Origin: Psilocybe cubensis
Lineage: Eukaryota
Length of the DNA stretch: 64,000 nucleotides
NCBI GenBank assembly: GCA_017499595.2
Contig: CM039006.1
Coordinates: 930,001 to 994,000 of the forward strand
Direction of reading: 5' to 3'
In this document: positions 1 to 64,000 of the stretch, piece by piece
How positions within the stretch are numbered: position 1 is the stretch's first letter
Layout of the letters: every line of letters begins with the position of its first letter
Program-made: the position numbers and the translations under genes
Notes under the pieces: model-generated
The model's input: the letters and a program-made list of their open reading frames with translations, nothing else
Told to the model about the DNA's origin: nothing
Database searches by the model: none

Positions 1-14024: not shown

Positions 14025-14667
14025 GGTAGGATACGGACAATGGCTTGTGTTGAGACCTTATTATACGAAGGGCGTGGGGACTCCTATGAGTCATTTACCT
14101 GTTCACGGTGACTATCTTACTGCATCTAATGACAAATTTTTATTCTTAGCTATCTCACAATAACTGGAAAAGAAAAAGAAACAACCTTACCTTCAGTATA
14201 TCGGCACGAATAACGTCTTGAGAAAATTCTTCAACCGTTTGGAAAGAGCTTTTGGATGGTGTAAGAGATGGTAGCATTGTAAACTTTCTCTTGAGTCGTG
14301 AAAGTAACGATGCGACTAAGACTTCACATGTCCGCCGCATGTCTGTGGGGGAAGTCTGAGCAAGGTCTGCGGCAAAGCCTGAGGCTGGCTGCCAATAAAC
14401 AGCATTAAGGAGGCTACAGTAAGTCTGCGGAAAGCTGTATAGACGCTGGTAATGATTCTTCAGCCAGCTGACCATGCTACTGAACAAGCGCTGGATGGCA
14501 GGGACTGCGCAACATGTTGACGCTGGCGGCAAACCGCGGTGTGTTTGGTTAAGATGCCAAAAGCAAACATAAGACAGGAGAAACGTGACCAAATGAACGC
14601 GTAACTCTCTCTCTTCGTCCCAGACGCTCACTTCAACTCAATCGACACCTCCAATCTATTCAATCCC

Positions 14668-16162
<1,495 letters not shown>

Positions 16163-16888
16163 ATACATTTGTTTCTTTCTATCGCTTGTATTGTAATTTA
16201 TATATTCCTTTTTGTCATTTGATGGCGTTAAACTTGCAGTCGCTGATGAAAGTATCTCCGTTAACCTGCCCTAAACTTAATTTGATTCGTCAGCGTTTTT
16301 GGTTTGTCTCTTAAAACACTCTTTTCCTTACCACTGCCAACTTGTCCTTAAATGGTCAGCAAATCTTGACAATGGCCACCTCCTTTATTTAAGATACTAT
16401 CTCATATTCTGCAAATAATGGGCGCTCACAATCGATTGGGAAAATAACTCGGAATGGTTCATTGAACAATATTCCGAACCCTTTTCTCCAATTTTGACTT
16501 GACAAGCTTCTTTGTATATTTCTGTGTACTACTCGGATGGCTAGTGCAGAATAGCGCCCAGCCTGCAGTCGATCGCTTCCCTGAACTTACGATATTTTGT
16601 CTAAAATCGGGCAACAAGAAAAAAAAAGCGACTGACTGCAAATCAATGAACTATGTGCTTTCCCTTAATAATGTTGAAACTTTCTCTATCCCACTACTGT
16701 ATCGTTTACTCAGCTTTGTCACCTATACAAAAACCTGTGTATCCTCGCTGGTTTGGTTGAAAGGCGTGACCAGCCTCGTGCGGCGGAACAGAAGCAAACG
16801 GTCATCAAAGGCTAAATCGACCTTATATAAAGGGCGTAGTTACGTGAGTTCTCTTTCCTGCTTTTTTCTCGATTACGGCTTTGTCGAC

Positions 16889-19800
16889 ATGGCTGGAAAT
16901 TGCCCCAACGTTCTGGCTCAGGGAACCTGCTCTGACTCTAATTGCAAGTTCAGTCATACCATCACCACCTGCGAAACTTGTAATCTCGTCTTTGAGGACA
17001 GCGACGCCTACGAAATCCATCTCTCCGACAAAAAACATCAAAGCAGGGTATCGGGCTCTTCTGTTGTGTCTCACTGCATTATATGTGTTGCAAACATCAC
17101 AGGTGGTGAAAAGGGGTGGCAAGTTCACATTACAGGAAAACGTCACGCAACTCAAGCCATCACAAAGGGACTTTCCCCCTCTATCGAACCACAGGCGGCC
17201 ATTACAACTGCAAAGAACACGTTCTGCGACTTGTGCCAAGCCATGGTCTACAACGCTCACTGGAACGCGCATATAAGGAAAGAACAACATACATCACGGG
17301 AGTCCTTTATGAGGTATAGAAGTGCCCTCGAAGATGCGGAAGCCGATAAGAATGATGTGATAGTCGAAGGTAGCTTTGACTTTGACTTCGTGGACCCCAC
17401 TGCAGCTGCTGCTGGGGTTCATCTGTACGCGAACGTCAAAACGACCGTAATACATGGCAGATGCGAATTGTACGAACTGAGGCTTGCATCCACTCAAGGA
17501 ACACGGACCATCATTCCTTCGTGAGCCCCATTTTTTCTCACTGGGGTATCCTTGACTAATATCCTCAAGTTTCTCTGCAGAGATTCGAGGCACCTCACGA
17601 AGTGTTACAACGCAGACCGCCTTGACTGTTGTAGTCACCCTTCGCCAAGGTTATATTGGACGGTACGAGGACCGCTTGGAGTTTGTGTTCCGGGATACGA
17701 GGCTCAGAAAATATTTCATCATTTCGCGAACCCTGAAAGCAATAGTTGGGTACAAAGAAGATCACGAAACATTGCGACCATCAGCACCATATATCCCGCG
17801 CACGCGGTCGGCCTACAAGCCCATCTCAAATGTCGTCGAGGGTGTGAAGCCTCCAGCACTTAGTGCTGTCAAATATGTTGTGCGCCTCCCCCGAGCAGAA
17901 ATACCTCACCAATTGCAAATTATGCTATCCGGCTCCGAATCGACTCACCGGCTGATGAACAACATCAAAAAAATTTTCATGCCGTCTTCCTTGAATAGTG
18001 ACACGTACGGCAGACACTTCAAGAACCTATTGTGGGTTGAGGAGTATAAAATGGAGTAAGTTCATGTGTATTCCACTCTGACTATAACTCACGATGTCCC
18101 AGGCAGGACTTAGAGAGATATGACATTCCAAACGCGTCGTTGGCTAAGTATAATACCTACTATTAGTTCGTGAACAATCTATGGGTTGCGCTTAGCTTTA
18201 CTGATATTGGATATGGCAGCTTGCGAGTTCCCGGATTGGCAGAAAAGCGCCCCAGTGTTTTAGTCGGTATGTGCATATAGTGCCATAACCAGGCAAATTT
18301 TCCATTGACAATTTACATCCTTCCTTTGAACAGGCGACCTGATTTTAGTTCAGGAACGAGGCTCAAGAGACGGTCGTTGGTTTGAAGGCCATGTACACAT
18401 CGTTCGTCAAGAAGAAGTGGGATTGCGATTCCACGGTTCTTTCACACAGTATCCTGAAGGGAAATTATTCCATGTCAGGTTTAAATTAAATCGCATTCCT
18501 ACTCGTCGACAACACCAGGCAATGGACAGTGTTTTTACAGAAGACCGTGTTCTATTCCCTCGAGTTACTCACATCACCCCTGGCCCTGCTCGCCGGCCCG
18601 CAAGTCTGGGCATGAAATTGTTCAATCCTTTGATCAACACTAATCCGCCTCAGCTTCAAGCTGTCGCTTCAATTGTTTCTATGCGTCGTGGTTCTCCTCC
18701 ATTTGTTGTATTCGGCCCGTGAGTTTTCTCAAACATTCATCGTTATAATTTATTCCTCTTATCTGATTATTTTTCAGACCTGGGACCGGCAAGACAATTA
18801 CCATCATCGAGGCTATTATGCAGCTTTTGGAGGCTGACCCTGAGGCAAAAATCCTTGCCTGTGCCCCCAGTAATTCTGCGGCAGACCTTATTGCGTCTCG
18901 TCTTCAGGAACGTAGGCTAAAGGACACCCAACTTTTCCGATTCTATGCTGCTTCACGCTTCAAAAACCAAGTACCTGATGCATTGCTTCCCTATACGGCT
19001 ATGTCAAATGGTCATTTCACCGTACCGTCCATGCAGAGAATGCGCAGCTTTCGTGTTGTGGTGTCAACTTGCGTTTCTGCTTCGTTTTCCGCCGGCATTG
19101 GCATGGCTCGTGGCCATTTCACGCATATATTCATCGACGAAGCTGGTCAGGCAATGGAACCTGAGGCATTTGTCTCCATCAAGACAATGGCTGATAGTAA
19201 TACCAACATAGTTCTTTCAGGCGATCCAAAACAACTCGGTCCCATAGTGCGTTCCTCTATTGCCAGAGCACTTGGATTGGAGAAAAGCTATCTAGAGCGA
19301 TTGATGGATAGTGAGCCTTACGACTTAAAAAACTCGTACGGAAAAAGGCATGTAGTCGTTTGGTCACAAATTATATACTGCATTACTTATCGTTTGTCAA
19401 AGTGTTGTCAAGCTCGTCAAGAATTTCAGATCGCATGACGCAATATTGAAGTTCCCCAATCAAACCTTCTATGAAAATGAATTGCAGGCATGTGCCGAAG
19501 CGTCGGTCATTAACACCTACACGGATTCGCAATATCTTCCTTCCAAGAAATTTCCGGTTGTTTTCCACTCGGTGGCCGGAAAGGATGACAGGGAGTCATC
19601 TTCCCCGTCATTTTTCAACATTGACGAAATTACCCAAGTTAAAAGCTACGTGCAAAAGCTCAAGTCTGACCGAGCGTTCCGCACCGGTATGCATTTTTAT
19701 CTTCTATTTATTTCAAGATCTGACGCTCTATATTGTGCAGCTGATAAAGACATTGGTATCATTGCTCCTTATCACGCACAATGCGTGAAATTAAGGGCAG

Positions 19801-20387
19801 CTTTGCGAAGTGTCGCAGATGATATCAAGATAGGGTCGGTTGAAGAGTTCCAAGGACAGGTATATCAACTATTAATCTCAACTCCGATAAACTTATTCAA
19901 GGGCTATATACATCAGGAACGCAAGGTTGTCATAATTTCGACCGTTAGAAGCAGCAAAGAGTTCGTGGAATACGATTTAAAGCACACTCTCGGGTTTGTG
20001 GCCAATCCCCGACGATTCAATGGTTGGTTTGCCTTCGTCTGCTGTCAACATCTGACAATCATTTTGCTAATGGCATCATTACTAGTCGCGATAACAAGGG
20101 CACAAGCTCTACTTATCATTATCGGTGATCCACAGGTCCTATCTCTCGACCCACTCTGGAGGTCATTCCTAAACTACATATATTTGAACGGCGGATGGAT
20201 TGGTCCAGACATTCCATGGGACCCTAACACCGCCGTCGATGAGGCTGGTGGATACGACAAAGCTATTCGCCAGAATGCGAGTATAGATATGGATGCATTT
20301 GCAAGGCGTATTGAAGGCCTAGCGTTGGCTGAAGTTGATGAGGATTTAGATGCAAATGTGGATAGACCGTGGCGCGACGTTGAGTAG
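16889..20387 (+). CDS. MOV10/SDE3/Armitage-like UPF1-family (SF1) RNA helicase with N-terminal CCCH and three C2H2 (U1/matrin-like) zinc fingers, multi-exon
   Basis: VPGLAEKRPSVLVGD (MOV10 hallmark), [47 protein letters not shown] and NPRRFNVAITRA. The N-terminus has three CxxC...HxxxxxH motifs. Confidence 0.88.
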
Positions 20388-20675
20388 ACGCGTCATCCTC
20401 TTTGTTGTGCTTCTTGTTGGACTACTTTTTCTTGCTTCCTGTCCAGTGTAGTATATTACACCCAATGTTTCATTGTTTTTTTGTTTTCGTACATTATTCA
20501 AAATCTTAATATTGGTTGTCATCAATCCATCTGGCTCAAAGCTAATGGCAAAAACCGTCAAACGGCCCGTAGAATATGGCCGATCTGCGTGATTGGGGTT
20601 GAAATGCAAAAATATATTCTTAAAGTGAGTCGTGCAATAAATATTAAATACTTATCAACCATTCAGATGATCGCC

Positions 20676-22316
20676 CTAAACTCCTTCCATTATGCCTGAA
20701 ACTAAGGGATCATCAACTTTGACCTGTAGGTGCTCTGGATGCCCGCTTCCGCATTCATAGTTAATGATGCGTTGATCCCATCTCCAAACAACCTTCAAAC
20801 CCACCAAATGTTCCAGCGAAGGATCCAGACTACGCGCCGGGGGAGGAATGGATTTGCCCGGTCGAGAAGTAGTGAGATCCAGTGTCAAAATTTGGATGGG
20901 AATGCCTAGCCTTTTGCGTAAGTCAACGAATTGTTCAATAGAACCTGAAGCAGGACCGTGTTCGTATTTGAATCCTTGATCAAAAACTTTAGAGAAGTCG
21001 AATCCTGTCATGACGAGACATTTCAACAATGGGAATAGAAATTTCGTGTCTGTATTGGTCATGACATATTGCATCAGAATATTGATATCTCTTTCGTGAA
21101 TCTGCAGAGTATCGACTGCTGAAAAGTGCTCCAGAAATTGCTGGAATGAATGGTGACATGACCGAGATCGATTCTTGAGTTCGCCACACTGTATTCTCAG
21201 AGTGGTGATTGTAGAGAAACGTGGGGAAGCCAATATATCCATGGTTCTTTCAAGCCTATTGCCGTACGACGTGGATAGCCGTGATACACTGATCTCTAGA
21301 TATCCATCCTCTTGAGAGTTGGGCAATAGATAAGGCTGGTCGCCAATTGTGAATCTGTCAGGATCAAGACGCAAACGAGTAAATTTTGGCTGTACTTTCG
21401 AAAGGTAATCGTGGAGTGACGAGGCAATACAGTTTCCGTACGATTCTTGGTCAATGGTCTCGCTCCCTGACAAAATTAAGGTAGTAGGGGATGCATCGAG
21501 GTTTCGGAGATAAATCAGGCAGTGTCGTAGGACTAGTGTATGTAGAAGAGGAAGATGTATTGGTGGTGAGCTATAGACCTGCATATTTTCATTCCCTTGG
21601 AGTGTAAGAGACTCCAAGTATGGCATGCGGGCCAAAACTTTGCAGACTTCTTGATTGCTGAATTTCCCAGACAGATTTAGCGTACGCAAGTTAGACATCC
21701 ATCGAATGTCTAATTTGCAGTGCGTCCTAGCGCGAAAATTGTGCAATCGAGGGGCATGATTTAGAAATAGTTCGCCATGATATTCAGCCCCATCCATGCA
21801 TAGATGTGGTAGTGTAAAGACTTGTAGATTAGGTGCCCTTCGTTGTACCAATGCCTGAATATCAATGTTGATCTTTCCATTGATAACAAAAGGGGAGAGC
21901 ATTTCAATTCTTTCCCAGTTCTCCGCAATGAGTTTTTGAAAAAACAAGAGTGTTGATGTGTTTGTCTTCATTGTGTGCCTAAAGGAACATCCTCGCCGGG
22001 TGTTCAGTGGTACGTTGGGGGGTGTGACCCAAAGGACAGATAGACCACTTCTCCTAAGTGTCTCGCTTCGCCATGCATCAGACGTTTGGTTAAGAGCGCG
22101 CCAGTCCATGAGTCGTCCCCATATCGATGGCGCATTGAGTAGTATTGATCTCCACCGCCGGCATACTTGTGAGCTCTTGCGAGCGGTGACCAGGGGGAAA
22201 GGAGCAGTACTACCTTCTGTGTTAATCAGGAAGATGAACCAAAGGATTTCGTCTGTTAATTTGCTTATGGGGGGTTGGAATGAGGTTGTTTGAGTTGGAG
22301 ATGATCGAAGTTCCAT
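20676..22316 (-). CDS. F-box protein with LRR-like repeats (single exon, 546 aa)
   Basis: PISKLTDEILWFIF...SQVCRRWRSILLNAPSIW is the agaricomycete F-box pattern; it is followed by repeated LxxL segments (PNLQVFTL, PYLESLTL, FPLLKCL). Confidence 0.8.
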   Translation of the reverse strand: MELRSSPTQTTSFQPPISKLTDEILWFIFLINTEGSTAPFPLVTARKSSQVCRRWRSILLNAPSIWGRLMDWRALNQTSDAWRSETLRRSGLSVLWVTPPNVPLNTRRGCSFRHTMKTNTSTLLFFQKLIAENWERIEMLSPFVINGKINIDIQALVQRRAPNLQVFTLPHLCMDGAEYHGELFLNHAPRLHNFRARTHCKLDIRWMSNLRTLNLSGKFSNQEVCKVLARMPYLESLTLQGNENMQVYSSPPIHLPLLHTLVLRHCLIYLRNLDASPTTLILSGSETIDQESYGNCIASSLHDYLSKVQPKFTRLRLDPDRFTIGDQPYLLPNSQEDGYLEISVSRLSTSYGNRLERTMDILASPRFSTITTLRIQCGELKNRSRSCHHSFQQFLEHFSAVDTLQIHERDINILMQYVMTNTDTKFLFPLLKCLVMTGFDFSKVFDQGFKYEHGPASGSIEQFVDLRKRLGIPIQILTLDLTTSRPGKSIPPPARSLDPSLEHLVGLKVVWRWDQRIINYECGSGHPEHLQVKVDDPLVSGIMEGV

Positions 22317-22699
22317 GAGTACTGGTTCTCAAAGGAGGCAGAGTACAAGATTCAACGAGTGACTCATTCGAGTGTGGGAGCGAAAACTCGAGTCTCCATA
22401 ACGAACCGGTCAAATGCGGTTCTCACGAGGTCATCAGCTGAAAAACGAGCAAGCTTAAAAAAGTGCAAAGAATAACGAACGACAATGTGGTGTCACTTAT
22501 TTAAAGCAGTCGACAAAAGTTCACCAAAAACGCGTCTCTCTTGAAGCTTTGATGCTGAATTTTCCGAATGCCCGGTTGCGCCCAACTTCATATTCCGCGA
22601 TAGGAGGTTCATCCTCAAAAGCAAGCTTCAATCCTTCTGGTTTTTATACAGCAGGCGTAAGAGTGCGGATTCAAGGGCGATAGGCATCTCAAATCCTAT

Positions 22700-23705
22700 T
22701 CAAATTGACGACAACAGTGAAAACCCCAAGGAAAATTATACTGACATTTTGACACCAAAAAGTTTTTGATCCTATGAAACATAGATGTTGCGGATCGTAC
22801 TTTGACCGAGTTGAGCAAGAGGAGAACGGACGGCTGTGCCAAGTTATGACTAGCAAATGCAAATAAATTAGGAGCCAGCGAGGTACCTACCTCCGAGAAC
22901 ATGGCAGTGAATCCTGCGAATAGTGATTATTGAGAGCTTTTCAGTGCTAATGTCTTTAGAAATATAAAACATTCCTGTTCATTGGTACATACGATATCGA
23001 CATCAAAACTCCTTCCAAAATATGGCGATCGCGAGACCTGTCGCTGGTTTAAATAACTCTGTCGTAAGAGAGTGTATCATTAGACGAAGGCAGTGCGACA
23101 GAAAGATGGTTGGGAAGCAATGGGACAACTCACACTGTATAAGACTCTTGATCATCTTTTGGGTTTTCTGTTAAAAATGAGCATTGAGCAGGTCCAATGG
23201 TGTGTCTTGGATACATCACTCTGGAAATGAATTACACGAGACGGCAAATTTTGCTTGATTATGCGATTTTTTCAGTTCTAAAGACTCCGAGTAAATGAAT
23301 CACCGTATCATGGCGTATAAAAGTGACTGTGTCCATTGGTTTCCTCTATCTAGGACTCAGTGGGTTGACCAACATGGTTCCCAAATTTGAGACGTCATGA
23401 CGCCCTGCGAATGATGTACCAGTGAGTATCACAGTATCCAAAGAGTTGACTGTGAAGATAATCCGTTGAATGTATTCGGTTGGTAGTGTCCCCAGAATTG
23501 TTGCCAACCTGGAGACCTTTTCTGCAGCGATTGTAATGGAATCTTTTGATCTCCAGGATATGAGACCTTGAGGACTTAGAGAAAGAGCGATAGGAATGCG
23601 TATAACCTGACTACCACAGATGCATGGTTAAGCAGAGACTTCAGGGGCCTTGTTCGAGACCGTTGAGTACATCGAGGTTGAACGTTGAACGTTGATGCTC
23701 ATCGT
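22700..23705 (-). pseudogene. Possible degenerate F-box-like gene remnant
   Basis: A short - strand reading ILGTLPTEYIQRIIF (~23455-23500) resembles an F-box start and lies next to an intact F-box gene. There is no long ORF and the boundaries are approximate. Confidence 0.22.
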
Positions 23706-26700
23706 GATAAATTTGGTTCTTGTTTGGTTCATTCCCGTTTATCAACGCCCTCTGTACTTTACAACCACACGTGACCATGGCGGTCTTGGGTCATGTCGGC
23801 GAAAGCTGGACAGAAGAATACGTCAAATGGTGGGGCAGAGGAGAGTTTTATAGGTCGAATTTTGGTGTCTTATATTCATGAACTCTTACTTACGGACCGT
23901 CTATTGTCAAGTGTCAAATGCTCCCCTCACCCGCCAATTAAATATCTGTAAATCTATTTTTAGCCCTCGTATGTAATTTCCCGTCGCACTTCAGTTAGTC
24001 TACAATTTGAATGAAATACTCAATTGCTCATTGATGTGGGGAGTAAATATTATCTTGATCCTCTCTAGTGAACTAACCTCAGTTATCGCATTCATTAATG
24101 TCATGATTCATACAGACGAAATGGTTCACGATTGGAGGTTATCTAAAAGAAACCTGCCCGATATAATAAGATCGAGCAGCAGATGGTCATGGCATGTTCT
24201 AACCGCGGACTGGTGTGAGTGCTGAAGCGGTCTTCCGCCATCTTACAAAACGAGCAGGTCGACTTTGATATCCATCGATAAACCAACGTATAGATTTATA
24301 TATAGCTACGCCAGAACTTCAAGAATTTTTCCTTGTCAGTCAAGTCACGCCAGACGTGGAGCCCTTTCATCGCAGTTTTCGCAGGTCCGGTAATGTACCG
24401 TGGTGCACTAGTGCTGTAGGTATAATTAGCATAAGACTATTAGATGGGCCGGGAAGGTCTCTATAGCGGTGATTAAGTTTTTGTATGCCCGGATTAAATT
24501 GGCGTAAATTTAGGTGCGAAGTTCATTTAGGTGCGCAAACTCTTCATAACCGTGCCTAGAAACCATAAACGACGAGGTAATAAAGAAAGAATATTTAGGA
24601 CGGGCGTTTATACACCGCCAATATGCCGCTGACAAATCTCTAACTGACGAATGTGTTTCCAACTGTCCTGTCAGTCTGATGGCGAAAAGAGGCTTGTGTC
24701 AAGCTGGTGAATTATATTTGGACACATACGACCTCATAAGTGCAGGAAATATAGATTTCTTGACCACGGCTGTCACTAGCGTCCTCTTTTGATACTATGG
24801 GACTCGGGAAAAAACGACTAATTAATCGATGAGAGGAGAATGATTGGGATTTTTTGTTCACGTTGGAGCCGGGGTCAGTCACCTGGTTGTGGTTTCATGG
24901 GGCACTCGTATGTACGTATGAAGGATTGAGCTAGCTGTTTGTAGCATGCGATAGCGCTAGGCTCGCAATCTTTCCTCCGACTGCTTTCGGAGTTCGTTTA
25001 CTTTTTCGATGTTTATTTGTGTCCATCCTCGTCGTTTAGAATGTCCACATTGCCTATTTCCCTGTCTTCTCGGCATATATGCTTTCCATTTAACCACAAC
25101 ATATCTATGATTCGTGTCATGGAAGGAACGCCGATCCACCCAAGTCATTTAATTTCGTCGTCCAAATAACTCTGCGTCGAGTATTTTTGAGAACTTGGAT
25201 GGTCAACTGAGATAATGGCGTGGCATTTCCGTCAATCTAGCTGATGGGCAGATCTTATATGCCACTGTATGTGGAGTACTTTGTTATGTCCCAAGCCTTT
25301 TTGTGCTTGCTCCCGATTCTCCTCTTGGGTTCTTCCTGATGTCTATTACAGCAAGGACTTGGTTATATAATTATAATTAGCACACGCAGCTGGGAGCTTC
25401 GATATCACGTCCAACGCGGAGTCCAATGATATATTGTCCCCTCCGATGTCCATTTGAGTGCAAAAAAAAGAAGAAAATACGTTGTCATATAGCGCAATTA
25501 TCGGGCACCGTGCTGAGCGTGTGTGTCGGCCCAGTACTTCTCTCAGGTCATTTGAGTCCACTGGCAGATAAAAGATGCATCGTGGTTGATTTTATGGAGC
25601 CCACTGCCAAACGGACGACAGGCCAGGACCCGTTTAGTTAATTAAAAAATTTACCACTCACATCGCTTAGAAAGAACTAAATGAAAAAAATGTGAAGAAT
25701 GTGAAGGTGTGTTCAAGTGATGACACTGTGCAGCGTGTTGCTGGCGGTGTGACTTCTCGATAGGCAGGCAAGAGACTCTGGATCCCCTGGCAGTTTGTGC
25801 CTTGTACCTGGGTGTGCTTATATGAGTCCTGGAATAATATCTTGAGAGAGCGTTGTGTACCGGTTGCCTACGTGCGCACGCACGCACGCACACACGAACC
25901 CTTCGTAACCGTCCGAAAATAAAACGGGGTGCCTGGGTTTTTGTGCTTGGTACTGTACAGCCTCGACGAAGGCGAACTCCCAGTCGGCCAGATGCAAAGC
26001 TTCTGTTCGCCGGTATTTTTGCCCAATATCAGGCCGACTTGATACTAAGAGTGCGTGTTATCAGTAATGTCGTCAAGGGTGTATATGTAAAGACCCATAA
26101 AAATGAAATGAAAGAGCTCGGCCCTAAGGTATATAAGCCTGTTGTGGGGTTCTTGATCTCACGACACAACGAGTGAATGAATTGGATTCGGCATGGTTCG
26201 TCTCGATTGTTGAGAATCGCAGTTATATGGCTGTGCGAGCGCAGTATTATTCCCTGATGATAATGATAACATGATACTGTCTACTACACTCACCAGTTGC
26301 GTGGAACAACGAACAGATGAATAGGTTGCTGGATGACTGACCAACTATTAATTTCGTCATTGATAAAAGAATCGCCGATGGGTCCGGCGGCGCATATAGC
26401 CAGTGGGTTTGTGGCTGTGATTTAATGGTGCCTTGGACATGAGTTTGAACCTCGAGGCTTAATTTGCTACTCAGTTGAGTGTCGAGCACCGGGGATTCAT
26501 TACTATATCGCGGAGGTCGAATGGAAGATAGGTCGGTTACAACGCAACGTTATTCAGCCAAATGAAGTTATACCGTTTTAGGGAAACGGAATGTAACCCA
26601 ATCCTTTACTTGGAGTGTGCCATTTTGTTACCACGAAGCGGGAGAGACGACGAGATTCGCGACTATGACTCCTAAGTTTTCGTCAAAAATGGAAACTAGT

Positions 26701-27352
26701 AGTCGTACTTTGATCCCATATGCGGCCTGAATCCGTGCGCCACATTCGCTTGGTCCTTCCCGGTCGATTAAAATGAAAAGCTTCGAATGAATAAGCGCCT
26801 GCATCTATTGCAGTATCTAGAGACGGTCTTTGGAATATTTGAAAGCGTAAATGATCGCGTTACTGTACGCCAAACGCCAAATCTTGTAAAAAGGGTAGCG
26901 GCAGGGTAAATACCGGATTACAAGGTTCATTAAAGCTGTAACCACACAAACGGCGTAGATATATGCTGTAAGGTGTTTGTGTGTCTTGCAAGAAGCGCCG
27001 TAGGCTAGTATCAAGGGTGTAAAGCAGTCGTTCGAAGGAATATGGATTCTGGTGAGAAATGATCGCCAGGCACGATGGGGACCGTTGGTTGTACGTGTGT
27101 AGACAGATATGCATGTTGTGTGTGTCGTCAGGCAAGCGTTGGTGGTCGCACCCCTCTTGCGCCCGAATGACAAGGGTGGGGAGAGATGCTGCGAACCGAG
27201 CCAGGCTGGTTTGTGATTGTGCCTCGGTGTCAGTTGGTCAGGCACAGCGAGCCAGAGCGAGCCGGGTCAATGGCAAGTGATATACAACGGGTAGAAGGCT
27301 AATCGTCGCTGTGCCTGAGAATTGCTCCCTCTTCCCTCTCTCAACTCCCTCA

Positions 27353-30177
27353 ATGCCTGTCCCTTCTGAAGACCCTCTCGATGAGGTCCTCAAACCACCA
27401 CCGGACGAGACTCCAGAGCAGCGTGAACTCCGTCTCGAAAGAGAGGCAGAGGCAAAGCGCGTCAGTCTCGCGATCGATGCTAACATCAAGGCTGAGCGAC
27501 AAGCCCTCAGAAAGAAACGCATCGTCAGACTTTTATTGCTCGGCCAAAGCGAGTCTGGTGCGCACCGTCTTGTTTTCTCTTTCCTGTTTTATGATCCAAA
27601 TTACTCACAGTGTCCCCAAATCGCAGGTAAATCCACAACGTTGAGACGTGAGTATCCTGATGGCCTTTTCGTGACTACCAGATTCCAATTGTTCTCCAGA
27701 ATTTCAACGGTTATATACGCCGACCGCATTTCGCGAAGAACGAATTCTGTGGCGTGCAGTCATTCAACTCAACATTGTTCGTTCAATACGTATCATCCTC
27801 GATGCCCTATCTGGTCCGATGCCCAATTCACCATATTCATCGCCACGAGCACGAAACCGTAGTCTCTCCAGAGGTAGGGCGCCACCACTTCCGTCCAACT
27901 ATTCACCGCCCTTCCCACCACAGTCACATGCGCCAGACAACATGGACCAGATGGACTACCCCCGGCGCAATGGTCATGGTCATGACATGAACTTTTCATA
28001 TGTCAATCATCCTCTCTATCCCCCACGACAGCCCCAGAGACACCAGATACCACCAACACATCATTACAACGACCCCGATCTAGATGATGATTTAGACGAC
28101 TCCGACACAGATTTCGCCGTCGGAAACAACTCGTATCCCAGCTCTCCGCCCAACTTCAACGGCAGCCCACGATCGCACCCATCCGGTTCATCGACCACCA
28201 CGCTCGCCCAGAGCCCGTTGGAGGCCCTCAAAGCCCGGCTACTACCCTTGCGGCATATAGAAGCACTGCTCATTGCAAAGCTCGTTCCCCCCAATGAGGA
28301 AGAGGCGACACATCTTGCAGGGCCGAGCCATTACCAAAACGGACAACCTTCCCCAACCGACTCACAATTCTCACATCACACACTACACCATAATGGTCGA
28401 CCGTATAGACACCAAAGAAGCCAGTCGTATCGGAATCAGGAAATCTTCGTGCGTCCCGGACCTGGCTGGAAAGGTGGTCTGGCACGAGCCAGAGTAAACT
28501 TCCCAGACTACTCGGACGCGTCGTCGCAGAGCAGTAGTAATGGGCAGAGGCCCATGAGTGCCGGGAACACTGGGCTGGAGTCGCCAGACGAGCCGCAGGA
28601 GGTGTTGCACTCGTGTAAAAGGGACATGATCCAATTGTGGAACGATGAAGCGGTTAGGGACGTGCTTCGGAGAAGGAAAATTAGACTTGAAGATGCTAGT
28701 GGGTTGTGAGTCTGTGTTCGGCTCACCCTGCAATTTAGCGACATTGATTGGATCCACGCTTCTAGCTTCTTGGACGATCTTGAGCGGGTTACAGCACTGC
28801 GGTACATGCCTACCGACGACGATGTTCTCAAGGCACGATTAAAAACTGTTGGCGTATCGGAATACAAGTTTGAGATGGAGATCAGTGCGGGTAGGGAAAG
28901 TGGAACAGAGTGGAGAATAGTCGATGTCGGTGGGAGCCGTAGCCAAAGACGTACGTGTTTTGTTCCCTTACTTGAGAATGCCTCTGGTCTCAGCCGATTC
29001 TTCTCATGCAGCGACGTGGGCACCTTTCTTTGACGACGGTGAGCGATAACTTGAAACAAGCTACGCGTTTCTGTGCTTAGTTTCATTGAACAGTGGATGC
29101 TATCATCTTCCTGGCTCCTATCTCCGGATTCGACCAAGTCCTTGCCGAAGACAGGACTGTAAACCGCCTGGTATGGTTGTTTTTTGTGATTCATATAGAT
29201 TTCTGACAACTGTCACAGGAAGATTCTGTCTTGCTATGGAAAGACGTCTGTTCTTCGAAAATTCTGGCCAATGTGGATCTTGTTCTATTTCTTAACAAGT
29301 GTGATATCTTGGAGAAGAAGCTAAATTCAGGAATCAAGTATGTTCATCTCTTTCAATCTTCTAAATTTGTGTGTATTTTCTTTTTTGGTGCGACTGGACG
29401 GAGTGCCTCTACACGCCCCGAACCTTGCTGAACCAAGCCGTTGGCATTCACAAGCATTGAGCGGTTTCGCCCCAGGTACACCGGTGGATATTAATCTTGA
29501 GCCTCTAGTAGCGTGGCTTCTTGCCCGCCTTCAGTAGTGCTATTGTTGTGCGGCATTTTTTATCAGAAGATTTCCAGGGGGCACATATTTTTCACCCATT
29601 CATGCTATTTTTGGACGCATACTTTTGTTTGGATCATCTTTTACAATCCATTTCATTTTCATCTTTTGCCTTCTTCTCCTTTCTATCTCACATCGCCAAG
29701 GCACATATGCTCGCGATGTATTTCTTATCTTGAATACATTTCTCATCTCTTTTTTCTTCTCTCCACAGACTGGCGAAATATGTCCGGAGTTATGGCGACC
29801 GGCCGAACGACTTGGACAGTGTTAGCAAATGTGAGTTCGAAACGGTTTTGCTCAACTCCGCCCATATGCATTGTACAATCACGCAAAACCTCGGTTCGGC
29901 TGCTGACTTGGTTTCTTTCTTTCGTGCATGGCGTTCTATGATACTGCGCATATATAGACCTTCGTGGAAAGTTTAGCGCGATCCATCGAGAATATTCGCC
30001 GAACCCAAGGAAATTTTATGCGTTTTGCACAAGTGTGACTGATACGGTGACCACCGCTGGAATTATTGCTAGTGGTAAGCTATCAATCCTTCCTTTTGTT
30101 TTTCAGAGCCTGACACGATGCATATAGTGCGCGATATGGTTATACGACAGCATCTAAAGCAATCAAAGCTCTTATAA
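27353..30177 (+). CDS. Atypical heterotrimeric G-protein alpha subunit (basidiomycete Gpa4-like), multi-exon
   Basis: LLLLGQSESGKSTT, DDDVLKARLKTVG, DVGGSRSQR, LFLNKCD and FCTSVTD, with a large low-complexity insertion in the helical domain. Confidence 0.88.
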
Positions 30178-33100
30178 CTTCATGGAGATCGTACTCAACT
30201 CGTCTCACGGACGCGAACCGCAACCGCGAATGACCCACATTGGTCTTGGCCCCCCAACACATCGATCACCAAGGAAATCACATTTTTATCCATTTGTATA
30301 TTTCATTCATGCAACAAGTATCTGGCTGGGGTCGTTTATGATTTCTACGAAACGACTCTTATCTCTTGTAACCCTAGGCCCCAACATAGCGACGCCGACG
30401 ACAATCTATACGACAAATTATGAACTGTCTCTTTGCTTTCCTGTTTTTCTTTAATTTCCATTTCCCTAGGAGGATAGGATATGCTTTTTGGGGATTAACC
30501 GCTCTTTCCCTTCTGCGCTGTGGTTTTTCATTTCTCTTGCTCTACTCGAGTTATATACTCGGATATATGGTTTATCTCTATCCCCATTCTCACCATCGTC
30601 ACAACACACCATCGTCAACCTCCTTTTCCTGTTGGATACCGAAATCCCCCAGACCACGACTTCTCTGTCGTAATAGACGCTTTTTAACCCATGCAATCTA
30701 CTATCCGATCTCTCCTGCATATACTTTCTTTTTCCTGCTATCTTCCAATTCACGGATCGTTATATCAAAATAGCAAATAGGTTCACATTTGAATTCAATG
30801 CAACACTGCATCAATTGGGTTGCCGCAATATCATGACTTGCTGCCTAATCCTTCATGTTGCCAATGCGTGCTAACTTGATTTTTTTAAGTGCATTCGAAA
30901 GGTACACTTCTCTGATCCGTTCGCGAGGCTGAAGTTCCTGGCCCCTGTGCTTCGAGTCCACCCCGCGCACTTCTTTGCTTCTTTGCTTCTTGTTGCCAAG
31001 TCGTTGTGCAATATGTACACATATCTATAGGTTTTCAACAGGGTCTTAGCCTCGGAGACTATCGTCGACTTCACCTTTTTGGGCTTTTACTCGCAAAGAT
31101 TAAATCAAAGTGATCAAAAATAGGAATAGACTCGAGTAGGTTGGTACTTTATTTCCAGGCCAAGTCTCTCTTCAATGATACCCTGATTAGGTCTTTTTAA
31201 ATAAAACGCGCGCAAAGCTTGAATCTACCTGAATCTATATTCCGAACCGGTATCTCACAAGAAGGGCCCGGCTTCCAACGAGCCACTCCTTTATAAATTA
31301 TACACACCCACGTCCATGATCAGCTGCACCATATCCCATGGCGCAACCCGCTTGTACCCGTTCGGCTCGTTTTTAGGCAAGTCGTTGTGAATTGTACATG
31401 TCAGTGAGGTCACTTGTGATCATCTGGGTCCCTCTTGCATCCTACGGCCTGGCGCAACGCGCTCCCTGCCTTAATGCCTTTTGCGTTTGCCAATCTGGGT
31501 TATAATAAAGTTGTAGCACAATCGCACACCAGGGAAGTGCTGAAAAAAACCAACGCCGTTTGACCCTTAGTAGGCAGATGTACATGTGCTCCAGAGGGGC
31601 TTGTGCACTGGGATGCCAATCATGTCGTCTCAGCAGAGCGTGAGAAGGTCTGATAATGAGGCTGCCTTTCTGAAAGCGTACGCTCCCATTATTCTTTTCC
31701 CGTTTATTCGCTAGCGGCTCTAAGTATGGTTTAGCATCTATCTGCGCGTTCCCAGCTTACTTGTTTTATTAATTTTGTGGATTGTCTGGCCTCGGACGAC
31801 CATATTGTCGTCAATCACATGGCTCTGGCAGGGTGCCGCCCAGCCTGCGACTAGGCATCAGTTTTATCACTCAGATAATGAATTCGTTTCATTGAATTCA
31901 TTCCCACTCACTCTAAATCGAGCTCCCAATACTAACACCCCTCCTTCCCTGTTTATTCAGAGTATATGCTAAATGGTGACTGATGTTGATATTTCATACA
32001 TAATTATTGATGGTTTTATTCAGAACAGAAGAACATGGCAGGTTTCTGATAAGTTACGCATGTTCATCCCGAGCCGCAGTGATATTAGCACACGTCCAAA
32101 TGATTTGAAACCAAGGGTGCTTCCGTCTCAGCGGGATTCGAATTTTTGTCGCTTTGAGGGCCGGGACTGAGGTGTGATAACCACAATGCTCGGCGGTATG
32201 GTTCGTCAAACGCCACCAACTTTTCCCAGTGATGCAGGCTAGCCTGCATCTATGATTACACGCCGGCATTACTTCTGCGTTGTAGATGATCATTCAGTTG
32301 TGAATGACCTTGTTAGCGACAGTGATGTTCTGGCCATAAACCAGTCCGGCAGAAAGTACCGTGTGGTCCACCAAATGCAAGATAGCATTTTTACGGCTCC
32401 TCGTTGAAGATGTACCTTTGTCCCTTCTTGCAGCTGTTCCTATTTTTATCAAGTTATAATGAGAGTATGCGTATAAAAATGGATAATCACCGTGGATTTA
32501 CAGAACATGTATTCAATGTGGCATGGTGCCCTGTACCTTGGACTTCCTAAATCACCGAATCTTCTTGATAACACTAGCAATCAAAATCCATAGCTGGTTC
32601 AGCTCATTGGCTCTCAACAGTTCGAAGTGCAACAGAAGAAGCAATGCGGATCGAATACCGGTTTCCCCAAGTTTAACGTTACTATAAAGACCTACCTCGA
32701 ATCTCCTTTTGCCTGGATGTGCTATTGATTCGGATCAACTGCAAGTAATGTTAACGGCAGCGAACAAAGAAGACGTTGTCCCATACATTGCCCCCCGATT
32801 GATTCGGTGGAGTGCGCTTTTTGGATTACAGGGGGAGAAGAGGTGGTACAGCATAGCTTCTTTAAGAAAACAAACAGCAAAGACTTTACAAAATACAATG
32901 TGTCCAGGTATTAATTTTATACAGGTTTAAGCGCCCAACCAGAATGTAAGAGTCATTCCATCCTCTCTTTCTCGGACTCAAAAAAGTTTTATGGTAACTC
33001 GAAGAATAATAAACCTGAAGGCTGAGAGGCCAACAAAATAGTTTTATCATCCACCGTTTATATGACCGATAAATCTCCACATGTAAATATTAAGTGTACA

Positions 33101-33199
33101 GTACTTATTTATGATCAGTTGAGGTATACGATGGAAGGCATTAGAACCTTGCCGCTCTTCCATTCGGATACACAACCTTTTCGGCTTGGAGTTTCCCGT

Positions 33200-35221
33200 T
33201 CATTCACGCTCCTGATTTGGGTGTATCTTTGTGATACCTTTTTCTATTGCATCTGCCCTTTGAGCTGGGTCAATATTTTCTTTATTTAACGCTTTACCGT
33301 TCCAATTTCCTAAAGGAACGGCTCTAAGGACTTGACGGCGATAACTCTGTAACCATGGAGATGAAAGAGCCTTGGTGAAGGTCGCCCGAAGAGAAGGGAT
33401 AAAATGAAGAAAATCTGCGGTAAAGACTTGGGCTAATAATTTGCGATGTAGCTATAATCATCTTCTATAAAAGTCTGACAATTGACAATCATACCTTCAC
33501 GGGTGATCCTATTGGATTTAAGTGTCGTACTTGGAAGCAAGCATTGAGCATTCAGGTTCCTATGAGTGGTAAACCTGCGGTCATATATAAAAATAGGAAC
33601 ATGTCAGAGGTCCTATAGGGTGCGTACATGAACAACAGCGTTATTCCCATGCTCCAGCAGTCGACTAAGTGGCTGTAACCTTCAGAAGGTAATATCAATA
33701 TTTCTGGTGCCCAAAAGAGTTTAGTTCCGACTTTGTCCTGTGGAAAATCCAATAAACTTATGCATATAGAGGGAAGAGCGAAGCTCTTACAGTCATGACG
33801 GATGTTTCACCAAAAAATTCAGCGGCACCAAAATCGGTAATTTTTACGACAGGGGTTTTATCGTTGGTTAAGAGTATATTCTAGCAATTGTTAGACTGTC
33901 AACGTTATTTGGCAGGTGAACAAGGGGGCTGATTTCTAACCTCTGGCTTGAGATCCCGGTGCACAACACCTTTTGAGTGGGCGTACTGACAATTTAATAT
34001 CAATGTATGTTAGCAGAACACCAGTATAGGTACCTACTTCCATAGCGGAACATATTTGGTATGCAATAGCTTTAATATCGCCTTCAGCTAAAATGAGATG
34101 ACTTTATCAGATACTACTAAGGTCTTGGAGTCAGAAAAGTGTACAAAGGTTATTGCGTATGTTTGCATGGATATATTCATAGAGATTGCCTCCCGCTGCA
34201 TATTCCATTACAATGTCTATGCAACCAAAAATCCAAATCAGAATTCCAGCATGTCCAAATAATATTCAGAGTAGCTTACGGGTTATATTTCCAATATCAA
34301 AAAACACTTCCTCAATCCGACAAATACCTGGGTGATCCCGGAGGGCCTCCATAGCCGAGATTTCGTGAGTTAACCTCAAATTTTCTGGTAATTCTAAATT
34401 AAATGGATCAGCTTTAATTGTTTTAACGGCATGAATTGTTCCCTTTATGCGGTGAACTGTTAAGTTGACCACACCAAATGCACCAGAGCCTAAACCTTTG
34501 CCATGATTGATATCGTAGGTCCCTGCCAAAGACGCCGTGAGATCCGAATAGAATATGTAGGCTGGATGTACAGTATGAGTAGAACACTACATAGCGCTGG
34601 ATAGCGAGCTTCACATACTGCGCATCCGAGTAGGAAGACCGGTGAGAGAATGTGTACCAAATTGGATCAAATCTCCTCTATAGATTGTGTAGCATTCTTC
34701 TACAGCCAGATATCTTCCCATGTCTCCGCGTTGTACCTGCATTGCAAGCAATAGTCAAGCCAAAAGTCCTTTGAATAATACGGTGTAGATTCTTAACTTA
34801 CGCATATTGATAAGTCCCTTGAGAGGTTTTGAATTACGAATGTGTCTTTGCCATCCCAGGCAATCTCACAATGTAGGTCACCTGAAAGAATATGTTTAGG
34901 ACAAGGGACTTGATGAGTATCAAATCAATGTCACATACTTATATCTGGTATTAGAATATTGCCTATAACGCTAGAAGGCGGAATTTGATTATTCAGTCGC
35001 CCAAATCTGTACCTCCAGAAAACTTTGCGCAGATCAATTCGAGAACAATTTCCGTCTATAGGATACAAGGAGGCCCAAGGTGTTTGCACTGGACTTTCCA
35101 GTTGTTGAATACAGGCCAATAGTTGCCTGCGCTGGTCAGAATTATGAAACCCGGAGTGAACGTATTGTATTTGAGAAAGAAAATATCGGTAGGGCAACGA
35201 AGCAGTTGCAGAGGAATCCAT
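33200..35221 (-). CDS. Divergent FHA-domain Ser/Thr kinase (Chk2/Rad53/Dun1/Mek1-like), many short exons; 3' end approximate
   Basis: FHA-like YRFGR...SDLHCEI. Kinase motifs LGSGAFGVV, HAVK, VVHRDLKPENILL, DFGAA, VGTKLFWAPE, DCWSMG and a subdomain-XI-like PSLRATFTKALSSPWL. Confidence 0.7.
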
Positions 35222-35867
35222 CCGTTGCAAGAGATGTAGTAGGTAGTAGTCAGTGTTTGACGGTACTGGTGTATTTATGCAGTGCGTAGGATGTGGCACA
35301 TATTTTCTACAGGAGATCGATTTTCATGCCACCCGACGTGTTTTTAGCTGTCACAAAAGCAATAGTCATAGTGTTTCCATGTAACACAAAGGAGATGGGT
35401 GGGTCAAAGCCATAATGCCAATCGTGTTAGCGCGCGTTTGCAAGATTGGCAAGGTTTTAGCAACTTCTCTCATGGTCCGTTACCAGTAAGCCAGTGTGAG
35501 ACGGTTTTCCCAGAGCGTGAGTTCTTCTCTCACTTCGGGCAGCTTTGGTGTATACATAGTAGAAAACCTCAGTCTTCGATGTTATCGGTTCGAAAAGACA
35601 ACATTAAGCAAACCAATGTCGATGAGCCAAGTATAGATGAACAATATAAATCCACTATCTGAGAGCGGCCAGAAAAGCGAGGCGAGACATTGAGTCAACT
35701 AGTCACAGGTGGCACAGGGTTTTGCACAGAGCAAGGTTAAATTGGTTTATGGAATTTTCCGAAATGTGACGACACGGATACACTGCAGGCTACGATACAT
35801 GTTTGATGTCAAACATCGACAATCAAACAGATATTATGTATGATGTAGATGTTTGATGTCACGCACA

Positions 35868-36413
35868 TATTGTGTTTGACAACAAACAGGCTTCAAACAT
35901 AAATTGTGTTTGAACTCTGTGTGACATCAAACACCAAATATGTTTGAGCACTGTTTGTTAAAAAATATTAGCCTGACATAATTCCTGTTTGAATAGCTGT
36001 ATGATAAGGTTCTGTAAGAGATCAACCAGATAATCCGTATCTTATCTAACATGAATATCAAACATACTTTATGTAAGCATTCAACCAGAATATTTGTCCG
36101 AAATCAAACAATTATCAAACATCCATTTTTTCTCGCATCTGATTGGTTCATACATATCTGTTTGGCAATCTGTTTGATTTCGGACAAATATTCTGGTTGA
36201 ATGCTTACATAAAATATGTTTGATATTCATGTTAGATAAGATACGGATTATCTGGTTGATCTCTTACAGAACCTTATCATACAGATATTCAAACAGGAAT
36301 TATGTCAGGCTAATATTTTTTAACAAACAGTGCTCAAACATATTTGGTGTTTAATGTCACACAGAGTTCAAACACAATTTATGTTTGAAGCCTGTTTGTT
36401 GTCAAACACAATA
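35868..36413. repeat. Long foldback inverted repeat / MITE-like element: 243-bp arms (35868-36110 and 36171-36413) with a 60-bp spacer
   Basis: The arms are reverse complements with about 3 mismatches by eye and are rich in TCAAACA/TGTTTGA. The outermost TA could be a TA target duplication. Confidence 0.9.
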
Positions 36414-36494
36414 CATCAACTAAACAGACAGTAGATTACAAAGCAATGTAATCCAATACAATATTTTTTTAGTCTTACAAACCCACCCAATTTT

Positions 36495-36812
36495 CACATA
36501 AGACAGTTTATTTATAACGTACATTACCTAAGATTTAATAATAAGGATATTACGTGACATACGGTGGATTTACTCCCGCTACCTAATTAGGAGATTAGCG
36601 TGATGTACGTGTGATTTAGCCTGGCAAATCATAGCGTACATGACGTGCCATTTAGCGCTAAATGGAGCCGCCGGGTGGCCTGCGGGATCCGCGCGTCTAC
36701 CTACACGGAAGAAACACGGGCCGGAAATGAGCCGGACGGGTCCATTTGCATCCCGTGTATTGCAAGCAGACGGATCCGCTTGACCCGTGTTGTGCTGTCA
36801 GACGGACCCATT
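36495..36812 (+). repeat. Left terminal inverted repeat of the KDZ element (318 bp)
   Basis: Reverse complement of 51746-52063; contains the perfect 18-bp palindrome CCATTTAGCGCTAAATGG (36648-36665). Confidence 0.95.
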
Positions 36813-36890
36813 TGACCCGTATCTTCCCAGAGAGGGAGGGATATTTGAGAGGTATTGCGAATCAATGAGCACAAGGGCTCCAAAAATAAT

Positions 36891-38176
36891 TTATTCATCT
36901 CTACCGGTATACAAATGCTTTTCCAAACTCGATTCAATCCCTGCCAGCCCAGCGTCAATTTCCTCCAGCGCATTATAAGTCAGAATTTCTGACTGCAGCT
37001 GATGCAGGCGGAGGTTCTTAAACGTTGTGACCTTGCTGTCATAACTATTGTCGCCGACGGAACTGTCGATTATTTGGTCGTATGTTGCCCGTAGCTGCTG
37101 CTCGGTATAATTCTAAAATAGTTGTCAGTATCTAGTGCTTGGTAATATCTGAGTGCATACATATAGAAAAGGAGGGTTAAAATATGCCGTCTGATCTGTC
37201 ACATCCTCGAACTCAATGTCAGACTGGGTGGGAGGCGAACCGGGGTAGCCGCCCATGGGATCAAACCTGCCGTAGGTTCGAAAATAAGGGTTTTGAAGGA
37301 GCAGGTGGCATGCTTCAGGGGGTGGAGAATAGCGACCTTGCTTCCTCTCAGAGGAAATAGCTGGACGAGAGTCCATAATGATTTTGTCGACGACAGACGT
37401 GTATGAAACATGTGCTGCCATCAACGGCGGAGCCACATCATCCCGGATGACAGGCATAGGTGGAGGATCCAGGGTATCTGGAATAACAGGCATAGGGGGA
37501 GGAGCCAGGGTAGGTGGAATGACAGGCATAGGGGGAGGAGCTAGGTTATCTGGAATGATTGGCATTGGCGGCGGAGCCGTGTCGTTCCGGATGACAGGCA
37601 TTGGCGGCGGAGCCGTGTCGTTCCGGATGACAGGCATTGGCGGCGGAGCCGTGTCATTCCGGATGACTGGCATTGGCGGCGGAGCCAGGTCTTTCCGGAT
37701 GACTGGCATAGGGGGCGGAGCCAGGTTAGCTGGAATAACAGGCATAGGGGGTGGAGCCAGGTTAGCTGGAATTACTGGCATTGGCGGCGGAGCCAGGTCT
37801 TTCCGGATGACTGGCATAGGGGGCGGAGCCAGGTTAGATGAAATGACTGGCATAGGGGGAGGAGCCAGGTTATCTGGAATAACAGGCATAGGGGGTGGAG
37901 CCAGGTTATCTGGAATGACTGGCATTGGCGGCGGAGCCAGGTCATCCGTCCTTGCTGTGCGTTTGCTTTCCTTAGAGTTGCTAATATTTGAAGACATTGC
38001 TGATGCTCAGAAATCAATTAAAATTTACTTGAATTAATGCCATTAGTCTTACATTTTATAGGTTTTACGGGAGGAGGTTCCTTCAGTTTTTCAAGAAGCC
38101 TGGTAAGATTGTTGAGACTGGTGTAGTCAATGGGGGAATTTTTGCTAGAGGTGGGAATAAAGTTGTAGGAGGACAT
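36891..38176 (-). CDS. KDZ-element accessory protein containing a 12-aa Pro-rich tandem repeat; probably 3 exons
   Basis: ORF 37125-37997 plus an upstream exon (MSSYNF..., ATG 38176) and a downstream exon (NYTEQQLRATYDQ...GRDE*, stop 36891), joined by GT-AG introns. Confidence 0.62.
37420..37948 (-). repeat. Coding 36-bp minisatellite (xxx[LT]APPPMPVI), 14 full copies plus 1 partial
   Basis: Counted from the translation of ORF 37125-37997. Confidence 0.92.
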
Positions 38177-38482
38177 ACAGTCCAGAAAGTGCAACTGGGT
38201 GGGCTTGTTTATATATCTCACGGAATACAATACTATCCGAGGATTCTCCATGACACGGAAATAGATTCACCCGTGTATCGAACTTAGCAACTTTTGCACA
38301 AACTGGATCTGGTGAAGAAATCACATGACTCAGATTGTACATGTTTGTGTATGGTTTTGTTTTGCGGGACCGCTTTTTTTTAGACTTTTTTTAGACTAAC
38401 TCCAACCACGATCACCACCCTCACGTTCTACCGTGCCTCACCACTTTAACGCGTCTTCCCCCATAAAAACACGCTTTTTTCA

Positions 38483-41053
38483 ATGGCCGCTTCATCTTCC
38501 ACCACCGCCACCTTCGCCCAACGCCTCGCTGACTGGGAAAAAAAGTTTACCGAGTGCTACCGCAACGGTGAAAGCGCGTTCAACGCTGAGTTGGAGCAGC
38601 TTTACAGGGACTTGGTAAGTTCTCAATTTTATAAGATCATGACTTGCTCAACAAAAAAAAAAAAATTCCAATAGGTTCCATTGTGTCAGGAGCATGTCAG
38701 GGACGCCGCACGCTTCCGGCTCATTGACTATGTTGCGAGCCCCGTTGTCTACTCGTACAAAGTCATCCAGGGCAAGGACGGCGAGAACATCTACAGGTTT
38801 GAGGTCGACTGGGCGACGCTCAAACATCAAGTCGCCAACTTCAAGGCCTACCAGGAAGGCCAGGAGGCACAGAGGAAGAGGAGGGAGGAGGAGGAGCAAG
38901 AGAAGAGGAGGGAGAAGGAGGAGCAAGAGGAGGAGGAGAGGCAGAGGGTGGAGGAGAGGAGGAAGAGGGAGGTGAGGAGGAAGAGGGAGGAGAAGAAGAA
39001 GAGGGAGGAGGAAGAGGAGAGGCAGAGGGAGGAGGAGGAGGAGAGGCAGAGGGAGGAGGAGAGGAGGAAGAGGGAGGAAGAGAAGCAGAAGGTGGAGGAG
39101 AGGAGAAAGGATGAGAGGAGGAAGAGGGAGCAGGAGAGGAGGACCAGGGAGCAGGAGAGGCAGAAGGCGGAGGAGAGGAGGAAGAGGGAGCAGGAGCAGG
39201 AGCAGGAGCAGGAGACAGACGAGGAGAGGAACAAGGAGGAGACGGAGAAGAGACGGGCCGAGAAGGGCAAGGGCAAGGCAGTCGAACCCCCGGTGGAAGA
39301 CGGACCCGTGACAGACGCCCACAAAGACAAGGGCAAACGGAAAGCGGCGGACCCCGTGGAGTCCATTCAGTTGGCTCCAGCGGATTACAGGGGCCCACGG
39401 ACAAAGAAGGGGGAAATTATTCCCCACATTACCGCCTCCAACATGCCCGGTCACCCAGCGTACAGGGAGAAGCTGGAAAGATTGGCGAAGTCCAAGCAGG
39501 GGAAATTCAGGAGCAAGGCGATCATAGGAAGCCACACGGACGAAGACGCGGACGCGGACGTCGACGAGGACGACGAAGGCGATAACAAAGGGGCACCGCC
39601 TACCACCCCCACTGCCACCCCCACCCGGAAGATGCGCACGCGTTCCGTAAAGAAGGACACCGAGGACGATGTCCCCCCCATCAGGAAGGCGCGGTCGAGA
39701 TCCCAGAAAGTGCGCCAGGTGCCAGAGGGGATGGTGGACATGGTGGAAAGGTGCACGGCATGCATCAAATTCAAGGTGCCATGCTATGTCAAGGGGGAGA
39801 CAGGCACTGAGCCTCTCGTCCCCGTGAAGCACCAATCTTGCGAGTCTTGCAAGTCTCGCAAGATCCACTGCAGCTTCTACCCGGGGCGCAACACCTTCGT
39901 GGGTCAATTTTTGACGACGCCACTGGGAAGCTATGGGGAGGCGTTGAAGTTGGAGGAGGGAGAAGATGTTCCGGCGAAGGGGAAGGCCGGGGAAGGGTCG
40001 TTCCCCGAGGATGTGGGAGAACTGCTTGTGCAGCTCTTTGAGCGCCAAGGCAGAATCATAGAACGGCTGGACGGGTTATCCGCGTCCATGACGGCGATTA
40101 ATGCACGGATTGCGACGTTTGCCGAGACGAACTTGGCGGTGGAGAACAGGATGAAGAGCATCGAGGACGGCATCCAAGAGGTGAAGGCCGAATGGACCAT
40201 GGCCAAAGAACAAGTGGCAGGAAGCACCTCGCTTTCCGTCACGATGTTCAACGACATCACCAAGAGGATCAACCACGTCCGAGATGTGGTCGACGATTTG
40301 CTGGAGCAGGATGAACAAAGGAATCCCGCCCCCAAACAGGCAGCAGGACCCTCCAAGACGGAGGTCGAACAAGAATCGGGTCCGTCGCGGACCCGTGAAC
40401 CCACCTCTGTGCCACAATCCCCAAGCGCACCACCACCGCCAGCACCCCTCCCTTCCCCACCTCCACCTCCAGCAGCACCCATTCTCCCTTCCCCTCCTCC
40501 ACCACCGCCAGCACCTGTCCTCCCTTCCCCTCCCCCACCTCCACCCGCACCCGTCCTCCCTGCCGTGTCTGCGCCACCAACAGCGCTATTCTTGCCCGGT
40601 TCGACTCCGGAAGCGCCTTCGCCCCCCCCAGCTGGCCGACCCTCGCTCCCACCGGTACCGCCCATCCTTTCCCTGTCTCCACCACCCCCTCTCCCAGCTC
40701 CACGTCCTCGAAGTTCGACGTCAAAGGCCGCACCGTTGTCAAAGGGTGCACCATCGTCAAAGGCCGCGCCATCGTCAAAGGCCGGCCCATCCTCAAAGGC
40801 TAAGCCATTGTCAAAGGCTAAGCCATCCTCCAAGGCTGGGCCATCCGGGAATGGACACTCATCGGAGTTGTCTGATCCCTCGGACAGCGACGAGGTTGAA
40901 ATTGTGGAGGAGGAGGATGTTGAGATCGTGGCGTCCACGCTGCCCGCGTCGAACATAGCCACAAAGACAAGGGCTGGACGAAAGCGAAAGGCGGAAACGA
41001 CTCTGGCTGAAGCATCGCGCTCGCCCAAAAAATCCAAGGCCCAAAAAAAGTAG
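38483..41053 (+). CDS. KDZ-element accessory protein: E/R/K charged helix, Zn2Cys6-like binuclear cluster, coiled coil, Pro-rich tail and basic NLS-like end; intron ~38614-38673
   Basis: CTAC-x6-C-x18-CESC-x6-C at 39752-39871; long EEER/RRKR tract at 38870-39250; C-terminal RKRK...KKSKAQKK. Confidence 0.75.
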
Positions 41054-41331
41054 TGTATTTCAATTCTTTGTAACTTTTTTTTGGTCTCCTTTTTTGCCTG
41101 TCATATATTACATTGCTCACATCCCTATACAATTTTTTCATCATTTGGACTGTATATAGTTTTTACTCTCATGTGCTCATCTGTTTTATACCTCTCCCAA
41201 AAAGTAGCACTTGATGATTTTTAATGAACCCCGCTTTCTGTTTTGATTTTGTGTGAAAACATGTTTGAGAAACATCAAGATAAGAATAAAAAGCATCACA
41301 TTCAATAGGTATCATGAATCTACTTCAACAG

Positions 41332-43642
41332 CTAGGCTTTCAAAGTTTTTTTTCTTTGTCTTTTACCTGCTACAGCAAGCAGACTTGCTTCCTGAAGTGC
41401 TAAGGCATCCGAAGTCACATTCCTGCGGGCCCGTGTTTCATCCGTATCTGGACTTGTTACTGTCTCCACAAAGGCATCACAAGTCACGTCCCTGCCGGCC
41501 CGTGTATTATCCGTGTCTTGGGTTGTTCCTGTTTGGACTCCATCTTCTTCCACTGTGTTAAGTGGATCTGAGTAGGGCTTTGTTCTTTTCCTAGGTTGAA
41601 TCCTTCTAGTTGGTTTTGGCTTAACTGGGGGGGGTACAGAACTCTCTTCATCGGGTCCGTCCATTTCCGCCGTTCCGACATATGGCTTTGTTCTTTTTCT
41701 TGGCATAATCTTTCTAGCTGGCTTGGGAGGCGCCTCCTCAACCTCTGGAGTTGGGCTGGATGATGGATTGACAATTGTTGGGCTGGATCTACTTGGTAGA
41801 GAGGGTGGCTCGCTAGATCTTGAAGGTGCGTCGGTAGGAGTCTCATCCGTCTCTGGCGTGACTTCAAATCTGGCAGTAGTGCGTGGCATCGCGGATGCCG
41901 GACTACCCCGTCCATTATCAAACTCTGACAGATTGGATGATTCAGAGTCGCTTGAAGATTGGGTTTGAAGTCGTATAGCTTTTTGCCTCAGCCGACGTTT
42001 GGTTATGGCTGCAGGAGGTGGAGGTATCGGGTGGGCTTCTAGGCCGTCAAACAAGTTGGACGGATAGAGAGGTTCCATAATGTCATAGCCATTTCCAAAA
42101 ACCTTTGAGAATTTAAAGGGGATGTCTCCTTGCGCTTGACGGTCCCTCCATAGCTTGAGAATTGCAGAAGTTGACTCCAGGCGGAGCCGGCTCGGATCCG
42201 TCACGGGGATTGAACTTGGCCAATACTCTGGATCAATCATTTCTGCAGAACGCCTTTCAAGAGCATCCCAAGGAACACTTGAACCAGGCCTATCCTTGGC
42301 TAAAGCTGTATACATAGTTAGCAAGTTTGTTGAGGACATAGACAAATTACACACCATAAACCTTGTTCATGTAAATTCTAATAATTGACTTTTGCGCATA
42401 AGCGACTTCTCTCCCAGTTGAGCCATAGATAGGACTAGGTACTATTGGAAATCCATTGCTGCTAAACTTGAGGGATTTTTCATGAAACGATGCATCTGGC
42501 AGTGCTGGATTGGCCACACCCTTCTCTATTTCTGAAATGTGGACGAGGTATTGAACAAACGCTCTGCGAAAAGCGGCCAACTCGGATGGAAAGAGTTGCC
42601 CAAAGGAAGGAATTCTGACATCGTCGAGTGCTAGATCGCTTGTCTGGGTCCTTCAATGCCCATCAGTCAACATTAATACGGGCCAAATTATTCCGCCGTG
42701 AATGCTTACGGCGGAAACTTTATCCGCCGTAGGGTGTTTACGGCGGATAAAGTTTCCGCCGTAAGCATTCACGGCGGAACTTGTTCATGCCGTGTTTAAC
42801 ACTTACATTGAGTATTCGATTTTACCCTCAATATCATAATGCCCCTCAAAGGTAATGGACCTCATACCCATTCTCTGCCACTTAAGTTTCTCCATTTGTC
42901 GAAGTATTTTTCTGCCTTGCCTGGCAGCAGTCCTGCAGATGTCAGATTGACGGCGGAAACAAGTTCCACCGACTCACTTTGCCTTCATTGATTTTGAAAC
43001 ACCTTTCTTATTCCATTCCTCGAGGATCTCCATGAACCTGTCCCGCTCCTCCTGAGTCAATCTGGCCTCAACCTGCTTACGTCCTTGTTGATAAAACTTC
43101 ATCCAATCTTTACTTCCACGAGCAGCATTCCCTGATAGAAGCGCAACCTCGGAGTCAATCTCTGCCGACTTCTCCTCACGGAATACCGTCTGAAAGGTTA
43201 TACGGGAGTTCAATCCTTCCAATTTTACACCAATTCGATTTGACGCATGGTTTCTAAACCAATTAAAAATTCGCTATTGTGATGGTTTATGTGTGTAACA
43301 AAATTTTCAAAGAAACAACGAGCTCACATGCTTCTTCACCTTCCATTCTTTGTGTAGTTGCTTATCTTCCTTCCTAGCACGTCTAGAGTATCTGTGATCC
43401 CATGTAGCTTGCAGCTCAGGTATGACAGTGTTCTGTATGTAGTCTGCTTTGGATGACTTTGATGTATCTTTGTAGGGCTGTACATGCTTTTTCAACACGC
43501 GCATTTCCTTTGTGGTCCATATATTTGATTCTTCCGGCGGAAAGTCACCCTCCGCCGTCTGTCCGCTTCTGGGTCCGTTGTGGGTTGTGGCATTTGCGGT
43601 AGAAGGAAGCGGATCCACGTCGGGGGATGCAATGGTGGGCAT
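41332..43642 (-). CDS. KDZ-element accessory protein with N-terminal HTH/Myb-like segment and a divergent HMG-box-like domain, multi-exon
   Basis: WTTKEMRVL...NWFRNH at the N-terminus; FQTVFREEKSAEI...WMKFYQQGRKQVEARLTQEERDRFMEILEEWNK resembles HMG-box helices. GT-AG introns join ORFs 43307-43642, 42974-43222, 42347-42580 and 41332-42357. Confidence 0.6.
42691..42779. repeat. Perfect 41-bp inverted repeat (7-nt loop) inside an intron of the HMG-like gene
   Basis: TTCCGCCGTGAATGCTTACGGCGGAAACTTTATCCGCCGTA, loop GGGTGTT, then the exact reverse complement. Confidence 0.93.
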
Positions 43643-44521
43643 AATTGCAGCGATGTAACAAGTAGCTTATCGATGAGTATCTGTGTGATCTAGTCAAATC
43701 TCACGTCATACGGAGATAAAATAAGCTTCCGATCATACTAAATGAATGATGTGATGTCATATTTTTCCCAATCAGGTAATCCCGCTTCATCGTCGGCCAC
43801 GATGATCAAAGCATGCTGGTCGCTGTCACATACATTGACCTCATGATTTTGCAATAGTTCCCTCTGCACTCAATCAATAAACATGAAATTTTGTAAACAT
43901 TTAGCGCTTTATATAAAGATAATCTTACAAGGTTTTAAATTCTTGTTAGATGGCTGTAAAGATACAGAAACACAAAATTCAAATTCACGTCTTCTCACCC
44001 AAAACTTGTGAAACCCAAAACGGCAGTCATCTCAGAGACCATGAGAGGTATTCAAATGCATAATTTTTTTCAAAAAATATAATGATCCCAGTGAGCTCAT
44101 TTTGACACATTTTCTAGTATATTGAGAATATCTCCTTAAATACGAGGATTCACATTCTACAAAAAATGTCATTCGGTAGCTATTAAAAATATCTTTCATA
44201 TGATATACGCCGGAGGAATGAGGGGCCAGCCAGTGAAAAGATATTTCAAAAACACTCCAAAGTGTGGTTCTGAAAGGGTCGTTCTGCATCATATTGTACA
44301 TTTATGATGGGATCACGTCCATTTTGTGCATCTCTGGATTAAGTTTTGTTCATAACATTTCACTCACTCATCCAAATATGCTGCAAGATAGATCATATGA
44401 AAGCTATTTTTCTCCTCTTTAAAACGGCATAATTGAGGGAAATTTATCTACAGAAATAAACATGTTATACTACATTTAGATCTGCGCTCACAGGCTGTCA
44501 GACTCTTTGTTTCCAACATCC

Positions 44522-47500
44522 ATGGGCTTCAAGAAAGTACCTGATAGGGGATCGGATGAGGAGTTTCCCAATGTTCGGGAGGCCTCCTGGTCTAGTGGGG
44601 CCAAGAAACGAAAGAGAGGGCGGCCGAGGATCCACAAACTTCCTGCAGAATCATCATCAACAAACCTCCCTCAAACAACGACTTACTCTTTCCAAAACCA
44701 TGAACACAACATTCTGGAAGAAGAAATACCTCATTATCCGGGAGATCTAACTGATCAGCAGGTACTTGATAACCTGAGACAGCTAGATGACGACAGAACG
44801 GGAGGAAAGGTATGTTTTAACATGTTTTCAGTAGAATGATCAGGATGACTTTACCTATCCAGTCTCAAAATGATTACCTGAGGGAATGGCTCCCGAAACG
44901 AGAGGTGTATCTTGGAACAATGATTGGAGGAGAAGCCCCGGATCCGGATCTGAATGGACGGTGTCAGCAATGTCAAGGAATGTCTGGAGTGTGGAGATGT
45001 TGCCAATGCTTTGGCTCTAGAATTTTGTGTTCTGAATGCCTGCGAAGAAACCATCAATTTACACCTTTCCACCGCGTTGAGAAGTGGACGGGTCTATATT
45101 TCCGTCCGGGAGCTCTGTGGGAAGTGGGTGTCAAGTTGTATTTGGGTCATAATGGGAAGCGGTGTCCTTATCCCACGGATCCGAGCCATCTAGGATGCGA
45201 CGGCGGAAACAATTCATCCGGGAGTCATGGGCACGGCGGAAACAATTCGCCCATCTTTGAGGATGAACACGGATTGGACCTGGATCCGCTTCCTGCGAGC
45301 AATGACCAAGAATCCTTTACGGCTCAGCTTCTGGCGGACCCGGAGGTACCCCATTTGGTTGAGCTGGACGATGGAGACGATGAAGATGATGATCTATTCG
45401 AGGAAGTCGATACAACCTATCTGGACCAACCTCGTCCAAAGGCAGCAGACAACAATGGAATTCCTTTCAAGGCAATTGTGCACACCTCCGGAGTCCATTA
45501 TCTGCCCGTGCGAACATGCACATGCCGGTCCGTCCGCCTTCCGTCTATCGATTTACAGTATCTGGAGATGGGATTATTTGCAGCCAGCTTTGAAAACGTT
45601 CAAACTGTGTTCACAGTTGAGGTCCTTGAGGACTTTCGGATGGACAACCTCGAGTGCAAAACGTCGGCTTATCAGTATTACCAAAAGTTGCGAAGACTGA
45701 CTTCGCCAGCGTTTCCAAAAAAGGTGCTGAACCGCTATCGTGAATTGAGAAGGCTTAGTAGAGAATACAGGGACCTTGTCCTGAGACGACAATACGGAGA
45801 AGGGCATACAAGAGAAGCGGTGGTCCCTTACTATCATCATTGCCATGATTCATCACCAGAGAGGATGGGTATTAATGTATCTGATCCAATTGACGGCGGA
45901 TCTGATAGTCCGTCTCAAGAAGTCGGAATGTCAACGGACCCGTCTCTGGGACACGGCGGATTAGATGGTCCGCCTGCACCACAAATGACGCGGACCGAGG
46001 ATCATCCCAAAGTTGAAGATAGGAGAGGGAAGTTGGCCTTATTCTGCCCCGCCTGTCCACAGCCTGGAATAAACCTACCTGATACCTGGATTGATGATGC
46101 TGACAGGCAAGTTTTAGTTATTCTTCAAGGGTGACTGCAATTAACAGCAAATAGCAATCTGTACATACGTAGTTATGTTGCAGATGGTAATTTCAAAGCA
46201 GATCACCTCAATCAGAAAAACGAGGGAGACGATGTTTGGTTGAGCGTTGGAGAAGGATACATGACTGCTCCGGGCCCATACAAGGAGCACATCAAGGAAG
46301 CAATTTCTCTTGCTCCACGTTATAAACGGGTGCGTTATCTACCATGATTTATCTTTCACGGCGGATGCTTACGTTCCGTGTCACAATCTTCCACGGCGGA
46401 TGCTTCCCTTCCGTGTCAAAAAAATCTTCCACGGCGGATGGCTTATCCTCCGTGTAAAAAAATATCAGGAACAAACATGTCATAACTACCACGCCCAGAA
46501 AGCTGAAAACAGAGTCAGCCCGGGTAAGAGAGTACGTGGAATTGGGGCACACGCTTGCGCTAGGCACGGATGCTTCTGTCCATCCAGCGTTGTCGATTTT
46601 GACAAAGGCGAAAAGCAGATGCACATGGATTGGTCTTTGACTCAGGCCAGGGAAACTACCAACACACAGGGAATCACAAAACATTTGGAAATCTACGATA
46701 TAAACTGTCAATATTGCGTTAACTTGGCAAGGCGTCTCTCAGAGTCCACAAAAATGCATTGGCCACCTTCTGTTAAAATGATTTTTGCAATTGGTTTATT
46801 TCACGTCCACGGGCACAAGACGGAATGTCTTTACAACTACGCATCCACCTATGTCCCGGGTGTGGGAATCATTGACGGAGAAATCCTGGAGCCGTTGTGG
46901 TCCGTGTTAAATGACACATCCCGGAGTACACGTTCCGCTACCACTGCCCATCGAGCAGAGGTTTTGGACGACCACATGGGGGATTCCAACTGGAAGAAGA
47001 CCATTAATATGGCTGCAACAATTGCTGCAAAGTTCAAACGGGCACGGGAACAGTCCGGAATCACAGACCGATTTTATAGGGGTATCACGGATCAACAAGA
47101 TTCCGGGCTCATCAACACTTGGGAAGATGAAATTTCAAAAGCAGAAGCGGACCGAGAACAAGGTGTGGCCGACGCTGTTGGCAAGGTAATGGCAAGCAAA
47201 GTGAAAACGGCTGCTGGACGCCAAGAAATTGAATTGCATCTTTCAAATATGGAACTTACATCTAATGGTGCTACTGGAAAGGCAGCATGGATATCATCCG
47301 GCTTAAAACTGGAGCAAGCGCAGTACGATTATTTCAATTGCATCCTACAGAATTTAACATGCTTTTAGATTGGAGCTCAGGGACCATGTCAGAAAGCTCG
47401 GAAAGCATCCTTCCACCGCGCAGAAACTTGACTTGGTCAATAAACGTCGCTCCATGCGGACCCGCGTTGAAGCCTTCTGTCGATCCGCTATGACCTTCAT

Positions 47501-48444
47501 GGGCGAAGATGTCTTGGAGGATATTCAAGGGGACATCGCTCCCATACTTGACTATGAAGTCAGTGACAACGACGATCCTGATCTTGGAAATGTCAACATT
47601 ACCCGCGCGGATCCGGAACGACAGCCGCTTCCGTTTCCCTCCGCCGTCAAACAAGATTTCTTTGACGGCCTTGACGCGGGAACAAACCTCATTTTAAAAG
47701 GGCTTCGCAAACTTGAACTTCAAATAAGACATGGCCACGCAGAGGACTGTCTGGAAGCGGTCCGGTCAGCCTTGATCCAGCTTTCTTGGCAGTATAAATA
47801 TCAGGTTCGGACCGCCGACTCCGTCTATATGGGGACTCGTGCTTGGGATGGCGTCAAGCTTTTGAATGCTTCCTGGAAATTGCACCGGCGACTCTACAAC
47901 ACAAACCGTCAGAAGATGATCTATTTATCTGCTGGCGTGCGAGACGAGGATAATATTCGGAAACAATATCCCATTCTGCAAGTCCATGATTGCAAGCATA
48001 GTAATGCCGTGTCGGATCCGAACATTCGCGGAGGAAGCTCGGACCGTCTAAGTTGGATTTGGAGATCCCGTCAGGGCCTGGACAATGATAATCAATTATA
48101 CGTTAATGAGTGTGAGTACTGCTATTTGTATTTCTAATTTTTTTCTCAAGGGCTTCTTAGTCTTTAGGCTAAACTGGCTCCGCGCGCGAGCTCAGAGGAA
48201 TAGATGGCAAGAGGAGCTGGCCTTGACAAAAAAGGAAATGGAATGGACTGTCAGATTTTATGTGTATATGGCAAAGACATGGCGTGCACGGCATGATTTT
48301 GTTCCTGACAGGTTAGTTGGTCACAGGGCAAATGCTCAAAAGCAGATTGCCATGTGGAATGATCTGGGGCGGGCCGCGGATAAGGTCTTCCGTCAAATTA
48401 ACCCGGAGTATCCGTCCGTGTGGAGATTTATAATTACAGATTAA
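44522..48444 (+). CDS. KDZ transposase with CxC2 cysteine cluster, about 6 exons, apparently intact
   Basis: N-terminal CQQC..WRCCQC..CSEC..H..PFHRVEKWTG; CxC2-type IVHTSGVH...CTC...TVFT; LALFCPACPQPGINLP; ADGNFK; CARHG; DFDKGEK; YDINCQ; FHVHGHKTEC; DGEILEPLWS; WLRARAQRNRWQEE. No stop codon after splicing. Confidence 0.92.
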
Positions 48445-48488
48445 CCAGTTCTTTGAACATTCTTGTTGTATCCCATCTCGTTGAATTC

Positions 48489-50113
48489 ATGCACTTACCG
48501 CGGCTTTTTACACCTCCTGTCGAGGACGAACATCATCTCCTTACCTATGATGAGCGACGTGCTCTGGCCAAAGTTCATGTCCATATTTGTGGTGCACGGA
48601 TCCGTGCCGGATACCGTTTGTTCATTGCAAACGGAGACTCTGTTTCCTCCGTGCGTCGCCAAAAATGGATGTATTTGCTCGACCTGGAGGTGGTAAGACA
48701 GTAATTTTGAACGATTATATCTTGTATTGAGAACTGGTCGTCAGGCTATACTGCTGAGAGTACTCGGATACTGCTATGTCAATGGATTCCAAGTCGATAT
48801 TCCATTTTTTATATCAGAAATTCTCAATCAGAGCGTACATGCCGTTTTGAACCGAACTCCCCACCATCGAGCTGTTCTATTTGAATCTCTAAATCAAAGC
48901 TGGTCAGCATGGGAAGATGATGAAATTTTAAATCAGACCAAGAGCTGGGGATATTGGTGGAGGGACGGATTTGCTGAAGGCGATGAGTGGCAAGTTGCCT
49001 TTGTTACCGTTGAATCGCAAGCAAGAGAATTTTGGAACAAGGTATGTTTTTTTATTGCTGTGGATTATATCTGATTTGCGTCCTTCCCACCAGGTGGTTC
49101 TGCCTGAATACCAACAAGAGGTACTCCGGCTAAATAATCAGAGGAAAGAAGCTAAGGAGGGCGCAAGTTCATCTACCTCTGGGCCTCCAAGAAATCAGGA
49201 AAACAATCCCAAGGGCAAGGGAAAGGCGGCTGAACGGACATCCGTCCCCATCTCGGGGAAGCACGGATCCGCGTTGACGGGAAAGCACGGCTCCGCGTTT
49301 TCACCGCCCACGGGGAAACCCAATCCGCCGACCCGTGTTGCAAACACGCGGGATGAAACATCCCCAATTGCAATTTCTGACCACAGACCGCCCTACTGTC
49401 CCCGCTGCGGTCAGCCTATCCTAACGGGCGTAATGAGGGAGTTGGCTCACCTGCGCCGGAATGTGGCGGACAAAATGAAAAATGCCCATAAAGCAGTGAC
49501 TACTTCTTCGGCCGCCTTGGGCAGATATTCTGTATTGGAGAAGATGTGGATTGACTCTAAGGAGCACCCGTTCTCTAACGGCAAGGGGCTTTCAGCCAAA
49601 TACAAATTTCAGCATCCCGTTCACCCTTCTCCTGACAGTTGGGGCGCTATAACGGCTCAAGCCTGGTCCTTCGAGGTCTCAAAGCTCAAAGTCGCTTCAT
49701 TTTACATCAACGACATTTTTTATTCTTTTATTGCCGTCAAGGAACTACCTTTTCATCCACTCTGGTATCATTCGCCACCCTCCAACACTGCAAATATTCA
49801 TCTCCCAACAGATACTCTGCCTACTCCCGGTTCCGTCAGCCCTCCGTCAAATGCACACACCAGCAATGCCTTCCTTTTTAACGCAAGGTCAAGACCTGTT
49901 TTCCCGGGAGAAGAGGATGATATTGATAGTACGTCCGATACCACTGAATCCTCTACACCAGCTACGTTTTTAGAGCATCTCGCACAGGACTTTGAAGAGG
50001 AGGCGGATGAGGAGTCTTCCGCCGGTGATACGACGGAGGAGTCAGATGCTTCCGGTAACTCGGAAGAGCTTAGCGAGGACGTGTCGGAAACACCCTGGGA
50101 TGAGGAATCTTAG
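48489..50113 (+). CDS. KDZ-element accessory protein of unknown function (multi-exon, CPRC motif, acidic tail)
   Basis: ORF pieces 48420-48704, 48727-49074 and 48971-50113 joined at GT-AG introns; no recognised domain. Confidence 0.55.
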
Positions 50114-50340
50114 TTGCCCACCTCTCGCACAGGACATCGAAGAGGAGGCGGATGATGCCTTTTCCGCCGGTAATACGACGGCGGAGTCCGATGATTCCGG
50201 TAACCTTGGAAGAGCTCAGCGCGGGCGCGTCGGAAACACCCTGGGACAGAGAATTCTGGTTGTTCTGTAGCTTTCGTACCGTTTTGTTTTGGAAATATAA
50301 AAAAATCTTCCCCAAACCCAACTTCCAAGTCAAAAACTGA

Positions 50341-51620
50341 TCATATTTCAAAATCAAAAGTGTTGGTGGCCGGTAAATTTGCAAAAAGATCGTACGTAGT
50401 AGACCATCCCGCCTCTTGGACTCCCAGCTCTTTAAATACATTCCTACGCATGTAATAGACTATGACTGCCCTATCTCCCTCGCACACCGCGCCGTGTTGA
50501 AGCAACCTGCCGGTAATTGCAACAAGGGTCATGGGATCATACTTGTACCAAAGTCCAAGGCCAGGAAGCTCAAGCCGTCCGTGTTCACCCTTCCCAAGTG
50601 GCATCAAAAAATCGTACCATGAGTAGCATGACCCATTATCCCGATGGTACGGTGTATCTCGGTTGCTGATGGCGGTCATGACTCCAAAGGGCGAACTCCA
50701 TATTGTGAGAATTTGCTTCAATATTTCGGCCTTATGGACGAACTCCGGTTCCGCAGCAAGCCGTTGAAGAAATTTTATTCCCGCCCGGTACTGCTCGGGG
50801 TGTATAATGCTCAAGATGGCTCCCAGCAAAGCCGAAGATGTCATCATGTCTCGTATAAACTCCTGTCCAATAGGATTACACAAGTCCAAGGAGACCTCAA
50901 GCGGGTTGGACGTCTGAGGAAAATATGAGGCAGTATAATACTTAGCAAACAAGTTTCTCACCTCATGGCCTTGCTGAAACCATGCCGGGGAAAAGTTAAG
51001 ATTTCCAGGTTGAAGCCAACCTGGCTCATGTCGAAAGTAACTGTCATTGACCCTCCAGCTTGTGGCCAAAGGTGCCGCCTTGTGAATCATTGTTTCAATA
51101 TCCCGTAATGAATTCCACACACTCTCCTGTTACTCTTTAGAACGCATAATATAGGAATTAATCGGTCCGTTTCTAAAACTCACCACCCTTGTCTCTGACA
51201 AAATACCTGGCAGGTACCACACCAATATGTTGCCTGCACTATCGATTACAGTTCCGGGCAGGGTTTGGTACTGTAACGTGGAATGCACCGGAGGAAACTG
51301 GTCTTTCAGGCGAGCCTCAACGGCAGAATTCTGACCCGTGCAACGTGCGCTGAGATGGGTCAAATATTCTTCTGCATCCCACGTCGTATATTCTGCCATT
51401 CACACATTATTTAATCTCAATTTTCAAAGCTTATTGATTGCATACCTTGATTTTCAATTGCCTGCAAAATCACCTCCACAGCTAGATTGCACTCAAACAT
51501 GGTCTCAGCACTGAAGTTTTCCCGGATTTGATTAGGCAGTTCTGCATGCCAAAGACAACTAGCTATCTTTGCCTTCATGTAGTTTGAGAGGGATTGGGTT
51601 AGCTCAAAGGCATAATCCAT
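50341..51620 (-). CDS. TET/JBP-family 2-oxoglutarate/Fe(II) DNA dioxygenase, 4 exons
   Basis: PGTVIDSAGNILVWYLPG and NFSPAWFQQGH, then the catalytic HxD (NRDTPYHRD), the distal H (LLQHGAV) and the 2OG-binding R (DRAVIVYYMR). This matches the fungal TET/JBP genes associated with KDZ elements. Confidence 0.9.
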
Positions 51621-51745
51621 ACTATCAGGGTATGTGGAAAGGAATTTGCTGCCAGTATAATCTATACACCTTATTACATATATTAACGGTCATCCAATGT
51701 ACGATTCAAGGCGGATATTTGTCGGAATACAGAAGCGGATGGATG

Positions 51746-52063
51746 AATGGGTCCGTCTGACAGCACAACACGGGTCAAGCGGATCCGTCTGCTTGCAATA
51801 CACGGGATGCAAATGGACCCGTCCGGCTCATTTCCGGCCCGTGTTTCTTCCGTGTAGGTAGACGCGCGGATCCCGCAGGCCACCCGGCGGCTCCATTTAG
51901 CGCTAAATGGCACGTCATGTACGCTATGATTTGCCAGGCTAAATCACACGTACATCACGCTAATCTTCTAATTAGGTAGCGGGAGTAAATCCACCGTATG
52001 TCACGTAATATCCTTATTATTAAATCTTAGGTAATGTACGTTATAAATAAACTGTCTTATGTG
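51746..52063 (-). repeat. Right terminal inverted repeat of the KDZ element (318 bp)
   Basis: Reverse complement of 36495-36812. Confidence 0.95.
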
Positions 52064-52543
52064 CAATTTTCGGGGCCCGGTTTACAATGTTAAGCAATAT
52101 TTTTATTAGCTTTAAAATGTCCAAACAATTATTGGTTCACCAATGCAAATTCAAGTAATAATTTTCGTATGTTTATAATAAGTCCGGTTGACCGGCCATT
52201 ACATAACCGGGCGACATAGGGGCCGTATGTCTTGGCCCGGCGCGTGTGTTAAATATAACATACGATCGCTCAAACAAAGTTCCAATCACGGTAAGCGTTA
52301 TATTTCTCTACGTATACATGTAATAACTACATTAATCCGTTCAAAATTTGTCGATATCGAGCTCATCGTCGACGACGATGACCAAAACGGGCGTGGAAAA
52401 GCGCGCCGCAGTCGTCAATGATGGCCGCGCGTGCTTCTTTTCAACTACCACCACCACCACTACCACCACCAAACCCGCCACAGCGCGCCAGCGAGTCACC
52501 ACTGCATTCTAACGGCATAACAAGAGTTAACGGAAGACGACAA

Positions 52544-52938
52544 ATGGATGAGCAAGGTGAGTCTTCAATATTCAATGTAAGTACTTACTGTTAATTTTTT
52601 TTGCACTCCCAGGAGTACAATTCGGCCTCGTGATTGATCGCGACGGCCTCAGGCTCAACGTCGCCGTCGATGGCCACAACGGGCACACCAAAATCGGCGT
52701 CAACGTCGATACCGACAACAAGGTCGAAATCGTTTTCAGCGTCGAAGAGCCCGCGAACGGGCGAGTCGACACCGACCCTGTCGCTTTGACCAACGACCAA
52801 CTTATTCGAGAGGGGCAGGAAGCTGGGCAGCCGGTAGTTGTTGTTGCAAATTGTATCAAGGCATCGAGGACCGTTGAAGGCAGCGACGTCGAGATGCGCG
52901 ATGGGGAGGGGGATGATCAGGACGTCGAGATAGAGTAA
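52544..52938 (+). CDS. Small acidic, beta-strand-rich hypothetical protein (2 exons) within the TE island
   Basis: ATG GAT GAG CAA G|GTGAGT...CCCAG|GA splices in frame into ORF 52630-52938. Confidence 0.5.
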
Positions 52939-53092
52939 AGGGTCCGTTGTACAACCATGAAATATCATTTTATTTTTCCAAATCTACTCTTGTGAATACA
53001 ACACACGTTTAAACAGACTGGGGAGAGCCATTATAACCCCGCGCGTCCTCCTTCGATATGTTCTGTACACTCTGCCAGGCCTTCAACGGACT

Positions 53093-53256
53093 CTGCGCGC
53101 GCATGCACATCAAACGCGCGCGCATGCGCATCAAACGCGTGCGCACGCGCATCAAATGCGTGCGCATGCGCATCAAACGCGTGGACGCGCGCATGTGCAT
53201 CAAACGCGCGCACATGCGCATCAAACGCGTGGACGCGCGCATGCGCGTTTGATGCA
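53093..53256. repeat. 21/27-bp minisatellite of (GC/AT) alternating tracts punctuated by ATCAAA(C); reads HARAFDA repeats on the - strand
   Basis: About 6 direct units of GCATCAAACGCG(CG/TG)..., ending with one inverted unit GCGTTTGATGC. Confidence 0.85.
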
Positions 53257-53993
53257 TATCCGTTTCCACTCCCCCTATATTCATGAGAAGGCGACAAAGA
53301 CATGTCGCCAAACTCTGAATAGTGAGGATGTGGGGGTGGGGACACATATGACCTTGTCCTGTAGTTCAGGTTTGGGGTTGAAGGAGGAGGCGGAAACTGT
53401 GATTGAGGGACTGGGTACGCGTACGCGTGTGGATATTGTTAGAAAGTATGCGGATGTGAATGCGATGGATTGTGGTGACTCGAGTGCGAGTTTGGTTGAG
53501 AGTACGAATGCGAATATAGGGATGTTACAATAAAATTTCAGTTAAATATCAATACATTTCCTTACCGAATCACGCAAAAATCAAGAAAAAATTTGTGTAT
53601 TACTCGCCCAGACAAGGATACATCTAAAAAGGTGTTAGTAGAGGTACAAGAGAATTCACGACAGACTCACATGAAGGTACAGTTAGTATTCAGCGAACCC
53701 GAGTTCATCGAGGTTGTCAGGGTACGTATTGGTGCCACCCCTATCCGTTATCGTTATCTGTTACGGTCCCACGCTGTCATGCCTTGTTCTATCTTTGTGT
53801 TCGGTCCCACGTCTATCGTTCTCCTGTTTCATCTATTGATAGTTGTTATATGTCGAGTACTCTGGTCCGGGAAGTAGTTACTCCGGTCTCCATGTATATA
53901 TAGGGTCCTGGGGTCAGTAGTCAGTCCCCAGCTTCGATATCAACTTGGTCTTTGGGCACTCTTCTCTCTTGACTTAAGTCGATTCCTAACAGC

Positions 53994-54004
53994 ATATCGA
54001 AGCT
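53994..54004 (+). promoter_or_regulatory. Primer-binding site complementary to the LTR itself (Tf1-type self-priming)
   Basis: ATATCGAAGCT, 2 nt after the 5' LTR, is the exact reverse complement of AGCTTCGATAT (53930-53940). That sequence starts 35 nt after the start of a TATATATA box (53895). Confidence 0.8.
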
Positions 54005-54082
54005 ACCCAACGTTGCCCTGGTACTCTATCCACTGCAGCGCTCGTCTACTCCACTCTACCTTGCCCCCACCTACTATACTCT

Positions 54083-54979
54083 ATGGCCGACCCTCCTTCG
54101 CCTTACGATGGGTTCATGACGATGTCTCTCGACGACCGTTTCGCCCTCCTCTTTAGGGCGCAGCAAGTCCGGTTTGACGCTGATAAAAAGGTTGATGACC
54201 GACTGTCTGCCATCGAGTCTAAACTCGAACGCCTCACAGCCTCCCTACCCAAACCGCCTGCCGCTCCCACTCCCTCTGCTCGTGCACCTCGCGCTTGACG
54301 CACCTCTAGGAAGGAACGCCCGGCTGCACCTACCTCTACCCCTACTACAGGGCCCCCGCACTCCCAATCCATCTGCTCTACTACTACCAAAGCCGCCCTC
54401 GAGAAGATCGTCGCTACCCTGTCTATTGCGGACGAACAGGCTGGCCACGTCATAGGGCGCGCGGGAACTGGCTTACGCCAAATCCACGACATCTCGCATG
54501 CAAAGATCTCGGTCTCCCCCGTCGTCACCTCCGGTTTGCGTGCCGTCACTATCAGGGGCACCGCTCGTGAAGTCGGTGATGCTCTTTCTGCTATTGGCAA
54601 GCGGATTGCCCGTCGTCGCATCCGCAACCCTAGGTCCAAGAAGCCTAAACAGCCTCCTGCGCCCACTGCCGCCCCTCCTACCCTCGTCGTTGAACCTCCT
54701 TCTCCTACTCCAACCTCGAGCTCTACCCCAACTACGCGGACATCCCGTTCCGGGACGGCTTCTCCGCACTTGCCCACTCCTACGGCTGTTGACACTCGCT
54801 CCAGCCCATCCTCGTCGCTCGCCCCTGGTTTGCCTATGGAGGTGGACGCTCTCAGGGCTCCGCAGCAACACTCTGACGGTTACTCTCGCCCCGGGCCTGT
54901 TCAGCCTAGGGAGGGAATTCAGACCGCGCGTCGTGGCGGTGGACCGCCTCGTGTCTTTGGTGCAAACCGTCCACGGTGA
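54083..54979 (+). pseudogene. KH-domain (type I) RNA-binding protein ORF inside the LTR element, with one in-frame TGA at 54296-54298
   Basis: ORFs 54083-54298 and 54536-54979 are in the same frame. Reading through the stop gives VATLSIADEQAGHVIGRAGTGLRQIHDISHAKISVS...RAVTIRGTAREVGDALSAIGKRI, a canonical KH with a GxxG loop. There is an N-terminal coiled coil and a C-terminal RRGGG. Confidence 0.85.
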
Positions 54980-57900
54980 AGACCAGGTCGTTGGGACACC
55001 GACCTTTAGAGGGGAGGTGATGTCAGGGTACGTATTGGTGCCACCCCTATCCGTTATCGTTATCTGTTACGGTCCCACGCTGTCATGCCTTGTTCTATCT
55101 TTGTGTTTGGTCCCACGTCTATCGTTCTCCTGTTTCATCTATTGATAGTTGTTATATGTCGAGTACTCTGGTCCGGGAAGTAGTTACTCCGGTCTCCATG
55201 TATATATAGGGTCCTGGGGTCAGTAGTCAGTCCCCAGCTTCGATATCAACTTGGTCTTTGGGCACTCTTCTCTCTTGACTTAAGTCGATTCCTAACAGAG
55301 GTCACCCCGGTTCTCATCCTCGTTGCTTTCCTCCTCCTCCTCCTCCTCCTCTTCAGAATCAGTATGCTGGTTGCTGTCGTCTTCATTGTCATCAGAATCG
55401 GAGCTGTTTTCAGGTGCCACTTCAGCCTGGTCCTGAGCGTCTTGCTCCTGGTCTGAGGCCCCATCTGGTTTCAGATCAGGATTAGGAGCTTCATGTGCCT
55501 CGCGGCATTTTTTGCGAGAGGCAATGTCATCTGCACGTCGGTCTTGCCTAAGAGAATCGGTAGCGGCTCGCGTGCTAGCGTGGCCAACTCCACCCCCTCT
55601 GTACAGCATGACCATGTCGCAATCCACAAAACTGTAAAAAATTAGTAAAGGGTAAGAAGTGACTAAATGTACTCACAAATTGACATAATATCTCTCCCAT
55701 TCTTCCCCTTCATTATTTTCTTTGCTTCTATAAGCTACAGATGGGCCGAGAGTCGGTATTTTTCTAAGAATGAAGCGAGGGATCAAATGGGTTGCACGAA
55801 TTACGAGGGATGGGTCCACAAAACCAAATGACGCAGAGTCATTGATATCACCAAACGCCAACTGTGGAAGCCTTCTATATTTCCAACCGTAATGGCAATC
55901 TTCACAAACACCCAGCCATCGGACATGAAGAAAATCCACTTTGTGCTTGGAGGCACAGTAGTAATCATCAGGGGTAGATATTACCACATTGGCGTGGTAG
56001 ATTCCAATGATACGGGCATACCAATAAGGATGAACCTGCTGATCTGCACCTTTGTTGCTAGCGAGTACCATGATGTCACATCGGGAAGAGTTTGGCTTCA
56101 AGGTATCTTGTATTCGACGCATATCATAGGAAGTATAGTTGATGCGTAGAACCTGATGTTCGTAAATTCGGTCACCGAGTATTGTGATTTGGAGTCGCTC
56201 ATGGGTACCAATGCTATCACTGAATTCGTTTACCCCTGATAAGCGGGCATAAAGGTGAGTTTTGAGACGAAGCATAAAGTCCTAAATACGACATTGAGTA
56301 TATAAAAACAAGCGAAAAATCCGGCTTACCCTTGTTGCCGGATCGTTTTGGTTTTGTGACATCCAGGGTAGTATATCTAACTTTTGACGCACGTCTGATG
56401 AGATGTGATAATGTAAATCAGGAGGAGTGGGCTCCAGTAACTCCCTGTCCTCACGCAGCAGCTTGCGTATCTCGACACGGTTAGTGCGGTGTACCACACG
56501 TTCTCGGTAGATGTGTTTGGCGATACCTCGAATATGATCACCTTTCTTGACCCGTTTGTAGAAGAGTTTCGCTCTCTTGTGCTCGCTTTTGCCCATCTGA
56601 GTGCTCGTGCCGTCAGTGGTGCCAAATTGGCAAATGGAATCGACGTAATCGGGAAGGGAATGCAATTTGTACGTTTGCATATTGAACGTGCGGGTCTTGG
56701 GTTCATTGGGTTGAGTCGGAGGTACTGGCAGACCCGCACTCGCTGCCTTTTTGGCCTTGGCTGCCTGTCTTTTTCCTCTCGCGGCTGTTTCTGATGGAAG
56801 CTCGCGAGTGGTGTACTGAATACAAACCTCCTTTTGGAACTGACGAAGGAGATCACATAACCGAGTACACAAATTCCCCAACTCGTCCAGAGTGGTATCG
56901 GTGTGAAGTCGAAGCTTGGCTAGGGCGTGCCATGTCGCCATTTCAAACAAGAGGTTTTGAATAATTTTATTGTGTGCAGGTTCTGGCAACAAGCCCTCAA
57001 AGACTGGTATAGAGCACTATTATGGAATCATTAATAATTAAAATCAAACATCACACGCAATTGAGGCCTACCTGAAGGAGATCTTCAAAATCCCGTGCTG
57101 CCAGTTTCTTCATATCTGAAGCATTCCTAGCAAAACGTCGGATAGTTGTGAGGCCGAAAGGGGAGACTTGGCGGTATCTAAATCTATAGTTAGTTTGAGT
57201 AAGAATCGAGATATCACGACAATACCTTTCGTTCAGAGTTGCAATGGCGTTCTGGTTGCTAGAGGTATAAAGAATCCGGAGTAGGTGACTAAATAGGGCC
57301 TTCCAGACACCCAGTTCCACTTCGTGCATGAAGTCGACAGTAAACATCCGATAAAAGTTGAAGCCATATTCAAATAAAGCCTTGGAAAAAGCGTTCTATG
57401 TAATATTCTTAGACAAAATACGTAGATATGAGGAAATAAAAATATACCCGAGTTGGAAAAGCAGAGGTCTGTTGCAGCAAGCCATTAACCGCCTTGCTGT
57501 TAACCTTTTTCCCCAAGAATAATGCTTTACGGGCAGTTTCTATGTCAAATTGACGAGTTTCGCTGTCAACGCAAGCTAGCTTGAGCCGGTTTCGCATATC
57601 CATCTTTGATCCAACCTTTGGGACATTCATAGTCTGAATTAAACAACGTGGACACAAGCAAGTGCCACGACACTTGCAGCAGGACTGCAGCATTCTGCTT
57701 GTACATTAGTTATCAATCGAAATAGCGAGTAGATGTTGACTTACTTTTCGGGGTAGTCATTTGAACTAAAAATAAAACGGAGATACATAGCTCGACATAC
57801 TCTGTCGGCCAGTTCTACGGCCTCTCCTTCAGCATACGCTCGTTTGACATCCTCATCAAGTAATAGCCCCCAGACGCCTGTATTGACCTCGCGTCTCATA

Positions 57901-59460
57901 TGGGTGAGCATTTCAGATGTTGCAGCTTTGCCAAACTGTTGCTGATGCCAATCTTGAAAAGTGTCTGTGAGCTATGACCCAAATGTTAATATGAATAGTA
58001 CATGCCAGTCAATACAAACTTACTTTAGGGATATACGCAATATGGTGCGTAGCGAATTCTTTAGGTTTCCCTCTGGTGTATTTTGACTGGTTGAGGATAT
58101 ACATAAGGATCGGCCATATAGAAGCATCGCTAAAACTGGTCAGGTGGGTAGAATCTGAAAAAATCCCGATACCAACGACAAAGGGCTCCAGGTGTCTGTG
58201 GGGACCTGTGCGTGGCTCTGACTTGATCTTTTCATACTCTTCATTGAAAATGTCCGCCACGTAGGACTCTGAGAATAAGTGTTCGGGTGGTTCGTCGGGT
58301 GAGGGACGCCAAAATTCTCTGTATGGTATGGTCGTATACGTCTCAGAGGTGCATTCTGCAAAGGCCTGTTTGATAACTTCTAGAGGTTTTTGATACATGA
58401 CGTTTTCAACAACAAATTGAGGAGCCTCCTCTTCCGAATCGAATATGAAACCATCGCATGGCACTGGTATTGAAAAGCTGCCCTTGATCCACCCAGCTTC
58501 CGGTCGACACACTTCTGACAAAGTAGGATCTGTAGAATTTTTTTGGGTGGAGATTTTGTCCAGACGCGCTGCCTCTCGAGCAGTAGAAAAGGAGGAATCA
58601 AAGTCCTTGGGGTCAAAATCCGGGTCCAGTACGACTTGGTGAATCAATTTGTCGGTATCAGCGTAGGATTTAGTACCGTGGCCGTTGTAAAACCAAGACA
58701 TGATAAGTTGAGTAGAACAATTTTTGAATAGCAAGCTCTTGTCGTCTTTTGGCTCAGAATCCAAGGACCAATCCGAAGGTAGGGCCATTGGTGTTCCCTC
58801 TGACACCTTTCTCAAAGAGTCGGCTGGGTCTTTGGCAATATTTGGAGAATCGGACACTGATGACAGTGTGAAATGTTCGTCAGGAGTAATAGAAGGGGGA
58901 CCATAGGTATACTCTTGAAATATCCCATAGCCATTCATTGGTGTTTGATACAGACTCTCCACAGATGGAGGTTCCTGAGGCTGAGGTGGTTCCTCCTCCA
59001 CCACTGGTGGTATAATTAGAGGAGGTTCGGGTGGGACCTCGTCTCGGAAGCGCTGTGGCAATCTAATAACGCGTGGAGGAAGTCCTCTGGGCCGTTCAAT
59101 GGGAGGTGGTGGTGTCGGGGGATGTGGTGGTGGTGTTGGTGATTTAGGTGGAGGCGCAGGGGGCATTGGAGGTGGTACCATATCCACATCGAGATACTCA
59201 TGATGGACATCAACGTCCATAGGCCCGGGCTCATTATTCAGGGTTGCCTGGTGCGAAGAACCACTGGCAACATTACTGTTCTGATTCTGCCTGCTGAAGT
59301 TTTCCTGGAACCCCTTCAGGACCTTGCTCATTGCAGCAGGATATTTTTTACATTTGTTGGTATGCTGCTTCAAGGAGCGACCTGGTACGAAGAGTTTATG
59401 GCACCCTAAGCAGGGTCTTTTTTCGTCGGACATAATTACGGCCTGCTGAAGTACAACTAT

Positions 59461-59753
59461 CCACGCAATGAGCCTGGATAGGGAGTAGAAAATCCTTGCC
59501 CAAGCAATGAGCCTGGGCAGAGTAACGATACCCTTATCCCAGCAATGAGCCTGGATAGGGGGGATATCCTTGCCCAAGCAATGAGCCTGGGCAGGCGAAC
59601 GACACTCTTATCCCAGCAATGAGCCTGGATAGGGGGTAGAAAATCCTTGTCCTAGCAATGAGCCTGGACAGTGGATAGGAAGCTCTTATCCCGGCAATGA
59701 GCCTGGATAGCGAGCCATCGATTCGTTCTGACCCAAGCAATGAGCCTGGGTAG
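59461..59753. repeat. Array of 8 GCAATGAGCCTGG-core palindromic units (~36-44 bp spacing) directly upstream of the Plavaka ATG
   Basis: Cores at approximately 59466, 59504, 59542, 59578, 59616, 59655, 59693 and 59737. Confidence 0.9.
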
Positions 59754-60083
59754 AGCGAATAAGGAGAGTGCAGACATCAACCTCAGGCGTGATAGGGCGC
59801 GGTGTCGGAGTTCAAAACTTAGCGGAGTTTTGATTGGCCTAACCGGCTTATGTAAGCAATCTCATGTTTTTTTTATGTTTTTTGGGCTCAGAATTGATTC
59901 ACACATGTTTCGATGCAGGTCCAAACAATTTTTTCCGTGGTATACATGATATCTGACCAATAGTTTGTACAAAGAAATATAGATAGTATACATAAAATTT
60001 GTTTTGTAGTATGTACGAAGGCAAAAATACACTGTGAGTAGTGGTGTAGATCCGTGAATGAAGAAACAAGAAAAATGTGCTAC

Positions 60084-63000
60084 CTATCTACGAGGATTCC
60101 TGGTTACGGGGATATGTTCATGGACAAATGCCGCTGATCGAGCTTGCACCGATTCCCTTAGAACACGGACTGGCTTATTTTTGAGAAGGCTCTTCCAGTC
60201 TTGAAGCGTTAAAGGTTGCGCTTTGCCATTTCGAATTAATTCCAGCCTAGTCTGGTACCAGTACTCGTTGCGTTCAGTCCATTCCAGCCATTCTATCCCA
60301 TTCCTGTCAATTTCATTCCATACTGCCGGGGGAGGAAACCAAGACTTGACTCCAACCTGATTTTTAAAATCTAAAAACGACATTAAATAGAGCGATCAGT
60401 TAAATGTAGTGAACACTTACCCGTCATGAGAGAATACGACCCGATAATAATCGCAATATCGTGTTCTGTAAGCCCGTCATTGCAGTAAGCCAGCAACTCG
60501 GCCTCTGGATTAGCGACATATCCGCGTCCATTTCTCAGCAATTCCACTGATGGGCCCTGGAGAACAGACTCTGTGCTCAGATACTCTTTGGCGATTCGTC
60601 CTACTATTCCACCCATGAGTAGCGCTGCACGACCGCGTTGTTGGTCCAGTATCTGCCGACAGGCCAGCATCGAGGACTCATAGTCGTCGTTGGTAAACTT
60701 GTAGCTGACTTTGCGGTAAAAGGTAACTTCCTTGTAGGGTTGATGCACCTGAACCACATTTTTACGCCCGACAAGAGTTCGAAACTGCACTCCTTTGGAC
60801 AAAAGTCTGTGTGCCACACTGACAACTGTATGCCCAGGATGGGACTGGAAGACTCGTAAGACATATAAAGCAGCCTCTGGGGTTTTGACTCCAATACTCC
60901 AATCACCAGACATTCTGTCGGACTCTTCCTGAGGTGCACGTATATCGTGATGAGCGAAAACAAATAGATTTGGGATGGGCCGATGGATGAGGCTGAGATT
61001 CCCTAAAACTTGAAGGGATAGGTAATTTTGCGGGTGGAGATCGTGAATGTCTTGAGGGAGCGGACAGTCAGTTGACCCCATCAAACCGTCATGAAACTGA
61101 CAGATGAGTTGACGATCCGTGTTTGAGACAAACTGTTCTGCCCCATCCTTCCTAAACCCAAAGTGTTGACAGGCGTGTTTCCAGCCTTCCGGTGTCTTAT
61201 CCTCCTTCTTCGGGACTACAGAGGCTACGAATCCATAGCTGTATTGCAAGTTGGAGATGAGGTCGGCGGTGTCCCAATCGTAATTGTGGATTTTCGAAGC
61301 TTCATCAGTGTCGGTATCCATGGTGGAGGGGCCCGGCTCTGGACGATGTACCGGAGGCTGGGAAGGCCCCTCCTGAAATTCCTCCGTGTCCATGGGGAAT
61401 GTCTCGTACTGAGGTTCATGAGGGGAAGTCGCACCACCCGAGGAAGAGTCTACACAGGGTTCTTGGATGACGGGAACGGATTCTACACGGGGTACATCGT
61501 TGTCGGGGATGATGGACTGGGGATTGATGCGGGCGGCTTGGATAGGATAGTCGTAGATATAACCGTCCTTCCTAGGAGGGGGGTCCACAAATTGCAAATA
61601 TTTTCGTGGCAAATCCACTTCATCAAAAATGTCCCACTCGTTTGAGACTGCATTGTATGTTCATTGAGAGGGAGGCACCTTTGCGAACAGTCTCTCATGC
61701 TTTGATCAAAGGAGGCGAACTCGCATGTATAATTCCTTCCCCCCCGGCGTCGTGACACTTTTCCACCTATAGACCGATGTGTTGTACCCCGGGAGGGCCT
61801 CCTCTCTTTGAAGCCTTTTGATCTTTGCGTCCTCGGTCTCAGTCGCAATGATAAAGCGCTGGTTTCTCTCGCGTTTCTCCAAGAATATTGAGACGTGGTC
61901 GTACAACTCTCCTCTCCGGTGGTAGTCACCTTTGTCCATCCAATTGTGAGTGGGGAGATTTGCTATGGCTCGCTCGGCCTCTGCAAGGTCCATGTCCATG
62001 GCTCGGCTTACTATCTCCCTCAATTCTGCAACCGTGGCCTCCACCTGGTTCTCTTCCATAGCCGCCTTGACCTTGTCGGTTTGCAAAGCAAATTTTTCAT
62101 ACATATATTTCGTGACCAACAACGTACTGTGTTCCATTCTCAATATATGTTTGGTGGAGTGCAGCGGGCAATCATGAAATCGAAAGTAGGACCTAAGGAT
62201 AAGGCCAGCGAGAGGAACACTGGGGAATTGGTTCAGAAACTTCTCAAGGGCATCCCAAACAAGGTTTGCAGGAGGCTCAAGATAGCGAAGGGTGGGGTTG
62301 TTTATGATGGCCTGTTCTGCGATGGCACACTACGGAAAGAAAACAGGAATCTGCTGGTCCAGGAAGAACTGTATCTCGGGCCTCCGATTGTCATATTCAT
62401 ACCAGGGAATAACTATCCCTGCACGCTGAGTGTTGGGTGAGAATATACACGCTGGCGATGTCAAAAGCCCGTCCAACCAGGATTGCTGTAGCATCGGAAC
62501 CTCCTCGAGCAGCCTGGTATACCATTGGGGTAGTAACTCGCCCTTCTCTCTCACCATCTTTCCTGCACAATACTTGTCATATTTGGCACAAGCAGCGAAA
62601 TAGGCAAAGAATCCCATCCATACGGCAAACCAATCTTGCGCCAATTTAATCTGGCGATAAGCTTCTTCTTTCGATGTGTAGGGCTCATCGTATTTAAAGA
62701 TGGAAGGCGGGGGTGGTTGACTGGCTGGTACGTGGTACCATAGCTTCATTTTGTGCGCAGCTTCCAGTAAACATTGTTCCTTAAACCGCCAATGCTTTAT
62801 AGTATGAATTTCGAGCTGGTAGAGAGTGGGACCGGGTGGAGTATTATAGCTAGGAGTTACATCCAGCTCAGGCTGCCAGGTAAAGGTGTCGAAGGGGTCG
62901 GAGATAAAGGATGGGTTGAGCGGTATAAAGGACATCCACCCAAAGGTGTCTGTCCACCAGACAGGATGCTTGACAGAGGTGGGATCTGGCTCTGCACGTT

Positions 63001-63200
63001 CGGGGAATGGGTGGGGGTGATTCCGCTCTGGGGCCTTGATACGGACTGGTCGGTTACAATTGGGAGAGTAGTAAATTATACCGTCTTGTAGGAAGACGGA
63101 GCCCTGGGACCAGTCAAAGGAGGGCGTAGTCTGTTGTACGTAGAATTAGCAACCAAATACACCTCGATATTGTAAGATACATACGGGGGCCATTATGGAC
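60084..63200 (-). pseudogene. Large TE-associated hypothetical gene with two in-frame premature stops; 5' end uncertain
   Basis: ORFs 62330-62935, 61706-62143 and 60383-61618 share one frame broken by TAG (62330-62332) and TGA (61706-61708). The last exon reads SWFPPPAVW...WTERNEYWY..R...AQPL...W. RGRAALLMGGIVGRIA is a motif I associate with repetitive agaricomycete proteins. Confidence 0.7.
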
Positions 63201-63237
63201 AGTCAGGGGAGCAGGAATTCCAATTTATCTGTGCGTA

Positions 63238-63433
63238 CTGCCCTGGCAATGAGCCTGGGTAGTTTAAGCGTTCTGCCCTAGCAATGAGCCTGGGTAGTTT
63301 ATGAGTTCTGCCCAAGCAATGAGCCTGGGTAGTGTCTCGCGTTCTGCCCTAGCAATGAGCCTGGGTAGGTTGCGCGTACTGCCCGAGCAATGAGCCTGGG
63401 TAGTGAGGCTGCCCGAGCAATGAGCCTGGGTAG
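63238..63433. repeat. Second array of 6 CTGCCCnAGCAATGAGCCTGGGTAG units upstream of the 60-63 kb gene
   Basis: Same core as the 59.5-kb array, with short variable linkers. Confidence 0.9.
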
Positions 63434-63564
63434 CGAAGAAGAACCAATGACGCAGGAACGTGTTGAGATCACCACGCGTGTCGGAGTTTGAAATTGCCAT
63501 CAGGCGGAATCTGAATTTGGGTAGGGTTCCGTTTGTTGGCTCTGTTGACTTCCGCACCACTACC

Positions 63565-64000
63565 ACCCTTCAACCCACGGAAATACCTGGGGGTTCGTTG
63601 GGTGGCAGTCTGCTGACTACGGTGATTCCGTAGTCTGTAGGCTGCTCAAGTCGGTGCCCACACCCTTCAACCCACGGAAATACCTGGGGGTTTGTTGGGT
63701 GGCAGTCTGCTGACTACGGTGATTCCGTAGTCTGTAGGCTGCTCAAGTTGGTGCCCACACCCTTCAACCCACGGAAATACCTGGGGGTTCGTTGGGTGCG
63801 GCTGCTTGACTATGGCAATTCTGTAGTCTGGCGGTTGTTCGTCTCGGAGTTTGGTGGCAGTCTGCTGACTATGGTGATTCCGTAGTCTGTAGGCTGCTCA
63901 AGTCGGTGCTCACACACTTCAACCCACGGAAATACCTGGGGGTTCGTTGGGTGCGGCTGCTTGACTATGGCAATTCTGTACTCTGTAGGGTGCTCCTGTC
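63565..64000. repeat. 97-bp tandem repeat with composite variants, running off the window end
   Basis: ACCCTTCAACCCACGGAAATACCTGGGGG recurs at 63565, 63662, 63759 and ~63914; units contain the hairpin GACTACGG-TGATT-CCGTAGTC or a variant. Confidence 0.9.

Follow-up and report, generated by a model that had tools for sequence, protein, structure and literature searches.

A probable Kyakuja-type KDZ transposon of Psilocybe cubensis with a TET/JBP gene and four accessory genes

Ends and gene content of the element

The window analyzed here is a 64,000-nucleotide stretch of the Psilocybe cubensis genome (contig CM039006.1). At positions 36495-52063 of the window lies a transposable element of 15,569 bp, in which six genes with open frames follow one another in the order A (-), B (+), C (-), KDZ (+), D (+), and TET (-). 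Its features, with strand where one applies, are as follows.

36488..36494, no strand: left target-site duplication (TSD), CAATTTT, 7 bp; empty-site joints retain one copy
36495..36812, +: left terminal inverted repeat (TIR), 318 bp, 5′ start CACATAAGACAG; CpG observed/expected 1.31
36735..36814, +: three subterminal direct repeats of 14 bp, GACGGRYCCRYTTG, at 36735, 36769, and 36801; mirrored at 51776 and 51810 in the right TIR
37125..37997, -: gene A, proline-repeat protein of ~290 aa, predicted as a single open reading frame from the first ATG
38484..41053, +: gene B, 836 aa, exons 38484-38615 and 38675-41053, intron 38616-38674
41332..43642, -: gene C, 668 aa, five exons (43642-43328, 43273-42978, 42932-42807, 42650-42355, 42305-41332); 663 of 668 residues identical to JR316_0010149
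42691..42779, no strand: hairpin in gene C intron 3, perfect 41-bp arms, TCCGCCGT/ACGGCGGA units; -56.7 kcal/mol, z -15.3
44522..48444, +: KDZ transposase, 1,197 aa, six exons (44522-44809, 44863-46130, 46173-46329, 46469-47322, 47369-48111, 48161-48444), from Pfam, motifs, and the spliced model
48489..50113, +: gene D, 492 aa, exons 48489-48650, 48745-49041, and 49094-50113
50341..51399, -: TET/JBP dioxygenase, at least 333 aa, exons 51399-51184 and 51126-50341, from Pfam and alignment to CcTet
51746..52063, -: right TIR, 318 bp, terminus CTGTCTTATGTG
52064..52070, no strand: right TSD, CAATTTT, 7 bp

Genes A and B diverge, as do C and KDZ, while B and C, and likewise D and TET, converge. The original prediction spoke of a six-gene cargo in two divergent pairs and one convergent pair. 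Six is correct as the total, but only A, B, C, and D are accessory; the two divergent pairs stand, and there are two convergent pairs rather than one.

The TIRs differ at a single position of 318 (36591, a G, against 51967), and homology stops inward of them. Comparison of the two ends thus agrees with the TIR length, the single mismatch, and the TSD first proposed. The 5′-CA..TG-3′ termini are present (CACATAAG...CTTATGTG). The GACGGRYCCRYTTG pattern has five matches against 0.33 expected, every one within the TIRs, a count that is post hoc in that the pattern was taken from the same sequence. These subterminal repeats may be protein-binding sites.

Joints leading directly from 36487 to 52064 (“skips 15576, ends CA..TG”) were found in three DNA runs: in one contig of X1, in one contig of X5, and in 133 + 128 raw reads of X14 (261 reads, 108 starts). 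The flank-to-flank joint is exact and retains a single CAATTTT, and the 15,576 bases skipped equal the 15,569 of the element plus 7, matching the 7-bp TSD. The empty-site string predicted beforehand is therefore present in all three runs. Loose ends at 36494/36495, leading into various outside sequences, were seen in X14 (202 + 285 reads, agreement 0.37 to 0.39) and in four contigs of X5. The flanks at 35781-36494 and 52064-52109 are multicopy, with loose ends at 35781, 36414, and 52109, and the depth of the empty-site joint is well over unique depth. Because the flanks themselves repeat, the empty sites are probably paralogous rather than allelic; they establish the ends of the element without establishing its allelic absence.

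Transposase and TET/JBP genes

The uninterrupted transposase model runs from a CxC2 cluster (Pfam PF18803, E = 1.4e-21, 77.1 bits, cutoff 27) into a KDZ core (PF18758, E = 7.6e-38, 130.8 bits, cutoff 26.6, profile positions 49 to 217). The conserved acidic and histidine motifs of KDZ cores are DGNF, YD, HxHxH, and DGE. All of them occur in the spliced model, as DGNF at residue 523, IYDINC at 646, HVHGH at 683, and IDGE at 706, so that the motifs originally read as DGNF/YD/HxxxH/DGE are indeed retained. The first part of the core, on the DGNF exon (46173-46329), lies outside the Pfam match and was located by frame reading. All five predicted introns have GT..AG borders, and the annotated P. cubensis model JR316_0009745 has identical junctions at introns 1, 2, 4, and 5. 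Predicted intron 2 is very short, at 42 nt.

The TET/JBP protein matches Pfam Tet_JBP (PF12851, E = 1.5e-18, 67 bits, cutoff 34.9) over profile positions 3 to 163 of 164. Its best relative of solved structure is CcTet (7vpn; E = 9.6e-26, residues 200 to 418), with a second match to CcTet 79-146 (E = 8.9e-5). In TET/JBP dioxygenases, HxD...H provides the iron ligands and R binds 2OG. The two proteins align at HRD, H, and R (“pyhrdng”/“pihrdts,” “lqhga”/“lvhgv,” and “ravivyymr”/“rycmahfwr”), in keeping with the expectation that HxD...H...R had been kept. The model here has ~333 aa, against 430 for CcTet, and the N-terminal ~78 residues are without a match; an extra 5′ exon could possibly lie inside 51417-51689, where there is an open reading frame on the minus strand. 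The view that this is a complete KDZ element bounded by TIRs and TSDs holds: its transposase and TET genes look intact, and its ends are backed by empty-site reads.

Copy number and age

X14 raw-read depth is ~480 to 620 across 36668-51851, low-complexity bins excepted, and 31 at the unique position 35538; 1,632 million letters over a genome of ~40 to 47 Mb would be expected to give ~35 to 41x. Depth over all six genes is thus ~13 to 19 times unique depth in these reads, and it is uniform across the genes, accessory ones included. Gene C is found at no fewer than 16 annotated loci, and it is full length (668 aa) in 11 of the 15 proteins listed from the 22 clustered. In 8 of the 12 tagged B copies, on seven scaffolds, the neighboring locus tag is that of gene C, gene D lies two tags from gene C in one copy, and contigs of other strains (X1 and X5) are colinear over C-KDZ, D-TET, and B-C. 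Uniform depth, colinear contigs, and adjacent tags together bear out the earlier claim that the accessory genes occur with the element.

We consider it probable that the element belongs to a young, multicopy, and probably autonomous family of Kyakuja-type KDZ DNA transposons in P. cubensis, the Kyakuja assignment being made from the 7-bp TSD and the CA..TG termini. The family might instead have amplified recently and then been silenced, leaving decaying relics at fixed sites, which we regard as unlikely. In its favor, new insertions were not observed, and minor copies in X14 are damaged, the TET gene lacking 994 bp in 27 reads and the transposase gene showing a 42-nt skip plus one inserted base in 30. 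C>T/G>A variants also exceed T>C/A>G variants in X14 (313 versus 165), and therefore some copies may decay under methylation, the TET gene notwithstanding. Yet the TIRs differ only once in 318 positions, all six frames are open, 33,028 of the 59,945 X14 reads aligned to the element match this copy at 99% or more, and the 15 listed gene C proteins have pairwise identities of 97.5 to 99.9%. Depletion of CpG is mild as well (observed/expected 0.82 in the element versus 0.44 in the surrounding decayed repeat). The original suggestion of a possibly still mobile element fits the near-identical TIRs, the open frames, and these many closely similar copies.

Accessory genes

Gene A, the Pro-repeat protein noticed at the outset, contains 14 tandem 12-aa units with the core LAPPPMPVI; a Pfam search gave no match. 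Variability among the 14 units is 0.107, 0.095, and 0.286 at the three codon positions, and because it concentrates at the third, gene A is coding in this frame. Copy-to-copy changes in this gene are multiples of 36 nt. Among 12 of 24 indels between copies, those listed, eight are not multiples of three, all of them intergenic or in introns, TIRs, or flanks; the only two of the 12 within coding DNA, +6 and -3 nt, are both in gene B. These patterns of variation indicate coding constraint on both gene A and gene B.

The predicted gene B protein has a charged coiled coil, a CX2CX6C-X18-CX2CX6C cluster, a long helix, a Pro-rich stretch, and a basic tail, and its AF2 model is of low confidence. Its cysteine spacing agrees with the label Zn2Cys6-like that it had been given, but Pfam does not: with an 88% paralogue (P0002) as the query, Zn_clus (PF00172) gave E = 0.35 and 11.5 bits, under the cutoff of 21. 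The linker of the cluster exceeds the usual Zn2Cys6 length. All three gene B matches are from P. cubensis. The gene D protein is identical to A0A8H7XJY8 at 486 of 492 residues. In the homology search, relatives of A, B, and D outside P. cubensis were not found, and none of the three has a Pfam family.

Gene C is different in its distribution. A search with its family profile gave 447 representatives at E ≤ 1e-3, of which 75 reach E ≤ 1e-10; the family spans at least eight genera of Agaricales and includes a second, diverged P. cubensis lineage (49%), and all 10 relatives looked up are Agaricales hypothetical proteins. By these similarities, gene C is a member of an unnamed Agaricales family. 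In the AF2 model, residues 40 to 430 form a folded region (pLDDT > 90) followed by a disordered tail, with a weak HMG-box-like part at 121-212 and a weak GTF2I-like part at 297-431.

Every fold or profile signal obtained for gene C falls short of customary thresholds (Z < 8, Pfam E ≥ 4e-4, Foldseek E ≥ 0.34). For the HMG box, 4 of the 35 family members have an HMG_box_2 match (best E = 4.3e-4) and 1 has an HMG_box match, and VIA-align against about a dozen HMG boxes gave Z values of 4.5 to 5.4, under 8, a range in which chance likeness remains possible. The gene C protein itself has no Pfam match. The description of gene C as HMG-like thus keeps a weak signal from its relatives and from the structural comparison but not from its own sequence in Pfam. 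For GTF2I, VIA-align gave Z values of 7.2 (rmsd 3.6, 89 of 90 residues) and 6.6, both below 8; Foldseek gave probabilities of 0.77 to 0.80 but E ≥ 1.0; Pfam GTF2I matches 6 of 35 family members, with a best E of 0.013; and GTF2I chains make up three of the nine PDB matches to the family profile, at E values of 0.35 to 1.9.

It had been proposed that the accessory set is a dedicated targeting or anti-silencing module. A functional hint exists for gene C only, in the form of its weak DNA-binding-like folds; for the set as a whole, the proposal is a conjecture. The converse, that the accessory genes are mere passengers, host or orphan sequences captured once in the manner of Pack-type or Starship-like cargo and without a role in transposition or escape from silencing, seems unlikely to us. 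It is consistent with the lack of a Pfam family for A, B, and D and of relatives beyond P. cubensis for B and D. The two genes of unknown product on Cryptococcus KDZ1 offer a parallel (PMC11343200), and no other Kyakuja proteins are named in the PMC12730594 main text. Against it, most copies keep their frames open, the indels listed above leave coding DNA free of frameshifts, the gene A units vary in a synonymous-type manner, and the gene C family, in its many genera and its second P. cubensis lineage, extends beyond a one-off capture. That gene D is instead the C-terminal part of the transposase, in a five-gene element, is improbable: both lie on one strand, with the ATG of gene D 44 nt beyond the transposase stop, and JR316_0009745, an annotated model of 1,559 aa, joins the two, but the frames differ, the fusion would need an intron of ~25 nt, judged too short to be real, and two other annotated models have a separate 492-aa protein.

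Discussion

Iyer et al. (2014) and Chavez et al. (2014) reportedly described CcTET of Coprinopsis cinerea and the Kyakuja-linked expansion of TET/JBP genes. Linkage to a KDZ transposase is common to CcTET and to the P. cubensis gene, as are the aligned HRD, H, and R. The original prediction was right that a link between KDZ and TET was known but understated how much had been published: in 2025, Kojima described complete Kyakuja elements that carry TET, have 7-bp TSDs, and end in CA..TG (PMC12730594). This type of element is already known, and the copy here is unusually complete and well delimited. Kyakuja-1_LB and Kyakuja-2_LB of Laccaria bicolor likewise combine a KDZ transposase and a TET/JBP gene in one TSD-bounded unit, with 7-bp TSDs, 5′-CA..TG-3′ termini, and an Agaricales host, and the P. 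cubensis TET, close to CcTET, corresponds to the “AG type” of that study (PMC12730594). They differ in being described there as lacking TIRs, probably a descriptive rather than a defining trait, whereas the P. cubensis element has near-perfect TIRs of 318 bp; and no genes beyond these two are named for Kyakuja in the main text (PMC12730594), against four accessory genes here, among them gene C, whose family is conserved in Agaricales. Psilocybe, long TIRs, and the accessory gene set are absent from that main text, and its Table S1 or Data S1 may list similar families.

Movement has been proven for KDZ1, KDZ2, and KDZ3 of Cryptococcus (PMC11343200, PMC12810828). These are similarly giant (9 to 11 kb), with long TIRs (139 to 241 bp), a CxC-KDZ transposase, multiple copies, and genes of unknown product. 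They belong to the Dileera clade and have CxC1, TSDs of 4 to 8 bp, few copies per genome, and, in the passages describing them, no TET gene (PMC11343200, PMC12810828); the P. cubensis element has CxC2, a 7-bp TSD, a TET gene, and more copies.

If the element is indeed a Kyakuja-type transposon, its CxC2-KDZ transposase, presumably of DDE type as judged from its family, would recognize the TIRs, with the three subterminal 14-bp repeats as possible contact sites, excise the element, and reinsert it elsewhere through a cut staggered by 7 bp. The dioxygenase, which resembles CcTET, may oxidize 5mC, and perhaps 6mA, either in cis or genome-wide; we give roughly even chances to the idea that its role is to weaken methylation-based silencing of the element in this way. 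Genes A, B, and D would be lineage-restricted passengers or helpers.

TET-carrying transposons are thought to counter methylation silencing, a function not experimentally validated (PMC12730594). With its exact ends, open frames, and near-identical copies in a culturable fungus, the P. cubensis family is a clean test object, and it would allow one to ask whether TET protects its own element and which genes are required for movement. The cotraveling gene set is defined, and one of its products, DNA-binding-like by its predicted structure, is conserved in many gilled mushrooms. The family also opens a test for relatives of the animal-type GTF2I fold in fungal mobile DNA.

Tentatively, we imagine that the gene C product aids the element as a DNA-binding helper, like the second protein of Harbinger-type elements. 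With Harbinger-type Nuwa, which has a Myb/SANT protein (PMC12730594), the likeness is one of analogy only: a transposase gene and a separate putative DNA-binding gene are present in both, but the transposase superfamilies are unrelated and gene C is without a Myb/SANT domain. One can also envision, as a speculation that we think quite unlikely, that gene C is an unrecognized third core component of Kyakuja across Agaricales, an HMG- or GTF2I-like DNA binder that sits on repeats of the element itself, either the subterminal 14-bp ones or the TCCGCCGT hairpins, and recruits transposase, TET, or both. If that were true, the element would bear a self-targeted module for demethylation and transposition, not a free-acting TET. 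The hairpin in gene C intron 3 is itself variable, with a 63-bp indel among copies (joints 42690->42754 and 42707->42771).

Ends of the element and its site of insertion

The KDZ transposon at 36495-52063 is 15,569 bp long, with tips CA...TG. One long inverted pair was found in the repeat search (36489-36812 and 51746-52069), within which base-by-base comparison places terminal inverted repeats (TIRs) of 318 bp each, at 36495-36812 and 51746-52063, with a single mismatch (36591 G versus 51967) and no extension inward. A target-site duplication (TSD), CAATTTT, stands on both sides (36488-36494 and 52064-52070). The original prediction had given TIRs of this length with one mismatch and a TSD, and had also called for an empty site; both are borne out. 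With the contigs of two P. cubensis DNA runs (X1 and X5) and the raw reads of a third (X14) mapped over 35500-53000, a joint from 36487 to 52064 is present in all three. It omits 15,576 bases, the element plus one CAATTTT, and is carried by one X1 contig, one X5 contig and 261 X14 reads with 108 start places. A fourth run, X16, which may be RNA, contributed no contigs to this region.

Read as alleles, these empty sites would mean that the insertion is polymorphic. That reading is ruled out by the depth of the joint and by loose ends at 35781, 36414 and 52109, where reads leave into other sequence in large numbers. The joint stands at 272.8 against about 11 for unique DNA in X5, and at 261 reads against about 31-35x in X14 (about 31 at the unique position 35538). 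Because of these run-off reads and a joint depth far above unique, the host sequence around the element is a multi-copy repeat, and since it is not single-copy, the element is inserted into one copy of it. This small, decayed foldback repeat (35781-36494 plus 52064-52109 in the window) is AT-rich, with 32% GC, an observed/expected ratio of 0.44 for CpG and 1.66 for TpG/CpA, and an internal foldback whose 243-nt arms (35868-36110 and 36171-36413) are 99% complementary. The empty sites, then, are most likely other copies of the host repeat; they establish exactly where the element ends and that 7 bp are duplicated, but do not show allelic polymorphism. Reads also exit the left tip (36494/36495) into several different sequences, 202 and 285 of them in X14 (consensus agreement 0.37-0.39), as do four contigs in X5, and these exits point to further insertion sites sharing the same terminus.

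Transposase and TET genes

All gene models given here are predictions from the sequence, splicing included. Pfam matches to CxC2 (E 1.4e-21), KDZ (E 7.6e-38) and Tet_JBP (E 1.5e-18) fall in the frames named in the original prediction, and its description of a KDZ transposase and a TET/JBP dioxygenase is correct. The transposase model has six exons and five GT..AG introns of 53, 42, 139, 46 and 49 nt; with this predicted splicing it reads through 1,197 aa uninterrupted, and the motifs foreseen (DGNF, YD, HxxxH and DGE) are found as DGNF, IYDINC, HVHGH and IDGE. The annotated P. cubensis protein JR316_0009745 has identical junctions at introns 1, 2, 4 and 5. Its model omits part of the catalytic core and fuses gene D to the transposase by way of an intron of only about 25 nt, in our view too short for a real intron.

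For the TET gene, a protein of 333 aa or more is predicted. The large exon matches residues 200-418 of CcTet, the Coprinopsis cinerea TET of structure 7vpn (E 9.6e-26), and HRD, H and R line up between the two, in keeping with the HxD...H...R pattern proposed for it, and the upstream exon matches CcTet residues 79-146 (E 8.9e-5).

Accessory genes travel with the element

The original prediction also placed four accessory genes, A to D, within the element, and even depth, colinear contigs and the adjacency of B and C tags bear this out. Genes A to D are real coding genes that travel with the element, as several lines of evidence indicate together. Read depth is even over all six genes. Contigs from X1 and X5 are colinear at three places: between gene C and the transposase (5 differences in 3,503 nt), between gene D and TET (4 differences in 2,166 nt) and at the B/C junction. 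Eight of the 12 locus-tagged copies of gene B, on seven scaffolds, have gene C at the adjoining tag of the same scaffold; two more have it within 3-4 tags, and two are without one among the listed members. In one copy the tags of genes C and D are two apart. Of the 24 indels recorded between copies, the 12 listed spare the reading frames: eight would shift a frame, and all eight lie in intergenic DNA, transposase intron 1, a TIR or flank, and the two inside coding sequence, of +6 and -3 nt, are both in gene B. Finally, differences among the 14 units of the gene A repeat fall mostly at the third codon position (0.286 versus 0.107 and 0.095).

The gene A protein is a run of LAPPPMPVI-type repeats whose length changes between copies in 36-nt steps; it had no exact match in the protein collection, and no Pfam family was found for genes A, B or D. 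Gene B starts at ATG 38484, has a single intron (38616-38674) and matches just three proteins, all of P. cubensis, at 100, 88 and 80% identity. Besides a charged coiled coil, it has a long helix, repeats rich in proline and a basic tail. The proposal that it is Zn2Cys6-like stands as to cysteine spacing, with six cysteines arranged CX2CX6C-X18-CX2CX6C, but not as to family, Pfam Zn_clus reaching only E 0.35. A single-sequence AF2 model of the cysteine cluster has a mean pLDDT of 57.6, and the Foldseek list obtained from it is meaningless. Residues 380-640 score 0.83-0.85 in the Atlas to unnamed Basidiomycota clusters, which we treat as leads only.

Gene D is modeled with three exons and 492 aa, 486 residues being identical to the P. 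cubensis protein A0A8H7XJY8; the Atlas gave no usable match for it. Homology and Atlas searches found no relatives of genes B and D beyond P. cubensis. The coding end for the acidic C terminus of gene D is duplicated past the stop (82 nt, 88% identity, 49978-50059 and 50123-50204).

Gene C

Gene C has five exons and encodes 668 aa, 663 of them identical to JR316_0010149. A profile built from it and a 49% identical paralogue reached 447 cluster representatives at E<=1e-3, of which 75 remain at E<=1e-10; ten representatives that we checked are hypothetical proteins of Flammula, Agrocybe, Galerina, Crepidotus, Hebeloma, Cyclocybe, Gymnopilus and Psilocybe. Species whose genomes contain relatives include Agrocybe pediades, Galerina marginata, Hebeloma cylindrosporum, Crepidotus variabilis, Gymnopilus dilepis, Cyclocybe aegerita and Flammula alnicola. 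Ten long members of the family matched no Pfam family at E<=0.001.

An AlphaFold model from a 35-member alignment is confident over residues 40-430, and Foldseek found no match to it at E<=0.001. A wider structural search gave resemblances that all lie below the level excluding chance: GTF2I domains for residues 297-431 (Z 7.2 and 6.6), about a dozen HMG boxes for residues 121-212 (Z 4.5-5.4) and homeodomain-like helices for residues 40-120. Two independent sequence tests agree, weakly, with this resemblance. Pfam run across the 35 members gave weak matches to GTF2I in six and to HMG_box_2 in four, and GTF2I chains make up three of the nine weak matches of the family profile to the PDB (E 0.35-1.9). 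The label "HMG-like" given to gene C thus keeps a fold-level basis in the HMG-box scores and the four HMG_box_2 matches, but a weaker one than its wording implied. Gene C is probably a DNA-binding protein, which we assign to neither the GTF2I nor the HMG family.

A scan of metagenomes for relatives returned one contig (2,374 bp, 31% identity). It is too short for the gene neighbourhood to be seen, and none of the six other ORFs on it matched a Pfam family. Within P. cubensis, outside the window, a second gene C lineage (P0005 and P0181-P0183), annotated in several copies, shares 49% identity across the first ~343 residues. This suggests that the genome holds a second, related element family.

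Copy number, age and decay

In X14, depth is about 480-620 in every bin of the element save the low-complexity part of gene B, against about 31-41x for unique DNA, and we therefore estimate roughly 13-19 copies at >=90% identity. This figure is taken from the X14 raw reads alone; word depths in the X1 and X5 contigs are not copy numbers, and depth in the right flank was dropped as a base since the bin at 52436-53000, at 142x, exceeds unique depth. The protein collection agrees on the multi-copy state. In the 90% cluster of gene C, 15 of the 22 members are listed, and these bear 16 different JR316 locus tags; 11 of the 15 are full length, with mutual identity of 97.5-99.9%. Of 59,945 mapped X14 reads, 33,028 are >=99% alike to the window copy.

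Not every copy is intact. Damaged minor copies are seen in X14, where 27 reads show the TET gene shortened by a 994-bp deletion and 30 reads show the transposase with 42 nt skipped and one base inserted. X14 variants are also skewed to C>T/G>A (313 versus 165 for T>C/A>G). These copies and this skew count against a fully healthy family. We do not claim a CpG-specific signature of decay, CpG context being present at just three of nine displayed C>T/G>A sites. The CpG observed/expected ratio is 0.82 for the element and 1.31 for the TIR; set against 0.44 for the host repeat, the mild depletion of the element is compatible with youth, with protection or with the two together.

Some X14 copies have a length variant in which 64 bp of both TIRs (36650-36715 and 51843-51908) is swapped for 6 nt, AATAAC, with its mirror GTTATT. 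Scanning the element against Rfam and for tRNA genes gave no match.

Proposed mechanism and comparison with known systems

The data demonstrate the element's anatomy, its precise ends, its repetition as a whole unit and constraint on its coding sequence. For its mechanism we look to the families concerned. The transposase would move the element by cut and paste with a 7-bp staggered cut, and its CcTET-like enzyme would oxidise 5mC and possibly 6mA, the activity that section 4.2 of PMC12730594 summarises for CcTET. One can envision that oxidation of 5mC by the element's own TET would work against silencing based on methylation. Candidate binding sites are offered by three direct repeats of 14 bp at the inner end of each TIR; their pattern, chosen post hoc, has 5 matches versus 0.33 expected, all in the TIRs.

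Complete TET-carrying Kyakuja transposons are described from five Agaricomycotina orders, with 7-bp TSDs and CA..TG termini (Kojima 2025, PMC12730594). The P. cubensis element is like them in its TET gene, TSD and termini but differs from Kyakuja-1_LB and Kyakuja-2_LB, listed there with "no TIRs", in having TIRs of 318 bp. The main text of that paper names neither Psilocybe nor any additional Kyakuja-encoded proteins. Cryptococcus KDZ1-3, as described in PMC11343200 and PMC12810828, are mobile 9-11-kb KDZ elements with TIRs of 139-241 bp, and KDZ1 bears two genes of unknown product; unlike the P. cubensis element, all three are described as being without a TET gene.

Our literature search found nothing on the P. 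cubensis element itself. It joins known features in a new species, and we did not find the long TIRs and the accessory set described. The finding is real and well delimited, but the central idea behind it has been published before. What makes it useful is that the family is clean, young and multi-copy, lives in a culturable fungus, and has exact ends and co-travelling genes, gene C foremost.

Other features of the window and intron repeats

Features of the window outside the element
10322-11599: ordinary-looking host gene left of the element, ZZ zinc finger and DUF7514
16466-17524: ordinary-looking host gene left of the element, C2H2/CEP104-type zinc finger
19356-20387: ordinary-looking host gene left of the element, AAA_12 helicase domain
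53715-53992 and 55021-55298: two 278-nt direct repeats, 100% identical, starts 1,306 nt apart
58009-59607, minus strand: ORF with Plavaka transposase domain (PF18759, E 2.7e-9)
59458-59710 and 63233-64000: short-repeat arrays (families D4-D6 and D8) with the common core GCAATGAGCCTGG

Some 6 kb beyond the right end of the element, the Plavaka ORF is the sign of another DNA transposon, unrelated and TET-less.

Within the element, units of TCCGCCGT and ACGGCGGA form a perfect hairpin with 41-bp arms in intron 3 of gene C (42691-42779; DNA fold -56.7 kcal/mol, z -15.3), and they recur in the transposase gene, three times in tandem within intron 3 (46357-46438). The sequence CACGGCGGA occurs seven times in the window versus 0.27 expected, every time within 42692-46438. 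Both intron repeat sites differ between copies, by indels of 63 bp and 39 bp.

Follow-up and report, generated by a model that had tools for sequence, protein, structure and literature searches.

Some transposons carry short DNA words that are read by a protein which the element itself encodes. In En/Spm (the 12-mer of TnpA) and in Ac (AAACGG) these words form subterminal repeats, which contain CpG, occur in both orientations and in tail-to-tail pairs, and stay close to the ends, no more than a few hundred bases away. Fungal transposons may carry, in addition, a gene for a TET enzyme, which is thought to act against silencing by DNA methylation; the KDZ families were reportedly defined by Iyer et al. 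in 2014.

A counterpart in plants is VANC of the Arabidopsis transposon VANDAL21, which binds arrays of the word YAGTATTAY and for which a loss of methylation was shown experimentally; as described in that report, the target arrays are dynamic (Hosaka et al. 2017, PMC5735166). For Kyakuja, a type with 7-bp target-site duplications and CA..TG termini, each TET is said to serve its own family, yet the mushroom enzymes are speculated to lack target specificity (Kojima 2025, PMC12730594). A family-specific word together with an element-encoded reader would give the specificity by which one TET-carrying family could help itself and not its competitors. On a term search, the main text of Kojima 2025 (PMC12730594) mentions neither zinc, nor binding sites, nor subterminal repeats. 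In the literature we found no description of word arrays in KDZ elements or of a zinc-cluster accessory protein, although Iyer et al. 2014 may mention accessory proteins.

The stretch of DNA that was analysed here, 64 kb in length and referred to below as the window, contains at positions 36495-52063 a young Kyakuja-type KDZ transposon that carries a TET gene. Its outermost letters are CAC...GTG and it is flanked by the 7-bp target duplication CAATTTT (36488-36494 and 52064-52070). The Pfam domains found in it are CxC2, KDZ and Tet_JBP: matches to PF18758 (E=7.6e-38) and PF18803 (E=1.4e-21) indicate a KDZ catalytic domain with a CxC2 cysteine cluster, and a match to PF12851 (E=1.5e-18; 50344-51129, minus strand) marks the TET/JBP gene, which separates the transposase gene from the right terminal repeat. 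The element thereby resembles the TET-carrying Kyakuja transposons of Agaricomycetes (KDZ with CxC2, TET/JBP, 7-bp duplication, CA..TG), but it has 318-nt terminal repeats, unlike the Laccaria Kyakuja families, which are described as being without terminal inverted repeats (PMC12730594). Its features, including those that hold copies of the 8-mer ACGGCGGA, are as follows.

36495..52063, Kyakuja-type KDZ DNA transposon with a TET/JBP gene, 15,569 bp, from termini, target-site duplication and Pfam
36495..36812, plus strand, left terminal inverted repeat, 318 nt
51746..52063, minus strand, right terminal inverted repeat, one mismatch relative to the left repeat
about 36880..38400, minus strand, gene A, proline-rich protein, outer bounds approximate
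38483..41050, plus strand, gene B, accessory protein, contains the six-cysteine domain
39752..39871, plus strand, six-cysteine domain of gene B, C-x2-C-x6-C-x18-C-x2-C-x6-C
41335..43642, minus strand, gene C, conserved accessory protein, annotated relative P0065 (668 aa)
42650..42805, minus strand, gene C intron of 156 nt, holds a palindrome with six ACGGCGGA copies
42932..42976, minus strand, gene C intron of 45 nt, one ACGGCGGA copy (42950) with an imperfect inverted partner
44522..50110, plus strand, KDZ transposase gene, CxC2 and KDZ domains, eight exact ACGGCGGA copies inside
46330..46465, plus strand, transposase intron of 136 nt, three 35-nt tandem units, each ACGGCGGA-N9/10-TCCGTGT
50123..50262, plus strand, duplicate of the transposase 3' end, a copy of 49978-50116 located past the stop codon
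50344..51689, minus strand, TET/JBP dioxygenase gene, without a ACGGCGGA copy or a CGGA-N-TCCG pair

Pfam searches of gene A and of the C-terminal extension of the transposase yielded no match, and an Rfam search over the whole element no family. Of 80 related loci, 22 have a relative of gene C upstream of their transposase. The gene C product matches neither a Pfam family nor a named protein cluster in the Atlas. From these searches, the 'HMG-like protein' of the original prediction gains no support.

The word ACGGCGGA is present 21 times in the window, 19 times inside the transposon (15.6 kb) and twice in the other 48.4 kb (positions 1037 and 20188). The original prediction had put forward an element-wide enrichment, with about 18 copies inside the element and a single one outside; all 18 positions that it listed are exact matches, a nineteenth (41666, minus strand) had been missed, and outside the element there are two. 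In a comparison of the element with the rest of the window ACGGCGGA is the top enriched 8-mer, and CGGA (2.4x) and ACGG (2.0x) are the most enriched 4-mers. The enrichment persists after correction for composition: on training with both strands of the element, Markov models arrive at 0.32 to 1.77 copies for orders 0-3 and at 5.1 for order 4, and 100 dinucleotide-preserving shuffles of the whole window contained 1.49 copies on average, with a maximum of 5. It is scarcely credible that the enrichment arises artificially from base composition, from CpG content or from codon use. Low-complexity proteins may well use the codon pairs GGC GGA (Gly-Gly) and CCG CCG (Pro-Pro), and many copies of CGGCGGA come from a 36-nt coding repeat; yet such an origin is contradicted by an excess that is more than tenfold over the models of order 0 to 3, by a CpG observed/expected ratio that is lower inside the element (0.82) than outside (0.91), and by the occurrence of the word in introns, in at least four codon readings (DGG/HGG, TAE, APP, SAV) and on both strands. 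Its presence in introns, in different reading frames and in either orientation makes ACGGCGGA a feature at the DNA level, and its enrichment is real and, within the window, restricted to one element.

The copies had been said to cluster in introns and in low-complexity inserts of the transposase. Ten are indeed located in three introns, two of which belong to gene C, and four in two lineage-specific coding inserts of the transposase (45200, 45233, 45893 and 45953, read as DGG or HGG), which leaves five elsewhere. One, at 37424, sits on the margin of the 36-nt tandem array of gene A (units GCGGCGGA-N10-TCCGG), from which the 12-residue repeat of its protein (APPPMPVI...) derives; those at 41666 and 43551 lie in exons of gene C, both read TAE; that at 47640 lies in a later transposase exon, read SAV; and that at 50178 lies in the duplicated 3' tail, the first copy of which (49978-50116) has ACGGAGGA at the equivalent place. 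A signature of CpG survival under methylation decay was also considered and was rejected, as CpG is near normal in the element (0.82) and most CpGs are not those of the motif, whose share is 21% at its highest, in the strongest related locus.

ACGGCGGA belongs to a wider pattern, in which CGGA half-sites mostly form inverted pairs, i.e. CGGATCCG or CGGA-N7-12-TCCG, which equal CGG-N2-CCG and CGG-N9-14-CCG, respectively. The element contains 38 such pairs, namely 9 at spacer 0 and 3, 5, 5, 10, 3 and 3 at spacers 7 to 12, as compared to about 0.7 for each of the spacers 13-29, whereas the other 48 kb contain one, plus one at spacer 1, so that only 2 pairs are found outside the element over spacers 0-12. 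The sequence CGGATCCG itself recurs 7 times inside the element. TCCG is found 5-11 nt downstream of 12 of the 21 ACGGCGGA copies, against a background of 4.7% (binomial p 2e-11, amplified copies counted separately), and with this inverted partner, typically 7-10 nt away, the copies become CGG-N-CCG sites of the Gal4 kind. Outside the arrays we counted about 21 CGGA-N7-12-TCCG pairs, several of them in transposase exons, where about 4 are expected. On our reading, complementarity in the pairs that lack the full 8-mer stops at the 4-nt core, and half-sites therefore fit better than hairpins. A role as RNA hairpin was set aside, since the genes that hold the copies differ in orientation, the copies are found on either strand, and pairs without the full word have arms of only 4 nt. 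An exact ACGGCGGA or inverted pair is found neither in the divergent promoter regions (about 38007-38482 and 43643-44521) nor in gene B or the TET gene; gene B contains three one-mismatch variants of the word.

Inverted CGG-N-CCG pairs are a generic target of fungal Zn2Cys6 proteins, which are very numerous as transcription factors in fungi, and transposons often collect sites for host factors. A host transcription factor of the zinc-cluster type could in that case be the reader of the sites, the element having gathered enhancers that tie its expression to a host programme. We regard this as very improbable, considering that the promoter regions are avoided while the gene bodies are filled, that no such pair, except a single one at spacer 1, is present over the 36.5 kb of host genes left of the element, and that related families in similar metagenomes have different words, which private readers fit better than a shared host factor does.

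A candidate for such a private reader is encoded by gene B, the product of which consists of an N-terminal helical domain, a long charged region, the six-cysteine domain, a helical stretch that reads as heptad-like in the sequence, and a proline-rich tail. The classic target of a zinc cluster is the CGG triplet, and the canonical cysteine spacing is C-x2-C-x6-C-x5-12-C-x2-C-x6-8-C. Like the Gal4-type Zn2Cys6 domains (PF00172; Gal4 1d66, Ppr1 1pyi, Leu3 2er8), the gene B domain has two C-x2-C-x6-C triads that fit this spacing and a lysine in the loop, whereas its link between the triads is 18 residues (7-20 in its relatives) and its score against Pfam Zn_clus (PF00172; E=0.0014, 19.2 bits) is below the cut-off of 21 bits; a relative that is 30% identical (P0064) scores above it, at 21.7 bits. 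The strict six-cysteine pattern has a single match in the 64-kb window and a single one in each of nine related metagenome loci, and in all nine the gene concerned lies upstream of the transposase match, on the same strand in eight and on the opposite strand in one (L064). In an alignment of nine relatives (about 20% identity) the only invariant columns are the six cysteines and one lysine. A nine-member profile searched against the PDB had Zn2Cys6 domains as its eight best matches (Gal4 1d66 with E=3e-4, followed by Ppr1, Leu3 and Lac9), with the invariant lysine aligned to K18 of Gal4. In the alignment to Gal4 the two halves of the gene B domain are in swapped order, i.e. the triad that resembles the first, DNA-contacting half of Gal4 comes second, which differs from every solved zinc cluster. 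The AF2 model of the domain has a pLDDT of 75, and nearly all of the top 20 Foldseek rows against the PDB are Zn2Cys6 domains, none of them significant (best E 0.27, TM about 0.4). A homodimer prediction for the six-cysteine and helical regions of gene B (score 0.11, mark 0.32) is evidence neither way. The proposal of a Zn2Cys6-like protein at 39752-39871 agrees with these matches, of which the Gal4-type zinc clusters are the best and the only consistent ones, and the view that gene B encodes a conserved, Zn2Cys6-like domain with swapped halves gains support.

The combination of CGG words and a Gal4-like protein hints at a self-recognition system. We think it nearly an even matter that a CGG-reading protein encoded by the element binds these sites and that they are specific to the family. 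According to this proposal ACGGCGGA would be the most frequent member of a densely spaced set of CGG-based sites that one transposon family alone possesses, placed in introns, disordered coding inserts and further regions of the element that tolerate such additions. The best candidate reader would be the six-cysteine protein of gene B, a putative swapped-order relative of the Gal4 type with its lysine aligned to Lys18 of Gal4, and its putative targets would be CGG triplets in inverted pairs. We infer that the protein would bind these sites as a dimer and would find the copies of its own family and no others. The effect may be that the gene body of the transposase is kept active or unmethylated, with or without the TET enzyme of the element, or else that the assembly of the transposition complex is helped; recruitment of TET to the sites, as originally suggested, is speculation. 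The more encompassing idea that Kyakuja/KDZ elements use private addressing, in which a swapped-order Zn2Cys6-like protein and co-evolving family-specific CGG words would direct, in each family, activation or TET-driven demethylation to its own copies only, appears rather doubtful to us. Two observations count against a Gal4-like reader. Known zinc-cluster dimers each use one fixed half-site spacing, so that the spacer range of 7-12 argues against such a dimer; and an activator would be expected to have sites in the promoter regions, where they are lacking.

The proposed system shares with VANC/VANDAL21 a short and dense word that is rare elsewhere (19 against 2 copies, within the window), arrays that are often tandem repeats, related families with different words, and an encoded accessory protein that is not the transposase. 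It differs in that the VANC motifs, as reported, are mainly non-coding and in one orientation, whereas those considered here are also found in coding exons and mostly form inverted pairs, and in that the candidate reader is zinc-cluster-like, the element also carries a TET enzyme, and the evidence is from sequence (PMC5735166). If true, sequence-specific self-recognition would have evolved in transposons a second time and independently, as a fungal counterpart of plant VANC based on a different protein fold, and the system would be a source of natural protein/word pairs for targeted epigenome changes in fungi.

The terminal repeats bring another reader into consideration. Seventeen of the 19 CGG/CCG triplets in the left repeat lie in its inner 140 nt, among them those of CGGATCCG at 36771, and ACGGTGGA, a one-mismatch form that is one CpG transition away from ACGGCGGA, is present in both repeats (at 36561 in the left one). 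The CxC2 domain of the transposase might thus be what reads the CGG words, which would be needed at the ends, the interior copies being extra or stray, in analogy to the subterminal repeats of En/Spm and Ac. In favour of this are the CGG-packed inner 140 nt of each repeat, the occurrence of the word CGGCCG in one related locus (L038) in repeated subterminal units at both ends and throughout the interior, and the presence of a CxC2/KDZ transposase in every locus, while the six-cysteine gene is found in nine only. We nevertheless consider it unlikely: the exact 8-mer is missing from both 318-nt repeats, the density of sites is highest in the gene body of the transposase, kilobases from the ends, and CGG is the classic target of zinc clusters while CxC2 has no known link to it. 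The likeness to En/Spm and Ac is in the short, CpG-containing words in both orientations; the exact word does not lie at the ends as it does there but is spread across 13 kb of interior (37424-50185), although related CGGA words do occur in the inner part of the terminal repeat, unlike exact ACGGCGGA. The reading of the motif as a binding site is supported in part, namely as regards an element-restricted motif at the DNA level, Gal4-like inverted pairs, a zinc-cluster-like gene B and the CGG words of related elements, and is weakened by the absence of the exact word from the terminal repeats.

About half of the exact copies (some 10 of 19) stem from three or four local amplifications: six lie in a perfect palindrome with 41-nt arms, three in the 35-nt tandem array and two in a 33-nt duplication. 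Consequently, the copies reduce to about 11 independent places by count, which is still far above expectation. The palindrome, in an intron of gene C, comprises 89 nt (42691-42779) with a loop of 7 nt and six copies at 16-nt spacing, and folds as DNA with -56.7 kcal/mol (z -17.8). In a contig of another public run (X10, depth 2) 63 nt of it are missing, and contigs from four public runs with lower word shares are sparse, near-identical pieces of the element. The word arrays are dynamic, with tandem and palindromic forms and a shorter allele in another run. A degenerate paralogue (P0006) has lost two of the four coding ACGGCGGA copies; judging from the changes in its protein, its base changes would be mostly CpG transitions.

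Another possibility is that the sites have no function. A CGG-rich palindromic seed would have been copied many times over, through slippage, hairpin priming and tandem duplication in frame, in regions of the element where insertions are tolerated, and then inherited without selection. Concentration of about half of the copies in the three arrays, the stable fold and variable length of the palindrome, and the losses in P0006 agree with this, as do the close site spacings in two related loci (L038 and L042), which are multiples of three, as expected from in-frame duplications. It is nonetheless improbable in our estimation. The independent places that are left after collapse of the arrays have unrelated flanks and spacers, the pairs outside the arrays are about 21 where about 4 are expected, and other words, nearly always with CGG and mostly as dispersed single sites, recur in 20 further loci, for which local slippage is no explanation.

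As to these related loci, the exact word is not kept: over 439 kb the 80 loci contain 10 copies of ACGGCGGA, as against an expectation of about 13 from length alone, and the peak at spacings 7-12 is absent from them. Related elements encode the same kind of six-cysteine protein, in nine loci, and have CGG-containing words of their own. Over-representation of a particular 6-mer was scored for the 43 KDZ loci of at least 4 kb, with a null maximum of 10-11 and scores of at most 10 for three host control segments of the window. A strongly over-represented 6-mer of its own is found in 21 of the 43 (scores 20-279), and in 20 of the 21 the word includes CGG or CCG (e.g. CGGCCG, CCGCGG, AGTCGG, ACTCCG, CCGGCA, AATCGG, CGCCGA, CACCGA). 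Family-specific CGG words thus exist in related elements. They are spread over the whole loci with unrelated flanks, and most of the other families have single dispersed sites instead of pairs; since the metagenome loci come without host flanks, restriction of a word to its element is seen in the window only.

For 14 loci, which are not independent of each other, 4.7 kb or more of upstream sequence is available; a strong word is present in 8 of the 9 with a six-cysteine gene, as compared to 1 of the 5 without; one locus with a strong CGG word array (L062) nevertheless has no six-cysteine gene in its 5.5 kb upstream. The similar six-cysteine domains of two loci, L008 and L064, go with similar words (AGTCGG in the former, AATCGG in the latter), and common descent alone could account for similar words in similar elements. 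In a tree of the transposases labelled with the words, in which 27 of 81 sequences were kept after a filter on alignment length and many forks are open, the nearest relatives of the element in the window use CCGCGG and not ACGGCGGA. A 24-nt tandem array is the main source of two of the related words, namely the CACCGA of L030, which counts among the 21 strong 6-mers, and GGCACCGA, the top 8-mer in L028.

On the two strands together, the window contains 21 copies of the word ACGGCGGA, 19 of which lie within a single DNA transposon of 15,569 bp (36495-52063), a Kyakuja-type KDZ element with a TET gene. The 18 positions of the original prediction are all exact matches, but one copy inside the element (41666, minus strand) had been overlooked, and the copy at 1037, the only one noted in the host-gene half, is accompanied outside the element by a second at 20188. 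Dinucleotide shuffles of the whole window never exceeded 5 copies and averaged 1.49; because such a shuffle is the wrong null for a single element, chance levels were derived from Markov models trained on the element itself (both strands), which predict 0.32-1.77 copies at orders 0 to 3 and 5.1 at order 4. The enrichment on which the proposal depended is thus present within the window, and the word ranks first among the element's enriched 8-mers in an unbiased comparison with the rest of the window, this single window being the evidence for its restriction to the element. The element is not CpG-rich (CpG observed/expected 0.82 inside vs 0.91 outside). Local amplification gave rise to about half of the exact copies: three local arrays account for ten, and by our count ~11 independent places are left once these are collapsed.

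Local arrays of the word
42691-42779: perfect palindrome with 41-nt arms and a 7-nt loop, six copies
46351-46463: 35-nt tandem array, three copies
45200/45233: 33-nt duplication

The element has CAC...GTG termini, a 7-bp target duplication (CAATTTT) and 318-nt terminal inverted repeats (36495-36812 and 51746-52063) with a single mismatch between them. The duplication length and the CA..TG termini agree with Kyakuja elements as described in section 3.2.1 of Kojima 2025 (PMC12730594), whereas the Laccaria families of Kyakuja described in that paper are without inverted repeats. The insertion seems recent, given that the terminal repeats are near-identical, the genes intact and the target site duplicated. 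The KDZ open reading frame of the window shares 99% identity with a protein attributed by name to Psilocybe cubensis, the 90% cluster of which holds 39 member sequences. Five genes are present:

about 36880-38400, minus strand: gene A, proline-rich repeat protein
38483-41050, plus strand: gene B, carrying a six-cysteine domain
41335-43642, minus strand: gene C, of no named family
44522-50110, plus strand: transposase with CxC2 and KDZ domains
50344-51689, minus strand: TET/JBP gene

Related elements were collected by scanning metagenome contigs once with a transposase alignment, which yielded 80 loci (439 kb in total). Gene C, which matched no Pfam family or named Atlas cluster, is conserved beside the transposase (tblastn matches in 22 of the 80 loci, among them L003, L004, L019 and L028), and its relatives lie upstream of the transposase on the opposite strand wherever coordinates were checked; TET is present in 14 loci. 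In an annotated relative of the transposase (1691 aa), the C-terminus is extended by ~590 residues (window 48163-50110), for the last 393 of which no counterpart was found in any of the 80 loci; through the gene model, a separate or captured gene may have been joined to the transposase here. A tandem duplication of the final ~140 nt of the transposase gene follows 3' of the stop codon (49978-50262; identity 88% over 82 nt and 79% over 58 nt).

Exon maps, drawn by tblastn with annotated relatives, place ten copies of the word in three introns:

42805-42650, minus strand: gene C intron, six copies
42976-42932, minus strand: gene C intron, one copy
46330-46465, plus strand: transposase intron, three copies

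Four further copies encode DGG or HGG within two disordered inserts of the transposase, which are missing from relatives in other genera and different in an 87%-related Psilocybe family. The described clustering in introns and transposase inserts is therefore borne out in part, but two of the three introns belong to gene C and five copies lie elsewhere: one in gene A (read as APP), two in gene C (both TAE), one in a later transposase exon (SAV) and one within the duplicated tail downstream of the transposase stop codon. Its occurrence in introns as well as in several reading frames and on either strand marks the word as a feature of the DNA rather than of a peptide. The truncated and degenerate paralogue P0006, attributed by name to Psilocybe cubensis, retains only two of the four coding copies, and its alignment contains numerous changes of the R-to-W, R-to-C and R-to-Q type, a pattern that fits the decay of a silenced copy by CpG transitions. 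In another run, a single contig (depth 2) is without 63 nt of the 42691-42779 palindrome, so the arrays change quickly, which fits selection and neutral slippage alike.

The complementary half-site TCCG follows 5-11 nt downstream of 12 of the 21 copies, against a background of 4.7%. When the 8-mer was disregarded and CGGA alone was used as half-site, the element was found to contain nine CGGA-N-TCCG pairs at spacer 0 (CGGATCCG; one per terminal repeat and seven interior) and 3, 5, 5, 10, 3 and 3 inverted pairs at spacers 7 to 12, at a chance level of ~0.7 pairs per spacer (spacers 13 to 29 of the element), with two pairs at spacers 0-12 in the remaining 48 kb of the window. Array members left aside, we count ~21 pairs at spacers 7-12 vs ~4 expected. 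CGGA and ACGG are the element's most enriched 4-mers and, in terms of CGG triplets, the pairs read CGG-N2-CCG and CGG-N9-14-CCG, the spacing being variable across pairs. In pairs without the full 8-mer, complementarity ends at the 4-nt core, which favours half-sites over hairpins; the predicted hairpin of the six-copy palindrome itself is very stable (-56.7 kcal/mol, z -17.8). Most pairs reside in the transposase gene body, and none was found in gene B, the TET gene or the two divergent promoter regions.

Conservation of the motif in related elements was not found: the exact word occurs 10 times in the 80 loci, where ~13 copies are expected by length alone, so that it is not enriched there and is private to the family of the window's element. 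The 7-12 spacing peak of CGGA pairs was likewise not found in these loci. For the 43 loci of at least 4 kb we determined the most over-represented word of each locus itself, and 21 of them possess a strong 6-mer (score 20 to 279), compared with a maximum of ~11 in simulations of matched trinucleotide content (three loci and the element, with 40 runs per sequence). The window's three host control segments stayed at or below 10, and the segment to the right of the element scored 16, owing to a tandem repeat. All but one of the 21 strong 6-mers contain CGG or CCG.

Strong words in related KDZ loci (metagenome contigs)
CGGCCG: L038 (90 copies in 15 kb), L042 (73), L036, L044, L047, L049, L078
CCGCGG: L060 (32 copies), L019, L003, L004, L007, L028, L079
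AGTCGG: L008 (73 copies)
ACTCCG: L041 (44 copies)
CCGGCA: L045
AATCGG: L064
CGCCGA: L062
CACCGA: L030

The extended word of L062, TCGGCGGA, is one base from ACGGCGGA. Sites are dispersed across entire loci, transposase gene included, with unrelated flanks, and CpG density is ordinary. A 24-nt tandem array is the main source of CACCGA in L030 and of GGCACCGA, the top 8-mer of L028, and close spacings in L038 and L042 are multiples of three, the pattern expected of in-frame duplication. An almost complete element, belonging to a different family, seems to lie on the L038 contig, the ends of which (1-500 and 14850-15093) bear inverted subterminal units of ~165 nt, each with a CGGCCG pair 21 nt apart (start-to-start).

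Gene B encodes the pattern C-x2-C-x6-C-x18-C-x2-C-x6-C at 39752-39871. Both cysteine triads match the first half of the Pfam Zn_clus model (E=0.0014; 19.2 bits, below the cut-off of 21 bits). Relatives are scarce (three in a word-indexed search, five among 1.84 billion representatives); one of them, P0064 (30% identical), keeps all six cysteines and reaches 21.7 bits, above the cut-off. The strict pattern, searched in all six frames, has a single match in the window and one in each of nine loci (L003, L008, L013, L019, L038, L041, L042, L064, L078), in all nine upstream of the transposase match, and on its strand in all but L064 (opposite strand); a looser pattern gave no further matches. The aligned domains are ~20% identical, with the six cysteines and one lysine as the only invariant columns. 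Searched against all PDB sequences, the family profile has Gal4 (E=3e-4), Ppr1, Leu3, more Gal4 and Lac9 as its eight best matches, followed lower down by AlcR, Put3, Pho7 and Hap1. The proposed Zn2Cys6-like nature of the protein is supported by the profile and the conserved cysteines, with its own Pfam score below the cut-off. The triads align crosswise, i.e. the first, DNA-contacting triad of Gal4 to the second of the family and the second to the first, and the invariant lysine aligns to Gal4 K18, a lysine that touches CGG bases in the Gal4 structure. The AlphaFold model of the domain has a pLDDT of 75, and nearly all top 20 Foldseek rows are zinc-cluster domains, none of them significant (best E 0.27). 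Of the loci, 14 extend 4.7 kb or more upstream of the transposase; among these, a strong word occurs in eight of the nine with a six-cysteine gene vs one of the five without. The association is suggestive only, as several of the 14 are closely related, and the loci at large are not independent because many of them are kin.

The classic target of zinc clusters is the CGG triplet, and dimers use inverted pairs. The simplest account of all these observations, tentative though quite conceivable, would give these transposons family-specific arrays of putative CGG-based sites together with an element-encoded protein to read them. As candidate reader the six-cysteine protein ranks first, its binding being predicted: the proteins closest to it in structure classically target CGG, it is itself conserved in the elements, and the sites in the window form inverted pairs like zinc-cluster dimer targets. 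The main rival reader would be the CxC2 domain of the transposase, a possibility that the occurrence of family words in terminal repeats favours and that we nevertheless consider rather unlikely. If the six-cysteine protein reads its family's own CGG sites, their location in gene bodies and not in promoters argues against a plain activator role; site occupancy might instead keep the element's chromatin or methylation state open, which by analogy would fit gene-body sites better. Sequence-specific self-recognition by transposons is established for VANC, the anti-silencing proteins of plant VANDAL elements invoked in the original prediction, and for En/Spm TnpA. VANC proteins have been shown to hold the chromatin or methylation state of their element open, and their targets, like the CGG words, occur as tandem arrays of variable make-up and are not the same from one related family to another (PMC5735166). 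A tie between the reader and the element's TET enzyme is an attractive speculation based on their co-location. Literature searches and a term search of Kojima 2025, exclusive of the founding KDZ paper (Iyer et al. 2014), returned no zinc-cluster-like reader with CGG arrays in fungal TET transposons.

Further repeats and a second type of transposon surround the element; dispersed CGG word enrichment was not seen in the Plavaka region.

35868-36413: near-perfect palindrome of 546 nt, apparently a foldback or MITE-like element, ~80 nt left of the transposon, with 243-nt arms (99% complementary), a 60-nt loop and AT-rich ~21-nt repeats of its own
53075-53262: CGCGCG-rich 21-nt tandem array (CGCGCGCATGCGCATCAAA-like units), just right of the element and outside it
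58012-59607, minus strand: Plavaka transposase (Pfam E=2.7e-9)
63300-64000: two kinds of tandem repeats at the right end of the window

Follow-up and report, generated by a model that had tools for sequence, protein, structure and literature searches.

A miniature LTR retroelement family of Psilocybe cubensis and other Agaricales with a KH-domain protein as its only gene

The window analysed here is a 64,000-nt stretch of the Psilocybe cubensis genome (GCA_017499595.2, contig CM039006.1, nt 930,001–994,000, forward strand; positions below are those of the window). It contains a small LTR element in which a KH-domain protein occupies the place where gag normally begins. This raises the question of how such a protein came to be the only product of a retroelement, and what it might do there. 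The initial annotation had proposed a family of non-autonomous elements using a KH protein, with a retrocopied host KH exon as the alternative.

Structure of the element and its insertion site

A check of the sequence identified nt 53715–55297 as an LTR retroelement of 1.58 kb (Table 1), flanked by 277 bp LTRs that differ from each other at a single site (C/T at 53802) and have the termini TG...CA (TGTCAG...CTAACA). The structural features of an LTR retrotransposon, i.e. paired LTRs, TG...CA ends, a target site duplication (TSD), a PBS (primer binding site) and a polypurine tract (PPT), are all present, and the first 25 nt of the LTR occur within the window only at the two LTRs (0 expected). 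The KH frame takes up 87% of the 1,029 bp interior. This is a young, recently inserted copy in which no cis signal of an LTR retroelement is missing, and its anatomy had been described accurately in every detail (LTR length and single difference, TSD, PPT, interior length). Rfam gave no match to nt 53500–55500 at E values up to 1.

The copy is nested in a DNA transposon and lies antisense to a repeated Plavaka-type gene, roughly 9 codons short of where the acidic C-terminal frame of this gene ends. Reads and a contig free of the element carry a single GAGGT, the uninterrupted target: 177 reads of run X14 continue from nt 53714 directly into the sequence to the right of the 3' TSD, and contig 9 of X10 bridges the site. 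An insertion polymorphism between strains was considered on this basis and withdrawn, because a repeated transposon of the Plavaka type makes up the flank. The read depth of the flank is about 350, roughly equal to that of the multi-copy element interior, against the approximately 35–41-fold expected for X14 if the genome is taken to be 40–46 Mb, so that the bridging reads may derive from paralogous copies. Loose read ends at the inner LTR edges agreed with one another at only 0.37–0.43, reads from identical LTRs being placeable at either LTR, and did not spell out any single alternative interior, such as that of a helper. The family apparently leaves excess LTRs. Run X16, guessed to be RNA, yielded one contig (nt 53300–53515) and none on the element, a result that is neutral as to expression.

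Table 1. Features of the KH element and its insertion site (window positions).
Feature	Position	Strand	Remarks
TSD GAGGT, 5' copy	53710..53714	+	5 bp
5' LTR	53715..53991	+	277 bp; starts TGTCAGGG, ends CCTAACA
TATA box TATATATAG in LTR	53895..53903	+	35 nt upstream of self-primer
Self-primer segment AGCTTCGATAT	53930..53940	+	likely transcript 5' end (start of R); 11-nt perfect inverted repeat with PBS
PBS ATATCGAAGCT	53994..54004	+	2 nt past LTR; exact reverse complement of 53930–53940
C-rich, G-poor leader	54005..54082	+	C 44%, G 12%; C-runs (at least 3) at three places
Sole coding frame, 298 codons	54083..54979	+	ATG 54083, stop 54977–54979; coiled coil, KH, basic/disordered tail
N-terminal long helix, codons 16–53	54128..54241	+	pLDDT ~89; predicted parallel homo-oligomeric coiled coil
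In-frame TGA, codon 72	54296..54298	+	CGA (Arg) in other copies
Type I KH domain, codons 109–177	54407..54613	+	GXXG loop G125-R-A-G128
Conserved stem-loop before PPT	54986..55004	+	54986–54990 with 55000–55004, plus 54992 with 54998; loop GGGAC
PPT AGAGGGGAGGTGA	55008..55020	+	abuts 3' LTR; same arrangement in 12/14 related loci
3' LTR	55021..55297	+	277 bp
TSD GAGGT, 3' copy	55298..55302	+	5 bp
Repeated Plavaka-type DNA transposon gene (insertion host)	55303..59607	-	Plavaka PF18759, E 2.7e-9, at 58009–59607

The KH protein and its family

The reported single frame with one internal stop was recovered, and KH is its only Pfam domain: KH_1 (PF00013) matches residues 112–171 (E 7.8e-9; 35.6 bits vs a cut-off of 21.5), and none of three sub-threshold matches (E 0.02–0.35) is to Gag, protease (PR), reverse transcriptase (RT) or integrase (IN). 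The AlphaFold model has a helix at residues 16–53 and a KH fold (beta-alpha-alpha-beta-beta-alpha) at 109–177, with elements E109–116, H117–124, H126–138, E141–144, E152–159 and H161–177; the remainder is disordered, the predicted disorder extending to about 60% of the protein. Foldseek places the KH domain on the third KH domains of hnRNP K and PCBP2 (target TM-score 0.86–0.91, rmsd ~1.2 A; fold matches 1zzj and 2p2r), and the best PDB matches by sequence are 2jzx and 1wvn (E 5.5e-4 to 7e-4). Both glycines of the loop, G125 and G128, are invariant in 25/25 family members. The domain is therefore a canonical type I KH, as first described, by Pfam, fold, Foldseek matches and GXXG loop alike. 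A protein atlas returned only Basidiomycota KH clusters, with scores (0.79–0.84) under the level at which that tool treats a match as more than a lead.

The coiled coil noticed earlier stands as a prediction. Three copies of residues 1–60 reached an oligomer score of 0.68, compared with 0.01 for the best control; the score was calibrated on two copies (the mark being reached by 21/30 solved same-chain pairs and 0/23 solved single chains) and applied to three, with the alignment left unused. Contacts agreed to at least 90% between runs, and partner pLDDT was at least 81. Besides these folded parts the protein has a basic stretch, RRRIRNPRSKKPK, and a single RGG (ARRGGGPPR), and its disordered tail ends in the conserved motif QTARRG.

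Pfam searches of the main frame at E values up to 1 gave no match to Gag, zinc knuckle, PR, RT or IN, the four overlapping interior frames had no Pfam match, and fold searches against the PDB and viral models returned KH domains only, with no capsid-like match. The claimed absence of capsid, zinc knuckle and pol functions thus holds, and by the same searches the frame is not one of the known Gag families. RT, IN and Gag were likewise absent from the ten longest relatives checked, and no fused form was found. With no Gag, protease, RT/RNase H or integrase, and so short an interior, the element falls outside the autonomous Ty3/gypsy and Ty1/copia types. Long proteins sharing the C-terminal motif (residues 250–298) were also sought: none of the 25 candidates scored reached E<=0.1, which is weak evidence, and in the window the PPT/LTR-junction pattern occurs at this element only, apart from a two-mismatch, chance-level match at nt 4025.

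The copy in the window is dead as a source of KH protein, owing to a CGA>TGA change at codon 72. The guess that this change is specific to the copy was borne out, since the P. cubensis paralogues have Arg at this codon and 392/408 reads of run X14 show C rather than T at nt 54296. The gene model identical to the frame of this copy (P0003) conceals the TGA within a predicted intron. Another model, JR316_0009280 (P0189), has an intron across the same stretch and possibly represents a second broken frame; if a broken copy has itself been copied, the KH protein would be dispensable in cis.

That the element belongs to a family, as had been proposed, and is not a single copy is clear from its distribution in P. 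cubensis, in other Agaricales and in metagenomes. The P. cubensis annotation includes 11 distinct intact paralogues of 298 aa (at least 90% identity) on contigs of 7 distinct sizes, as well as broken ones. A word-indexed protein search found 39 relatives at E<=1e-3, those named coming from Psilocybe cubensis, P. cf. subviscida, Agrocybe pediades, Dendrothele bispora and Termitomyces, and a search of cluster representatives found 375 at E<=1e-3 and 83 at E<=1e-10. Fourteen metagenome contigs carry further relatives. Nine of these have direct repeats with a period of 1254–1612 nt (1306 in the window), 12/14 have an open KH frame beginning with M, and in 12/14 the stop of this frame is followed within ~50 nt by a PPT and an LTR start of the form TGT.AGGG. 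In L011 the PPT is weak, and L014 has no clear LTR; L009 is a tandem form sharing an LTR. Frames in the flanks of L007 and L004 were examined and none was informative. Across the family the gene varies from 250 to 350 codons and protein identity falls to ~40%, with the layout and cis signals kept. In current annotations the copies appear as ordinary 'KH domain-containing' genes of the host. No description of such elements was found in print; supplementary lists of the Repbase type might name them.

There is strong support from sequence comparison for the single gene of the family having been kept intact under purifying selection. In five pairs with whole-frame dS of 0.27–0.85, dN/dS is 0.04–0.15 for the KH core and 0.21–0.41 for the whole frame; these values come from an in-house Nei-Gojobori script run on 12 chosen pairs, of which the distant ones were saturated. 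Outside the family, the closest proteins have several KH domains and 25–33% identity. By this distance, together with the low dN/dS of the KH core, the gene is not a recent copy of a host gene, the alternative raised in the initial annotation.

Self-priming and candidate RNA targets

The self-primer segment, present again in the 3' LTR at nt 55236–55246, and the PBS form the only inverted repeat detected in nt 53715–54090. A script finds the same arrangement in the window and in 9/14 related loci, and a tenth (L007) was recognised by eye. When eight elements were aligned, 94.3% of primer-PBS cells were paired and 5/11 pairs had changed on both sides, a level of pairing matched by 0/500 shuffles; slid registers paired at 23–40%. 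The distance from TATA box to primer is 33–36 nt in 9/11 elements examined. Self-priming has been described for Tf1 and Tj1 (PMC4600332), and an 11-nt complement with compensatory changes across eight elements is what is found here, the transcript 5' end being putative. It is thus strongly supported that reverse transcription in the family is primed by its own RNA in the Tf1 manner: transcription would start ~35 nt past the LTR TATA box, and the transcript would fold its first 11 nt back onto the PBS. The first reading of the element as TRIM/LARD-like holds for its miniature size and has to be qualified because of this mode of priming, which had gone unnoticed.

Two further conserved features lie either side of the gene. 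The leader composition seen in the window recurs when ten leaders are pooled (C 43%, G 12%), with C-runs of at least 3 in 10/10 and G-runs in 0/10. The stem-loop before the PPT shows changes on both sides at 6/6 pairs, with 86% of cells paired, and 0/500 shuffles reach this. Both the C-rich leader and the hairpin are candidate binding sites for the KH protein.

A KH protein in a non-autonomous retroelement

We favour, with slightly better than an even chance, the reading that these elements are a non-autonomous, self-priming LTR retrotransposon family of Agaricales whose KH protein binds the RNA of the element and loads it into helper particles. RT/RNase H, IN and probably capsid would be supplied in trans by a self-priming Ty3/gypsy helper of the Tf1/sushi-like kind. 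The KH protein would oligomerise on its own transcript and would replace the RNA-binding or chaperone part of Gag, bringing the small RNA into the particles of the helper; this role is deduced from its architecture and from the selection acting on it. More tentatively, and somewhat short of an even chance, the family may represent an unrecognised class of long-lived, protein-coding 'satellite' LTR retrotransposons, in which a host-derived coiled-coil KH protein has replaced Gag, and which persist across Agaricales as parasites that cannot do without self-priming Ty3/gypsy elements, the KH protein recognising the C-rich leader or the hairpin and loading the RNA into helper particles.

Conservation across the family and low dN/dS show that the KH protein matters but not what its task is, and purifying selection would also be expected if the protein served in anti-silencing or helper control. 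The same self-priming element could therefore carry a protein that protects or translates mRNA, counters silencing or modulates the helper. The closest folds are of the PCBP/hnRNP K type, and proteins of this type are mRNA stability and translation factors; the possible copying of a broken-frame copy would likewise fit a trans-acting factor. We nevertheless regard such a role as rather unlikely, given that proteins coating their own RNA are built in this way, from a coiled coil, one nucleic-acid-binding domain and a basic tail, and that the conserved C-rich leader and pre-PPT hairpin suggest a target in cis. Less likely again, and improbable in our judgement, is that the KH protein represents a Gag that has diverged greatly, assembles its own particle or RNP and takes up helper Pol, making the element an unusual 'TR-GAG'. 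The frame does begin at the gag position and is the sole gene, with the PPT directly behind it; its N-terminal helix is predicted to self-associate, and in plants TR-GAG elements having only a Gag frame are known (PMC4350172). However, Pfam matches neither Gag nor a zinc knuckle at E up to 1, the folded parts amount to a single helix and the KH domain of 70 residues within a largely disordered protein, and the PDB and viral models contain no capsid-like match to it.

That a host KH gene was captured or retrocopied between LTRs in a single event, or that an immobile host gene is driven by LTR promoters, is already contradicted and has scarcely any probability left. It is true that KH domains are ordinary in hosts and that the copies have been annotated as ordinary genes. 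Against this, the copies are numerous and come with LTRs, with a TSD and with two LTRs nearly identical to each other, the order frame-PPT-LTR-PBS is common to 12/14 unrelated contigs with cis signals that covary, the nearest outside proteins are distant (25–33% identical), and sequences free of the insertion have a single GAGGT.

Under the favoured reading, in which the KH protein loads its own RNA into helper particles, there are parallels in layout outside LTR elements. LINE-1 ORF1p and the hepatitis delta antigen are small proteins with an N-terminal coiled coil, an RNA-binding module and a basic region, and coat the RNA of their parasite; the delta antigen is in addition all that its satellite encodes, everything else being borrowed. 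The layout of the KH protein resembles theirs by analogy, with no kinship in sequence or fold, the RNA-binding module being an RRM in ORF1p, arginine-rich motifs in the delta antigen and KH here. The KH domains of hnRNP K/PCBP are the best match in sequence and fold, with GXXG kept, but identity is only 20–33%, and those host proteins have at least three KH domains whereas the element protein has one KH domain and a coiled coil.

Non-autonomous LTR elements are generally viewed as either non-coding (TRIM, LARD) or carrying remnants of a parental gag (TR-GAG, BARE-2). TRIMs, including the fungal Helenus (PMC10886601), are likewise small, with short LTRs, a 5-bp TSD, PBS and PPT, and also have tandem LTR-sharing forms (cf. 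L009) and apparent excess LTRs. Since neither TRIMs nor the KH family have pol, both depend on a helper. TRIMs, however, are non-coding and tRNA-primed, whereas the KH family is self-primed and has a conserved gene under purifying selection, so that it fits the TRIM definition in size and not in lacking coding capacity. Plant TR-GAG elements are also non-autonomous, below 4 kb and with exactly one frame at the gag position (PMC4350172); the present family differs from them in its fungal hosts, its priming by self-RNA and a frame that is KH-only by Pfam and fold, with no Gag or zf-CCHC match (E up to 1) of the kind a Gag precursor should give. With Tf1/Tj1 and the Tf1/sushi group (PMC4600332) it shares complementarity of the PBS to the 5' end of its own transcript in the LTR, a PBS 2 nt past the LTR, the 5-bp TSD and TG...CA ends, but those elements are autonomous (Gag, PR, RT, IN), and the KH family has no pol for an RT/IN phylogeny.

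In annotations, mobile copies of the family have been filed as host genes, and one model contains an intron invented over the TGA of the present copy. The family extends Tf1-type self-priming, with clear covariation, to a non-autonomous family borne by mushrooms, and at 1.6 kb, with one gene and defined RNA signals, it offers a tractable system for studying how LTR elements choose the RNA that they package. What would be new, if the favoured reading is true, is the long retention under selection of a different RNA-binding protein in a non-autonomous LTR family. Such a retroelement parasite would itself supply the protein that handles its RNA and take nothing but enzymes from its helper, and would be the retrotransposon counterpart of a satellite virus.

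Structure and insertion site of the window element

The KH element (nt 53715–55297) carries a full set of cis signals for LTR-type retrotransposition, and the coordinates of its features are collected in the table. The initial annotation had described two 277-bp LTRs with one difference, a perfect GAGGT target site duplication (TSD), a polypurine tract and a 1,029-bp interior with a single 298-codon frame, and every one of these features was recovered. The LTRs differ only at nt 53802 (C/T), begin with TG and finish with CA (termini TGTCAGGG...CCCTAACA), and the interior of 1,029 bp holds only one long frame. The window copy is a young insertion, and KH elements are present in many copies.

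Features of the KH element and of the adjoining transposon gene (window positions)
Feature	Position (nt)	Size	Strand	Remarks
5' LTR	53715–53991	277 nt		direct repeat comparison
3' LTR	55021–55297	277 nt		direct repeat comparison
TSD GAGGT	53710–53714 and 55298–55302			both sides of the LTR pair
TATA box TATATATAG	53895–53903			inside the LTR
Long frame	ATG 54083 to stop 54977–54979	298 codons		in-frame TGA at 54296–54298
Purine tract AGAGGGGAGGTGA	55008–55020			adjoins the 3' LTR
Plavaka-type DNA transposon gene	55303–59607		minus	Pfam match at 58009–59607

Summed read depth in sequencing run X14 (1632 million letters, about 35–41-fold for an assumed genome of 40–46 Mb, with 39.7 million letters in the X1 contigs) was about 384 for the interior, about 1300 for the two LTR positions together and about 350 for the flanks. 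On this estimate the KH interior is present in about ten copies, in line with the annotation, and the LTRs exceed two per interior, meaning that there are solo LTRs or other carriers. The flank is itself repeated about as often as the interior (about ten-fold), because the minus-strand frames to the right are those of a Plavaka-type transposase (PF18759, KDZ superfamily, E 2.7e-9). Read from the sequence, the KH element lies antisense inside the acidic C-terminal frame of this gene, which in the absence of the insertion would run for nine more codons to a stop. The uninterrupted target, with a single GAGGT, is seen in 177 X14 reads that run from nt 53714 directly into the sequence after the 3' TSD, and in one contig of run X10 that spans the site. 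Since the flank is a repeat, insertion polymorphism between strains is not claimed from these reads.

At nt 53515, 265 X14 reads (agreement 0.97) and one X1 contig turn leftwards into different sequence, and the only contig of X16, presumably an RNA run, departs from the window at the same point. X14 depth falls to 65–100 over nt 53300–53467, with many differences. Either an indel or the boundary of the Plavaka-type repeat may account for the break. About 450 nt to the left of the KH element, a tandem array of 21–27-nt units (CGCGCGCATGCGCATCAAA...; nt 53075–53262) reads in one frame as repeats of the HAHQTRA type. A Tet_JBP 2OG-Fe dioxygenase domain (nt 50341–51129, minus strand; PF12851, E 1.5e-18) lies some 7 kb away from the Plavaka transposase; PMC12730594 deals with an association between TET/JBP genes and DNA transposons of fungi. 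Two long tandem arrays, one with a 36-nt and one with an 18–21-nt period (nt 37389–38010 and 38844–39272), fall within large open frames (nt 37125–41100) that probably represent a repeat-rich coding gene.

The KH protein and its relatives

In the main frame Pfam recognised KH_1 at residues 112–171 (E 7.8e-9; 35.6 bits, cut-off 21.5) and, at E values up to 1, no Gag, zinc knuckle, protease, RT or integrase, as had been noted by eye; the four overlapping interior frames had no Pfam match. An AlphaFold model based on a 25-sequence alignment has a confident helix (residues 16–53) and a confident type I KH fold (109–177), the remainder being disordered. By Foldseek the folded part matches the KH3 domains of hnRNP K and PCBP2 (target TM-score 0.86–0.91, rmsd about 1.2 Å), a placement with which a PDB sequence search agrees. 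Three copies of residues 1–60, modelled without the alignment, gave an oligomer score of 0.68 against 0.01 for the best control. In the calibration, which was made with two copies, 21 of 30 proteins solved as one-chain pairs attained the mark, whereas none of the 23 single-chain structures did. At least 90% of the contacts agreed between runs, partner pLDDT was at least 81, and the contacts were in-register and parallel.

A word-indexed protein search returned 39 proteins at E≤1e-3. Several are from Psilocybe cubensis (the best intact, 298 aa and 98% identical); of P0004, P0010 and P0012, the Agrocybe pediades protein shares 75% identity with that of P. cubensis and the two from Psilocybe cf. 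subviscida share 54% and 52%; one from Dendrothele bispora is 47% identical, and that of Termitomyces is a fragment. All others stem from environmental assemblies, where the contigs measure about 1–2.6 kb. That Agrocybe is closer than the congener P. cf. subviscida may reflect either several old sub-lineages or horizontal transfer. An exhaustive search of cluster representatives gave 375 proteins at E≤1e-3, 83 of them at E≤1e-10. The stronger matches are single-KH proteins of about 250–400 aa; the weaker, with 3–6 KH stretches and 25–33% identity, are ordinary multi-KH proteins. Pfam found no RT, IN or Gag in ten of the longest single-stretch or odd matches, and in the three that reach about 770 aa the order helix, KH, basic stretch is retained and the tail is longer. 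Clustering at 90% groups the best match with others into a set of 14 members, all from P. cubensis annotation, with 11 distinct 298-aa sequences spread over contigs of seven different sizes.

A scan of metagenome contigs added 14 related loci, nine with direct repeats at a period of 1254–1612 nt (1306 in the window). In five of these nine the repeat lies exactly at both contig ends, as results when an assembler walks round an LTR-interior-LTR unit; the contigs of L007, L009, L011 and L012 continue into other sequence. An open frame starting with M and bearing the KH motifs was present in 12 of the 14, and in 12 of the 14 a purine tract and the beginning of an LTR, TGT(C/T/A)AGGG, come within about 50 nt after the KH frame (the tract is weak in L011, and L014 is unclear). 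The LTRs end in CCCTAACA or near variants. Two KH elements, 91% alike, stand head to tail with a common LTR in L009 (nt 249–1919), where frame end, hairpin, purine tract and LTR start occur at nt 284–334 and again at nt 1718–1768. No pol sequence lies behind the KH frame in any of the 14 loci. The suggestion of a family of non-autonomous elements with a KH protein, rather than a single copy, is borne out by the many copies with a conserved gene and no pol, including the 11 intact P. cubensis paralogues, and by relatives in other Agaricales.

To estimate dN/dS, 12 chosen pairs were aligned by codon and analysed with a Nei-Gojobori script of our own; the distant pairs are saturated, and little weight attaches to their ratios. 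In the five pairs with a whole-frame dS of 0.27–0.85 the KH core evolves far from neutrally (dN/dS 0.04–0.15), with 0.21–0.41 for the whole frame and weaker constraint (0.13–0.51) on the N-terminal part and tail. Nearly all of the 22 invariant columns of the 25-sequence alignment fall in the KH domain and the helix after it, among them the two glycines of the GXXG loop (G125 and G128); most members further share an APTSTPTTG motif and a QTARRG at the C terminus. The frame is therefore maintained by selection across element lineages.

The internal stop had been suggested to be a CGA>TGA change specific to this copy, and other copies do read CGA: the paralogues have Arg at codon 72, and 392 of 408 raw X14 DNA reads (placed at 90% likeness) have C at nt 54296. 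The window copy is very probably the locus of P0003, a 275-aa gene model, because the frame is 100% identical to it outside a predicted intron that removes codons 68–90 and with them the stop. P0189 (JR316_0009280), modelled with the same intron, has Cys98 in common with the window copy. Differences between copies are mostly C>T (60 places in X14) and G>A (43 places), the opposite changes T>C and A>G numbering 30 and 10. In protein terms, P0005, P0189, P0179 and P0185 depart from the window frame by R>C, R>H, S>L, D>N and E>K, the first three kinds being frequent in the degraded paralogues. The pattern, to which the window stop conforms, suggests deamination of methylated or RIP-like targeted repeats.

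Self-priming and other conserved signals

No tRNA-type primer binding site (PBS; TGG...) was found downstream of the 5' LTR. Instead, 11 nt starting 2 nt past the LTR (ATATCGAAGCT, nt 53994–54004) are the exact reverse complement of an LTR segment, nt 53930–53940, the only inverted repeat found in nt 53715–54090, and RNA of nt 53928–54012 folds with the primer/PBS duplex (z = -2.85). Since the LTR segment begins 35 nt after the first base of the TATA box, it is likely to be the first stretch of the transcript. This arrangement is the same as that described for Tf1/Tj1, in which the mRNA itself supplies the primer for reverse transcription by pairing a segment of its 5' region with the PBS (PMC4600332).

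A PBS of 10–13 nt complementary to an upstream LTR segment was detected by script in the window and nine of the 14 loci, and by eye in L007. The pairing is kept while the sequence varies (window AGCTTCGATAT, L002 ATCTTTGCAAT, L007 ACCTTAGAAT, L008 AGCTTAATAT). In an alignment of eight elements with 41–72 nt from primer to LTR end, which omits the longer L002, L007 and L009, pairing holds in 94.3% of cells, and 5 of 11 pairs show changes in both partners; 0 of 500 shuffles equalled the real alignment in pairing or in covariation score, and sliding the register left 23–40% pairing. The self-priming geometry is thus supported by covariation. TATA box and primer are 33–36 nt apart in 9 of 11 elements; L002 has its TATA box at the opposite end of the contig, and L011 has ATATAAG in its place. 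A second small hairpin, identified by eye, lies between TATA box and self-primer (nt 53910–53933, CTGGGG...CCCCAG) and at the same place in related LTRs, e.g. GATGCTGT...ACAGCATC in L002; its 3' arm extends into the primer.

A further stem-loop stands between the stop codon and the purine tract (nt 54986–55004, loop GGGAC). Across 13 aligned sequences, 12 of them distinct, all six pairs change on both sides and 86% of cells pair, with L002 and L005, whose stem forms in a register shifted by one, scored as misses; 0 of 500 shuffles reached the pairing or covariation score. In ten elements taken together, the leader from PBS to ATG (nt 54005–54082 in the window) has a C content of 43% and a G content of 12%; every one of them has 2–6 runs of at least three C and no G run. 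As the KH domain is nearest in fold to domains that bind poly(C), this leader is a candidate ligand of the KH protein.

Proposed mode of propagation and comparison with known elements

Somewhat favoured is a helper-dependent element in which a self-priming Ty3/gypsy helper would supply the enzymes, and probably the capsid. The KH protein would oligomerise through its N-terminal helix, bind its own RNA in place of the RNA-binding/chaperone part of Gag, and so bring the element RNA into the helper's particles. With its coiled coil, single RNA-binding module and basic tail, the protein recalls L1 ORF1p and hepatitis delta antigen in layout.

Less probable is a protein acting in trans, on RNA stability, translation, anti-silencing or control of the helper. 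A very diverged Gag would account for a single frame between LTRs and is improbable: beside the negative Pfam result, no capsid was matched among viral models, where the only matches were KH proteins of large DNA viruses. Least credible by far is a passenger or host gene; the ordinary multi-KH proteins among the weaker matches are only 25–33% identical, and the frame recurs in the same position from element to element under constraint.

The element is TRIM-like in size and dependence, but not in priming, self-priming by the element's own RNA having escaped the initial annotation: TRIMs are described in PMC10886601 as non-coding and tRNA-primed, whereas the KH element is coding and self-primed. 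Plant TR-GAG elements, as outlined in PMC4350172, have the one-frame layout in common with it, but its frame is not Gag. With Tf1/Tj1 (PMC4600332) it shares the mode of priming, but it has no pol from which kinship with that clade could be read. No description of KH-domain LTR retroelements was found in the main text of openly accessible papers. In Agaricales, KH elements form a family of LTR retroelements that are non-autonomous, prime themselves, are devoid of pol and code for one protein only, a coiled-coil KH protein.
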